This document shows positions 1 through 64,000 of a stretch of DNA of 64,000 nt, piece after piece. This DNA is from Amphiscolops sp. MND2022 (lineage: Eukaryota). The position numbers were made by a program, and so were the translations under genes. The stretch lies in the NCBI GenBank assembly GCA_964187785.1, contig OZ076409.1, positions 44,642,001 to 44,706,000 of the forward strand, given 5' to 3'. Below the pieces are notes generated by a model. It was given only the letters and a program-made list of their open reading frames with translations, was not told where the DNA came from and did no database searches. How positions within the stretch are numbered: the stretch's first letter is position 1; the number at the start of each line of letters is the position of its first letter.

Positions 1-304
1 TCCAACTATTTCCTTATTTTGTTCAAGTTAGAATGAGTTTTATTTTATTCCTAATGTGTTATCAGAGGGAGCGATAGCGGTAGCGAAAATTCTGCATGAA
101 CTAGCGATATCGATAGTTAGCGAAAAGTTAAAGCGTTAGCGGACACTTTTATTTGCTTAAAGAATTGAAAATTGACAAATGCAATATTTTATTGAGATTA
201 ACTTGACTCACTCATCTTATTGGCTTTGGCTCGGCTTTTAGTTTCTTTCGAACGGTTATTCAGTGTAAAGAACGCAAGGCGAACCAGATTTTGCCCAATT
301 TTTT

Positions 305-525
305 TTCAAGTTTTGTTACTTTTAGAGTACAATTCTGAAATCTTATATCTATGTTGAAAATCAAAATTTTTTAATTAGCAATGGGGGGAAGGGTTTATTA
401 AAAGAATGCGTGCATTCAAATTTTGTTACTTTCAGAGTACAATTCTGAAATTATTATATCTATGTTGAAAATCAAAATTTTTTTATTAGCAATGGGGGGA
501 AGGGTTTATTAAAAGAATGCGTGCA
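305..525. repeat. Tandem duplication, ~110-bp unit x2
   Basis: ttcaa.ttttgttact...aaaagaatgcgtgca occurs at ~305-414 and ~415-525 with few differences. Confidence 0.9.
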
Positions 526-909
526 AATTGCCTAATTTTTACAGCAACAGGTAGAACAAAAAACTGTAATTCGTCATAAACTGAATAGGAAAGGGGCAAA
601 AAAGCATAAATTCAGCTATTGCACAACACATTCAAGTTTGTGTTAATGTCCTACCAAGGCATGTGGCTTTTTCTATGTTTTGTAGTCTCAGACAGTCTAA
701 GATAGAATGTGCATGTTCGACCGCTTTTATGTGAAAGTTCGACTGTTTTGTTCGACCGGTCAAATGTGAGTGTAAATGTTCGACCTTATGCGGATTGTGC
801 CGGCAGTTCGACCAAGTGCGGATTCTCACACATGTGTGTGTGTTTCGGTGTAAATGCTTAGGTGGACTTTGGACTTAAGGTAGTTTTGTGTTGTAGATTT
901 TGGTGTTGT

Positions 910-1890
910 ATGGGTTGTATCCCTACGTGTTGGACCGACCGGACTCTTTGCTGGAGACTAGTTGCTGTGCTGGTATGAGCCTGTCTCAGTGCAATGGGCA
1001 CTGGATGTACAGTTCAACAGCAATATCTTGATGTCACCCAGTATTTTAAACGAAAGTGGACTGTTCAGCAGGATGAAGTGTCTGTAGTTGAAGACATAAT
1101 TTCGATGTGGCTGTCATACCTTCATTGGGATCGTTGCGGTAAGTTGAAGCAAGTGCTGGACTTGGTTGTCGTCATTACTGTTACCGGTACGTACGAGACT
1201 AACTTCGGTGATGAAGCTCCTACTGCATTAGATGTAGATACCTTGTCATCTAGTCTACACTTAGTGAGGAGTTGGTTTACACACTCGTTTGTGGGACAAA
1301 CACGCAAGAACTTATGAGGACTGTTACGGCTTTCGGAGTCAACCGATATGCTCGTTTCGAGGTTGTCCGACGGAGTGCGCGGAAAGCCCTGGGATCAACT
1401 GCTCAAGATAGGGCTCGATCAAACTTTGGAGCGTTGTGTCAGCATTTTGACAAATGACCTTAGTTCCTCTGTTGTGCATATGGTTGACGATTACAGGTCC
1501 GCAGTGTTGGCGCAGCTAAATGTTATGGAAGTCATCGCAACTAGTCCTGTCCGTATTTCAAGTAGTCCGAGAGTGAAGGGTTCAGCTGGTCTTTCCAAGA
1601 GAAAAGGAGCGCGCGTACAAGCTGCTCTGCAGATAACTACTGGAACGAGTGAAGTCGGCACCAGCGGGAAAACGGTTAAGAAAAGTGTGCGTCGTTCTGG
1701 CGCGAAAGGAAGAGGTCACACTTCTAGTACTCGCGGGCAGCGTGGAAGAAGGACAGGAGGGAAGCCGTGTAGTTCTAAGACTTTAGTCTTATCTAGTTGT
1801 GCTAGTAGCCCAACAACTCTTGGACAGAAGAAATCGACTACTAAAAGGAGGGCAAAATGGACGATTGCCGAATCATCAGATGAGTACTAG
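910..1890 (+). pseudogene. Antisense accessory ORF of Gypsy-A (~326 codons, two in-frame TGA), unknown product
   Basis: ATG 910, ORF 994-1317 and ORF 1348-1890 share one frame, broken only by TGA at 976 and 1315. C-terminus is K/R/S-rich and ends ESSDEY. Confidence 0.6.
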
Positions 1891-3486
1891 CGCTCATTGT
1901 TTTGTTCTTGACGACTTGTAAACTTTTCATTGCTATGGATTTGTTTTTTGTTTCTCATTTCGTTGATTCTTGGTTCATGCTGCATATACCCGTTGTATTG
2001 TTTGCTGTAGTATTCAGTTATTGTTGGTACATTACCTTTCTTGTTTTGTTTTGCTTTTGGCATTGTTTCTGAGTTGGAATTTACATGTTGCCTACGTTAT
2101 ACAAATTTTTTACATGTGGATTTTTTAGCTGGTTTCATTTTGTCAGGAAGCTGAGTAGAGTTGTTTTTTGTTCCAGTGAGATTGCATGGTGGTTACTCAC
2201 GTAGCCACCAATTAAGACAGAGTTTCATTCACGGAAAGTGGTATTGACGTTTACCCACAGGTCTCGGAAAGTGGTATTGACGCCCTGTGGTTACACCAAG
2301 GTGAATGAACGGAGCTGCACCGCTCCTTCCCAATGGTCGAACTAATGTCTTGCATGCTATATATACTCTAAGTGCGTGTGTTTTAACGGGTGTTTAATAA
2401 CGTAGGTGTCGTTCTAAGGTGTCAATCATTTTGCATTTTACATGTATTACTACAGTTGTAAAATTGAGCGTTAGTTCTGACGTCGTCATCGCTGATGTGT
2501 GTCATGAGACGTCATCACTCGTAACGTGTGTCAAATGTTAACGTCGATTTAATGGAAAATGGGTTTCCCCATGTCCGTTAAATTTTTTGGCAAGGGGTGG
2601 TGTGATCCATCCCTTGTTTTCCGAATTCCGGTCATGTGGTGATAGTGACCACATGTATATTGTACCGTTGTTCTTTTTGACACGTGGCGAAGCCTACGAA
2701 TCACCAGTAAGAGCAACAGCGTCACGACTTAAAGTCAAATGAGGGTGACGACTGCATGCTACTGTCCAGGGAAATTGTTTTTGTTTTCGTTGATAGGGAA
2801 GGTTTTTGCCGTCGCAAAAACCCTTACAAAACTAACACCGAATCCACTTGCTAAAGAGCAAGCTTCATCTGAATGTTTGCACAACCACACAGACGCGCTT
2901 TTGACGACGCACCCACACAGCCGAACCACATCATGGTTTGTCAGGGCGGAAGTGTGAGTCTAGGTTCTGGCAACGTAACTTAAATGAGTCAGCGTCTTCT
3001 TGTACATACTCAACTGTGGACTGTGACGCGTTTAAAAACAGTTTAGTTTAGTCGATTCAGGGTTGGTGGGCGCAGAATTGCAAAGCAATTCCTTTGAATT
3101 TGTGTGGTTGATTTTTTTTGTGAATTGCATAAATTAGTAGCTCGTTTGCATGTGTTTTACATGTACTTAACACTTTCCGGTTAGAATGATGTGGTGTATA
3201 TGACTACATTACATGTGTTTACTTTCGCGCTCAGCTGTCTCAGTAGAGAGTAACACTTTACTCTGCCGGTTAGCTAATTGTTGAGGACAGTGAGTATCAG
3301 TCGTCAATGAATGGTGGAAAGTAATTAGGAGAATTCAATAGTATGATAGTTGCATGTGGTGAATTAGACTACATTGGTTTGATTGCATGTATTTATTTTT
3401 TCTATTGGTTTGCAGATTTGCGTTGCATGAATTTTAAGAGTGCGGGCTTCGCTTGCAGTTCATGAACAAGAAAGTTATCAAACGTT

Positions 3487-6400
3487 TTAGGCACGGGTGC
3501 CTCGCGAAGGTTGTATCAAGTAATTGGTATTTCGTGTAATTGGCTGGGATGTTTCGGCAGATGATGTGGTCGATGCCGCATCATTATTTGGCTGGGTACG
3601 TTGTTCAGGCTCGTGATCAGGAGACGGTATGTCTATTTCATCAGATTGATTTTCAGCTTCAGATTGGTGCGTACGGTCAGTGTGAATGGTCTCAGGTAGA
3701 GGGTTATGCAGAGGTGGTACATCGTGAACACTTTTATGCTCGTAATAGATTGTTCCATGCTCGGAGTCGATTGTGTGAGTTTCGTTTGTGTCTAGTTCCA
3801 CTGTGTTTTCAGCCGACGGTGGCGTTTCGAGTGCAGGCAGATTATCGTTGAATATTGACTGATCGTCAACCGCGTCGGAGTCACTATAGTGACGGGATGC
3901 ATCGTCGTGTAAATCCTCAATCGGATCATGTGGTACGAATGGGCGAAGCCGCATTCTATATACACACTGTGTTCTGAATGTACCGACTTTTCTGACAGTA
4001 TAATTCGATTGTGTCAAGACTTTGACAACTTTGTAAGGCCCTTCCCATTTGAAGGAATTGAAAGGGATTTTTTCGGATTGCTCGCTAATTTTGGGGTTCA
4101 GTAAAAAGACAAAGTCGTTTACTTTTGAGGGTGACGCTTTCGCTTTCCTGTCATAGTACGCCTTGTACTTGTGGAAAGCACGGATTATGTTGGCATGGGT
4201 TTCTTTAAACTTGGTGTTCAGATTGTCCACTAACGACTGTGTATCGGTGGCATTTCTCGGTGGGCTGAGGGGGTTGCCAAATTTTAGGTCCAGTGCGTTG
4301 TACGGTACACGGCCGTGGAAGACCTCAGTCGGTGAACATTTCAGAGTTTGATGGTAAGTTGTGTTGTGTGCCATCACAGCGAGATTGATGTATCGGTCCC
4401 ATTGTGGGCGGTCTACGGAGACGTTTATTTTCAGGATCTGTTTCAGGCGTTGATGTGATCTCTCGATCATCCCAATAGTTTGGGCGTGTTTAATCGTTGC
4501 GTGAGAGACTTTGATTCCAGCTTTGTTCATCAGTTCAGTTATGACCTGTGACGTGAAGACAGAACCTTTGTCGGTGATAATGTGCTTCGGTACGTATGCG
4601 TGTTTTGTGAAAATGTCTAGCGGAGACTCGACGACGGACTTTGTGTCAGGTTTGCGGATCGGTATCGCAAACAGGTAACGCGAAAAATAATCACATGCCA
4701 TCAGAATGTGTGAGTACCCATTAGATCGCGGTAACTCACCTACAAGATCAATTTCGAGAACATCTTCAGGACCGTTGCAGGGGTCATAAATTGGTTCGAG
4801 TGGAGGTATCAGAGTGTTCGGTTTTGCAGGTTTCGCTTTAATACATTCTTGGCGGTTGTTAACAAATATTTGGATTTTTCCGGTTAGGTTTGGGATGTAG
4901 TACCTTTTCCTTAGTTCACCTAACATTTTGGAAGCGCCAGGGTGTCCCTGCATGGGGTCGCCATGCATCGTCCTGATTATGGCTTCCGTAGTTTCTGGAG
5001 GAACTACAATTTGTCGGTAAGCTAGGTTTCCTACGTTGTCAAAAAACTGCCTGTACAACACGTTGTTGACTACTTTAGGTCTTTTACGGTTTTTGAAAAG
5101 TTTCTGGATAAAGGTACTTGCAAAGTTAACTTGGTTTGGAGGGGTTTCTTGCGCTGTAAGGATCCTAATTACCCGTTGAACGTCACTGTTTTCGCCTTGA
5201 GCCTTAACAATTTCTGAATCCCCTGAAAGGCATACCTGATTTACCATGTGAACCTGGTTCCGTTGGTAGAATCGAGTGAAGAAGAGTGTTGGGTCAGAGG
5301 GCGTTACAAATGGTTGAAGCTGGGTTTTGATGTCATCGATGCGTCTACGGTACTGTTCGTCGTCTTCGTGACACCATTGAGGGAACATCGCCAGGAGTGA
5401 CTGCTTTGTCGGGTTTGATGATGTTGTTGCGTCAGGCACATCCACCTCTTCTGGGATGTATTCTTCCTCTTCGTCATCCTGCTTGGGTGTTTTTGAAGCC
5501 AGATCAATTTCGACTTTGAAGACTGGTATCTCATCATGTAGTTTGAGGTGGATCCTGTCCTTCGGGTGGATGTCGATTCTAGACAGGTAGTCAGCAGCTG
5601 GATTTTCGACACCAGGTACATGGGCCAGGACGAAGCCGAATTGGAGGGCTTGGTCGCAGTAGTTCCACAATTTTGGTGGTATTCGTTTAGACTGGAAGAA
5701 TCTGGTGAGTGCCTTGTTATCAGTCATAACAATCGTTGGTTTCTTCACTCCCCACAGGATGTGGGCGAACTCGTCGAATGCGAAGTGCATGGCTAGGAAC
5801 TCCTTCGCGTACATTGTAAGTGACATCTGGCCCTCGGTGAACCTTTGAGATCCAAAGGCTACAGGCGCATAAGACTTCGTCGGTCCATCATTGGTTTCGG
5901 TGTAGTCTTCTATCAGGAGAACGTAGCCGGCTGCGTGTTCGCTAGCATCACACATTATCACCAGCTGTTTGTCAGGAAGTGGTAATCGCCTTGACATCTT
6001 GGCAGCGTTTGCTAAAATCTCATTGATGTCAAAGATCGCATCCTTGTGTATCTGGGTGAGTTCGTACTTGACATCCTTCTGCAACAACTTGTATAGAGGA
6101 ACCAGTTTCTCAGCTAGTCTCGGGATGTACTGGCGATAGAACTGTACGAATCCAATATACCGTTGTAGTGACTTCACGGATGTTGGCAGTTTGATGTTCT
6201 TCAGGAATTTGACGAGTTTGTCTTCGATTGGAGCGATGCCTTTGGTAGTGATGCTTCTGCCAAGGAATTCGATTACGGGATGGCCAAAGGCACACTTCGC
6301 CATTGACAGTTTCAGAGCGGCCTGTCTGATTTTGGTGAATACTGCTTCAATGTTGTTGACCAGCTCTTCGGCAGTGTTGGCGGCAATGCCGATATCGTCA

Positions 6401-8349
6401 ACGTATTGGGCGCATTTGTCTGCCTTGACCAAGGGGTCCAAGTACTCACGAACTGTACTGTTAAAGGCTGACAGGGACCGGTTTAGACCCTGAGCTAGTC
6501 TGAGGAAGGCGAAGGTCCTACTTCCGAAGTTGAACGCGAGCAACTGGACTGACTGTTCGTCCGCCATCTGGAGGCAATGGTATGCTTGCGAACAGTCCAA
6601 CTTGCAAAAAAAACGTTTGCCAGCCATGAGTTGAGCTGCATCGGCCATCGTTGTCACAGGGTGGTTGTGCTGGTTGTAATCATTCTTCAGTAGATGATTA
6701 ATTATTCTGAGATCGACAAGGGTTCTGAGTTTCCCATTTGGCTTGCGTTGTGCGAAGATGGGCGAAGAGTATTTGCTATACGGTAATGTAGTGATGATAA
6801 CGTAGTCTTGCATCAGTGCCAATTCTACCAATAAATCGTCCTTCAAATTTGTTGGTGTGGGCAAGCTTTGGGCGTAGACTGGTTCGTCGTGTTTGAGAGT
6901 CAACTTGATTTTGAATTCAGTGTTGATCCCAATGTCCAGTCTGTGTCTCGCGAAGATGTCGTGGTACTTGACCAATAATGCCTCAATCTCTTGCTTCTCA
7001 TGAGGGTTCAGTATTTATTGTTCCCATTTGAAGTTCGCCAGGGATTCTTGTCGTTGTTCTTCACTCGAAGTTGGGTCCAGTTTTTCGTCCGTCCTGAGTT
7101 TGAGGATCTCGTCGTAGATTCGTCTTTCAATTTTGTTTAGCTTCGACGGGTCGTCGCATGTCTCAGGGGTAGGGTACCATCGCCTATCAGTTTTCTCGTT
7201 TGGGTCCTGAAAGATATGGTTCAAAACTGCAGTAGTTTCGTCTGGGTATTGTGTGATCAGGTTGAGTTGGTGGTTTGTCACCGTTTGCAAGTTGTTCGCT
7301 TGTTTTGGGGTCATAATCTTGAATGACGCCACTGCTGTCCCCACATTGATCGTGATCTGGTAATCTAGTGGGTTGGTGATCTGCACGTGGGTGCGGCCCT
7401 CCCGGGTCTCGCTGAGGGCCGGAGATACCAGGAGGTGAGTACGTCGTTCGAAGGCGGGCAGTCCTTCAACGGTGCCAGTGATGTCCCCCAGACCACGTTC
7501 AATCACCACTGGGACGAACATTTGTTGGTTGGGCTGGATCACCATTTTCTGAGTTGTTTTCAGCTCGAGTAGCTTGTTTTTGAATTTCCCGTTGACTGAG
7601 CGTAGTTGGAGGGTGATGTCGGGAAATTTCACTATGTTGTTTGCTAAGTCGAGGGTGACTGAGTACTTCTTGAAGAAAGACATTTCGATGAGAACATTTC
7701 CCATCGTTGGGAGAACCATGAATGTTTCTTCGAAGACTTTGCCGCCAATGAATAAACGCAGTAATACCTGCTTTCTGACGGGGACGATGCTCCCATTGGC
7801 GATCTGGACTTTGAACTCTGGTTCGGGGAGTTCTTGGAGAAGGGCGGCTGGGTGTGCTGAGAGAATCCGCCTGAGTTCTACTTCTGACAGTGCGCTCCGG
7901 ATCGCGCCAGTGTCGAGGAGACCAAAATTTTCGTAAGCACGGAATTGGAGGGGTACATACAGCATTTTATCTTTTCGGTTGAGTTGCAATGTGGCACTAC
8001 TCAACTGTCGGATTTCGTATTGTGGTCTCTTCCTTGGGTTGTGAGTTTTGGAGGACGTAGTTTGTTTGTCATCATTTGGCCGTTTAGGTGGCGTGTCGTC
8101 TTGCCGCATTGGTTGTATGTTGTTGGCTTCGGTACTTCGGTTCATCTCTTTTGGTTTGATTGTGTAGTTGTCAGTGGAATGTCTTGTGATGACAAAGTTT
8201 GTAGTCTCTTTAGTATAGGTTGAAGGACGGGACTGCCACCCAGTGTAGTTCCCAGTATGTAGTCGAGTCTGAGGAGTAGTTTGTTTTTGTTGGTTCAGTA
8301 GCGCACTTTTGTAGGTTCGAGGAGGATGACGTGGCTTTAGAAGTTTTTT
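3487..8349 (-). pseudogene. pol: Gypsy-A pol (protease, RT, RNase H, integrase) with one premature stop
   Basis: Motifs LLDTGA, QYVDD, CDAS and ADYLSR, integrase H..GHPG with IDL/TDKG/IERSH, and WEGPY. ORFs 7015-8145 and 3487-6975 are in frame across a TAA at 7015-7017. The frame is open from 8343. A YNLR tail lies in a shifted frame near 3515. Confidence 0.93.
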
Positions 8350-9703
8350 GGGTCTTCTACGTCATCGTGTCGTTCAATCTCATCTATGTCGTTAATCATT
8401 TCCTCGCCAGTGTGGGACAGCTCATTGGTGGTGCATACTCTGTAGTTGTTTTGGGTTGATTGTCTGGGTTCTGGGTAGCTGGATTTGGTTGCTGGGATTT
8501 TTGGTTGGCGGTTTTGGCTTGTGCTTCTTCTCGCAGCCGTTTTCTGCATTCCGCCCACTTGTGTCCGTGTATGCCGCAATGACGGCATTGCCCGTCGAAC
8601 TTTCTCTTCGTCTCTCGGGTTTGTTGAGGTTGGGCGGTTGATGTCGGAGGTGTGGCTGCATTGGGTTGTGGTGCGCTTATCTGATTGAATGGTTGCGCAC
8701 TGGTTGTGTTTGGGATGAGCTGGGCATATTGACATCTGCGTTGCACAAATGTCCGGATCTCATCCATCGATGCGTCGTGTTTGCCTGCCATGGCCAGCTC
8801 GTTTTGCATTTGGACGGGGAGTTTGGCGAATAGAAATGTTTCTGTTAAGTCACTGGACTTGTCTCCAAATGCTTGTTTCGCCACCTTTTTGAACTTGTTG
8901 AGGAAGTCATTAAAGGTCTCGGCTGAAGGGTCGTAGCGCATCTGGTCAAACTTGTTTTTGGCCACTTCTTTCAAGTCTTCTTTTGCGTATTCCTTCTTGA
9001 AGTAACGCAAGACTTGGGCCAGTGTTGTCTGGTTTGTCATCTTCAGTGATTGCCAAAATTCAATGGCGTCGTCACGCAGCAGACTTTGGAAGTATGTCAG
9101 TTTCTGTTCTTCTGACAGTTTGTGCGGGTGTGGTAGAAGATGATTGAGCAGTAGATGCTCAAACTCATTATCTTTTTCCCGATTTCCTCTGAATAATGGG
9201 AGTTGGGTTTGAAGGATTTTCGGATGTTGTACTGTGTCCGTCATAGTGTCCCTCAGGTGGTGAATTTCAGTGACAATATCATCGAACTGGTGGGCGGGTG
9301 GTGGAGGGTATTGTGAAGTAGATTGTCGTGGTGGGTTCGGCAGAGGGTTAGTTGCTGAAACTCCTGTCACCATGTCGGAACGTGCACAGGTCTTGTCTGA
9401 CGCTGTGCTCTGATTGTTCCCTTCTCCACTATTGGAGGATAACTTTTCGGTTGATGCCAAAACTAATCCAGTAAGATCGCTAATCTGTTTATTCATTTCT
9501 GAGAAGCGTTGATCGATCGATCTTTGCTCTGAGTTGTTATTAGTACGAATAAGATTTCCATAGTCTAACTCATCGATTTGGTCTCTAGAGAGGACCTCAG
9601 GGACACTACATTCACTTTCTGTATCGCTACTTCTGTCATGTTTATCCATCCCGCTCATAAACACTGGGATAGAACTTCTTCCTTGGGAACGAGTATTGAC
9701 CAT
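8337..9703 (-). CDS. gag: Gypsy-A gag, with one probable frameshift near the 3' end
   Basis: Starts MVNTRSQ, has a capsid-like region and the zinc knuckle CRHCGIHGHKWAEC (CX2CX4HX4C). The acidic end DDVEDPKNF* is in the frame of ORF 8337-8735. Confidence 0.88.
8343..8349 (-). promoter_or_regulatory. -1 ribosomal frameshift slippery site A AAA AAC (gag-pol)
   Basis: - strand reads CCA AAA AAC TTC TAA at the gag end. The -1 frame is stop-free into the protease ORF at 8145. Confidence 0.75.
9361..9372 (-). promoter_or_regulatory. Primer binding site TGGTGACAGGAG, tRNA-Leu-like, inside the gag ORF
   Basis: Directly follows ...CCGACA. One mismatch to the complement of the metazoan tRNA-Leu(CAG) 3' end (TGGTGTCAGGAG, recalled from memory). 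Confidence 0.7.
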
Positions 9704-10340
9704 TGTAAAGAACAAACGGAGTTTTTAATGTTTTATTGAGTGTTGGTAGTAGTAGGTTGGAAACGTTGAATTTTGCAATATCAAGAACTAATGTGGTAAG
9801 CAACTGTACGTTATAACTACACAAAATCTACTGATGGTACTATATTTGCTGGTGTCAATTATGGCGACGTTGGTCACGTGACCACATCAATCAATCATAT
9901 CTCATTGCTCGTTCACACCTTGGTTGGTAATTGCGCAATTTTTGGCGTAGCACCGAAACAGAACGCAATTGCGTTGAATTGCGTTGCTATAGTTACATGA
10001 CTCAATATTTGGTATTAAATGTGGTTACACTAATAGCATCATATGAGCGACTGACTAATCTATATATTGAATACGGGACTAATAGTGTTGAAATGAATTC
10101 TAATGATGATATGTCATCCACATTACTTTACTACCAACTAAAAATGATGCGAATTTAGTTTACAGAATAAATGTATCAAATATACGAAAATGGGTGAATG
10201 AGGCAAGGTTATTTAGGGATTGCATTTGGCAAATTCGAGTTCGAGTTTTGTGATGTGGTTTGGTTCACCACATTGTCAATTTCCATTTGCTGTTTGCTGG
10301 TTTCTTCTTCATCTTTTAATATGTAGGGTGATTTCCTACA
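9373..10340 (-). repeat. 5' LTR of Gypsy-A containing the first ~110 gag codons
   Basis: - strand TGTAGG (10340) to CCGACA (9373). AATAAA at ~9732-9737, ATG at 9703. The outer end is inferred because no partner LTR is available. Confidence 0.65.
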
Positions 10341-10739
10341 TTGTTGTATGTCTTTTTCATGCGTCAGGCATGACAGCCTCTCTTGTTTTTATGAATTCAA
10401 TTACAGTGTTTATAGCATTTACGCATGATTTTTTCTCTGCACACATATTGAATAAGATTGGAACGTTTTTTTTTCGCAAAACAACGGTCTTTAATATAAC
10501 AGATCTGTGCTTGCAAAGACTTTCATATGTCACTTTTTTGTCAAAGTGCATCGCCCTTTTCGCGGAGTTACCTTTTCTAGTGGCTACTTAAAAACTTGAA
10601 CTCTTAAAAAACTCAGGAAAGACTCATAAAAATTCAAAGATCTTGATGTTTCATTGATATGTGCTGTAATCTAAAATCAACACTTTTATATTATTTCTCT
10701 CTCAAAATACAGTGATGTGAAGAAAGAATGCGACTTAGA

Positions 10740-11239
10740 ATGCAAAGAATTTTCTAATCTGATCCAAAATTGGAAATACATGTATTAAGATAGGAATATC
10801 AGACTTACACTTGGTGAACCTCCCACCAATATACATTTCCCAAATTTATCCAAAATTCAATTTCATCTTCGTTTTCGAGAGATTTGAGTGTATCTGCAAT
10901 GCAAAATTCATCAAAAAATATTTATTGGATCACTGATATTTCTCGAAAATTACCAATTTTAAATATTTTACTCCCAAAATCACATGTTTCGAAACATGTG
11001 ATTTTGGGAGTAAAATATTTAAAATAGGTAATTTTCGAGAAAATATCAGTGATCCAAAAAATTTTTGATAAATTTTGCCCTGCAGATACACTCAAATCTC
11101 TCGAAAACGAAGATGAAATTTGATTTTTGGTAAATTTGGGAAATGTATATTGGTGGGAGGTTCACCAAGTGTAAGTTTGAAATTCCTATCTTAATACATG
11201 TATTTCCAATTTCAGATCAGATTAGAAAACTCTTTGCAT
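10740..11239. repeat. ~500-bp spacerless inverted repeat (foldback-like)
   Basis: Two ~250-bp arms centred on cacatgtttc|gaaacatgtg (10990/10991), with scattered mismatches. Confidence 0.95.
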
Positions 11240-11618
11240 CATTGTTAGATCTAACTTCGGAAACAATGATGGTTGAAATTTCAAACAAAAAGCATTGTAT
11301 TCATAGCAAAAATTCGAGAAACCTTTGTTTTTACAAAATTGAACCATTTCGAATTGTTTTGAAGATATGAGATTGCAAAATTAGCCTTTTTGAGCAGCCA
11401 AGTTGCACTCTTGTCACTTGATAGTGCCGCACTTGATAAAAAATCAACTCTAACTATAAAAACTAGAAGCTTTCCCCCTCTTATTTAAAAATGAAATGTT
11501 TTTCAAATAGCATTTTTTCTAACTCAAGTAACTTTACATTTTTATCACATGAAAATACACTTAATGTTTAAATATTTTCCAGTTTTTATTCAATTTTCGA
11601 AATGCGTTTGTGTTGCAG

Positions 11619-11906
11619 ACTTCAAAATGGTCAGTCAAGATGTTCAGGAGGAAAGAGTGACACTATGCATTCCAGAAACTAACATAGAAACCGTGACTGC
11701 CTTCTCTATCACTTACAAATCAAATGATCAGGATGCTAGCGACAACTTTCTTGACAAAACTCAAACAGGATCTACTGAAGAGCTCACTGCGAAATGCATT
11801 GAGTTATACGATTCGTTGAAACGGAGTTTCACAGCGACCGGGTCTTTCACTGGAACTATATCTGAGATATCTTATACAATGACCGCCGGTGGCACATTTT
11901 GCACAA
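11619..11906 (+). CDS. Host FN3-repeat gene, exon A (one whole divergent domain, phase 1-1)
   Basis: ttgcag|...|gtgagc, 288 bp, FKMVSQDVQEERVTLCI...AGGTFCT. Ends in the CT motif shared by the other domains. Confidence 0.75.
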
Positions 11907-14126
11907 GTGAGCGTATTCGTTTGTTCATGATTCTTTCAATTAACTATTTCCAAGTGTCCGGACTTCAATGCATCAATGAATTACTATGAGTCTACGGAAA
12001 TAAAAATCTGGATAAGCTATATGGGGAGAAAAAACTTTGATCCTCTTTTAAAATTAATTTTTGGCACTAAATTAACTGTTAGCGTTTGGTACCAATAATA
12101 TCAAAACCAGAATTTCTCGATATATTTTTTGGGGAGTCTTTTTTGAAACACATTATTTTGTTCCCAGCGCATAATCACGCTCGCTGGTCTTCTAGTTGGA
12201 CTTCTAATTCTCTCGGAAGCTTGTAGTTTGCAATATGAAATGCCATTTACAAGATTTATGTTAAGTTTTTTGTTTTAGTTATATAGTTTTCAGCGTTTTC
12301 TTTGATAATTTCCACATGGATACCTGCATACACCACAGCGTTGAAGAATTCGGCTTCCCTAGTATGTAGTTAAGCTTGATATCCGTTCGCCTCAAGCAAC
12401 TATCCTCGAAACACGGCTTTGCTTCTTTCCTAAATTATGTAACAAACATCTCAAGTCAGGTTGAAGTGTACAGCTTGAATGTACCACAAGTCTTACAGGA
12501 TAACGACGGCTGAAAATGCTGCAAAAGTGTGATGTACTTTTAGGTTATTTGGCAAAGTTGGTGTTTACTCAGTAGAAGGCCCTTTTGATTTCTTTAAAAA
12601 CTGTTCCCGGATAGACAGACGTCAGCGATGTAAATTTTCGAATCTGTCAAAACTGAGATAATCTCTTGGAGCCAATGTAACGTTTGAGTGGAAATATTCC
12701 AAGATACTACACTGTATGACTAAATGAGACGAAGTTTCAAACCCAGAAAGAGGTTTTGAGTACAACTGTTAATCGCAAAGAGTTGAAACTGGGCACAAAT
12801 ATACATGAGCACTTGGACTACCAGTCTACAACTTTAGCCCTGAGCTATTAGCATAGAAAGTGCCTTATGTCGACCATCAATGGGTGCGTCGGCCACGCTT
12901 AAGATAAATCGTATTATCGATGGAGTCGATGGCCTAGAGAATATTAGGCTTTTTGAGTACTATTTTGGAATCATAGGATGCGCGTAGAAGAGAGGCGGAA
13001 CCCATGAAAAAAAAGTTATGTAAATCCCTCACCAGTCGACATCACCATCATGAAACTTCGCCTAGGTTTTTACTAAGTAATCTGTAAGTAAAATACATGC
13101 AAGTCACAATTATCGGCTCAACACGCCAGGAGGACTAATTACTTAAAGTACGCGGTAGGGCAAAAAAGAGTCTCTAGACACTGGCTCGTAAAAACTCAAA
13201 CTAACCGGAATATTGAATGTTATCGATTTCAAGCACGATTGGAGATATATATGTAACCGATCCGGGGGTAACCGACCTAAAACATACAGAAATCATGTAA
13301 TTCGGAAACATTTACCAAGAGGACCCTATAACCCGGCAATGTTAGATGACACGGAAAAGCTTCAAGATCGCATACGGGCCTGTTCAAAATGTCGGTAGAA
13401 GACTCTTCATGTAAAAAGAATATGTAAATCTTGTGAGAAAAGGTGCTTGAGTGATACCCTTCCTTCGGAAGGTATCCGGATAGATGAATCATCATAGAAT
13501 GTGAACACCAGGCAAGCAAATGTGTTATATGTAATGGGCGGTGAAGAATGTCCAGTCGAAGTAGAACTATGCTTGATAAAAGCGTTCGTTATGACGCAAA
13601 TATATTTGCAAGCACTTGCAAAAACACAAGAAGCCGACTTCCAGTGATGCAAATGTGATGCGGGACGGAATGTGAGGATGAGGTAACCAGGAATACGCGC
13701 GATAGATGAATATACTGAGAGAGGAACCGAAATAAAATAAAATAGATACAATCGAGTTACAGATTTAGGATTCTCATGGAGGCATAGATTTTATAGTTCC
13801 GGGAGTTAAGGATTGACAATGGATATGCTCACAAGTCCAGGACTTGTAATTTAGTGCAGTTGGAGCTTCTTTAATATTGAGATGTGGTTCGTCTGGATTA
13901 AATAACTATTCTCTCTTAATATGAAATTGAGTTATTACAATTTCGTTTCTCAGTTGATGAACGTGATCCGATAGAGCAAACATTGGAGTGAATGTAATAG
14001 TAGTTGCAAAAGATTGGTTTACCCACCAAAACAACTTTTGTCTGGTTAGGAGTACGATTAGAGGTAAAAAAAAATTATCCACACCTCTAAATTGCGATTA
14101 TTTTATGAAAAACTCTCCTTTTTTAG

Positions 14127-14299
14127 CACCAACAATTCCTGTCACGTTTCAAGTCAACGCTGTAGAAAACCGGGAGGTGATTTTTGGCAATACGGACCCA
14201 GCCGGTGAATCCAGCAAAACAGACGTGTCAGTTGTTGCCGAATGTCTAACAAATGGATTGCCAAGCGAGGCACCTGATATCATCGTGAATACGTTGGAG
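14127..14299 (+). CDS. Host FN3 gene exon B (first half of domain); donor uncertain (14284 or 14299)
   Basis: Acceptor ttttttag|. PTIPVTFQVNAVENREVIFGNTDP...AECLTNG aligns by eye with exon H. Confidence 0.65.
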
Positions 14300-14772
14300 G
14301 CGGGGATCCTGAAAAAATAATGGCTTCAAAGTTTATTAGTAATGATGCCCAATACTTGAAATTCATTTTCGAACTCATCGACTGCTCAAAATGATCTCAG
14401 CAAAAATTATTGACAATTGGCGTGTTTCTGGATCATGTGATTTAAATGCAAAATGTTTTGACATACAGCTGTGGGACTTATTTTCTTAACCATTGACTAA
14501 TTGCCAAAAAAATATCTGGTAGACAAAATGGTATTGGCTCAAGAAATTATCTTGAAAGTCGTATTAAAGTGATTTTGTTGCTAGTTTTTTTTTAAAAAAA
14601 AAAGAACAAGAACGAAGTCTTAATTATGTATCTGACATATTCAGCGTCTCATATCAATAAATTTAGAAATTTACTTTTTTGGAAGTTAACCAAAGACTTT
14701 GGAAAGAGGAACATGTCGCTTAAAAAACTGTAGGAAATTGTTTTTGTTTCATTTTTCAATTGCCATTTACAG

Positions 14773-14980
14773 ATTTCCTGGGTGTAATTGATTTTTTGCG
14801 CGCCGTCATTGATTTTCGAGGATTCCTGCCTGAAGGAACAAGACGTAGAAGTTGTTCAGGCCGGGTGCAGATACCTCTTCGTGTACCTTCCTTACTGTGC
14901 AGAGTTAGATGAAGCTGGCACTTTAGTGAGAGCTTTCCAAGGCTCCGCTGATCTTGGAGGAGAACTAACACAGTGCACAA
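14773..14980 (+). CDS. Host FN3 gene exon C (second half of domain); acceptor uncertain
   Basis: EVVQAGCRYLFVYLPYC...ELTQCT|gtcagt. The best acceptor (14773) gives an in-frame TAA; alternatives are at 14821 and 14836. Confidence 0.65.
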
Positions 14981-15340
14981 GTCAGTAAAATAGAGAAACA
15001 AAAACAAGCTTTTGAGTGCAATTCAAATATCCGCGAGACTAAATGCCAATAAGTTTATCACTTCGAATCTTGAAACTCTGCTAATTAACATGCAGAACAA
15101 AAATTTGGCAAAAGATATATGGCTTTTCAAAGCTGTTAACACTTTTTGGATGATGAAAAATCTTCTAGATTTGCTGGAAGCAGGAATGTTAAGAATGAGG
15201 AAAACTAAATTGTAATGAATACCACTTTATTGCAATTAATAAATACAATTATTGTTGAAACAAATGTAAAAACACTAAAATCACAGAGCAAAGCCAGTAG
15301 ATATTTTTTATTATTATGAGTTTTTGGACGTCTGTTGCTG

Positions 15341-16121
15341 CCCGAGTTCACAACCCAGGGAAATCCATCGGTGGCCACCGATCTTCCACCAGTTACATCG
15401 GTGGCCGTAACAGTTTTTGCGGTGGCCACCGGTGGGTAATGGTGGCCACCGATGGGCTATAGGTGGGGATCGGTGGGCCACCGATGGACCATCGGTGGGC
15501 TACGGTGGGCCATCGGACGGCCCTGGATGAAAGGTCCCCAAAGGTTGGTTACCCTAGTTGAAACTGCGGAAAAATTTTACAAGCACAGGCAACATGCACT
15601 GATCATCTTCGATAACTTTTGGAAAGTCGTAACGAGCAAGATCATTAGTAAAGTCCTACAGAACGAAGATCTGAAACCTATGAAAAACACCGGAATAAGA
15701 TCTAAAGTCACCAAAAAAACATCGGAATAAGATCTAAAATGACTGGAAAAACATCAGAAAACGATGTAAAATCACCCAAAAAATCACTAGAGTAAGATCT
15801 AAACTCACTGGATAACCAGTGGAAAAGGATTTTCGGACACGATTTGTAACTGCAAACAGGGTTTACAGATACTTCAGAACCGGTCCTTATAATTTTCCGA
15901 TTTTGTTAGGCTTTGATGCATTAAGGTTGCGAATATCGTCTCAAGGCATTTCGTGTACCAACATTCAGTTGCTAGAAATGTTGAACGAAATTTTCACTTT
16001 TGAAATTTTCGAATTTTCCACCGATGGTCCATCGGTGGATCATCGGTGGCCACCGGTGGGAAAGCCTCCACGTAAGCTAATTTCCCCCCACCGATGGATT
16101 TCCCTGGGTTGTCAGTACGGG
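15341..16121. mobile_element. MITE with CCC..GGG termini and 2-bp TSD (tg), CMC/EnSpm-like
   Basis: caacccagggaaatccatcggtgg (15351) is inverted at 16088-16111. Many ccaccgatgg/ccatcggtgg subterminal repeats. tg on both flanks. Confidence 0.8.
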
Positions 16122-17986
16122 TGTCCATAGTTCTCTGTTAGACCGAAAAAACATGACACTTTTAAAGTTTATGGGTAGGAGTCTTTTAAAAATTTGTTCA
16201 ATTTAAACAAATGTAACCAGGTTTGTTAATATATTCATTTATCGTTGCAATAGTTGCAATAAACTATCGAAATAATTCATTTACACCTGCCAATAATTTA
16301 TCGTAGTGAATGAGTGAAATTCGATAATCGATTAATGAATGCCTAAATTTTTGACACTGCCAACAAACTGTGACCTAGAACTGTCCTGTTTTGTACAACG
16401 TCAGCAGATGCTGTTGCGGACTAGCACCAGCATTACCGCCTGCATGAGTTACACGCTCTCGATCTTATGTAGGAAGACTTTCAATCTTATGCACGACACT
16501 TCTCATATCCAACATAGCCAAGAGGTCTTTCAATGAAGTCAAGTAGTTTTTAACCCCAAGGTAAACGATTTTTCAAAGCACGTAGAGGGTTTGATCTTTT
16601 GAATTTCAAACGAGAATCTGTGGGATGCCCATTAGCGTCATACATTTGAAATTTGAATTTTGGGACTAAATATATTTTTTCAAAAACTGCATAGTTATTG
16701 TTGAGTTTTTTTTAAATCGACGACTTATTTTCCTGCTTATGGATTCCAGGCTTGGCAAATATTGAGTGGCAACTAAAATAATTGCCTCTAAATCCAACTT
16801 AATATATCTATTTAACCTCTATTTAGTATTGCAATAATTTGTTGACAACATATACAATAATTTCCACTAAATTTAGGGGCATATAGAAAGGTTGTTCATT
16901 GTCGCAGGCAATGTATTTAGAGACAACCGAAGGAAAATAGATCCTATTAATTTTGAAGAAACATTATTTTTGTGTTGTAATAAAAAATACAGGAACTGTA
17001 AAACTGTTACCGATGTTATTAATAACAACTGAATTGAAATTGAGATATTGAGATCTTTCTATTTTTTCTATTTTCTTGAGATATTGCAATTATTATTAAA
17101 ATTTGCATTAATTTATTTTAAAATTTCAATTTAGGGGAACTCGTTATTGTATACGTCCTGATGGATTCCATGGCAAGATTCTTACTAAGATCTTACTGAG
17201 AAGTATCATTAATTCAAGATGAAATCTTACTGAGATCGAAAAAATTCTAAGATTTCAAAACAGCGATCAAGAATTCTGAAAAGAGTTACATTCGTATAAT
17301 AATTCATTCTATTGCCGCTTTTTCACCGTAGATATTGGTCTGTAAAAATTCGAAATATCTGGAATAGGATTTGAAAAATCATCGCCGTACTTGGGAATTT
17401 TAGACCTTATTCCAGTGGCTTTAGATCTTGGTCCACGAGAATGAGAACAAATGTACAAATTTTGTGAACCTTTTCAGAGGTTTTCTGTATAAAATTGGAG
17501 AAAAGATCGTCGTTGTGGGGAAATTTAGATTTTATTCGAAAGGTTAAAGTCCTTATTCCAATGCCTTTAGATCTTTTCCAGTGAACTGAAGATGACGTAC
17601 AACATGTCCAATTCAATTATTGTGTACTTTTTAAGAAGTTCAGCCCACAATAATTGCAATTCTTAAAATGGACGTCCACGATCAACTTAATTGCAATTAT
17701 TCTACCACACAACAATTTTTTAAATATCCCTGGCTGGAAGGGCTAAATTTTTCAATCTTTCAGTCATGGTTACGAAGTATTTCACTGAATAAGGTAATTA
17801 GGAGAACTCAATGTCAAAAATTGGACTTAGGAAGTTTTCAAATACAGATTGAGTAAATTACAGAATACTCAATACTGTTATTGTCAAATATTCTCATATA
17901 TTCTGGTATAACTGCTTAAATATTGGTGAGAATATTCATAACTTTTTTTAAAAAATCTACTGGGTACAGGATACTTTCTGTTTCAG

Positions 17987-18058
17987 AGCCAACAACAACT
18001 ACAGGGCTCACAATGACTGAAACTGAGACTACCTTGACAATCAGTACAGTGACAACAG
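17987..18058 (+). CDS. Host FN3 gene exon D (72 bp, phase 1-1)
   Basis: tttcag|AG CCA...ACA G|gtaac, PTTTTGLTMTETETTLTISTVTT. Confidence 0.7.
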
Positions 18059-18302
18059 GTAACTTACTAACAGTCTCTTGTAAGCTTCCATTCTATGTCA
18101 CTGTTTCTTAGTTTGTTCAAAGGGATTAAAATTTTTCGTGTCTTTTTCTTATATTGTTCAAGAACACTATTTCATGTTTTTTGAAGATTTTTCATTAGGT
18201 GAAAACTTGAATTGACATCAATATTTAAGTAATGTTTTCGTATACTACATTTCGCAGGCTGCCGCACGCGATAAAAATTGGTATTCCATCTCATACAACT
18301 AC

Positions 18303-19729
18303 TGTAACACTCTCCCTGGGACAATCCCTCTCGACTAAGAAAGCCCGACAGGCCGTCCTGAAATAAAACTACAAAACTTTGAAACCAAAACTTTACTAAT
18401 TTATAGCAATCATTTGATCTTGCTGTTCTGAATAAATGTGTGTTTAGTGTTTTGTTACTTTATACATGTATTATTCATATATATGTAAAATAATTGGACA
18501 CCAAGGCGTACAGGCAAAGGAAACGTGTTCAAATGTTTCCTTGCTTGTCGCCGCGGACAACGGGTCCAATTAGGTTTTCAACCAATCAGAAGCGTCCATT
18601 CATTATTGCGGTCCTTTATTTAATTAAAGGCCTTGTACGGCCACGCGTTACAATTAAAGGTAATTGGACTTCCGGTCAGTTATTTGACTGAAATGAGAAT
18701 AATACTGAACAATAGGGGGATGAAATGATCGGACCTAACCATGAAATTCATTCACTGATGCAATATACATATATACATTGCAGCCCTTATGGCCTTGTTG
18801 CTATGAATTTTACATATAAATAGCATGTAATGGTTCAGCACTCATTAGGATTACATGTATGTACGTTGCTATGTTGACTTTACGTTTATGTAGACCGTAT
18901 GTCCACGTAAACAAATGTTGCCGCCTATGCTTTGATGTTAATACGTCATGCTACTACTTACAGTTTTTTTCTATTTTAGGTGAAGTAATTCTATTTTTAG
19001 TACCATGTCTTCTTGAAATGGAATGTCATCCTTCTCGGAGTATATATAGAGCATACCAGAAGGCTCTGACACAATTTGACTTATTAACCTGATTGTAAAA
19101 GTTGGAAGTTCTGAAATAACCAGTTTCGAGAAATGATTTAATATTACTCTCTCGTTCAATTTTAATGCCATCTACGAGAAGACAAAAGGAGAAAATTTGG
19201 TGAAGAAAGATGGACATCATGTCCGATTTTTAAAATATGGACGTTTTACTTGGAAGTGAGAATGCAATTACCATAGAAAGAGAATTAGCTAACACGATTA
19301 ATGGTTCAATTGGCAATAACTACCTCGAGTCTGATTTGCATATTAGGATAAATTCCTCTGATGTAAATGAAATCAGAAACTTTGGCCATTAAGATGATGG
19401 AATCCTAGGCAAGATGGAATCCATGCAAACCTTCTCAAATGAAAACAACATGAGACTCTCACAAGAAATGGATGCCATGATGTCCATGATGTTGTTGATT
19501 CATTCTCAGATAAATAGGGTCATTAGTTCAGCGATTTCTGAAATAGTAATTCCAGAGATTCTGAACATCATGAGTTCGTTATATTCAGGGAATAAGGACA
19601 CCGAGTCCCGTTCGTCATTGAACAATCAGGAGAACAATAGTGAATCAACTGGGTTGAAAACTAAATTTACAATAAAGGACTGTAGGTCTGTCTTTGACCT
19701 AAGAGACACGGAGGACCTTAGTCCTTACA
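18303..19729 (+). mobile_element. Solo LTR (1427 bp) carrying a decayed gag N-terminal coding segment
   Basis: TGTAA...TTACA termini with 4-bp TSD ctac (18299-18302 and 19730-19733). TATA-like ~19041. From ATG 19165, MPSTRRQK...DLSPY runs (with lesions) to the terminal CA. Confidence 0.85.
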
Positions 19730-21117
19730 CTACAGTTCTCACTAATTGAATTCAAATGTCTGTATACTCAAGTTCTCATTGATTGAACTCAAATTTCTCC
19801 CGCTCAATTTAAGTGGAAATATGAAAATGCCGGGATGTTTCAGGAAATTTTTCATATAGATCTGATATGCTGACCTTACCTTCACTTTTCAAAAAGTGTG
19901 AGATGGAAAAGACTTTTTGGTGATAAGGCCAAAAAACTTAGTATTTTTTTCAATTTCAACAATTACTGGTGTTGTATTCTAGATAAAAACGATTGTATAA
20001 TTAAATTTCTAGCAACACTTCTTTAACAACATAAATTGCAACACTGAAATACATTGTATATTTAAATCATCGACACTGTTAAAGTTTGTTTGTCAACTAC
20101 TTTCGACCGGATGAGTCTAATAATTTAATTAGATCAATTGAGTTTAGCAAATAACCTGAATATTACGCTTGAATTGCTACATGGACATTTGTGATTTTCA
20201 TGAAAATGGACCACGATTCTTATCCCCTCAAGCGGGGGATGTTAAGAAACATGTTAGCATGCAATGCTTCAAATACTATTATGTCGACTAATATGTTTCG
20301 GTCACCTAATATAATTATTCACATAATCCTATTTTTCACATTGATTCACAGTTAATTGTGGCTAATATTATTTTTTGGCCGAGAAAGTTTGCGTTGAAAT
20401 AGGGGCTTTTCTATACGATTTTGTCTTGTTTCAGGCCTGAATTTTCGCTGTTTTGGACAATAATATCAAAAAATTAGGGTAACTTTTTGCTGGGAGTGTC
20501 AAAACAACTATAGGGATTATCCATTTAGTAACCATTTGTAACCATATGAAATTCATTTATCCATGATGTACTTTTCAAGAATAAAATGCGCTTTCGTGTT
20601 GTGAGGGGGATCCGAAACAAGGTGGACCAGGAGGATGAGAAACATGGTCTATTAAAAGAATCTGCGGGTTTTGATAGCAATGCTTAACTTTATGGTTACG
20701 AGAAAGTGGCCCGAGTTTTGGTCTCGAGTTCTCAGCAGTTGCCTGCAGTGACTTGTTTCCAACGTTACACAATTTTTCTAGAGTAAAGTATTTTTGGCGG
20801 TCTAGAACATTATTTTCTTCAAAAGATTACAATGCGTTAGGCGATCTACGGCATTTCTACTCAATAGGACCCCTACGAAAAAAGACCCAGTTGCTCAATA
20901 GATTAATAACTTTTGAGAAGTTCCGAAGAGAGACGTTTCTGAAGTTTGGTTACCGAGCAAGTATCTTGATTCAACATCACATTTATACATCAGTAGTTAC
21001 AGTCAACTATATAGAATAAACCTCTTGTAAGAAGCAATTTCCAAAGAATGCTTCTTCTGCAAAGACTGGCATTGCTTGTCAACTCGGAGCCCATTACAAG
21101 TGTTTTCTATTTTCTAG

Positions 21118-21330
21118 AGTCTTCTGCCACTTACACCAACTACGAATACAGGTATAAGCCCTATAAGGCTACAGACACCAGCTACTCTTCGAACAGCGGC
21201 AAAAAGGACAAAACAAGCATTAGTGTGATCTCTAGCCTGAATGTAGGCACATGTTACAAGTTTGAAGTGTGGATCTGGTGCGAAAACGAAGAACAAACGG
21301 CCAGCAGATTCTCTTCTGACTATTGCACCA
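21118..21330 (+). CDS. Host FN3 gene exon E (second part of domain, phase 1-1)
   Basis: ttctag|...|gtgagt, 213 bp. YEYRYKP...SSLNVGTCYKFEVWIWC...DYCT carries the FN3 LxxGxxY tyrosine corner. Confidence 0.88.
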
Positions 21331-21397
21331 GTGAGTACATCTGGTATAGATATTTGAAAAAAAAATCATCAGAGAAAAAAATTGAATGAAAAACACA

Positions 21398-22070
21398 CCC
21401 GTACTGGCACTCCACCGCTAACCACCGGTGACCTTCTCCGAACCTCCGGCGGTCACCGGTAGATACACTTTCGGGCAGTTTTTTTTTCGTTTCCACCGGT
21501 GGAAAAGTTTTCGAAAAGAATACTCGAGTGCTAAAATCACGTGATTCGGTCATGCTTGACAGCGTAAATTTTGCATGTCATCAATTTTTAGATACATGCT
21601 TTTGAAATGCATGTTTTCTCTCGTTTTGAGCAATCATTAGACATTTCAGAGGCTTACATTAATGACCCAGGTAGAATTAAGGACGCTTTTTTGGCGTTTC
21701 CTGAAGCTGCTGGATAGGTTGAAGTTTTCAAAGTTTTGTGTTAGATTGACATGATTTCTATAAGAAATTGGCTCAGATTTGGAAGATCACATTTCACTTA
21801 CTATAAACCGCTATCCTGTTGAGTAAGATCTAAAATCACTGCATTTTGTTGGATTAAGGCCTGAAATAGTTTTTCTGATCGAATAAGATCTAAGACATAA
21901 TAATCTGGTGGGAGAAGAGCTGAAATCTGTGGACTGCGATTGGATTCCAACACGGACTTGATACAATTTTTTTTTACTGGGCTCACCGGTGGAGCCGTCG
22001 GTGGCCACAGGTGGATTAATGAATGTTCACCGGTGACCATCAGTGAAATTATCAGTGAACTACCGGTTTG
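21398..22070. mobile_element. Partial MITE of the CCCGTACTG family
   Basis: Starts cccgtactg and has caccggtg repeat clusters at both ends. Right TIR not found. Confidence 0.55.
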
Positions 22071-22332
22071 GTCAAATTGTATAGATGTAAGAATAGTTTT
22101 TCTTCGAGTTATCTGTCAACAAAATAATATCGTCATTTGTGTATGGAGGAGTTTATGTCAAAACTCAAATTTTCACAACTGGGTCTTTGGGCACAACTTT
22201 GGGCAGAAATTTGCTCCTAGATCATACATTAGTAGAAAATATGACTAGTTGAAAATGATATTAGCAAGCTACCAAGTTGTTTGAAAAAGTTCATTTTGAA
22301 GAAACACGAATTGAATGATGTTTGTTCAAGTA

Positions 22333-23062
22333 CCCGTACTGAGATCCCATCGCAGTTCATCGATGGCCATCGCAGTCCCATGGGGTCCATCGATGGCCAT
22401 CAATGGTCCATCGGTGGGCAGCGATGAGGTCTTTCTAACGATGATCCTACCGATGGGTCATCGATGGACCATCGATGACCCATCGATGGGAATCAAAATT
22501 TTCGGTCACAAAAATTCGTTTGACTTGGCCATGTTCAAAATTTCAACAAAACTCTCTCCATTTAGGTTTCTCAGTCTATTTAAGCTTTGTTTGGGATTTC
22601 GAGGATGCCCAAATATTTTATTCGGAAATGAAGTTAAACATAGTTATCCATATTATTTATCTTTGTGAAAAACCGGAATCTGTTGATTTCCCAAGGAAAA
22701 ACCGAATTTTTTGATACAAAAACGTATTTTAAGAGTCAAACTTCTGCATATTTCAGATCTTTTTTCTTCTTACAAGCAGATGGTTTTCTCAGCAATTGAA
22801 GCTCGATTCCGTCGCATTTTCATGCGAATAATTGCAATTTTGCCAGGTTTTTCATTTTTTTTCAAACAATTCAAGGGCAAGGCTCCGAAATAAGTGATTT
22901 TCAGGCTCGAAAAAGCTTACTCAGGCTCAAAAGGAAATGAGAGTAGGTTAAAATTAGATATAATTAACCCTAAAATGTTCCACAAGTGCCCCCATGCGCT
23001 GGGCGATAATTCAAATCTCATCGATGGCCCATCGATGGGATTGAATGGAGTCTCAGTACGGG
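22333..23062. mobile_element. MITE with CCCGTACTGAGA TIRs and 2-bp TSD (ta)
   Basis: ta-cccgtactgaga...tctcagtacggg-ta, with ccatcgatgg subterminal repeats. Confidence 0.85.
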
Positions 23063-23080
23063 TATTTTTTGAATACTTCT

Positions 23081-26000
23081 TATGCGCGAAAATGATTAAA
23101 TAGATTTACGAGATGAACAAACTTAAATAATCTTGAGTTACGTTTGTTATCATTGAAATTTTAAGTACTTTTAGACATAACGAACAACTTAAGAATTCCC
23201 AACGAGGGGGGTGTTAAGGAACGGGCTCACCGGGTGTATCGATCTTTTGAAGAGAGCAGAGTCGTGGAACTTCAATTGCGGCCATTAGTTTCGTCTCATC
23301 TCATTGAAAGTATTCACAAATAGTGAGCAATCAAACACGCCGATTCATTGAATAATCAAAAGTCATTGAAGTCAAATAGTCATTGATGAAGTTTCATTGA
23401 CTCTCCCGCCTCGTTTTCCGGTATAGGAAAACTCATTCATGTAGATGGGGCATATCTTTTGGGGAGTGATTATGATCTTTGTGTTGTTTGTTGTCGATTG
23501 TTGGGTGTGAGAGTCTTATATGATGAGGTGATGTGACTTAGCAGGTGAGCTGGTTTGTGTGTTCTTCCTTGATGTGTTTTGAGGTAGCAACTCCTGACTT
23601 CACCATCTGGACCTCGAATAGCTCGTTCTACCAAACCAATTGGCCATTGACCTCTCGGGCTATTGTTTTGGAGTATCTAGACCACATCTCCTTCTTTCAA
23701 TTGGTCAAAAGTCTTGTGCCATTTCGACCTCGTTTGTAGTGTTGGTAGGTATTCCTTTGAAGCCGTCTCCAAAACTGTTCTAAACATTCTCGACAATGCT
23801 TCCAGATGCGTTTTGTTTGTTTCGAGTTCACTGCTGCTATTTCGAGTGATAAAGGTGGTTGTAGTACATATCCAATTAAAAAATGACTAAAAAAAATAAA
23901 AAAATCTTTGCAGTCTGATGAAACTGAGCTGAGGGGACGACTGTTGAGTATTCCCTCCACCTGACATATTACGGTGTGGAAGCACTCATCATTGAGTCGT
24001 TTTGATCCGACAATGCTGTATAAATTTCGCTTGCTCATTCCTATCAGGCGTTTCCAAACATCACCTTGATGAGGAGTTCCAGGAGGGATGAATCTCCAGT
24101 CGATTGAACGAGCACTTACACGGCGTGCAAGGTCTTGAAGTATGTTAGCTGCTCCCTGAAAATTCGTTCCATTATCGCTGTATATGACTTCTGGGTTCCC
24201 TCTCCGGCTGCAAAAACGGTCAATTGCCATGAGACACTTTTCAGTGCTTAAATCCGTGACAGGTTCCAAATGAACGGCCATGACAACTAGGCAGGTGATG
24301 AGGCAAATGTATCTTTGTATCGGTTTCTTACCACTGAATACTTGGTATGGACCGCAATAATCGATACCAACGTTCTTGAAGACTGCTGGTTTTGCAGAAG
24401 CGAACGCTTGGCAAGTCCGCCATTTTTGGCTGGCTCGGCAGTTGACGTTGTTGACGGCACGTGTGGCAATTGAAGGTTATTTTCTTCAGAACAACTGTGG
24501 TTTTGCTGCTGAATTGCTGCTGTAAAATAGAACGTAATTGTTCAACTCCAATGTGTCTTTGTTTTTCGTGCTTGTGTTTGATGAACAGATACACAATAGG
24601 AAGGCGTGTATCCAAAATAAAAGGAGTTTTCGAGTTTTTTGAAACTGGTGCATTTTGTAATTGCTCCTTGAACGTAGCGTAATTGCGTCGTCAAGGAATA
24701 GGCCGAAGTTGATTTTTTGACTTTTTGGGCTGACACTTCGTCTTTGCTGTAGATCTTTTGTTTCTTTTGAGAAAACTTCTTCCGCTGACCGCTTCAAAAG
24801 AAAGTTTTATGCTGTTGTGTTGATTTCTGCGGCTGTCTGCTGAATGTTCTTTATTTTGTTACGAACTACGAAGATGACTCGAGTTGTTGATAAAATTTTT
24901 GTCCACGACGAAAATCTTGAATAGTCGATCAATCTGGGTTCCGAAATGCTATTGCAGTAAAACCTGGTTAAATTCGGTAAAGGCTCTGTGGGAATAGGTA
25001 TGCTGGTTGGCTGTGTTGGCCAGTGTTCCTCAGTCAGAAGAAGGAAAGGGGGACCCTTGATCCAAGAAGAATCTTGAATTTTACTGGCGGGCAGTCCTCT
25101 AGTTCCTTCGTCTACCGGGTTTTCTTTTGTCGAAACATCCCTCCCTTCCGTTTTTCGGCTGTGTTCAAAGATTTCGTAATGGCGGTTGGCAATGAACATT
25201 TTTTGCTGTTCCTTGTTTCCATTGTATATCCAACCCAAAACGCTCGTGCTGTCGCTCCAGTGTACTGTTTGATCTATTTGTAAAGTTAGTTCTTTGTTAA
25301 GTTTTTCTCTGAGACGGCTGGCATGAACCAAACCTTGAAGTTCCAGCTTGGGGATCGTATGTTGTTTTATGGGAGCTACACGTGTTTTTCCGAGGATGAA
25401 AACTAATCTTGTTTTTCCATAAACATCTGTGATTCGTATATAGGCAGATAATGCTGTTGCTACTTTTGAGGCATCGCAGAAAATGTGAACTTGGACGTTC
25501 CTGCTTAGTGTTGATCCGATGTATCGTGGAAATTTGAAGTCTGCAAGTTGTGGCATATCTCTCAATGTTCTTGTTAAGTTCTGCTCTGCTGCTTCTTCTA
25601 ATGGTTTATCCCACATTTGACCATTTTTCCAAATGTCTTGTAGTTGAATATTCATTGTGATTGTGAAGGTTGATAATAAACCAAAGGGGTCGAAAATTTT
25701 TGAGATTAGGCTTAACGCTTTCCGCTGAGTCCAGACTGTTCCTTCGAAACAATCAAACTTGGGTATCTGTATTCCAGTTGAGTCTTCGAAAGGGCTCCAC
25801 TTGATACCTAGAATTCTTTCAGTGTTTTCGTGATGAAATAGTTTTTCAATCGGTTTTGCTAAAAGATCCTGAGGCAATTTCTGACAAAGGTAATTTCATT
25901 GCTACACCATTTCGTCAATATGAAGGAACCTTTTAGTAGGATCTTCGAATACTGCTTCGAATACTGCTTCTGATGCTGCTGGAAATTCAGTCTCGTGGTC

Positions 26001-29000
26001 TCGAGCAGTTTGTTGGAGTGCATAAATTACGCAAGTTGGTGAGTCTTTCGCTCCAAAAATATGCCTCTGACACTCGTAAACTTCTGGTTCTTCAAACTAG
26101 TTGTTTGTCCAAAGAAAACGAAGATATCGGCGATCTTGGGCTCGCACACCGACATGCATAAACATGCTTCCTATGTCGGCCATTAAAAGAACTGGTTTTT
26201 CGCGACATCTCAGAAGGATGCCAAGTAAGCTTCCCAACAAATCGGGTCCTCGAAGGAGTTGATCATTTAGGCAAACACCGTTCATTTTTGCTGCGGCGTT
26301 AGATATTCTTCTAACTTTTCCGGGCTTATTGGGGTTGACTAATCCATAATGAGGAAGTAACCATTTTGTTTCGTGATGTTCTTCAGGAGGAACTTTTCTG
26401 ATGTAGTCTTTCGTGATGTCACCTTCGATACCTGCTTCATAAGTAGTTTTTAGATCAGGTGTCTTGTTAAGGCATGCAACAAGAATGCAAGATGGCGTTC
26501 GGCGTAGAATCTGTTATTGTGAAGTTGGCTGTCGTCTCTCCACAACAAACCTGTTTCGTATCTACCATCAACTATGTTGCAAGTTTTTTGAAGTATTTCT
26601 TGAGCTCTTTTATCTTCTTGGTTGTCGTTGGCGTCAGTTTGGCATGTCCCGTATGAGTCTCTTTTCCACCAATTGAGAACTGCGTCGTACAAGTCTTCGT
26701 CTCTGCTTCGCACTGTTGACAGAAGAAACTTTCCATGGACGTTGCTATTGGATGGGGTCCGGCAATGGACCATCCCAGCTTGGTTTCCACGACTGTTGGT
26801 GCGTTCGGTGGACCTTCTTTGACACTCCTAGCGACTATTAGCGATTATAGATCGCATCCAATAAGAACTTCAACTTGAAGATCAGCGAGTGTTGTCAAGG
26901 TTATTTCATTTAGATGGGGGTATTTTCTGATGATGTCTGTTGGATTCTCTTCCAATTTTGGTAACTGAAAATCTTCAACTACCAGAATGTTTTGACATTT
27001 GAAACGTTCGGAATCGTTAGCATCGGAAATTTGAAATTGGACTGTCTTGGTAGAGTGGTTCTTTTGACTATTGAATCCTCTTATGATGACATCTCAAGTC
27101 TCCATGGGTTTTAACTCTAACATTTTCGCCAACTGGGGTGACATGAAGCTGCTAGTGCTCCCACTGTCCAATAGTGCATAGACAGTTTGCTTTTGTGATA
27201 GGCTGTGCACGGTAACCGGCACTACTTGAATAATGGCTGAACAGTTAACTTTTGTTGTGAAGACTTCGGCTTCATTGTTCGTTCTTGCCTGCTGGTTGTT
27301 GCAAAAGTTAACCGAGTTGGACTTAGGCGCTGTTTTCTCTCGGTGAAGAAGTGTGTTGTGTCGTTGGTTGCAATTGTTGAATCTGCATGTGGATTTTGAT
27401 ATACAATCTTTCAACAGGTGATTTTGGCTCAAGCAGTTCTAACAAAAACCTAGCGCTTTTACGTTGACATGTCTTTCTTCGGGAGACATCTTTTTGAATT
27501 TTTCGCATTTGAAAATCTGAGGCGAGCAGTCCTTCAAAGGACAAAAAAGTTCGGGGTGATTGTCTGCACATTGCAGTCGTTGTTTTGGAATTCTGAACAA
27601 AAAGTACCTGATGAGTGGCAGGGTGTTCAACGTTTTGTTGTTCAACTTGAAGTTGCTCGTATGCTTCGGCTATTGGTTGAATCCAGTCACTAAGTGTTGA
27701 CAGGTTTGGCTGTTCAATCTTTTCTTTAACTAAAAACTGTTGCCACTTCACTGCGTCCGGAAACGGCAATTTGTCTGTGGCGTGCTTCAAATTGGTTGTT
27801 GAGTATAAATCGGCAGTGAAATTATGAGCTTCGAAAACCCCTAATATCGTCTTGATGAAGAAGGAATCTTTGATGTACGTGTCAGGTCGATTGGGTATAG
27901 GGGGAAGGTGCTGTATCAATTGTTGGATCATTGTTCCAACAATCACTGTAGGTCTGCCAAAACGATGTTTCAGCTCGACAATAGCTTCTTCGTAATAATT
28001 GCCATCACATCCAAAAGATTGGATGACTTCATTGCACGGCCTTTGACTAAACCTTACAAGTATGCAATTTTTTTTACTGCTGCTCAGGGGGCTTGTCCAA
28101 TCATGAACTGAAAGCGACTGTTCCAGTCTGTCCACTTTGTCGGATCACCATCAAACGTATCCAAATTGATTTTGGGTAGAGCATTCCGGTACAAGTAGAA
28201 CTGTGAGTCATTCCGTTGTGAGACACCAATGTTACCAATACTTGGCACTGAAACTGTTGGTATTTCAGGTGCTGCTGATTGGTATGCTGAGGAAAAACTG
28301 GCTGCGTTGGCACTTGGTAGCGAAGCTGCATGGACTTCGACAACTGCTGGCCTAGGCTGAGAACCAGTTAGCTGTTGAGAATGATCACATCTATTGCTGA
28401 GTTCAGAATGTGTGGTGTCCGGATTGTCAAGAAATTAAACTGGATCCTGACAAGCAGTGGTAGTATTTGACTGAAACGTTCCCTGGGTTCCTCGATTTGT
28501 ACAGTGATCTGCATTCAATGTTGAATCTCCCGTGAACGTTACTTGGAATGGGTTTGGAACTCGCTTACGCGTCTCGCTCAATTCTAGTGCTTTAGCCCTC
28601 AATTCATCACTCTCAATACAAAATGTAGTCAATTTTTGCACTATATTGGCATGTTCCGATTCATCTGCATTTGCAATCATTGAGTATGTCAACTCTTCAA
28701 CTGTTGCTAGTTGTGTCACCACATCTTTCTGATGTTGCTCAACGAGACTGAAACTTTTCTGTTCAATACTTGCATGGAATGATTCTATTAACGCGTTGAG
28801 TCTACTTGTAGCAACTGATAGTTTAGCCCTCGTGACCATTTTAGGCACTGGGGTTTTTTGCTTTGAGCCCATTTTGCAGTTATTATTTGAATTGATCACT
28901 AGCTCTCATTTTGTACTGCTCGTATATGACGAACATCACGTCGGGGTCACCAATAATTATGCGGGAAATTGATTAAATAGATTTACGAGCTAAACAAACT

Positions 29001-29280
29001 TAAATAATCTTGAGTTACGGTTGGTATCATTGAAATTTTAAGTACTTTTAGACATAACGAACAACTTAAGAATTCCCAACGAGGGGTGTGCTAAGGAACG
29101 GGCTCACCGGGTGTATGGATCTTTTGAAGAGAGCAGAGTCGTGGAACTTCAATTGCGGTCATTAGTTTCGTCTCATCTCATTGAAAGTATTCACAAATAG
29201 TGAGCAATCAAACACGCCGATTCATTGAATAATCAAAAGTCATTGAAGTAAATATAGTCATTGATGAAGTTTCATTGACA
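23081..29280 (-). mobile_element. BEL/Pao LTR retrotransposon (BEL-1), both LTRs present, coding region decayed
   Basis: LTRs 23081-23402 and 28958-29280, TSD cttct, PPT 23403-23420. Fragments of gag with Zn knuckles, protease (LLDSGS), RT (LNDQLLRGPDL), Pao RNase H (FCDAS, TIPKLEL) and integrase (AVHLE, SDNGTNF). Many frameshifts and stops. Confidence 0.96.
28935..28952 (-). promoter_or_regulatory. 18-nt tRNA-Trp primer binding site of BEL-1
   Basis: TGGTGACCCCGACGTGAT, the known tRNA-Trp PBS as in avian leukosis viruses, 5 nt from the 5' LTR. Confidence 0.9.
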
Positions 29281-30018
29281 CTTCTAAAGTGCTAGTCCAA
29301 ACCATTTTTTATTCAAAACATTTACCCTAAAGTTTGGCATACAGTATGTAGATAAATTTTCGGTTTTAGAAGAATTCTACGCAGCTTATGGTCGTTATTA
29401 TTGTGCAGTGAATGTACGCACTGATCGAATATCGAAATGTAAATAGTAAGTTTTACCCAAAAAGGGTCGTTCCTTTTCCCAACTCGAGCATTGTTGGAGG
29501 AAACTTACACAAAGTGTACCACATAGAAGATGTATCGCGCAGTGAAGTTATAAATCAATTTTTAGCGTTTTCAACAAACGCTTTGCTGAATTTGCCTTGG
29601 TTCGTAATTTTGAAAAGGAAAACAAATTGGGTGGATGAAGAATTGGATAAACAGTAGAACTATGACCTATAAAACCGTGAGTTCTTTTTGGACCTGTGAA
29701 ATTCTTCCAAATACTTCCACATACGCGTTTTTACGTTTCAAATATTACAATAAAACAAAAATTTGAGCCTCTCTGTTTTCGTTCAGTTTTTGTTTGGACG
29801 AGATTTCAGTTTCTTGAACATTTTGCGAATTTTAATTTTTGAGCCCAAATCAGGTCACCGGTTTTTTGCGGTCTCTTGATTTTCTCTTGATTTCATATTT
29901 TAGGTGCTCATGCTGATCTGATTAATTAAAACCTGAATATGTTTTTGATCTCACCTAAATAAATAACTGAACACCTTAGACTGAATAGAAATCTGAATAG
30001 AAAACTGCTACGCTTCAG

Positions 30019-30167
30019 ATTTACAGCTGGAGACAATAACACAGACACTAAACACGGTGAGCTTCACTGTTAAATACGATTCAACAAGCTGGCCTATCGC
30101 AGATGTTACAACAACTTACTCCGTAGACAATGGAGGAACAACATCGTTATCACATGACGGAGCAGAT
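30019..30167 (+). CDS. Host FN3 gene exon F (first half of domain, phase 1-0)
   Basis: cttcag|...|gtgagt, 149 bp, LQLETITQTLNTVSFTVKYDSTSWPIADVTTTYSVDNGGTTSLSHDGAD. Confidence 0.8.
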
Positions 30168-30250
30168 GTGAGTTGTATAGATTATTCGATGATTTAAATG
30201 CAACGAAACCTCGCTAATGTGCTTCGGTAAGACTATAGTCGAACAAAATA

Positions 30251-30302
30251 TCGAACAAAATATAATCATTTATCTATAGATAAATGATTATATTTTGCTC
30301 GA
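30251..30302. repeat. 52-bp AT-rich spacerless palindrome
   Basis: tcgaacaaaatataatcatttatcta|tagataaatgattatattttgctcga, one mismatched pair. Confidence 0.9.
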
Positions 30303-30556
30303 TCCTCACTGAGAATGCCAATAGATTAATTGGGATATTCAAAATTTCTGCAAGCATTATGAAATTCACTCAGAAATAAACTGATCACAACAGAATAAAG
30401 TTTCCTTTCCAACATTAAATTGTTCAGGACCAGACGGTTGAGCTTCCGGTGGTCCACAGATAGGCGACCAGTGGAATATTCATGGCCCACCGGTGAGATG
30501 GATTGTATCGCTCACCTATGGCCCACCCATGGCTACCGTAAAATTCGTCGTGACTA

Positions 30557-31510
30557 CCCAATGTAAAATATCTTGAAACTCTTGCCAAGATCTTGGATTT
30601 TCCCGCAAATTCCCGATACCTCTTGAAACCCTTGATAAGATCTTGTTTATTCTTGCTTGACACAAAACTCTTGAAATTCTTGATAGGAATCTTGGTAAGA
30701 GTCTTATCAAGAGTGTCAAGAAAATAAATAACTTGTAAAACAAACAACAATTTTGTTTACAAGTTTTTGCTGTTGTTCGCACTACCAGCTACCAGGGATT
30801 TCAAAGATTCACGCAAAATCATTACTAAAAATCACGCAAAAAGGACTCAAAATTCACGCTTAAATCACGGAAAAATCAGTTCAATACATCAATTATTCGA
30901 TGGTATAAATTACAATTTTGATGCATTAACATACAAAAAAAGTAATTGTTTAAGATGTTCTTCAATGAGCCTTGATCTATCATCTTGTAGAAGTTTGTTG
31001 TAATACGAAAAAACCCTTTCCACAGGAGCTGAAGAAGATATGATGAATGCATGATCCATGGCAATATTTGATAGCGCTGGAAGAGTGTTTTTTTGACCTC
31101 TCGAGAAGTCATAAACAGCCTGAACACGCATTAGTTTGTTAAAATCACGCTTAGTTTCATTGAATCACGCGTTGCAGACGCTAAATTCACGCCGTGAATC
31201 TTTGTGGTAGAATAGGTACGCTGATCAAGCCTAAGTTGGCGTGGGTTTTTGTTTGTTTTCATTCACTTTTGTTAGCTTTTCTCTTGAAACTCTTGGCAAG
31301 ATTCTTGGCATTTCTCACATTTTTCCGGATTTCTTGGGCAAGATTCTTGGTTTTTCCTGGAAGGTTTTTTGTACTAAAAACACTTTTTCTGCGTTTTCTC
31401 AGTCGAAAAAATTAGGCGTTTTTCTTGAAGTTCTTGGCAAGATCTTGCAATATCGTACATATTCTTGGCGCTCTTGGTAAGAATCTTGTCAAGATTCTTC
31501 CCTAGTCGGG
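30557..31510. mobile_element. MITE-like DNA rich in caagat/ttcttg repeats, surrounding the hAT fragment
   Basis: Dense cttggcaagattcttg-type motifs at 30570-30720 and 31290-31500. ccc/ggg at the ends, but the TIRs do not match well. Confidence 0.5.
30789..31210 (-). mobile_element. Non-autonomous hAT derivative retaining the C-terminal dimerisation domain
   Basis: LPALSNIAMD...SSSAPVERVFS...DDRSRL...LLFLYVN (30910-31131). Inverted ends caaagattcacg / cgtgaatctttg and tcacg subterminal repeats. Confidence 0.8.
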
Positions 31511-32749
31511 ATTGCTTGAACTTTTTACATGCTGCATGGAAACATGCAGGCTAATTTTTTTATAAAACATGGAAAATTCCGGGACCGTGCATGGAAACAT
31601 TTTGTAGGATTACAATGCAGCCTTCACTATTTGAATTAAAACTGAAAACATTTCCACTTCTTCACCGCAGCGATCACTTTGTTTTCACGCGTAAGTTTCT
31701 CATGTAAGTACTTTATGTAAACACCGTTAGCCAAATAGCACGCTGAATATGACGCTACTTTGAAACTAATAATGTGACTGAAATTTGTTTGCATTGAAAG
31801 CAAGTAAAATTGAAAAGCAGTAAATTGAAAGTGGTAAAATTGATTATGGTCTCAGCTGCTTTCAAAATTAGAACGGCGTCTTTATGAAACTTGCAAAACG
31901 TCGCGGCGCAGAATTGCCGCAACATTTAAGATGCATTTTATAGGCAGCTTGATAAAATTAAATCGAATCAGTGAAGATTTAATGCATGGACATTTCTTTG
32001 AGAATTTTATAAAATCATGGAAAATTAACCTACAAAAACATGTTGAAAATTCAAGCAGTTCCAACCAGGGTAATGAACAACGCGCTCCATTACAACGCGC
32101 TACATAGCATGAGCTGAGGCGACATAGCGAGATCCAATCAAAATTAACTAGACAGCCCAGTTTGAATTTCTCGAAAATGCGGGCTGCGGTTCGTCGGTTT
32201 GCAGTGCAGATTGCGTGCTGTGGTCTAGCGGTGCCCAGCCCAGTCCTTATCTATTCAAAACGATCGAATTATGTGCTCATTACTCTGTAGAGAAATTTCA
32301 GTGAAGCAATTTTCAATTTCTTTTTCAAAGCTATGGCTATTGAATACTAATTATGCTATTGCAACTGTTGTACATTTACTCTCCCGGAAGTACCTGAACC
32401 ACCCAAACAATACATTGTTCACGTGAAATTAACAGCAGTTTCACTTTGAGAAATTTGATCCACTTTTTGTTACAAGCCTTTAGAGGTCGCTACATTTTTT
32501 CGCCTTTCACTCAGTGCCCTGAAAAAGAACAGAAAGTTCCCAAAAGGTTACCAGACCAGACATTGGAGCAAAAGCTGTAAAAATTGCAAATTCGAATCCT
32601 AAAAAATCGCTGCAAGTTTCAGTTTTCATCAAAAAGTGGGGAAAGCGAAAAGTTCTGTTTTAATAATTCAAGTCTTATCGTGTTACCGTATATTATCACC
32701 TGGTTAATAGATCCTAGTCATGTTGACTTTCTGACTTGTGGTTCTGAAC

Positions 32750-35700
32750 TTTCTTTATTCATGTTTTAACTTCCCATTAATTCAGTTTTTATTGCTGAAT
32801 GGCCTTCGTGAAAGAGCGTAATTACTGTTTCTCAAAATGATTCGGGGATTTTTAGCTTGTCGTCAAAAAAGATTACCGCAAATCTGTTGTTGATAGCATC
32901 TTTGGGGATAAAATTTTTATCGAGATTTGTTCAAACGTTCGCTTTTCCGGGCACACCAGGGATTTCAGCAATTTTCATCGTTAATCGTTCTTTTGGCGAT
33001 GGTAAATAAGTCCGTCAAAAATCTTTCCTACAAAAAACCAAAAGATTGGTTGACATTTGTGACATTTGTCATTCCAATTGCTTGTCCTTTAACGTGTAGA
33101 TGGCCTCTCCATTAGTTTATACCTGAAAGATGTCTTCAAAAATTATACTGGTACTGAAATAGTGTTTTGCGAATCGAACGATATGACTTCTGTTTCTTTG
33201 ATGCGAGAGATTTCTGGTTCTGGTTTGAGTGAGTTTCGACATGTTTTTGATCCTTTAAATTACTCTGAAGATTTCAATCTTCTTTCAATTTCCCCTTCTT
33301 GCTCACGGTTATTGTTTTCCATTCCCTTCCTTAGCAGTCAACTTCTTTTTGCGGAAGTTATATTTTAATTTTTTTATGCTTCGTTCTTAGTACAGTGTGT
33401 GGGTTGTTTTATATCCATTGTCCTTGTGAAATTCTGCAATCTCCTGGTTCAACTCTATCAATGGTCGCATTTGGTCTACTACTCAAATCTTTGTTACCAG
33501 TTAGATTGTTTGGATTATGAAGTTGGCTTAGTTAGTGATTTCTGATTTTGTTGTTGCAACGAACTGCGTTTATTGAGTTTGTTTTCACTCGTTTTTGGTT
33601 TGCACACCTGACTGGACTCTTATTGGCTGCTCTTTTGTTGTAATTGCTTTGTTTAATCCGTTCATGTTGATGACTTTCTTCATCGATAAGAATTTTGCTA
33701 TTTATAACAAAATTGTATTAGGAAGTTGAGCAACTGATGACGTTTTCTTCATCGTAAGTTTCACTTGGTTCTGATGTAAATGCCTAATTTCTGCTCACAT
33801 TTTCTGTTACCCCGAGGAGTGTTTTCCCGATATGCTTTTTTCGTATCGGAATGTGATATGGTATGTATGCACCTGGTTAATCTTGCGCAATACGTTTTTT
33901 TTCGATATGTTTCTATCAAGTAGATATTCTAGCGCTTAGTGCTCGGAAAAACATTCAATCCAGTTATCCGTATATGTATAATCCAAAATGTTCCAGTCCC
34001 CATGTCACTGCTAGTAGCCCCAGTTCATTCATTGCGTTCTTTTTTTTCGGTATTCGATCGAAATCTGCTGCCGAAGTCGATCGGTTTCACATTTTCGTCT
34101 TTTTGTCTTTGCCAAAATGTTGCTCTCAGTCATTTGCTACGAGTGACAGTTAAAAGAAATCTTTCGGAATTGGAGTCGTAGTATGTCAGGCAGGATAGTT
34201 GTAGTAGAAATTGTTTTAGTTTGCTAATTGCATTGGTGTATTTTTCATTCCAGTACCTTTCGTTTTCGTTTCTTCTAAAGTTTTCTCAGTTGACCCTTGT
34301 GTGCTGAGAGGTTTGCGATTTGCTTTGAAAGCTATGATATCACTCCATTGCAATTTCATTTGCTTTCTTTGCGATATTTGGTGGGCGCTTTTTTAAAAGC
34401 AGAGAGTCAACTATAGTCGTGGCTTTTCGTCAGTGTCTTTTTATACACATGAAGTGACCAAAATAGTTCTATCAAAAGTTCTACAAGTTTTTAAATTGTA
34501 CCTGTTGGCCAAAAAAACTGTTCGAAGGGCCCCTTCAATTTTTTGATGATTTCGACAGAATGGATGAAAAATCCCGAAACGTTCTACATGGTGGGCCAAT
34601 TTGGTCAAACTTTTGAGTTTTCCGTGTGCTGTAGAAGAGAATACATTGACACTTCGAAACTTTTTTGCTATTATAGAGCCGACCTGGTCCCAGCTTCTCC
34701 GTTTTGTAATTGCTTCCAATTTTTTCAACAGGTTTGATTCTGTCTTGGTCGATTTTGTGTCCCTCGCATTCAATCTTTTTTTGCAAAACTCTCACGTCTT
34801 TGAATGTAATATCTACTGTGATTCTATCGATTTTCGAAAGTTTCTTTTACTTTAACCTCGTGGTTTTCAGCATTCAGTTATTATTATAATGTCGCACAAC
34901 CAAGCCGGGTGTCTGAGTTCTAATACTTTGTCTATCCGTTTTTCCGTTTTGGAATTTTGGGTTCGTCCAGCAGTCAGTAGAATCCTTTGATAACCAGTAG
35001 TACCCGGTAAACTTTCCGCTTGTAACAGTGAATATGCACAGAGTTGCTAATTCTTAGTCCAGACCATATGCGTGACCCAAGTCCAGTATCGTTGTCATAT
35101 TTTTGTCGTATTTTCTCAATAATTTTAAAGATATACTTAACTTTGATTTTCCATGCTCTGCACTTGTGCTCTCCGTTTGACATTTCGTTTAGTTTACTTG
35201 AATTCAAAACAAAATTGGGTGACTAACCTGTTTTTCACTGTTATCAAAGCTCACAAAACAGTATTTCTTTTTTTCCTCATTCTTTCAAGTAATCTGTTTT
35301 CGATGACGCGTTTTAGTTCTGCAGCCACTTGGTACAGAAAAGAAAATAGTCTTAGCCGGCCTGATTGTTGTATTATGTTTGTCCCTCCTTTTAGGTTCAT
35401 TTTTCTTTTCGGTTTTTGTGTTGTTGTAGAACAACTCCTTGACTTTGGTTTTCATGTTGTGGATTTTAATGTTCTCCGTCGTTGGATCCAACGTATTTTT
35501 CATCGTTGTATCCATTTCAGTCTAAAAATGGTAACACTAACACTTGTGAGAATTTTAGTGGTGATGCGAGTGTCTCATTGTTTGCTTTCACAACTTGCTG
35601 TTGACTTTCTAATGAAATCAATTATTGTTATTATCGTCATCTGATCAAGATCGAGAAAGCAATCAAGAGATTATTGAAAGTATGGAAGTATCGGCGTCAC

Positions 35701-37550
35701 CGGTGAGCAAATATCGATTATGAATTTAAAATGAACGTTGTTAAAATTAACCTGATAGTTTCCAACTTCCCTTGGTTATTGTGTTTTGATCAAATTTGTT
35801 TGTAACTTTGTTTTAAAGTGTTGTATTGTTTTGGGTAAACGGCTTGTTTTCATTGCGTCCCCTCTTTTTGCGGGGGTCGTGGAGCCAAGACTTTCGGCTG
35901 GGCAGTTATGCTGTCTCATCCACTGTGATGCTCCGCATTGTCGAAATCGGTTGCCTCCGTATTATTTTAGACTTTAGTAGTCTGGTCGTTTCTTTGTTCG
36001 TTTCCCATGTTGAGCACTCCTTGTGAATCTGTACAGATCTGTACAGATCCTGACAGATATTCCAGGATTTTTCGAAAATTAACTAGTCGAAAAACACTTT
36101 TGAAATTGAAATTAGTTGAATAAAAAGTGCTCTACAAGATACACAGACCTCCTAGTTGAAGTTTTGAAAAATTTTTTCTGTGCGAATCTGTACAGATCTG
36201 TACAGATCCTGACAGATCTACCAGGATTGGTCGTAAATTAACCATACGAAAATGACTAATAAATTACTATAACGTATTCCAAGTTTCCAGCAATTACTAA
36301 AACTACTCCAGCTAACCCTGTTCCCGAAATATTACAACCACATTCCTTTATCAACACCTCTACCAACCCAGACGGTAGCCACATGTATAATTACATCCGC
36401 CAAATCGAAGTCAATATAGCAAACGAGCCTCTGAAAGTTGAACAACCACTTCTGGAAAGTTTAAGTTAAATAGATAAATTAGTGTATGACCAATACCAAA
36501 TATTCCCCAGACACCAAAATTACCTTGATGGGGACAAGTTTTCCTGCTCAAGAATTTTGAGTGATGGAGATTTTCAACTGACTGAGCCTTGGTCAGCAAA
36601 AATACTTGTTGAAGTAGCCCAAAAATGCAATACATTGTTTCCCAGAGGCTCCGCGAAAAAAATTCCTGAAAAATCTGTACAGAAAATCCTTGAACATCCT
36701 TAAAGATCCTTGCAGATCTGCAGTTGTCCTTACGTAGCAGTGGCACGATCTTTACAGATCCTCAAGGAAAAAAAGGCTCACAGATCTGTACAGATTCTCA
36801 AGGAAAGCTCAACATGGGTTATACTCGTTTTTTTCTCGACCAGTTTTCCGTTAATGGTCTTTCCCGCACAAGCTCGACAGGTTTTCCATCATTTGAAGTC
36901 TTCGAATCATCTAGTCGATCATGCATTTATTCTTGTATGAGATCTGTTATGGTTTCAATTGTCATAATACTTTCTCTCTTTTTTGATTCGTAGTCTCCGA
37001 TCAATGTTTCGTTTAGCGATAAAAACTTGATGCGAGGAACGCTGCGGACGTGATTTTGTCAAATTTACCGTATTTTGTCTGTAATATCCGATCCCGCACA
37101 TCCACAACAGCTCCGCGCTGCTGAAGAAATTTGCCCTACTGTGAAACTTCAGGATAAAATGTAACCGGAATAGCGACCACAACTGGGTAATACCAATTGG
37201 GTTAGGGCGTTGATTCTAACGGTTTTTGTCATTTCCTCTACCACAGCTTCCCCTAACGTCCAAATGAATTTATCTGATTTCTAGGTTGTCTGTGAGCTCC
37301 TCAAACATTTCTTGTCGTTGGTCGTTGTGTTCAAGTCTATTTTTAAAAATCCTTTTTACGTATGTATGAGTCTTCATCAGCATAATTTCGCCTCTTGTGT
37401 GATCTTCTTCTCGAATATTGGCAAGGGTATCTTTTGGTGTGTTTTCGTTTTCCGCCTTTTTTCTCCAACAACTTAACTTCATGAGCTTTTGCTATTATTT
37501 TCAATTGGGTTTTCTTTATTCGTCTTTAAGCTCATCTGTCTTCATGTTAA
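32750..37550 (-). mobile_element. Heavily decayed Gypsy remnant interrupted by younger repeats
   Basis: Manual translation gives WGLEHFGLYIYG (~34000) and KTYCARLTR (~33890), both RNase H-like, and FDDKLKIP..TVITLFHEGH (~32830), integrase zinc region. Gag-like debris towards 37500. Boundaries approximate. Confidence 0.6.
36004..36818. mobile_element. MITE with ~39-bp TIRs (CCCATGTTGAGC...), 2-bp TSD (tt) and an internal coding-like segment
   Basis: cccatgttgagcactccttgtgaatctgtacagatctgt is inverted at 36780-36818. ctgtacagatc subterminal repeats. Confidence 0.85.
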
Positions 37551-37980
37551 ATGGTGTAGAAAAGAATAAAAGATTAAAACTGTTTTCCTTTCGCTAGTTA
37601 CGTAAGTGTAACAGTGAGATGATTCTAGGCAATGAAAAGATTGAGTGTATGCAGACAGGTACTTTAACTTCATGACCTATTGACACTGCCAATCTGTAAA
37701 ACGTATAGGGGACGACATTATATCATCACATTCTCATTCGAAAGTTCATGAGAAAACCCAGACTTTCAGCGAAAGGGACCTTTTTGTTGACAAAAACTCG
37801 ATTGAAGTTGTTGAATTTAGTTTTGTATCCAAAAATGATTGTCTAGACGTTTTGTCAAATGCCTGCAACACCAAGTGACTTGAAATAAGCATCAAAAAAA
37901 TTTCAGCGTGAAATAAAGCTTCGGAATCCTGAGTTGAATGATTTGATCTGAAAGACACCAAAACAGCCCACGTCTCTGAC

Positions 37981-38830
37981 TGTGATAATCCTCTACCTCA
38001 GAGTCCTCTTCTGATACTAGTGTTTCATCCAAGTTTGTTTCACTTCTATATAATGGCTTGGCTGGATGTCTAAGGACTTTCATTTTAGAGGCCTGGAGAG
38101 GATATTCGTCATCTTCTGAGCCTGAATTTTTGTTATACGATGCCTGTACTCCGATAGACATGTCAGTTTTGGATCCCGAAGGTTGTATGTTTTGTGTGTC
38201 TTTATCTTCAGACCTTGAATTTGTTACTGTTGATGCACTCTTGTTGGATTTTATCTCTTTCAAAATCGCGTCTAGTTTGTTCTCCATTTCTTCCCTCATT
38301 TTCATAATTCTATCATTGTTCTTTTGTTCAACGTTCTCAGTCCACACCTGAACTTCATTGCTTATTTGATTGGGCTGTACCAATTGTGGCCTAATTTCGC
38401 TCTCACTAAAGATTCTTGAACATTAGAATTAACATTAGTTAAAGTATCGTTACCTTGATTTGGAGTTTCTACTTGTGTTTCTCTCAAATCCCTTCCAAGG
38501 GAAGTGGTTTCCAATCTTCTGGACCTTCTATTTCTCTTGTTTACCATCTTACTCAAGTGAAAAAACGTACTTCCGATGTTGGGGAAGAATTTGAATTTAT
38601 TCGAGAGAATTATCCAGAGACAATTGAAAAATGAGACAAAAGATTAGCCAATAAGATTGCTTTCTCAAAAATCGAGTTAGAGATTCAACAACTGGTCAGT
38701 GAGAGAATTAAATCACGAATTATTGGTTTTTTGAGATATATCGTTTCGCAAAAATACAAAAGGATGAAAAGCATTTTTGCTGATATCACTATTTAAAGAA
38801 ACTAAAAATAGCACAACGTCAAAATCACAT
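37981..38830 (-). mobile_element. Solo or partial LTR with a gag N-terminal coding segment
   Basis: From ATG 38547, MVNKRNRRSRR...EEDSEVEDYH (one frameshift) ends at TATCACA (37981). TATA-like ~38790. Outer end and TSD not found. Confidence 0.6.
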
Positions 38831-38859
38831 CATTTTATTTATATCCTTCAATTTATGCT

Positions 38860-38989
38860 TTCGTGATATGATATCCTAAGAAATATCAATGGCTCTAAAA
38901 CCCTAGAAAAGCAATGCAAAATGATAGATGAAGCGTTCCAAACATTATTCAATGACATAGAGACACATGACTTCAAAATTGCTGAAAAT
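38860..38989 (+). pseudogene. Possible hAT transposase remnant
   Basis: YDILRNINGSKTLEKQCKMIDEA resembles the hAT WYDILxxINxxSKxLQ segment. Short and cut by the gap. Confidence 0.3.
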
Positions 38990-39189
38990 NNNNNNNNNNN
39001 NNNNNNNNNNNNNNNNNNNNNNNNNNNNNNNNNNNNNNNNNNNNNNNNNNNNNNNNNNNNNNNNNNNNNNNNNNNNNNNNNNNNNNNNNNNNNNNNNNNN
39101 NNNNNNNNNNNNNNNNNNNNNNNNNNNNNNNNNNNNNNNNNNNNNNNNNNNNNNNNNNNNNNNNNNNNNNNNNNNNNNNNNNNNNNNNN
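38990..39189. other. Assembly gap (200 N)
   Basis: Run of N. Confidence 1.
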
Positions 39190-40674
39190 AAGGATGTTGC
39201 ATAAACTGCCTAACAACGTTTAGTGATATTGAAGAAAACACATATTACCGCATATGAGGTTTGCCCAAAAACGTATGTTGACGTATAGTCAAAAACGCAC
39301 AATGCCGCATATACAAAAACTTTCAAAAATGATCTTTGACGCTTATACGTCATACCATTTACAGTATTGCGACGTATAATGGAATCAAACTCTGTAAAAT
39401 GGATAGTTTTCTATTACCATTCAAGATGATTCACGTGTACAAGCACCTTCTGAGTGGCGGGATTCGCATTAGCTGGTTTAGAAATAGCTCAAGGTGAATT
39501 AATCCTCTGCTTTCTTCCCATCACATTTGCACAACGGACTCATCGCATCGTTGTGGTTGCGACACTGTCGTAAGGAAATTATTCACACGTGTGCATGTCC
39601 AGTTTTTCATTAGATCTCCAGTTTTCAAATATTGAGAATTACTTTTTCGGATTAGTTTTTCGAAAAACATCCCAGCACAACGTATTTTCAAAAACTCGAG
39701 TTGAACTGGGAGGAACCCTGGAGTATGTTTTTTCAAAGTTCTTCATCAAAAACCCGGGAAAACTTTTCATCAAAAACGTTTCCCGAATATAGCCTGTTTT
39801 TCTAGCGTAATCATGGTTGCTTCAATGGTCTTTTTTCAAAGCTACTTTGCTGACCAAGTTAGTCGTTGCAAACCGTTGCAAAGCAAACATTTAAAAGAAA
39901 TTTGGGTTGTGCCAGAAGAAAGTTGCGTGGCTCTACCGGAAAAGAAACCCTTAAAAGGGCGTCTTTCCTCAGTTTTGAGATTAGGGACTTCAAATAAAAA
40001 AAAACGCATTTTCTTGATTTTTCCAAGTTGACTTATTAAAACCACTTGAAAACATGAAGCTGACCTTTCTTTAATGCTTTGTTGAACCGAGAAACAGTTG
40101 AGAGAGTTATATATAATCGGTTCCTCAATCAGTACAATGTTAAACCTGATATCGCCAGAGAAAGATTCTTACAAATTATCAAAACAAAATATCTTTTAAT
40201 AAAAACTGTTCCAATTCCCTACAAATTTGAAAACCGACAATTAATGTGGTTCCCGACTTTTATTGTCAATGTGAATAAATAAAAGATTAGTTGATTCCGA
40301 TGTATTAAAACCTGTCTAAGAATCTCAAAGACAAAGATTTTGTTGAGGTTTTATTGAGGTGTCTTCCTTCGCGTGGTGTTAAAAAGGAAAATTAAAAAAG
40401 AAAACTAGAAACGCTCCTTCTCTATGGAAAGAGATAGAGAACCGAGTAAATACATCAGTATTAATTAGAACTCATCTTTGTTCGGAGGATTAAGACTAAC
40501 CTCTAAATGTAAAACGGGAATAACATCTTGAACATGTTTTGCACAATCTATATATTGAGACGCTGAAGTTTAGACGTTATTCCTTAGACGCTATTACAAC
40601 CCTGAACTTTGTTTGGGCATCTTCATTATTTGCGTTCTCAAGGATGAATGCAATAGTTTTTCATTTTGTTTCAG

Positions 40675-40789
40675 CCACCCGTTTTCACAGTCCCAGGATT
40701 AAGTGCTGGAACAAAGTACGACATCTTAGTGACAGTTTCATACCCCACTGATTCACTTGCTGTGCACAATACTTACGAACTCTGTACAA
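40675..40789 (+). CDS. Host FN3 gene exon G (second half of domain, phase 0-1)
   Basis: tttcag|...|gtatgt, 115 bp, PPVFTVPGLSAGTKYDILVTVSYPTDSLAVHNTYELCT. Phases match exons F and H. Confidence 0.88.
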
Positions 40790-41046
40790 GTATGTATATT
40801 TTCTAAATTGAATATATTTTTGAACAATAAAATGATACGTCTCATACAGGTTTTTTCGAAGTTTGAGTGGGGCGCTGACTTTTTTCATTCCTGAATTCGG
40901 GTCTCGGATATTTCATTTTTTGAAATGAGTTTTTCGTTCCAAGGTCATTTCGTAAGGTGAAAAACCAATTCATAATGGGCTCTGATAAACTTGATTTGCT
41001 CTGTGCAATGAAGCTCATAAACTTGATTCTAGAATATACTTTGTTT

Positions 41047-41900
41047 CAAAAGCACTAAGAGTCCTCCGTGTCTCTTAGATCAAAGGCAGACCTACAGTCC
41101 TTTTATGTAATTTTAGTTTGTTTGATGACGAACCGGACTCAGTGTTCCTGTTTCCCGAAGACAATAAATTCACCATATTTTGAATCTCTGGAATTACTCT
41201 TTCAGCTATCGCAGAGCTTATGGCCCATATTAATTTGCGAATGCATCATGGACTTCATGGAATCCGTTTCTTTTGACAACTTCGAATTAATTTCATTTGT
41301 AAATGTTTCCATGGTTTCCAGTAATATATCCTGTCTGGGAATTGCGCAATCGTGACTAAAATCTCTAAATTCATTCTCCTGGGAGGAATTCCCTCCAGGT
41401 TGAGAATTGGACTCAATGTCATAATGGTTTATTTATTCCTCAATAGCATTTGCTAGCTCCCTTTCAATAGGAATGACATTCTCGCTTTTCATTATGTCGA
41501 GATTATCGAGATCAGACATCATGTCCATTTCTCTAGATTTCCTTGCTTCAGCTTTCTGTCTTCTTCTTGAAGGCATAAGAAATAGCTACAAGGGAAGAAT
41601 TCAATTTATTCTGTCTCGTTAATCGAGATTTTATTTCAACTGAATGTAAGAAGTATATCAATCAGAGTGGTCCCCGGGACGAGATGTCCCGGGTATTTAT
41701 AGGCAAATATTGATGACAACCCAAATTTCTAGTTTGACAATAGCAGTTTTGTTGGCAGCAACTTGGTTTATCCACACAGTCCAATTGACTGGAAATTCGT
41801 AAGTTTTATCACAGTGGTACCGTTCCTGGTAGGGGTAGGGCATTTGGTCGGCTTGCGTCTATGGTGTAAACGTTGCCATCACAGGCGGCAGCCTGGGACA
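41047..41900 (-). mobile_element. Decayed solo LTR related to 18303-19729
   Basis: TATAAATA ~41700, AATAAA ~41635, ATG 41576 (MPSRRRQKAEARKSREMDMMSD). Shares AAGGACTGTAGGTCTG..GAGACACGGAGGAC with the 19.7-kb copy. Ends approximate. Confidence 0.75.
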
Positions 41901-41980
41901 CTAAGAGGTCTTTTTAGGACAAAAAGTGTATAAAGAAACCTGAATTGATTTTGAACAAGCATAATCGATTCCATGTTTAG

Positions 41981-42283
41981 CTCCCAGCAAAATAGACACC
42001 AACGAAATCACAGTGACTGCGGGCACAGTAACGCACCAGAGTGTGCAGTTCAACATCGTTGGAACCGATCCGGACATAACATCTGTCGAAATAACAACAT
42101 CATGTAGGGATACTGCCGGACCTAGTCTAGTAATAGATGTTGATAACAACCAATTCATTGAGACAATGACAGGGCTTCAAGCTGGTTGCCCTTACACAGC
42201 CAAAGCACAAGCCTCCTGTAAGGGTCTCAACGATGAAAACTTAATAGTAGGTGAATTTTCAGACAACCAGAACTTCTGCACCG
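41981..42283 (+). CDS. Host FN3 gene exon H (one whole domain, phase 1-1)
   Basis: gtttag|...|gttagt, 303 bp, PSKIDTNEITV...MTGLQAGCPYTAKAQASC...NQNFCT. Confidence 0.9.
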
Positions 42284-43169
42284 GTTAGTTAGACAATTAC
42301 TGTCCAGTTCGACTTAAATGCGGCTAGGAAAATTTTTTATACTAGTAAAAAGTTCTAGTGGTTTCAAACCGGGGGTAGCCAGAGTAGTCGATACCCTACA
42401 ATATTTGAACAAAAACCCAAATTTCTTTAAATGGTCAATAATTCAATTTTTTGCATCTTTCGGATTTTTGTTTTTTTTTCGATTGCTTTTTATTTCATTT
42501 CATTTCAGGCATTTTTTCAAAGAAAAATTTATTCACAAACTCATATTTTGCGAACCCTATTTTCCTAGTTAACTCTGTGGAAGAATCTATATTTTTTGAG
42601 TATACAACTGAAATATGGCAAAATTTGGTCGAAATCGGCGGCTGAGAACAGTTCTCTTCCTCTGTGAAATGAAATGCCGGGTGAAAATAATGAATGAAAA
42701 CGAAAGATCATTTTTTCAAAACTTCTCAACCGTGCCACAACGAAGACGAATCAGTCAAAAATAAGTTCAAACAGTAGTAGAAATACCCAGACGTCTAACT
42801 AGAGCAAATAAAATTTTGCAAAAGTTTCAATCAATTCAATAACTTTTCAGTGAATTCTTATTACGGTATGCATCATTGCCGATATTTTTCTCAGGCACTC
42901 CTTCATGTCTTATAAACAATAGCCTGAAAAGTTTCTGATTTTACGGATAGTAATCGAACAGTACACTGGTAAATTCTACTCACTATATTTTCAAACCTTC
43001 GGTCATAGATAACTGACAGAAACTGTTGAAAAGACCAAAAATACTGAATATATACTTTTTCATTTTGACAAGAAATAAAAAACATGAATATTTAGTATAA
43101 TATTCCCACAGAAACGGTCATAAAATTCTATTTATCGATATTTTCGGTGCATCATTGAACTCATTTCAG

Positions 43170-43294
43170 CCCCATTGCCTCCGCAGTTCACTGAAACGCC
43201 GTCTGCAACATCGGAAACTATCACTATAGGGTGGAATTCACCTCCCACGGGGGAAGAAGACAATTACAGATACAAAATCTTTTTAGACGATCAA
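43170..43294 (+). CDS. Host FN3 gene exon I (first half of domain, phase 1-0)
   Basis: tttcag|...|gtaagt, PLPPQFTETPSATSETITIGWNSPPTGEEDNYRYKIFLDDQ with the FN3 WxxP and Y. Confidence 0.92.
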
Positions 43295-44268
43295 GTAAGT
43301 CTTTTTAATCGATTTGGCGCTTTTAATTTACTGCGTATTGCTAGTTTTTTTTCTGATAAGCGAATATACTTTTTCATTGAAAACCGTTATTTTATTACAA
43401 GCGGTAAATTTCAGACAAGACGCTATGAGCTGCGAAAACGTCATTACATTCGGTTATTCGTGAAATTAAAAATTTTTCTAAAAACTACACAAAACCCATG
43501 AACCATCATATTGCTTTATAATCCTAACAAATAAATTGAAAAATGAAAGGGAGAGAGGAAAATTGGTGTCATATTGGCAATTTGTACAATTTTATGGTTG
43601 ATTTGAGTAAAGCAACTTGAATGAAGAGTCGAATTGAGAAAGAGTGAACAAACTAGAAAAAAGGTAGAAATAGAAGTCAATGAAAGTTTGAGTTTCAGAG
43701 CATGAAGTTTTGGAGTTTTTACTGTCAACATATACCGGCCCCCTTGAACGGTCCCAACAGCTTGGTGCAGGTCCTGCAAACATACAGGGTACAAAGTAGC
43801 ATTTGTATGACTTAGTGAAAAAAGGCATTTTTTTGAAAAAAAAAAGAATTTATACTAAGCTTTGGTTAAGTTGAATAGTTGACACGACGGGTATCCATAC
43901 CAAGTTCCAATTGAAGAGCAGTAGAGACAAAAAACAAGACCCAGTACCCATAATATAACACAAATACAAAATAAACAAAAACGAAACGGCGTAACGAAGA
44001 AGGACGGGACTGGGTGTAAACGTTTTTGGAAGAACCAAAAAACAAGCTCATTTAAATAATGAAAAATGTTTTACAGGGAATTTATACAATTACTTTGTTT
44101 GATGAAAATCTGTTAATGATGTTGTTGAATGGTTTGGTTGCGATAAGGAGGTAAATGAAAACTGTATGTAGGATTGTTATCTTTATCTTTAGTTTTTATC
44201 TTCGGGTCTTTGTTGTTAACTTTGATTCTGATCCAATGCTGCAAGTTTCTTTTTCGTTGATGACTTTG

Positions 44269-47200
44269 TTACTTGTTGATTTCTTGGTTCTTTCCATGGG
44301 ATACTTCTGCCGGAAGAAATAATGATAGCCGATGGACTGGCCGCACGTATGATCCTCTTCGGGTCCGGATCTCAACAACGCGGGCGATTTGGTCATTCCC
44401 ATCAAAAACTTTGATGACTTTAGCCATCGGCCACATCATTGGTGACGTATTGTCATCCTTCAAGAAAACGATGTCTCCAATTTGTAGGTTTTCTTGTTCC
44501 GCTGTCCACTTAGTTCGCTGTTGAAGAGTTGTGAGATATTCTGAGGACCATCGTTTCCAGAAAAAATTCATTGCTTGCTGGCGTTGTTGGAATCTTCTGA
44601 TGAGTGTGAGGTCTTCTTTGTCGGGTGGGTCAGAGTCTGGAACTGTTAGCAGTGGTCGTCCAATTAGGAAGTGTGCAGGTGTTAGTGTTTGAAAGTCGTT
44701 TGGGTAATTGGATGGTGAAGTTAATGGACGAGAATTCATAATGGCTTCGATTTGTGTCAGTAATGTCGTTAATTCTTCTAGAGGTAGAGTTGTCTTGCCT
44801 GTGGTTTTCAGAAAGTGTCGTTTGAAAGATTTAACGGCTGCTTCCCAAAGACCACCGAAATGGGGTGAACGTGGTGGGGTTGTGAGCCATTGGATCTTGT
44901 GATGGGCAGTGAAAGATTCAAGGGACTCGGTAATTTTTTGTTCTGCTAACATCCGTTGTATTTCGAGTTCAGCGTGTGTTCCTGTAAAGGTGCGAGAATT
45001 GTCACTGTAGATGGCACTTGGTAGTCCGCGGCGAGCGAAAAAACGTTGTAGGGTAGAAATGCAGGCTTCTTTGGTGAGTGAGTTGACAAGTTCTAGATGG
45101 ACTGCTTTCGTTGAGAAACAGATGAAAATTGCGACGTAGGTCTTTGCTGTTTTTGTTGTGATTGGGCCGCAATAGTCTAGCCCGATGTGGCTAAAAGGTG
45201 TTGAAGGAGAAATACGTTCTTGCGGTAAGTCTCGCATTTGAGGTTGACGTTGACGGCTGTTGAAGCGTGCGCATTGGGGACATTTTCGAATGATGGATTG
45301 GATAAGGCGAGTCACGTTCGGTATCCAAACTGTTTGTCGTAGAGTTGACAATGTTAATTGCCAACCTCCGTGAAAGCATTGTAGGTGTGTTTCGCGGATT
45401 AGAGCTGCGTTGATAATCGATCGTCGGGGTACAATAATTGGGAATTTGAAATCCATATGATACCTGTTGCTGTTGGCGAGACGTCCACCAACTCGAAGGA
45501 TTTGTTTCTCTTCGTCAAAAAAGGGAGCAAGGGCCCTAAGTGTGCTTTTGCGGGGCAACCTTTTGTTTTGTTTGAGGACTTCAAATTCTGTGAGGTGCTG
45601 TTTTTGAAATGTTCGGAAAATTAGTAGTCTTGCTACTCCAATTTCGACGGCGGAAAGGGTGGCTGTCCCTTGCATGTTGTGTAATGCGTGTCTTTTTCTT
45701 CTTTCTTCTGTCGGTTTCTTGTTTTGTTTCACATTTGAAACAAACCTGAGGACAAAACCGAAAACCTTGACGAGCTTCTTGAAACTCGAGAATTTGTTGG
45801 CTGCAACAAGTATCGCATTGTCGGCATCAGTGTAATCTCTGGAGGTGCGATTCGACTGGTGTGATTGTGATGAGTTCTCCGGATGTGGCTGTGGTTCTTC
45901 TTCTTCTTCTTCTTCTTGTTCTTCTTCTTCTTCTTCTTTTTCTTCGTCTTCTTCTTCTTGTTCTTCTTCTTCTTCTTGATCATCTGCTTGTTCTTTCGGT
46001 TCTTCTTCTTCTGGTGCTTTTGCTGTTGCTGCTGTTTCTTCTTTGTTGTGGTTCAGGATTGCTTGTTTACGGACTGGCAGGTAAACAAGGCTTGGTTGTT
46101 TCTGGGTTGTGTCGTCGTGAGTGTTAATACTCACAAGTTTTCTGTAGTCAAGCTGAACAGAGTTGTTCAGCCTTTTAGCTTCTTTTAGACTTTCTTCTGG
46201 CAAAGCAATGTCGATTTGAGGCCACGCTGAAGCTGGCATGCGCAGCCACTCAGGTCCTTGCCACCACAGATGGTGACTTTGAAGTTTTCGAGGCGACATT
46301 CCTCTGCTGGCACAGTCAGCTGGATTGGATTCAGTGGGAACATGGTTCCAGTTTTCTGCCGGGACTGACTTTTGAATCTTCGCTACGCGATTAGCAACGA
46401 AGGTTTTCCAACGACTCGGATGATTTTTTATCCAAGCCAGTGTGATTGTAGAATCAGTCCAAGCGAAAACTTTGAGGTTGGGAAATCGTTCGTCATCCAA
46501 GGCAATTCTGATCGATTGAAAAAGTTGCGCTCCCAAAAGAGCTGCACAGAGCTCTAATCGAGGAACACAAATTGTTTTGATTGGTGCCACTCGTGTTTTA
46601 GCTACGAGAAGCTGGCTTTGAAAGTGTCCTTGGCTGACGGGTTGGCGAATATAGACAACTGCGGCGTAAGCAGTTGTAGAGGCGTCACAAAAGCAATGGA
46701 GTTGAAGTGGGTTTTTGGAAGGTTCATTCTTATCGAGAATGAATCTCGGGGTGTCGATATCTTCGATTGACTTTAGATCGCGACTGAGATGTTTGCATTG
46801 TTGTAAGAGGTTGTGATTCAATGGTTGATCCCAAGACAAATTATCCAACCAAAGTGCTTGAATGAACGACTTCAATTGGATGACAATTGGTGAAAGGAGA
46901 CCCAACGGGTCAAAGATGCGGGTGACTTTGGAGAGTATTTGTCGTTTCGTTTGTGGGGCTTTATCGGCCGGTTCCACGTTGAATGTGAAGATGTCTTGCT
47001 TCGGTTTCCAGACGACACCAGGAGTTTGGATGAAATACTCTTCAGACTCGATGTGTCTGGTGTCGGCTGATTCTCGATATGTTTCGGGAAGGCGTTCAAC
47101 GAGTGAAAGATCACTCGATGACCACTTGCGTAGATGGACACCAGCGTTAGCTAGGTGTTTGATGAGGGTATCTTGCAGTAGTTCAGCTTCTTCTTTGGAG

Positions 47201-49915
47201 GCGGTTCCGGTTAATAGATCGTCGACGTACATGTCCGATTTGAGCGCTAGGGCGGCGATGGGGTGCTGTGTTGTTTCGGCTAACTCGAACAAGGGTCGTA
47301 TGGCATGGAAACCAGCTGATGTCACACCGTAAGTATTTCGAGTCATGCGGTAATATTCTAGAGTAGATGATGGGAAATCATGATGATGTTTCTTTCCAAA
47401 GTATTCTGTGGAAATCTTTGTCTTCTTTGTCGAGAAGTACCTGGCGGTACATTTTGGCAGTGTCGGCTGACAAAGCCACCTTGTGAAATCTGAACCTGAT
47501 CAAGATCTCGAAGAGATCCCTTTGGATCTTCGGACCAAGCATGAGGTTATCGTTTAATGAGACTCCGGAGGTTGTTTTCGCCGAGGCGTCAAAAACCACA
47601 CGAAGTTTGGTTGTCGTGCTGGATTCCTTGAGAACACAGTGGTGTGGCAGGTAGAATGACTTGCTGGTTGCGATTGGAATTTCAGACTCCGGGATTTTCT
47701 CCATGTGTCCCAGATCCAAAAATTCCTTGATGAAGGCTGCGTATCTAGTATAGAGGCTCTCGTTTTTGGAAAGTCGGTAGAGGAGTGTTTCGAGGCGACG
47801 TTTTGCTTGCTGAAAAGAGTCACCAAGGGGTATGGCGTCTTCTTTGAAAGGTAGTTTGACAATGAATAGTCCATCTTCATTCCGGGTTGTGGTTAGTTGA
47901 AAGTGTTGTTCGCATGCTTGTTCTTCTTTAGTGAAATGATGGCTTTGAGGAAGATCTTCAATCTCCCAAAACTTCTTGAGGGTTTCTTCTTCGGGAATCG
48001 AATTCAATGAGCTAAGGCAGGTTGTGAGGGTTTGAATTGACACTGAAGGCGAACCTCCAATGACAACCCACCCAAACAACGAATCACGGTATGTTACATT
48101 GTTGTTTTCCTTGATCCGTGCATCCAACATGATGGTTTCATAAAGTTCAGCTCCAATGAGCATGTTGATTCCAGAAGGTGTGTTGAATGTCGGATCGGCG
48201 AGCTTGAGGTTTGGAAGATGTTTGAAAGACGAAGTGGAAACCTTGCATGAGGGCAAGATGTTGGTGAGCTTTGACATTACAAAGGCTCTCACTGGAATAG
48301 CTGCTGCTCTTTTCGGGGTGATAAGGAAGTCTGTGGTTCCGCGATGTTGTAGCTCATCCTTGGCGCCCAGACCAAAGATGCGCACTTGTTGTTTTTTCAC
48401 TGGAAGACCTAGTCGTGTGACTAGATTCTCAGTGATGAGGTTACTTTGGGAACCTGAATCGAGAAGTGCTCGGCAAAGTGTGGTTTCACCGTTTACTAAG
48501 ATGGGTATCATGGCTGTTTGCAAGAAGACTGTTCCGGTTGTTTGAGGAGAAAGCGAAGTAGCTGTGAACTGTTCTGGTGGCGGTGATTCCGTATTAGTTG
48601 TTTTTTCTGATTCATTGTGCCGATTGTTATCCGCAACTGTACTGTTGACAGAACGTGTTTGTCGTGGTGATTGTAGATGAAGTAGAGTGTTGTGCTTCAG
48701 GTTGCAATTTTTACAGGTCGATCCTCTGCATTCTTGTTGTCGGTGACCTGCGCGCAAGCAGTTGAAGCAAAGTTTCTTCATTTTCACGAATTCAGCTCGA
48801 TTTGGGACTGAAAGTTGCTTGAATTTTGGGCAGAGATGTAATTTGTGAGTGCCATTGCAACACTCGCAATTGATTTCGTTAGTCGTCGTATTGGTATTGT
48901 AATTCCGTTGTGAGGAGTGCGACTGTTGGTTGTTGTTTTGACGAGTTGTAAAGCGATGCTGTGATGAAATAGTTGGCGCTGAGAGTGTTGATGCTTCTAG
49001 AGCCAAGCATCGGGTTTCCAGGAATTTTTTCAAGTCGTTGTAAGTTTGAGGATCCGTTCCAGGCGTTGAGAGCTCCCAAAACTTCCTCGTATCAGCAGGG
49101 AGTTTTTCGGTGACGAGGTATACAAGAAAGATATCTTGCTGGTCGACTGGTTGACCCATGTTCTCCAGGGCCAATCGATGTTCTTCCACGGTTTCTACAA
49201 GTTGACGAAGATCTTTAGCGGTTTCGTTGGTAAGCTGTTTCTGTGTAGATATGGCATGTACATGGGCGCGCAAGATCATGCGGTTGTTTTGGTAGCGGTC
49301 TCGCAACATCTTCATGGCGACAGAGTAATTAGCGTCAGTGATTGTTACCGATGCTAGAAGCTTTGCTGCATCGCCTTTCAAAGATGCTTTGAGATACTGT
49401 AGCTTCTGGCTGTTCTGCAGGGTGCCGTTGTTGTGAACTGCTCCAGTGAACAAGTCGAAGAATAAGGTCCACGAGAGATAATCTCCTGAAAAGGTTGGCA
49501 GATCCAATTTTGGCAACTTCGCTGTAGTTAATGGGGGTGTGCTTCTTGTAATTGTTGATGATGTTGATGTTGTTCCACGTACCGCTGGTGTGATGCTTTT
49601 GATGAATCGGTCTATCTGGTCTAGCTGTTGAACTAGTTTATCGTCAAACTCCTCAGATTGCAGGATGTCGGTTTCCAAGACTTCTTCGTTGTCGAATTTT
49701 GATTGAATTTGTAGATTGAGGTCGTTTAGGAAGGTTTGTTTTCTTGAGAGATTTTTGTGTAGTTGTTCGAGCCGAATAACTGCATCGGCGATGCTTACAG
49801 AGCGCGTTGGCAGAATTAGGGATTCTGCTTCTGTCCAGTATTTAGTGGCAACTGACTTGTGGGAAGCACGGCTTTTCTTTTGCATTTCAATCTCTGTCAT
49901 TTTGGTTTTGATCAC
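44269..49915 (-). pseudogene. BEL-2 gag-pol polyprotein split by a single frameshift in RT
   Basis: KLPKLDLPTFSGD, three Cys-His knuckles, LLDSGS, KLRVVFDAS, YVDD, FCDAS, VPRLEL, AVHLE, SDN, GGLWE. ORFs 47378-49915 and 44269-47346 are out of frame. Confidence 0.95.
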
Positions 49916-50092
49916 GTAAATTTTTTGTTGCTGTTTCGTAGCTCTTTTCCTTACTTGGCTTAACTTTACTTGACGTTACTTTGAACTTTGAGCTGGTCTT
50001 CACTTTAAATACTTTGTGAGAATCTTGATATCTTTGAAGAGTGGTGATTATTGCTTTAAATTACTTTGAATTTGCTGTTCCAAATTTCGAAG

Positions 50093-50270
50093 ACTGACGA
50101 AGACTGAATCGAATTGCCTTTAATTGGTCTTTACAAGCTTTGAATCTTTGAATACTGATGAAGACTGCTTTGAGTCACTTTGAATTTCTCTTTACAAACT
50201 TTGAATCTTTGAAAATTGACGAAGATTGCTTTGATTTACTTTGAGGTTCCCTTTAAAAACTTTGGATGCT
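50093..50270. repeat. ~60-bp tandem repeat x3 in the BEL-2 5' leader
   Basis: actgacgaagactg...tttacaa.ctttgaatctttgaa repeated, with further ctttga motifs nearby. Confidence 0.75.
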
Positions 50271-50925
50271 TCGATTTTTCAAGCTTTGGATGCTTGGGAA
50301 TTTCTTGAACTTTGAAATATTTCGTATGCAGTGGAACGTATCCAGATTGACGTTATAGCTTTGAAACTTTGAATGGGGAAAAAATTTTTCCGAAAGCTTG
50401 TTTTTTTGTTTTTTGAAAGGTTGGGGGGTTTAAATAAGCTTGTTCTGAAAGTAATTGGCAAGCTCATTTTGTCAGTAAAGCATCGATTTTTTGTTGAATG
50501 AAAGTTGTTTTCAATGGCCACCAAAAAATGGTTTGAGTAAAGCAACTTGAATGAAGAGTCGAATTGAGAAAGAGTGAACAAACTAGAAAAACGGTAGAAA
50601 TAGAAGTCAATGAAAGTTTGAGTTTCAGAGCATGAAGTTTTGGAGTTTTTACTGTCAACAATGGTCACTTCAACCGGATTGAAAAACAAGTGAACGAGAA
50701 GACACTATAAAGTGTCAAAAAAATTGTCTCAATTGTACTTAGATAAGTATTTTTCGGCACGCATCCATGAGGATGTTAGAGGGTGTCCGTTCACTAAAAA
50801 AAGCGTTGACGCAGAAATCGAATAGTGCTGTGCACTAACCAGAATCATCTCTGATTGGTTGTAATTCAAAACAAGACTAATTTCAGAAAAAGTGTGCTGA
50901 TTAATTGCGTGATTTACTGGCAACT

Positions 50926-52846
50926 TTCAACTCCCTCCCCCCCCACTACAAAACTAGTTAGTTAGAACATAATCACAGTAAAAAAAAGTGAAACACTTTT
51001 TGTTCAAACGCAAAACTATTCCAATGGAAGTTAACTTCCTGTTTTGGAAGATTTCTAATCGGGCCAGTTCGAAACTATTTTTGAATTTTTCTTTTGAAAA
51101 AATTGATGATGTGGGTTGGGTAAGTAAAATGGTCCGAATTTTATATGGATATGAATACTTAGAGAGATAAGGTATATTTTACTGTGGAAGTAGAAATTTC
51201 ACTGGAAGATACTAGAAAATGATATCTAATTCGGTTGATGCACATATAGTTCAAATTTCTGCATGCAACGGTGTCTGCTCGGAAAACTAGAATCTTGTTA
51301 GAGGTTGTTGGTTGCATCAAAACAACAATGACTTTAGTTGAAGCTTTTATATATGAAAAAAGCTCGACTATTACAGTCACTCGGTTTTTTTATTCTATTG
51401 TTCAAGACAGACTTGAGTGCGACAAATTTTTTGTTCAGTTTGTTCAAGTAAACGAATACCTGGGTAATGCATCCAAGTTATTTCAATGGGTCCCCCTTTC
51501 ATTTTTACTTTTTAACGTAACCTACAAAACCGGACGAGACTAGATGGTCCCCTTCCGATGTGTTCGACACTGTGAGACTTTCAAAATTCTGATTTTTGCC
51601 TGGAAACTGTGTCTTTTTTCGAGTTTTGGAAAATGTCTTCGAAGGACCCCCCTTCAATTTTTTTGATATTTTGCTATATATGTTAAAAATCCCAACGAGT
51701 CCCTTGTTTGAAATTTTTCGGCGCTATGAGACTGTTCAAAATTCTCATTTTTGTCTGTTGTTAGGTTTTGTCAAAATATATCCAATATTGTATTTCAATA
51801 CTTTCCGAATTTTTGACGTAATATCAGAAGTGAAGCGCCAATTCCGAATTCCTGACGTTTATTTAGTTCAACATGAAACTATTTTTAGAAACAACAACGG
51901 CTGAAAATAGCACCATGACGATATATCTAATCTAACTTTAGACATCAGAAAGACTAGTCGGCAACGAATTGTTTATGCAGCCGCGCGGACTGCATGAACG
52001 TAATATTAATTATAGCATTTTTCAAACTCCCCACTACAAACACAGTTAGTTCGAACATAATCACAGTAAAAACAAGTGAGACACTTTTTGTTCAAACGCA
52101 AAACTATTCCAATGGAAGTTAACTTCCTGTTTTGGAAGATTTCTAATCGGGCCAGTTCGAAACAATTTTTGAATTTTTCCTTTGTAAAAAGTAATGGTGT
52201 GGGGTGGGTAAGTAAAATGGTCGGAATTTTTATATGGATATGAATACTCAGAGAGATTATGTCTATTTTTACTGGGGAAGTAGAAATTTCACTGGAAGAT
52301 ACTAGAAATCTCTACTAGACAAAAATCTCCGAAGTAGAAATTTCACTGGAAGATACTAGAAATTGATATCTATTTTGGTTGATGCACATATAGTTCAAAT
52401 TTCTGCATGCAACGCTTTCTGCTCGGAAAACTAGAACCTTGTTAGAGGTTGTTAGTTGCGTCAATTCAACAATGATTTTAGTTGAAGCTTTTATATAATA
52501 AAAAAGCTCGACTATTACAGTCACTCGGTTTTTTTTCTTTTGTTCAAGACAGACTCGAGTGCGACAAATTTTTTGTTCAGTTTGTTCAAGTTAACGAATA
52601 CCTGGAAAATGCATCTAAGTTATTTCAATGGGCCCCCTTTTCATTTTTACTTTTTAAAGTAACCTACCAAACCGGACGAGACTAGAGGGTCCCCTTCCGA
52701 TGCGTTCGACACTGTGAGACTTTCAAAATTCTCATTTTTGTCTGATGTTAGGTTTTGTCAATATATATCCAATAATTTATTCAATACTATCCGAATTTTT
52801 GATTTAATATTCGAAGTGAAGCGCTATATCCGAATTCCTGACGTTT
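50926..52846. repeat. Direct duplication of ~0.85-0.9 kb (50926-51860 and 52021-52846)
   Basis: ccactacaaa...gaacataatcacagtaaaa...ccgaattcctgacgttt in both copies, with indels. Confidence 0.92.
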
Positions 52847-53083
52847 TATCCGAACTATATTGCGTTTACCAAGGAGGAGGCGGAGGTTCGGAAACAAGTG
52901 CTCTCATTTGTTCCAGCACGCTGTATTCGAACTTCTGAAGCGTTTTCCGAGACCGAAAGGCACTTTTTTGGTGTTTCGGAACTTTTTTGTGTTTTTCATA
53001 ACGTTCTGAAAATATTTCAAAAACTTTTTTTTAGCTTTTTGAGGCCTAGTGATAGCGCCGACTTGAGACGTTCCCGCCTTGTT
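52478..53083 (-). mobile_element. HINE/DINE-like (Helentron-type) non-autonomous element
   Basis: Ends gcgccgacttgagacgttcccgccttgtt, the reverse complement of the AACAAG terminus at 54203. Hairpin tagttgaagctttt..aaaagctcgacta at the other end. Confidence 0.5.
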
Positions 53084-53514
53084 TGTTCTTAACAATATTG
53101 GTGGCTACGCCTCACCTAGAAAAACGAATGTTTTGTGCCGCATCCGTTCTTTCTTATTTGTGCTGTTCTCATTAAGATTTCCTCGAACTCAAAAAAAAGC
53201 AAAAGTGAGTGAAAATAACAGAAACTGCATCATGATAAATGTACCTTTTTCGTTCTACAAATTAAAAGCTATCACAAACTGAGTTCGGGTGAGTTTCAAA
53301 AAATTTTTGTCGGTAGGTACCCGAAAAACCAAGATTTCAGACATATCGTAGCCTGGGTTTGAAGCCTGGAGTCGGGGTCGGACCTGGGGAGGTTTTTCAT
53401 TCGATGATCTTGTCACATGGTTTCCTCTCTTGGACTTGGGTCCAGATCTTACCCTAGAATAAAAATTGGTATCAACCCTGGTAGTATCGAAGTTAAGTTC
53501 ATTCATTGTTTTAG

Positions 53515-53674
53515 GAGCTATCAACTGCAGTACCCGAACAAGGCACCACTTATCAATACACCTACACGAATTTGGTCGGAGGCACTTGCTACGATCTGAA
53601 AGTAGAGGTCATCTACAACTGCGACAATCCTGATGAGGATCTGTCCAGTTCAACAGAGATCAACAGATGCACAA
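53515..53674 (+). CDS. Host FN3 gene exon J (second half of domain, phase 0-1)
   Basis: ttttag|...|gtcagt, 160 bp, ELSTAVPEQGTTYQYTYTNLVGGTCYDLKVEVIYNC...INRCT. Confidence 0.92.
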
Positions 53675-54202
53675 GTCAGTTGCATTTGAGCTACTCGAGA
53701 AGAATAATAATTCCTATAATAATTGTCCTCGTTGTTTCTCACTGAATTATTGGGTATTAAAATATGGAGTTAAAATCTCCCAAGTTTAAACTTCCTTGAT
53801 TAAAATCTCCCAGAGTTAGGAATATAGGTTAGCTACGTTCACACAAATGGAGGCCGGAGAGACGTGCCGCTACTGGTCCAGCGGCAGGTTTTGACGGAGA
53901 TCGACCTGAAGTGGCGATAAACGCCTGGAAGGAGGAAGGCCGAGTCATACACACGTTTTTTTTTGCTTCATTTCATTTTAAATATTTTAACATAGATTAA
54001 ACTAGGAGATTTTGACATGTAACTGAATTATTTATTAGTTTTTAGCAATTATAGATCAGCAGCTTGAGCACTACTTTAGTATTAAAATTTCAAATTTTGA
54101 ACAAATTAGGCCTTAAGTTTTTAGTCCGACTATTACAGTGGGTAGTTTTTTTAGACGCGTACGGTACACTTTTTTGTTCATTTGTTCAACAACATCAACT
54201 TG

Positions 54203-54579
54203 AACAAGCCGGGAACGGCCCAAGTCGGCGCCATATCTAAGGCTCAAAAAGACTCGAAAACCACTTTTTCTACAACTGGAGACAACAAAAGCTCTCAAAA
54301 AACTAAAAATTGAGAAAAAAAATTTCCGATTTTTTTGAAATTTTTTTTTGAAGTTTCCGGTAAGTCGCACAGTGCCGAAAAATGTAAAAGGGGGTCGCTT
54401 TTTATCTCATGTTAGACGCTTTGGATGCGTTGAAAATGAAGTACTAAGTACATATGGTAAAAATTGGTAAATGTGCATTAATTGCATTAATGCACAAAAA
54501 GTGGACGTTACGCGTTGAACTGACGAAAAAAAAACTAGCCACTGTAAGAGTCGGGATTTTCTTCGAAAACGCCGACTAA
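54203..54579 (+). mobile_element. HINE/DINE-like non-autonomous element
   Basis: Starts AACAAGCCGGGAACGGCCCAAGTCG and ends in hairpin agtcgg...ccgact. An inverted partial copy ends at ~55015. Confidence 0.5.
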
Positions 54580-55321
54580 CAACGGACGTCCAAAACATTC
54601 TCGAAACGCCAGAACTTCCTCCAAAACAAAAACATCGACGTCCAGAAACTCGAAAACATACTAAGGATCCCCCTTTTGGTGTTTTTCACTCAGATTTTTA
54701 TCGGCACAATGCGACTTTTTTTTGAGAATTTTTGGATTGCACCAAAGGGTCTCCTCTTCATTTGTTTCGATATTTTGCAACCCAATGATGTCAAAAAATC
54801 CCAAAGGGCTCCCCTTTTAATTTTTTGGCTCTGTGACACTGTTCAAAAATCTCATTTCAATATTTTCTCGGAAATTTTTTAAAATCTCCCAAGGGTCCCT
54901 TCAATTTTTTTTCATATTTTGCAACCAACTGGATTTTCACAAAACCCAAAGGGTCCCCCCTTTTACAATTTTGAGCCTTGGATATAGCGCCGACTTTGGC
55001 CGTTCCCTGCTTGTTTTTTCTTTCGTTTTATGATTATTTGACTAATTTTCAAAAATTGATCGATCACAACGACTATTTTTTCTTAAATGTCTGAATGTGA
55101 AATTCAAGTAACATGATGTCCTTGAAACGACATAATTAATATAGATTAATACAGATTGATTAAGCAAATTGAAAGACAAAGTGTGAGTAATGCGGGTTTG
55201 TATAGAGATGACAATCACACAAAAGTATCCCCTATGTGATCCAATACAAAGATCGGTCTGCATCTGAAAGTGTAAAGAAAACAGGCATGTTTTTATCACT
55301 GATACGAAAGTCGGGTTAGAG

Positions 55322-55620
55322 ACATGATTTGCCCTGAGGAGTTAAGTGCGCTACAAAACAAAGAAAAATTTGGAAAATACGACACTACGATATGATTACA
55401 CTTGGATATGAGAAATTAAAAGACCAATAATTTTTATCACATTTTCTCAAAACAACACAATCGAATCGCCCTAGAAGAATTTAGAATTCTATCAAATGTT
55501 GAATAAGGTGTGGTTTTCACTGTATCTCTCAAGCAAAATTGTATGCCAAATTCACAGCCGGGTTTTGTTCAGACTGTTTTTTTGTTTGAAAACGTTTGTC
55601 ACATACTGTAACGACCAGCG
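55322..55620. repeat. Left copy of the ~295-bp flank duplication around Gypsy-B
   Basis: acatgatttgccctgagg...catactgtaacgac.agcg recurs at 61187-61479. Confidence 0.95.
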
Positions 55621-58600
55621 TTATAGCTGAGGGTTTCTCGATGAAAACAGATTTGAGCAAGCAGAACTTGTAGACAATGTATTCAATGTAGACCATATGG
55701 TGAATGGTCGTTGAGATTATTTTCATGATACAGTTTTATTTATCAACAACTTGCTAATTTACTTTTAGATTAACTGCTCTTTTTGTTGGAGTTAGTTTGA
55801 GGTCGCCCTCTCACATCCCTCCATTTAATGTTAATGTACATCACCATAACATACGTAACAAGATCATAACTATAAGTAAATATTAATAATAAATATACTC
55901 AAGCAGTAACTGATCGCGTAACAAATTAACATAAATGGTATTTAGGAATACCGGTAGTAATGTTTGAGTAACTGGTACTGTAATTTTTTGGTTCAAAGTT
56001 TGGTTTCTTGTATGTTTTCGCGTCTGTTACTTTTTTGTTTCTTCGTGTTGTTCTTCGGTTCTTGGGCCATCTATTTTGGTCATAATAACATTGTGGCCAA
56101 AGAATTCCGTTCTCTGGCGATTGCGTTCTCCACGTCTGCGTTCTTGTATTGTGTCTCTCCGTGGTGGCAGGTTTGTTCGAGTTGTGTTTTTGCTAGAGTC
56201 GTCCGGACTTGTTTCTTCTTGGCTCTCTTGTTTTATGTTTACTTGTTCTTCTTGTCCCATCATTTCTTCTTCCTCGTCGGATTCGGTTAAATCGATCACT
56301 GGGGTGCTTTCTTGGATTGTTGGCAGGCTGTTAGCTTTCTTCTTCTTTTGTTGTCTTCGTACTTTATCTTTCAGTTGTTTTATGGCGGATCTCTTTTGTT
56401 TTATTTCCAACTTTGTTGTTGTTGGGGTTTTTGGCTCCTTGACTTGTTTTGTTGGCCGTTCTGTGTCGCACTCATCAGTATTGTTATTGCTTGTGGTATT
56501 GTCCAATGATAGTGACGAATTGCTGTGATTGGTCAATTCGTCTTGACTTGCCAACTCGCGCGTATTTGCCACGTCGACGTGTTCTGCCATTTGTTTGCGT
56601 AGTTGGTTTAGTCGTCTATCTGCCTCCTGTGAGCTGCATGGCTGTTCATCTGCAGTTTCGTATTGTTGCTGCTCCGTGACGTTGTTTGTCTTGGCAATAT
56701 CTCTTTTGGATATTATTGTTTCCTGTGTTTTTCCGGCAGGAAGGAAAGTGATGGTATGTTGGGACTGGTCGAGAATTGTACCCTTTCGCTTCTTGTAAGC
56801 GTTTTCCAGTTTGGTCCCTCGGACCCGCTCCCTGACAAAAATTATAGAATTTTGTCCCGATTCGACATCAGACGACGACAGTTTGAGTTCTTCTGATGAT
56901 TCTGAAATAGGTAATTCACGACTGGTTACTAATTTCTTGATAGTGTTTGGTTCTATTCCAACATATTTTTCATACGGAGATTTGCCATTTCTTGTTGGGT
57001 ACACACGTAGTGCAAACAGAATCTCTGATAAGCCCGAATGATCTCTTCGCAGTACGATTTGTTTGTTGGTACGTAGTCGTTCATTTATAGTGCGGATCAG
57101 ACGTTCTATTTTTCCGTTTCCTCGATGATCACCGATGGGGCATTCAATGTGTTGAATGAAACGATTGGCGTAAAATGTATTGAATCGTTTACTTCGGAAA
57201 ATAATCGCTGGGTCAGTCCTAATGCTTTTTGGGATGCCGTGCCTGGCTATGTAATTTTTTTCAAAACTCAAAACCTTTCTCTGTCGTAGGCTTTCTTAAA
57301 AATTTAGCCTCCGGCCACCCCGACAAATGGTCTATAGAAACTAGGAGATATTGTTTTGCTGCAGGTGCGTTTTTAAAGGCCGGCAAAATCTATTGCGATT
57401 TCCTGATTAAGTTCACTTACCGTGGGTAATTTACCAACTTGTTTTTGGGTCAATAATGATTTGATATTCTTACCTGCATTTTGGCACTGTGGGCTTGTTT
57501 TTGCTAAATTGACGGCCTCCCGATGCAGTCGCGGCCACCAGACGTTGGATACCGTCGCTAGCATTGTATCCCTCCCGGGATGTCCGTAATGTAGAGAGCG
57601 AATAATGCTTTGACGTAACGCTTTTGGTATAACTAAACGTTCATCCATGTAAATAAAATCATTTGGATCTAGGCTCAAACAACGGAATTTTTCCCTCCAA
57701 GGTGTGGGAAGACGATTTATTTTTGTACTGTCTGGCTTTTTAAGGAGGGCCACAATTTTTTTGCATAAATTCGTCTGTTCCATATTGTGAGGCGAAATTG
57801 AAATTGCCCAGTGTTTGCAGAACTTAGATCTGATTAACACTATAGCAGATCGGTACTTTTAGTGGTTGTTGGTTTGCTGCGTGACGGAATTCCTCGGTCA
57901 TTGTATCGCTTGCTTGTTCAGATTCACTGCTTTGCGATGTTTTAATGATTGTGGCAATCTCGTTAAGTGTTTGTTTATTTACATTCGCGACGTCGCTCGC
58001 TTTTGTCAGTTCGCTCTTACTTGGTGAATTATCGCTGTCTTGCCATTGGCTGTCATTCACTGCGTACGGTGCTATTGGCTGTTCTCTCGCGTTTTGTGCT
58101 TGGGACGTATCTGAAACAAATTTATTTTTGGTTATTTCATTTACAGTAAACCAGTTGTTTCACATTTCTTCTGCTTTAATTTTGTGTATGTTACTAGCGT
58201 TTTCAGAAGGGTGGCGTGATAAATAATCTGCGATACCCATGATTCGGCCTGGTGCATGTACTACAGTAAATTGAAATGGTAAAAGGCGATCTACCCACCT
58301 AGTTAATCTTGACGAAAAGGTCTTATTAGCTCGATTATCGCGTAAAATGGTTGTCACTGCCTTGCGGTCTGTAACTACTTCGAATTCGGTGCCGTGTACA
58401 AAATTTTCAAAATTTTGCAATAAACCACACTACTGCTAGAAGTTCTAATTCGTTCATCGAATACTTCTTTTCAAATTCAGTGAGAAATCGCAATGCGAAA
58501 TGAGTGGTTACCCATTCTGCACCTGGTTTTTGTTGTAATACTGCTCCAAGACCTTCTTTACTAGGGTCGCAAATAATTCTTGTTGGAGCGTCTCGTTGAA

Positions 58601-61185
58601 AATGTTTTATCGCAGTGATTTCTTTGATAGCTTCCTTAATCTTACTGCATGCGTTTTCATGCTCTGTTCGCCATTGCCATTCTGCATCTTTTCGTAATAA
58701 TGGGCGTAATAGTGCACACAAGTGAGCTAAACTGGGTATAAAGCGATTCATCTGATTAATTACACCCAAGAAAGATCGTAGATCTTTCAAGTTTTTCGGG
58801 CGTAGTCGATCTGTTATAGCTTGTATCTTTTCCTCTATTGGTCGAATTCCAGCTGCTGATACTTTGTATCCCTACCATTCAGTTTCTTTCTGTGCCAATT
58901 TGCATTTTTTCAAAATTTAATCTCACGCCAGCCTTGTCCAACACTCGGATAATTTCTTCCACCTATTGCATATGGGCTTCGTGGGTCCCTTTGGTGACTA
59001 TTAAGATGTCATGCAAAAATGTAAAAGTATTCTTCGTTGCGTGTAGTATTTTATCCATGATATTCTGAAACTCTGGAGGTATTATTGTTAGACCATAATA
59101 TCCAGTGTTGAAAGCATATGTGCCGGTGGATTCGCCTCCCACAATTTGAAAGTTGCAGTGTCTTGCTGTATTGGGATGTAGTGGGGTTTGGCCACAGGCA
59201 TACAGCATGTCAAAAGAAGAAAACCACACTTCCCCGTCCTTTTCTTCATTTACGACTTCGGCCATGTTCTGCATTAAACTTTCCAAATTTGGCCTTTGGT
59301 GTTTACTTTTTAATATGGCATTATTCAGTGACCTGGCATCCAGTGCAATTTTTACACTTCGGTCCTTTTTGACTGTTATCACTACAGGTTGAATAAACAT
59401 TTCAACTGAGATTTTGTCGACTCTTTTGATATGTCCTGCTGCCAGCAAATTTCTAACTTTTGCGTCCACTGCTTTTTGAAGTTGAAGTGGTACTCGTCTA
59501 CCCTTATGTTGAGTAATCTTCGCTCCTTCTTTAAATTCGATCTTTATACTGTGACCAGCAATTTTTCCTTTACGTGAAAAAATCTTGGGGAACTTTTGTT
59601 GAATACGTTTTAATTCTGGTGACAATTCGACTTTACTTTCTATATTATTTACAATGAAAGGGTACTCACTTTCTTTGGATGCCTTCGCTACTCTGAAGTT
59701 CAACTGTGTTAACCAGTCTCGGCCAATCAAAGATCGTTTTCCATCTCTGACAATGATGAGTTTGGCCTTCTTGATGTTTCTTCTCTCTACTTGTCCGTCA
59801 ACTGTAATGTATCCAAGTAAGTTAAGACGTTTTCCATTGTAGTCCACGTATTGCTCATTTTTAGGAAGTGGTCTGGTAAACAGTACATCTGATTTGGTTA
59901 TTTGGCGAATATCCTCTTTCGTGAATATAGTAATAGGCGACCCCGAGTCAATCATCGTCTGAAATGGTTGTTTGTTTATTTTTCCCTTTAACATAAAAGG
60001 TGGAGTTCCTGTGTTTCCAGCGAGATGCAAAACTACTTTGTCGTTTTCACCTGAGCTGTGTTCTGATTGGTCCGTGGCTTGGCCAATTAAATTAACTCGT
60101 TGAAATTTGCCACGTTGAGAGGATTTGCCAGATCCTCTGAAACTGCCACTTTTTGGTCTTTTACACATACGCATAAAATGGCCAACCACGCCACTGTTGC
60201 GACATTTTTCTCACTTCGCTTTACATACTGATAAGTGGTTTTGATTGAATTCCCAACCACAACGGGTACATGGATTCTTGTTTTTATTTTCGATTGCACA
60301 CACTGGTTCTTTCTTTGTAATGTTTCCGCTTGTGAAGCTTTGTTGTTGTATTATGCCCTCCTCAAAAGCAATAGCAAAGCGTAACGCCTCTTGTGGTTGC
60401 TCTTTCGGGTCAGTACATAAACGCATTTGCACCGTTTTATTGTGCATGTTCTGGATAAAAGTATCCATTGTAAGTCCTTCTGTTTGTTCGAATTCACAGC
60501 GTGCTGCTAACCCAGTCAGATTGTTCCAAAATTGGCGTAATGATTCATTTTGCAATTGTTTACGAGAAAGGAATTTAAATCGGTCCAGTGTACGATTTCT
60601 AGGCCGTTGAAAAGTATCCTTGCAATTGGCTTTTTTTCGCGCAGGGATGCTGTTGCAACTGTCATATGAGGATATTTGTCAGTTAGGTTCTTGCGTCCTG
60701 CCGCTCCCAATGAAAGAAATAAAAAAATACTCACAATCTTGCGTTCTGCGGCCTGTTCGTTGGTGTTGTTTAGTAATGCCGCTTGTCTCGGCTGAGCTTC
60801 TGTAGGTGTACGTAACAGTTCGTGGACTGAAAATGAATGTTTGGCATTTACGGCCACTATGAAGATGTCCCACCATTTTTCCCATTCTATTCTAGGTGGG
60901 GTGCTGTGCTGATCCCAATATGGTGGCAGTCCCGCCAATGCTGACGGACCGCTGGTTGCTGTTCCTCCGCTGGAGTCAATAATGTCTCTCAGCGCCATGT
61001 TATAGCTGAGGGTTTCTCGATGAAAACAGATTTGAGCAAGCAGAACTGTAATTCAATGTAGACCAAATGGTGAATGGTCGTTGAGATTATTTTCATGATA
61101 CAGTTTTATTTATCAACAACTTGCTAATTTACTTTTAGATTAACTGCTCTTTTTGTTGGAGTTAGTTCGAGGTCGCCCTCTCACA
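55620..61185 (-). mobile_element. Gypsy/Ty3 LTR retrotransposon (Gypsy-B), both LTRs present, coding region decayed
   Basis: LTRs 55620-55815 and 60998-61185, PBS TGGCGCTGAGAG (tRNA-Ser-like), PPT AATGGAGGGA. Fragments of gag, protease (MIDSGS), RT (FLHDIL), RNase H (ADYLSR) and integrase (LHYGHPG, GKIER). Confidence 0.95.
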
Positions 61186-61186
61186 C

Positions 61187-61480
61187 ACATGATTTGCCCT
61201 GAGGAGTTAAGTGCGCTACAAAACAAAAATTTGGAAAATACGACACTACGATATGATTACACTTGGATATGAGAAATTAAAAGACCTTTAATTTTCATCA
61301 CATTTTCTCAAAACAACACAATCGAATCGCCCTAGAAGAATTTAGAATTCTATCAAATGTTGAATAAGGTCTGGTTTTCACTGTATCTCAAGCAAAATTG
61401 TATGCCAAATTCACAGCCGGGTTTTGTTCAGACTGTTTTTTTGTTTGAAAAAGTTTGTCACATACTGTAACGACAAGCGT
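61187..61480. repeat. Right copy of the ~295-bp flank duplication
   Basis: Matches 55322-55621 with about six substitutions and two small indels by eye. Confidence 0.95.
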
Positions 61481-62198
61481 CGGACGCTTGCATGCCAACG
61501 AAGGGGAGGGACTAGAACGGAGACTTCGTGACCGGGACTGACTGTCTCTAAGTACCAGCCCATTTTTTCGCAGTGCACCGGTCCCGGGGAGGAGGCACAG
61601 TATTGTACGACTCTCACCAGCCTTAGTCTGATCTATAATTGCTATAGATAACCTTATCTTGCTCGCTGTCGTCCTCAGGACTACCGTTTAAACACCTTCT
61701 AAAAACTGGGTACAGGAACACCAACCTGTAAATTTCAGGATATACAGGTTTCCATATGAATCACCAATAAAAGCAGCCCTCGAACATACAAATCTAAACA
61801 TTATAACAACAATGTAGGACACTGGCAACAATCCACCCAGCCCGGGAGCTGGGTGTTTCCGTGTGCACTAATCGGCAGGGTTCACACGGCCGGCATTATG
61901 GGGTTATAGCACTGCATTACAAAATGCAAAAAGATTCCCATTTGCATAGGCGCTAGCGCATCAATTTCTTCTTTTTTTTTTTAGATTGATTCTTTTTCTG
62001 ATAACTCTCTTCTAGGCATTCTCTCGTTTACGCGGCGGTTTTTTGTTGCTTGTTCACATTTCTGGCAGGTGCTTAGTAAAACATGCTCAGTGGTAAACCA
62101 AAATTGGCTTGAACGAAATTTTCAAAGGATAGATTTTTCATTTTTGATAATCCTGTCAGCTGTTAAAGAAAATTGGGTGGCAACAGGGGTACGTTACA
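61466..62198 (+). mobile_element. Probable solo LTR
   Basis: TGTAACG...CGTTACA inverted ends, tac on both flanks, internal AATAAA at 61766. An alternative end lies at 61921. Confidence 0.45.
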
Positions 62199-62363
62199 TA
62201 CTATTCTGTGACTTGAAATCTCTCTTTGAAACTTGGAGCCTTATAAAATTTCTGACACCAGACACGCGTCTTTGTTTCTTTAGATAATGATCACCATATT
62301 TGATACACTTTTGCTTTGCTTACTGTTGTCCACTTTCAATTCTTAAAAATCTTTTTTTTTCAG

Positions 62364-62445
62364 CTCCAACCAAAGTTCAGAGTGCAATTTTTTCGGATGT
62401 CTTCAATGAGAATGGTGACCCCGATTTGACAGGCAGCAAAATAAG
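62364..62445 (+). CDS. Host FN3 gene exon K (start of next domain, phase 1-2)
   Basis: (t)9cag|CT CCA ACC...ATA AG|gtaac, PTKVQSAIFSDVFNENGDPDLTGSKI. Phase matches exon J. Confidence 0.75.
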
Positions 62446-64000
62446 GTAACTATTTTTGGCAAAATCCAAAGCGATGAAGACGTGAAAAGTTCAAGCGTAG
62501 TGGCAATACCAAATGTTTAGTTCTTTTGGACAAAGCAAAAAGTTCGAATATCTCAAATATACCCTCTTAAATGCTCAAAAACTATTTCCAATGTCAGAGT
62601 TTCAACAGATTTAAATTACCACGTTTCTGCTTTTCTCTGATAAAATCTTTTCATTTCTATGGTTAGCACCAATGGTTAATTCGACAGAGAAAACCAATAC
62701 TTATGGCAAAATACGTTTCGAGCAAAAAAATTTAGTTACTGCAAATGAGAACTTTTTGTCAATGGAGACATGTTTTTGTTTATGAATAATTAAAACATAC
62801 ATATACAAAATGTGTAATTCTTTGTCCAAGAACAGTTTCAAGTACTTTTATAGAAACCAAACATTGTTAAGAATATTACTTCAGAGACAAAATCTAACAA
62901 GAAGTAGCACTGCTATATTTTTCTTATAATGTTACATCAGAAAATTTCCAAGTGGGGCCCTTCTGGGTAAGGAAAAGAATTTATTTTGTCTTAAAATATT
63001 TAAAAACCCGATCTTGTAACATTTCTTCGAAAAATGTTGGTTAAAAAAGTCCAACAGTTCCAAAATTATCCAGAGGTGTGACCCTTCAAGCTCGAAAATG
63101 TTCCTCTATGTTCAAGCCTCTATGTTCCTATGCTCGCAGAACGCTTTGTCCCTACTAAAAATTAGAGAGAGCTTCAGATGACAAAAATTCGGAAAAAGTT
63201 GCGTAGTGCAGAAAAAGGGACCCTTTGGTCCTTCCTCTAACAATGCGGGTAAAAAAATTGGTTTAGTGAAGGACTCGAACCCACGTACCGATAGAAAGCT
63301 ATTGTACGATATTTGCAATCAAGTGATCAAGCATTAGTCGATTCAAAACTGCAGTTCAAAGGATTTGCTGAAGTTCATTAGGTCTGACTGCTAAGCAATG
63401 AATAATGTTGTTTGTTACTGAAAGCGCAAAGAAAGCGAAATTGACTTAATATCCGAAAAGGTTCTAACAGCGGAAGCGACGACTCAAATTTGCGCTCATC
63501 TGATTGATCGGAACTTTCAGGCATTTATTATCGAAACATTACATCAAAATCAGTCACAAGTAGTATTACAGAATTGTGGAAATGTTGGCGTCCGACTTTC
63601 CAAAAATATTGCTGTCAAGTACTGAGAGTTTCTTCTGAAATCAGTACATTGAAATATTCTCTTGTTCTCTTGTTTTGGTACGCTTTGGTACCAAATAGCA
63701 AAAAGCCCAAACATCAACAGCGAAAACTCTCAAGGTGCCTTTTTTCTCATGACATCCAATTGACAAAAATCCCAGGCAAAAAGTTCATTAAATTTTGATC
63801 ATAAGGACAACGATAATCTTTGGTTTTGAATTTAAATGAAAATTCAAATTTTTGAACATGGTATTTTAAGGAAATTTGAAATTTTTCGAAATTCAACACG
63901 TCTGAAAAACGACTTGTCACAAGAAAAATCTCACTCGATCGTTTTTGTAGCCATTACAATGCCTTCAATTTTCATGTTAAACTTTTTTCTAAAAATGCGT

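Follow-up and report, generated by a model that had tools for sequence, protein, structure and literature searches.

The gag reading frame of a gypsy-type retrotransposon clade opens inside the LTR and runs through the likely primer binding site

The minus-strand element at 3487-9703 of our window (the whole 64,000-nucleotide stretch of DNA analysed here) is, on sequence grounds, a decayed Ty3/gypsy LTR retrotransposon with gag and pol. Its gag frame opens about 110 codons within the LTR and continues past the end of the LTR and across the likely primer binding site (PBS), as originally predicted. It is well supported that gag in the clade of this element has 103-118 codons (about 189 in one relative) inside the LTR, including a predicted coiled coil. 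A gag frame that opens in the LTR appears, from the protein sequences compared, to be typical of a large clade of animal gypsy-type elements. U5 is usually treated as non-coding, and annotation tools seek gag after the PBS.

The body of the element consists of the following parts.

3487-8361, minus strand: pol, in the order protease, reverse transcriptase (RT), RNase H, integrase, with an in-frame stop at 7015-7017
8343-8349, minus strand: AAAAAAC slippery heptamer, preceding the gag stop of the family
8396-9703, minus strand: gag frame of this copy, 435 codons
8546-8587, minus strand: CCHC zinc knuckle, seen in the translation (zf-CCHC is detected in relatives)
8693-9217, minus strand: predicted capsid domain, codons about 163-337

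Pol contains the Pfam domains RVT_1, RT_RNaseH, Integrase_H2C2 and rve in this order, with a DTG protease motif upstream of RT, and the closest solved sequence is Ty3-G Gag-Pol (E 5e-42). Membership in Ty1/copia (Pseudoviridae) was rejected, since the integrase lies 3' of RNase H and not upstream of RT. Towards its 3' end the gag of this copy is disrupted: it leaves the family frame and lacks the second zinc-knuckle region of its relatives. The best row for the capsid model in VIA-align is the Arc capsid 7r23 (Z 9.9, rmsd 5.2, 143 aligned), and the top rows that follow are all capsids too, other Arc/dArc and retroviral ones. Foldseek returned no match for the Gag model at E <= 0.001. Pol is in the -1 frame relative to gag, and gag-pol expression would proceed through a -1 frameshift at AAAAAAC. 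The order of pol, the retroviral-type capsid with CCHC and an LTR ending in CA (the last indirectly) are those of Metaviridae.

Within the 64-kb window we found no second LTR of this element. Downstream of pol there is a purine-rich, polypurine-tract-like stretch (2331-2320, minus strand), after which neither LTR-like sequence nor a match to the 5' LTR follows. The element may extend past the window edge. Also downstream of pol and antisense to it lie two adjacent frames, 979-1317 and 1318-1890 (plus strand), separated by one stop. Neither matches a Pfam family, and the frame 1318-1887 has no usable ESM Atlas match. These frames may belong to the element, which would put its 3' LTR outside the window. 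Scans for a Gag pattern in viral, metagenome and prokaryote-genome contigs turned up no relative. Eight metagenome-contig loci with the junction motif have no Gag or Pol similarity at a meaningful E-value and were treated as chance.

The LTR of this copy and its junction with the PBS are laid out as follows.

9738-10375, minus strand: upstream LTR (U3/R); candidate TGT starts include 9997, 10029 and 10375
9787-9815, minus strand: candidate core promoter, a motif guess (TATAA at 9815-9811, TTAGT at 9791-9787)
9732-9737, minus strand: AATAAA, likely polyadenylation signal in R, the sole AATAAA in 10060-9690
9707-9717, minus strand: GT-rich stretch, candidate downstream polyadenylation element and U5 start
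9701-9703, minus strand: likely gag start codon, with A at -3 and G at +4
9373-9703, minus strand: LTR-coded beginning of gag, made up of codons 1-110 and the first base, A, of codon 111, delimited by the open frame and a break in homology
9434-9535, minus strand: predicted long helix, codons 57-90, entirely within the LTR, likely a coiled coil
9373-9376, minus strand: GACA at the LTR 3' end, the integrase att site, in which GAC codes for Asp110 and the final A begins Met111
9360-9372, minus strand: likely PBS, abutting the LTR without a spacer and read as MVTGV

The frame that opens at 9703 has no stop through GACA and the adjoining TGGTGACAGGAGT (9373/9372). On the minus strand the junction reads CGTTCCGACA followed directly by TGGTGACAGGAG, with CA at 9374-9373 and TGG from 9372. 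TGG begins 331 nt after the A of the ATG, and the junction peptide is ARSD-MVTGV. Between the ATG and the junction the gag frame contains 0 stops, compared to 4 and 13 in the other two frames. The minus strand has no ATG between 9886 and 9704, and the AATAAA at 9737-9732 ends 28 nt before the gag ATG. The AATAAA, the ATG, the CA end, the TGG, the distance of 331 nt and the peptide ARSD-MVTGV are thus where the original prediction had placed them. The LTR-coded gag segment likely makes up nearly all of U5, a label based here on the AATAAA and the GT-rich stretch and not on mapped RNA ends. A GT-rich stretch also serves to place the start of U5 in PMC3601003. The CA/TGG motif by itself is weak evidence of an LTR end, because the two strands of the window together contain 83 copies of CATGG.

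We located the LTR end from translated gene calls in protein databases instead of paired-LTR DNA. If the LTR ends at GACA, then 3' and solo LTRs should be called as short proteins that match up to Asp110, continue with an ANN codon and then run into unrelated DNA. There are 92 short proteins (60-193 residues) that match residues 1-110. Of these, 58 reach residue 110 and continue as something other than Gag, while 10 run into M/IVTG. The other 24 are not aligned as far as residue 110 (early stops, frame changes; one does reach MVTG). The residue after Asp110 is ANN-encodable (S, K, R, T, N or I) in all 58 cases, against a background of 0.424 (p = 2e-22). The next four tail residues are at background (22/57, 22/55, 25/55 and 23/53 for +2 to +5). 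Only 1 of 1035 tail pairs is at least 50% alike, and the median tail beyond the LTR frame is 33 residues long.

The same break is found elsewhere in the clade. For a subfamily that is about 38% identical, 118 of the best 120 of 358 matches break at the same Asp. The next residue is of the ANN type in 116 of these 118; the two tails that do not fit are one with its anchor shifted by one residue and one with Tyr. Similar tail pairs are again rare (5/6555). Three short members of another cluster (P0263, P0264 and P0271) break likewise at the LTR end, and P0276, from a cluster about 40% identical, shows the same pattern. Because homology stops at Asp110 plus an A and unrelated tails follow, these gene calls identify GACA at 9373 as the end of the LTR, and the short proteins as 3' or solo LTRs read into flanking DNA.

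This result bears on a competing placement of the LTR end just before the ATG (TTTACA at 9704), in which CA/TGG at 9373 would be a chance motif in gag. In its favor, TGTAA (9997 or 10029) would pair with TTACA as a short, perfectly inverted repeat, a TGG lies one base further on, and CATGG is a common sequence in the window. Yet with an end at 9704, 3' and solo LTRs would hold no gag codons, whereas 58 plus 118 short proteins carry the segment to Asp110 and then have unrelated tails. The break at Asp110 effectively refutes this placement, and we give it next to no credence. An LTR end upstream of 9703, which would have undone the original prediction, is therefore contradicted by the tails (58/58 and 116/118).

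The tails also carry a trace of the insertion sites. In the flank bases deduced from 175 tails, base 2 is a pyrimidine in 64 of 102 cases, base 3 is G or C in 60% and base 4 is a purine in 70%; at later flank positions the values are 38-48% and 42-56%. The bias is symmetric about base 3 (N-Y-S-R-N). It fits a 5-bp integrase target site and suggests a weak preference. In one protein, P0294, the LTR-coded frame reaches the usual Asp and then, still in frame, enters the LTR-coded start of a sister family's Gag, so that two helices stand in tandem; it is likely one LTR inserted in another. The test of ANN residues can locate LTR ends from protein databases without DNA.

The open frame before the junction is a property of the clade. 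Among 120 Gags listed, we counted 37 clusters with at least 5 members. An open frame precedes the junction in 34 of the 37 clusters, with at least 103 codons in 31, and 3 clusters start downstream of the junction. Not one of the 37 starts at the junction MVTG, although 6 entries among the 120 (1-2 members each) begin at this motif or four residues before it. Met1 is aligned across subfamilies. Even subfamilies with identities as low as 30-38% maintain the frame, and where its length differs the changes are in frame. On the internal branches of 18 near families the segment has undergone about 355 amino-acid changes, and neutral change would have added 18-22 stops, an argument that is partly circular because the proteins were found through having open frames.

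The segment also has a predicted structure. AlphaFold2 places a helix at residues 57-90 (pLDDT 88-93 across residues 61-80). Heptad positions 63, 67, 70, 74, 77, 80, 81 and 84 are hydrophobic in 10-12 of 12 diverse Gags, and this pattern is kept at only 30% identity. Residues 1-56 are predicted to be disordered and are 20% identical between subfamilies. By hand count the LTR-coded segment is mildly acidic (18 D/E vs 12 K/R). The acidic, coiled N-terminal extension that had been proposed from the sequence is supported by this composition and by the predicted, conserved heptad helix. Pfam names nothing in residues 1-110, and a stonustoxin-helical match at residues 137-187 scored under the threshold and was interpreted as that of a generic helix. 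For the LTR-coded segment, ESM Atlas holds nothing at 0.9 or above; the best score (0.84) is a lead only.

Eight AUGs lie upstream of the junction AUG, four of them out of frame. Together with the lack of an ATG between 9886 and 9704, the cluster starts, the changes on the internal branches and the conserved heptad helix, these upstream AUGs make it likely that the LTR-coded part is translated.

The likely PBS is read as codons directly after the LTR end. It matches the 3' probe of tRNA-Leu(CAG), a human and not a host tRNA, at 12 of 13 nt and diverges afterwards. The sequence of this probe was taken from PMC3413118. The 64-kb window contains 0 tRNA genes. From this match the PBS is likely of the Leu type. 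We also searched the element strand from 13000 to 9374 for an exact complement of the first 7, 8, 9 or 11 bases of the PBS and found none. In the Tf1/sushi group, which is self-priming, the PBS is complementary to the element's own 5' RNA end. Self-priming of this kind was rejected, since 13000-9374 contains no exact complement to these PBS bases.

The junction leaves a conspicuous motif in the protein. Across 12 diverse Gags (all under 70% identical) DMVTG is 97% identical, compared to 15% and 24% in the flanking linkers and 65% in the capsid. A DMVTG-like motif lies more than 30 residues from the start in 87 of the 120 listed Gags (a regex matched 88, one of them spuriously). The remaining entries include 23 fragments that start downstream, the 6 that start at or beside MVTG, and 3 without the motif. 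D/N/H-MVTG is retained in relatives with 30% capsid identity, at 114 and 189 residues from the start in P0506 and P0544. The codons for D, N and H at the motif are all compatible with an ACA end. In the AlphaFold2 model the motif sits in a low-confidence linker. DMVTG is likely the footprint of the att and PBS DNA signals in a disordered linker. It had been proposed that the att site and the PBS are also constrained as codons. The coupling seems to work mainly in one direction: the DNA signals would constrain the peptide, and the codon side likely needs just an open frame.

Other elements in the window are arranged differently. In a second gypsy element (55322-61480, minus strand) gag apparently begins at the ATG of the LTR/PBS junction (60998), and there is an in-frame stop 19 codons upstream of this position. 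In its other LTR copy (55322-55815) the halves are swapped compared with 60999-61480, an order that a tandem or a circular junction would give. Two BEL/Pao elements (43599-50660 and 23080-29282, minus strand) have paired LTRs, about 132 bp long in the one and 326 bp in the other, with PBS-like sites preceding their coding frames; the pol frame of the former also contains a long insert rich in Glu. BEL/Pao elements belong to animal genomes, and their presence here suggests an animal host. Hence a gag start in the LTR is not a rule of this genome. The window further contains a MITE-like 500-bp near-palindrome at 10740-11239 (93% self-complementary), about 1 kb upstream of the element, and a tandem duplication of about 1.1 kb at 50941-52846 (88-94% identity).

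Two other readings concern the start of translation. Gag might start at the junction AUG only, with the open frame in U5 untranslated or incidental. The second gypsy element appears to start its gag in just this way, and the N-terminal 56 residues of our segment are poorly conserved. Yet the composition of the segment gives a 110-codon open frame a chance of only about 7e-4, and still even subfamilies with identities as low as 30-38% retain the frame, with in-frame length changes. At 30% identity the heptad pattern persists, and MVTG is the starting point of none of the 37 multi-member clusters. We regard a start at the junction alone as very improbable, and the original prediction, which depended on a conserved U5 frame and on a start ahead of the junction, withstands this comparison.

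Somewhat less improbable, but still unlikely, is the production of two Gag forms: a long one from 9703, and a short one without the coil that starts at the junction AUG on an internal transcript or a spliced one. In nearly all relatives the junction AUG shares the gag frame and has a good context (G at -3, G at +4), and 60998 appears to provide a gag start at an A/TGG junction in a different gypsy element of the same window. There is also a precedent in Ty1 p22, which is made from internal RNA (PMC4551931). However, the att site and the PBS force an AUG at this place, so that no translational role is needed for it; that the AUG is in frame is a 1-in-3 event that was then inherited. Leaky scanning is unlikely, as a ribosome would first have to pass eight AUGs, of which four are out of frame.

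We consider it probable that Gag starts at the first AUG (9703) and is read through the LTR end and the PBS, with the predicted coil ahead of the capsid. Transcription would start near 9790, and a scanning ribosome would find no AUG before 9703. With the guessed promoter at 9815-9787 the leader would be about 85 nt long. The AATAAA and the GT-rich stretch (9717-9707) would place the border between R and U5 no more than about 20 nt ahead of the ATG, leaving a U5 of about 330-350 nt that is almost wholly coding. RNA processing would skip the AATAAA of the 5' LTR and use that of the 3' LTR, and the coding segment would correspond to U5. U5 would then be read once, from the 5' LTR, and be cut off at the 3' end of the RNA; strong-stop transfer would restore it in both LTRs, with a minus strong-stop DNA of roughly 400 nt. 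Folding of the 5' RNA gives no sign of a structure that would hide the 5' poly(A) signal, since shuffled sequences fold just as well (z 0.12 and 0.27).

The unspaced CA/TGG would give blunt cDNA ends. The att site and the PBS would fix about 15 nt in the disordered linker between coil and capsid, with DMVTG as a by-product. The coil is predicted to aid oligomerisation or localisation of Gag prior to capsid assembly. Each intact 3' or solo LTR would carry a 110-codon frame fused to flanking DNA, which we see as open frames. The arrangement may have arisen from an ancestor that started at the junction AUG and whose U5 was later overprinted, or the LTR end and the PBS may have moved into an existing gag.

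The layout has consequences for annotation and for the host genome. Gags of this clade would be annotated about 110 residues short, and solo LTRs would be overlooked as a source of open frames. Each new copy rebuilds at both of its ends the part of the LTR in which the whole predicted folded segment lies. A solo LTR would therefore always leave behind a promoter and a start codon, and with them a predicted oligomerisation helix joined to random host sequence. In two subfamilies we count such fusions of the LTR frame with flanking DNA at no fewer than 176 distinct sites. They form a countable set in which to ask whether LTR fragments act against the element they come from or give rise to new genes. 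In one reading, which we think unlikely, the LTR would be a mini-gene complete in itself: solo and 3' LTRs that are transcribed past the poly(A) signal would make a coil-only Gag fragment with a random host tail. Bound to full-length Gag, this fragment would act as a dominant-negative brake on copy number, and each insertion would seed new host genes; if true, the brake by the coil fragment would strengthen as solo LTRs accumulate.

The closest known arrangement is that of Ty1, in which Gag starts within the LTR, the overlap is about a dozen codons and the PBS abuts the LTR. Our element resembles Ty1 of Saccharomyces cerevisiae (Pseudoviridae) in having the PBS inside the gag frame, without being a member of Ty1/copia. 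The overlap here is much longer than in Ty1 (103-118 codons, or about 189 in one relative) and places a predicted helical domain in the LTR. Ty1 has an initiator-Met PBS and a +1 gag-pol frame, whereas here we find a Leu-like PBS and a -1 frame. Furthermore, the integrase follows RT/RNase H, as is typical for gypsy. PMC4974528 describes the PBS of Ty1 as inside GAG, in contrast to Ty3. PMC4551931 describes p22 as an inhibitory Gag fragment that Ty1 produces from internal RNA.

With Metaviridae of the Ty3 and Cer1 type the element shares gag-pol, the order protease-RT-RNase H-integrase, a capsid with CCHC, the CA end, the AATAAA and the GT-rich stretch. It differs from Ty3 in having the PBS inside gag; in PMC4974528 the PBS of Ty3 is not described as lying inside GAG. 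For Cer1, PMC10309623 gives 5' UTR positions at nt 957 and 1175, past its 492-bp LTR. Here, unlike in Cer1, no leader separates the LTR from gag. Passages of PMC4202319, PMC7175516, PMC5408684 and PMC7264820 contain no layout in which gag starts in the LTR. A narrow exact-phrase search of open-access text, without Repbase, GyDB and subscription papers, returned no paper on a gypsy gag that starts in the LTR, which is weak evidence.

The capsid model aligns best to Arc, and in this the element resembles Arc, dArc and PEG10. These three are domesticated gypsy Gags, and in Arc and PEG10 a coiled coil at the N-terminus precedes the capsid. In contrast to our element they are host genes without LTRs, and for the coil itself we found no homology. 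Taken together, the layout is a long, structured gypsy version of the Ty1 arrangement: a strong variant and not a new mechanism.

Follow-up and report, generated by a model that had tools for sequence, protein, structure and literature searches.

The window analysed here is a 64,000-nucleotide stretch of contig OZ076409.1 (assembly GCA_964187785.1) from Amphiscolops sp. MND2022. At positions 55620–61185 it carries a decayed Ty3/gypsy element on the minus strand, which is enclosed by two direct copies of host DNA, here called X. The left copy of X (55322–55621, plus strand) is 300 nt long and its last two bases, GT, are common to X and the adjoining long terminal repeat (LTR), while the right copy (61187–61480, plus strand) is 294 nt long. 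The two copies are 96% identical (E = 5e-137, BLAST within the window), and an alignment of 294 columns shows 6 substitutions and 2 indels between them. Repeat searches and alignments within the window bear out the original prediction that the parts follow each other as X-LTR-internal-LTR-X, with X outside the element. This order rejects X as a part of the LTR, and a tandem-repeat check rejected it as a tandem-repeat unit. Self-comparison of the window returns no third copy of X.

The 5′ LTR (60998–61185, minus strand) is 188 nt long, begins with TG, ends with CA and has an AATAAA motif at position 76. The 3′ LTR (55620–55815, minus strand) is direct with respect to it and has matching ends, except that the terminal base at its U5 end is absent. 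The LTR copies differ by 2 substitutions over 187 columns, along with a 1-nt gap and an 8-nt gap that lie close together. The 3′ LTR is adjoined by a polypurine tract (PPT) at 55816–55826 (minus strand), a label taken from established LTR anatomy, and a putative primer-binding site (PBS) with a TGG start directly follows the 5′ LTR (60980–60997, minus strand). The first ATG of gag (60996–60998) shares one base with the end of the 5′ LTR and two with the start of the PBS, and no spacer separates the LTR from the PBS. The decayed gag-pol region (gag, protease, reverse transcriptase, RNase H and integrase) occupies 56027–60998 on the minus strand. Its Pfam matches come in the order gag-asp_proteas and RVT_1, both below cut-off, then RT_RNaseH_2, RT_RNaseH and Integrase_H2C2, all above cut-off. 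The Bel/Pao signature domains Peptidase_A17, DUF1759 and DUF5641 are absent from all seven pieces of the element searched with Pfam and are present in its neighbors. Judged from its LTRs, its PBS and PPT, and its domain order, the element is a Ty3/gypsy LTR retrotransposon. It may resemble the Mag clade.

The coding region has been compared with relatives of 1200–1596 aa, using 7 of the 195 relative proteins fetched, and shows at least six frame changes and several in-frame stops. The pooled substitution and indel rates of X and the LTRs predict about 41 substitutions and about 15 indels in this region, and the decay is of the expected order. Among the 120 protein relatives listed out of 292, the best are 59–71% identical over most of the element's length, and one is 91% identical over 35% of it. 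A close sister is known as a protein (P0078), which is 85–97% identical in gag-protease. The element's own pol fragment forms a cluster of one, and the subfamily looks low-copy. Relatives in metagenome contigs have also been sought. Of 213 candidate stretches, 33 were confirmed at 22–46% identity on contigs of 1.0–5.5 kb, too short and too distant for a survey of target site duplications (TSDs). In viral contigs none of 4 and none of 57 candidate stretches were confirmed, and an exact 24-nt LTR pattern had no match in the JGI metagenome contigs. Queries with X, the LTR and the older insert described below gave no match at E < 0.01 in 33 metagenome loci, and Rfam returned none at gathering score over positions 54500–64000.

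Several details of the repeat copies were observed along the way. An adjacent AA/TT difference between the copies of X (61274–61294 and 55409–55439) creates a perfect 8-bp inverted repeat in the right copy. A single template switch at a quasi-palindrome, instead of two substitutions, is the origin that this suggests. In the left LTR (55668–55681), an extra 9 nt duplicates the bases just downstream and resembles a local slippage insertion. Transversions outnumber transitions in repeat pairs of the window, at 5 of 6 substitutions in X and 9 of 12 in the LTR pair at 23 kb, while each of the other two LTR pairs has one transversion in two substitutions.

The two joints between the element and X

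At the left joint (55616–55621, plus strand), X passes into the LTR through the two common bases GT at 55620–55621, and the terminal T of the LTR is absent. The loss of this base and the GT microhomology had both been claimed beforehand, and both are seen. Because of the minus-strand orientation of the element, the damage lies at the downstream (U5) end of its 3′ LTR, and the element-sense 3′ end, one base short, runs directly into the complement of X. A microhomology of at least 2 nt is expected at 30% of 63691 window positions when 0–2 nt of trimming is allowed. Since it is this common by chance, the microhomology fits a one-ended model of integration without proving it.

Nor is the right joint clean. 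The LTR terminus is complete there, as had been stated, but an unmentioned extra base, C at 61186 (plus strand), stands between it and X, and the left flank has a G at the matching place (55321). A substitution in one copy or the other, a slip in a CA run or an insertion made during repair could each account for the C. A scar of a PPT tail at this joint has been considered and rejected, as the match is 3 nt long and is present at 54% of positions.

No repeat of 4–7 nt, with up to one mismatch allowed, is found at the element for any of the 4 × 3 boundary choices. As a control, the two neighboring LTR pairs examined, both Bel/Pao by Pfam, each have exact 5-bp TSDs. The marks of canonical concerted integration, a 4–6-bp TSD and two exact ends, are therefore not seen at this element, and the claim that a duplication of about 295 bp stands in place of a normal TSD agrees with the lengths of X and with the lack of a short repeat. 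The same result bears on the possibility that a tandem X-X arose first and the element then inserted at its junction. Such a history would produce the same order of parts, and another diverged tandem duplication exists in the window (50941–52846), but the insertion would have to fall exactly at the junction and should have left a 4–6-bp TSD, which makes this sequence of events extremely improbable.

An assembly artefact, by a haplotype switch or a chimeric read, is very improbable as the source of the arrangement. The window does contain a scaffold gap (38990–39189), but it is the sole one and lies 16 kb from the joint, and 8 scattered differences separate the copies of X. Moreover, a joint at an LTR terminus with a 2-nt overlap would not be the product of an overlap assembler.

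An older insert at the end of X

The right copy of X ends inside a 733-bp insert (61466–62198, plus strand) that begins with TG, ends with CA and has a 7-bp terminal inverted repeat. The insert is flanked by the 3-bp repeat TAC, or by 5 bp (ATACT) if one base per end is counted in. Of the 1495 TGT starts in the window, just 2 are paired, at a distance of 100–2000 nt, with an end that gives both a 7-bp inverted repeat and a 3-bp flanking repeat. The insert carries TATAA at 61634 and AATAAA at 61766. Two other candidate ends, near 61693 and 61786, were discarded on visual inspection. The insert has no similarity to the Gypsy LTR, and no second copy of it is found in the window, by a search with its first 234 nt and by self-comparison of the whole window, or in the 33 metagenome loci. 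It is probably a solo LTR of another family. Its first 15 bp are copied as the end of the left X (55607–55621, plus strand), and the duplication must thus be younger than the insert. This agrees with the relative age proposed for the two and slightly extends the ~14 bp that had been reported as copied.

X also ends 2 nt from the center of a perfect inverted repeat with 8-bp arms (61474–61490). Depending on thresholds, 0.3–0.8% of the window lies within 2–3 nt of the center of such a repeat. The 91-nt region around the hairpin folds no better than shuffled sequences (z = −0.75), so the hairpin is a local feature only. A second hint concerns positions 55616–55620 of the left joint, which equal five PBS-side bases of the element (60990–60994) and include the C at 55616 that differs from the right copy of X. 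A match to the PBS of at least 5 nt is found at 3.1% of 63640 window positions. The A that matches this C in the right copy is probably ancestral, because it completes the hairpin. Both hints are post hoc, having been found after looking.

Routes to the duplication

Both boundaries of the duplication lie within 1–2 nt of the LTR termini. This points to the participation of free cDNA ends, is hard to explain otherwise, and is a stronger argument than the microhomology. The best single explanation, which we infer from this one locus and hold to be fairly probable, is that a Ty3/gypsy cDNA underwent one-ended (half-site) integration and that host repair finished the process. This reading is favored because a 4–7-nt TSD is absent while both neighboring LTR pairs have exact 5-bp TSDs, because the divergences of X and of the LTRs are compatible, and because the strand polarity fits a priming model published for aberrant proviruses (PMC5041404). 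The weights that we attach to this explanation and to its rivals are judgements and were not computed.

In the one-ended scheme, integrase would have joined the U3 end of the cDNA, on the right in the window (61185), to host DNA at the start of X, while the U5 end on the left was not transferred. The 3′ end of U5 would then have lost one base and joined through the GT microhomology to host DNA about 295 bp further on, at the tip of the hairpin inside the older solo insert. Host synthesis, primed from the 3′ end of the cDNA, would have copied X and produced X-element-X. Alternatively, this synthesis could have proceeded by strand displacement from the nick made by integrase in the first step and ended in hairpin cleavage and end joining, a route with the same product and indistinguishable from the first. 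Afterwards all copies would have decayed, each gathering about 0.8% substitutions, and the additional base at 61186 would be one of these later changes or the result of slippage in the CA run. Which end integrase made is not certain, as both joints deviate by 1–2 nt. The mirror version, with the left end made by integrase, holds about a tenth of the probability of the best reading.

Some observations speak against one-ended integration. The right joint, which integrase is supposed to have made, has an unexplained base that needs a later change, at about 2% per site between the copies of X. In addition, a 2-nt microhomology is as common as noted above, and the comparison of ages has little power. 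That comparison puts the divergence of X nominally above that of the LTRs (2.0% vs 1.1%), and the difference is not significant (Fisher p = 0.49 for 6/294 vs 2/187 substitutions and 0.75 for events; 8 substitutions in all). The two ages are thus compatible in a low-power test, and the expectation that the copies of X differ about as much as the LTRs has been upheld by a weak test on few changes.

The nominal excess of divergence in X is what allelic copies might show, and it bears on a pseudo-TSD, in which the element inserted normally and acquired the second X through a later event. One way would be unequal recombination between two family members inserted close to each other on different alleles, and another would be a template switch between the empty and the filled allele during repair. 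Either route would give X-element-X without a short TSD, and pseudo-TSDs have been proposed for the long TSDs of HERV-K (PMC5488345). However, the excess is not significant, two insertions in the same orientation within 300 bp are unlikely for an apparently low-copy subfamily, and a template switch would have no reason to fall within 1 nt of an LTR terminus. A pseudo-TSD also predicts two clean LTR ends, and both deviate. We regard it as unlikely.

The imperfect joints themselves are accounted for if the host joined both ends. In this case a break whose nicks were offset by about 295 bp would have taken up a full-length cDNA, one end joining through microhomology and the other acquiring a short templated insertion (the CA run). 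No later mutation is then needed at either joint, and integrase-independent insertion exists, in Tf1 at about 5% of the wild-type level (review PMC12786077; PMC11042837). On the other hand, just one LTR base is missing in total, and we hold this capture to be improbable.

That both ends are within 1–2 nt of complete could also mean that integrase transferred both, in an uncoupled manner, to opposite strands about 295 bp apart. Gap filling would yield a true long TSD, and later slips would have altered both joints. Both indels of X and both joints do lie in short repeats prone to slips, and TSD medians of 23–26 bp have been described for three Drosophila LTR families in somatic tissue, from few insertions (PMC8090852). 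Yet two independent micro-mutations would be needed, one per joint at about 1% per site per copy, together with a chance match of the common base or bases, and such uncoupled transfer is decidedly unlikely. That the element's family produces long duplications as a rule is highly improbable, and none of the observations points that way.

Within the one-ended scheme, the resemblance to the PBS offers a possible reason why the U5 end failed. If that end still bore a single-stranded copy of the PBS, it would have been unusable by integrase, and its tail could have paired with a similar sequence in the older insert's hairpin, leaving its own base, the C at 55616, in the left copy of X. This is doubtful, and it needs an extra loss of 5 nt at the joint. 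The insertion would then have followed a hybrid route, with integrase at one end and PBS annealing like that of Tf1 at the other, which we rate as just as doubtful. If true, the junction would record why the second end failed, in a natural germ-line insertion of a non-retroviral element.

Comparison with known systems and neighboring features

Work by Mamedov et al. from 2004 is said to concern HERV-K (HML-2) insertions with long target site duplications. Natural long TSDs of HERV-K (HML-2) have been described at 61, 96, 111, 206, 250 and 450 bp, and among 451 sites with a putative TSD, 8 TSDs exceeded 10 bp (Kahyo et al. 2017, PMC5488345). Two of the long cases have a sequenced empty allele, and one case has two extra nucleotides between the LTR and the duplication. 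The authors left the mechanism open, warned of pseudo-TSDs from later rearrangement, and noted that recombination between two such copies can recreate a single-copy allele. The likeness lies in natural germ-line LTR insertions with long direct duplications that are rare among normal sites. The HERV-K cases differ in being retroviral and mostly solo LTRs, whereas the present element is a full-length non-retroviral Ty3/gypsy copy with both joints readable. The half-site integration with host repair put forward in the original prediction stands as the best single explanation, with a fitting polarity, but these precedents of 61–450 bp make it less unusual than had been implied.

Aberrant proviruses of HIV-1 and ASLV have one normal end and another that is often truncated and usually shows a short homology; most commonly, hundreds to thousands of base pairs of host DNA are duplicated (Varadarajan et al. 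2016, PMC5041404). In the model outlined there, a host polymerase uses the free 3′ end as a primer on nearby DNA, and recombination beyond the first joint leads to a duplication. The geometry at the present locus matches, with a trimmed end joined at a short homology and a host duplication of hundreds of base pairs. In the accounts given in that source, the proviruses were induced in culture by inhibitors, integrase mutants or mutated ends, whereas this insertion is natural and old and its "normal" end carries one extra base. The element probably works like an aberrant one-ended provirus and is a candidate member of that class.

Other systems are further removed. Tf1 cDNA inserts independently of integrase through a single-stranded PBS at the U5 end (Li et al. 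2022, PMC11042837). The affected end is likewise the downstream (U5/PBS) end, and the bases adjacent to it here resemble the PBS. The Tf1 events reported in that source, however, match the first PBS bases directly after the LTR, and those that were cloned had inserted in tandem at copies already present. At this locus a match of 5 nt (3% by chance) lies five bases further along, and nothing is missing from the far end. Long target duplications are also known for the non-LTR elements R9 (126 bp) and Dualen (median 900 bp; PMC9977147), which share the long direct duplication around a retroelement. According to that source, they use nicking endonucleases and target-primed reverse transcription, whereas the element described here has LTRs, a PBS, a PPT and an integrase. 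In plants, the LTR-element TSDs counted in the cited work are of 4–6 bp, and the preference for palindromes is slight (PMC6911290). A literature search that covered few subscription journals found no report of a duplication of at least 100 bp around a non-retroviral LTR element.

Long duplications are known from the endogenous retroviruses of humans and from retroviruses that were mutated or treated with drugs, and this locus would add a non-retroviral Gypsy element to them. Both of its joints can be read, and it links the unexplained natural long TSDs to an experimentally defined one-ended pathway. LTR finders that require a 4–6-bp TSD would miss or mis-bound such copies, and their frequency is therefore probably unmeasured. 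Each such copy also leaves a 300-bp repeat through which recombination can cleanly remove the element. The present element is a single dead copy and leaves the general view unchanged.

The window holds several other repeats. A Bel/Pao element at 23081–29280 has an exact 5-bp TSD (CTTCT) and LTRs that run from TG to TA in the element sense, not from TG to CA. A second one, at 43599–50660, has 132-bp LTRs that are 98% identical and a 5-bp TSD (ATGGT). With its long open frames of 865 and 1076 aa, this element looks young. It is adjoined by the diverged tandem duplication at 50941–52846 mentioned above, which has a period of ~1.1 kb and is 88–93% identical. At 3487–9724, a further retroelement has a 1175-aa frame for reverse transcriptase, RNase H and integrase and an upstream frame with a weak match to DUF1759; no LTR pair was found for it in the window. 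A 500-bp near-perfect palindrome (93%) at 10740–11239 has a perfect core of 35 bp, and clusters of short related GC-rich palindromes at 15367–16039 and 22451–23037 possibly represent a small repeat family. Just left of X, two 47-bp inverted repeats (54203–54249 and 54969–55015) lie about 720 bp apart and probably form a MITE-like element, of which a third, partial repeat copy is found at 53029–53090.
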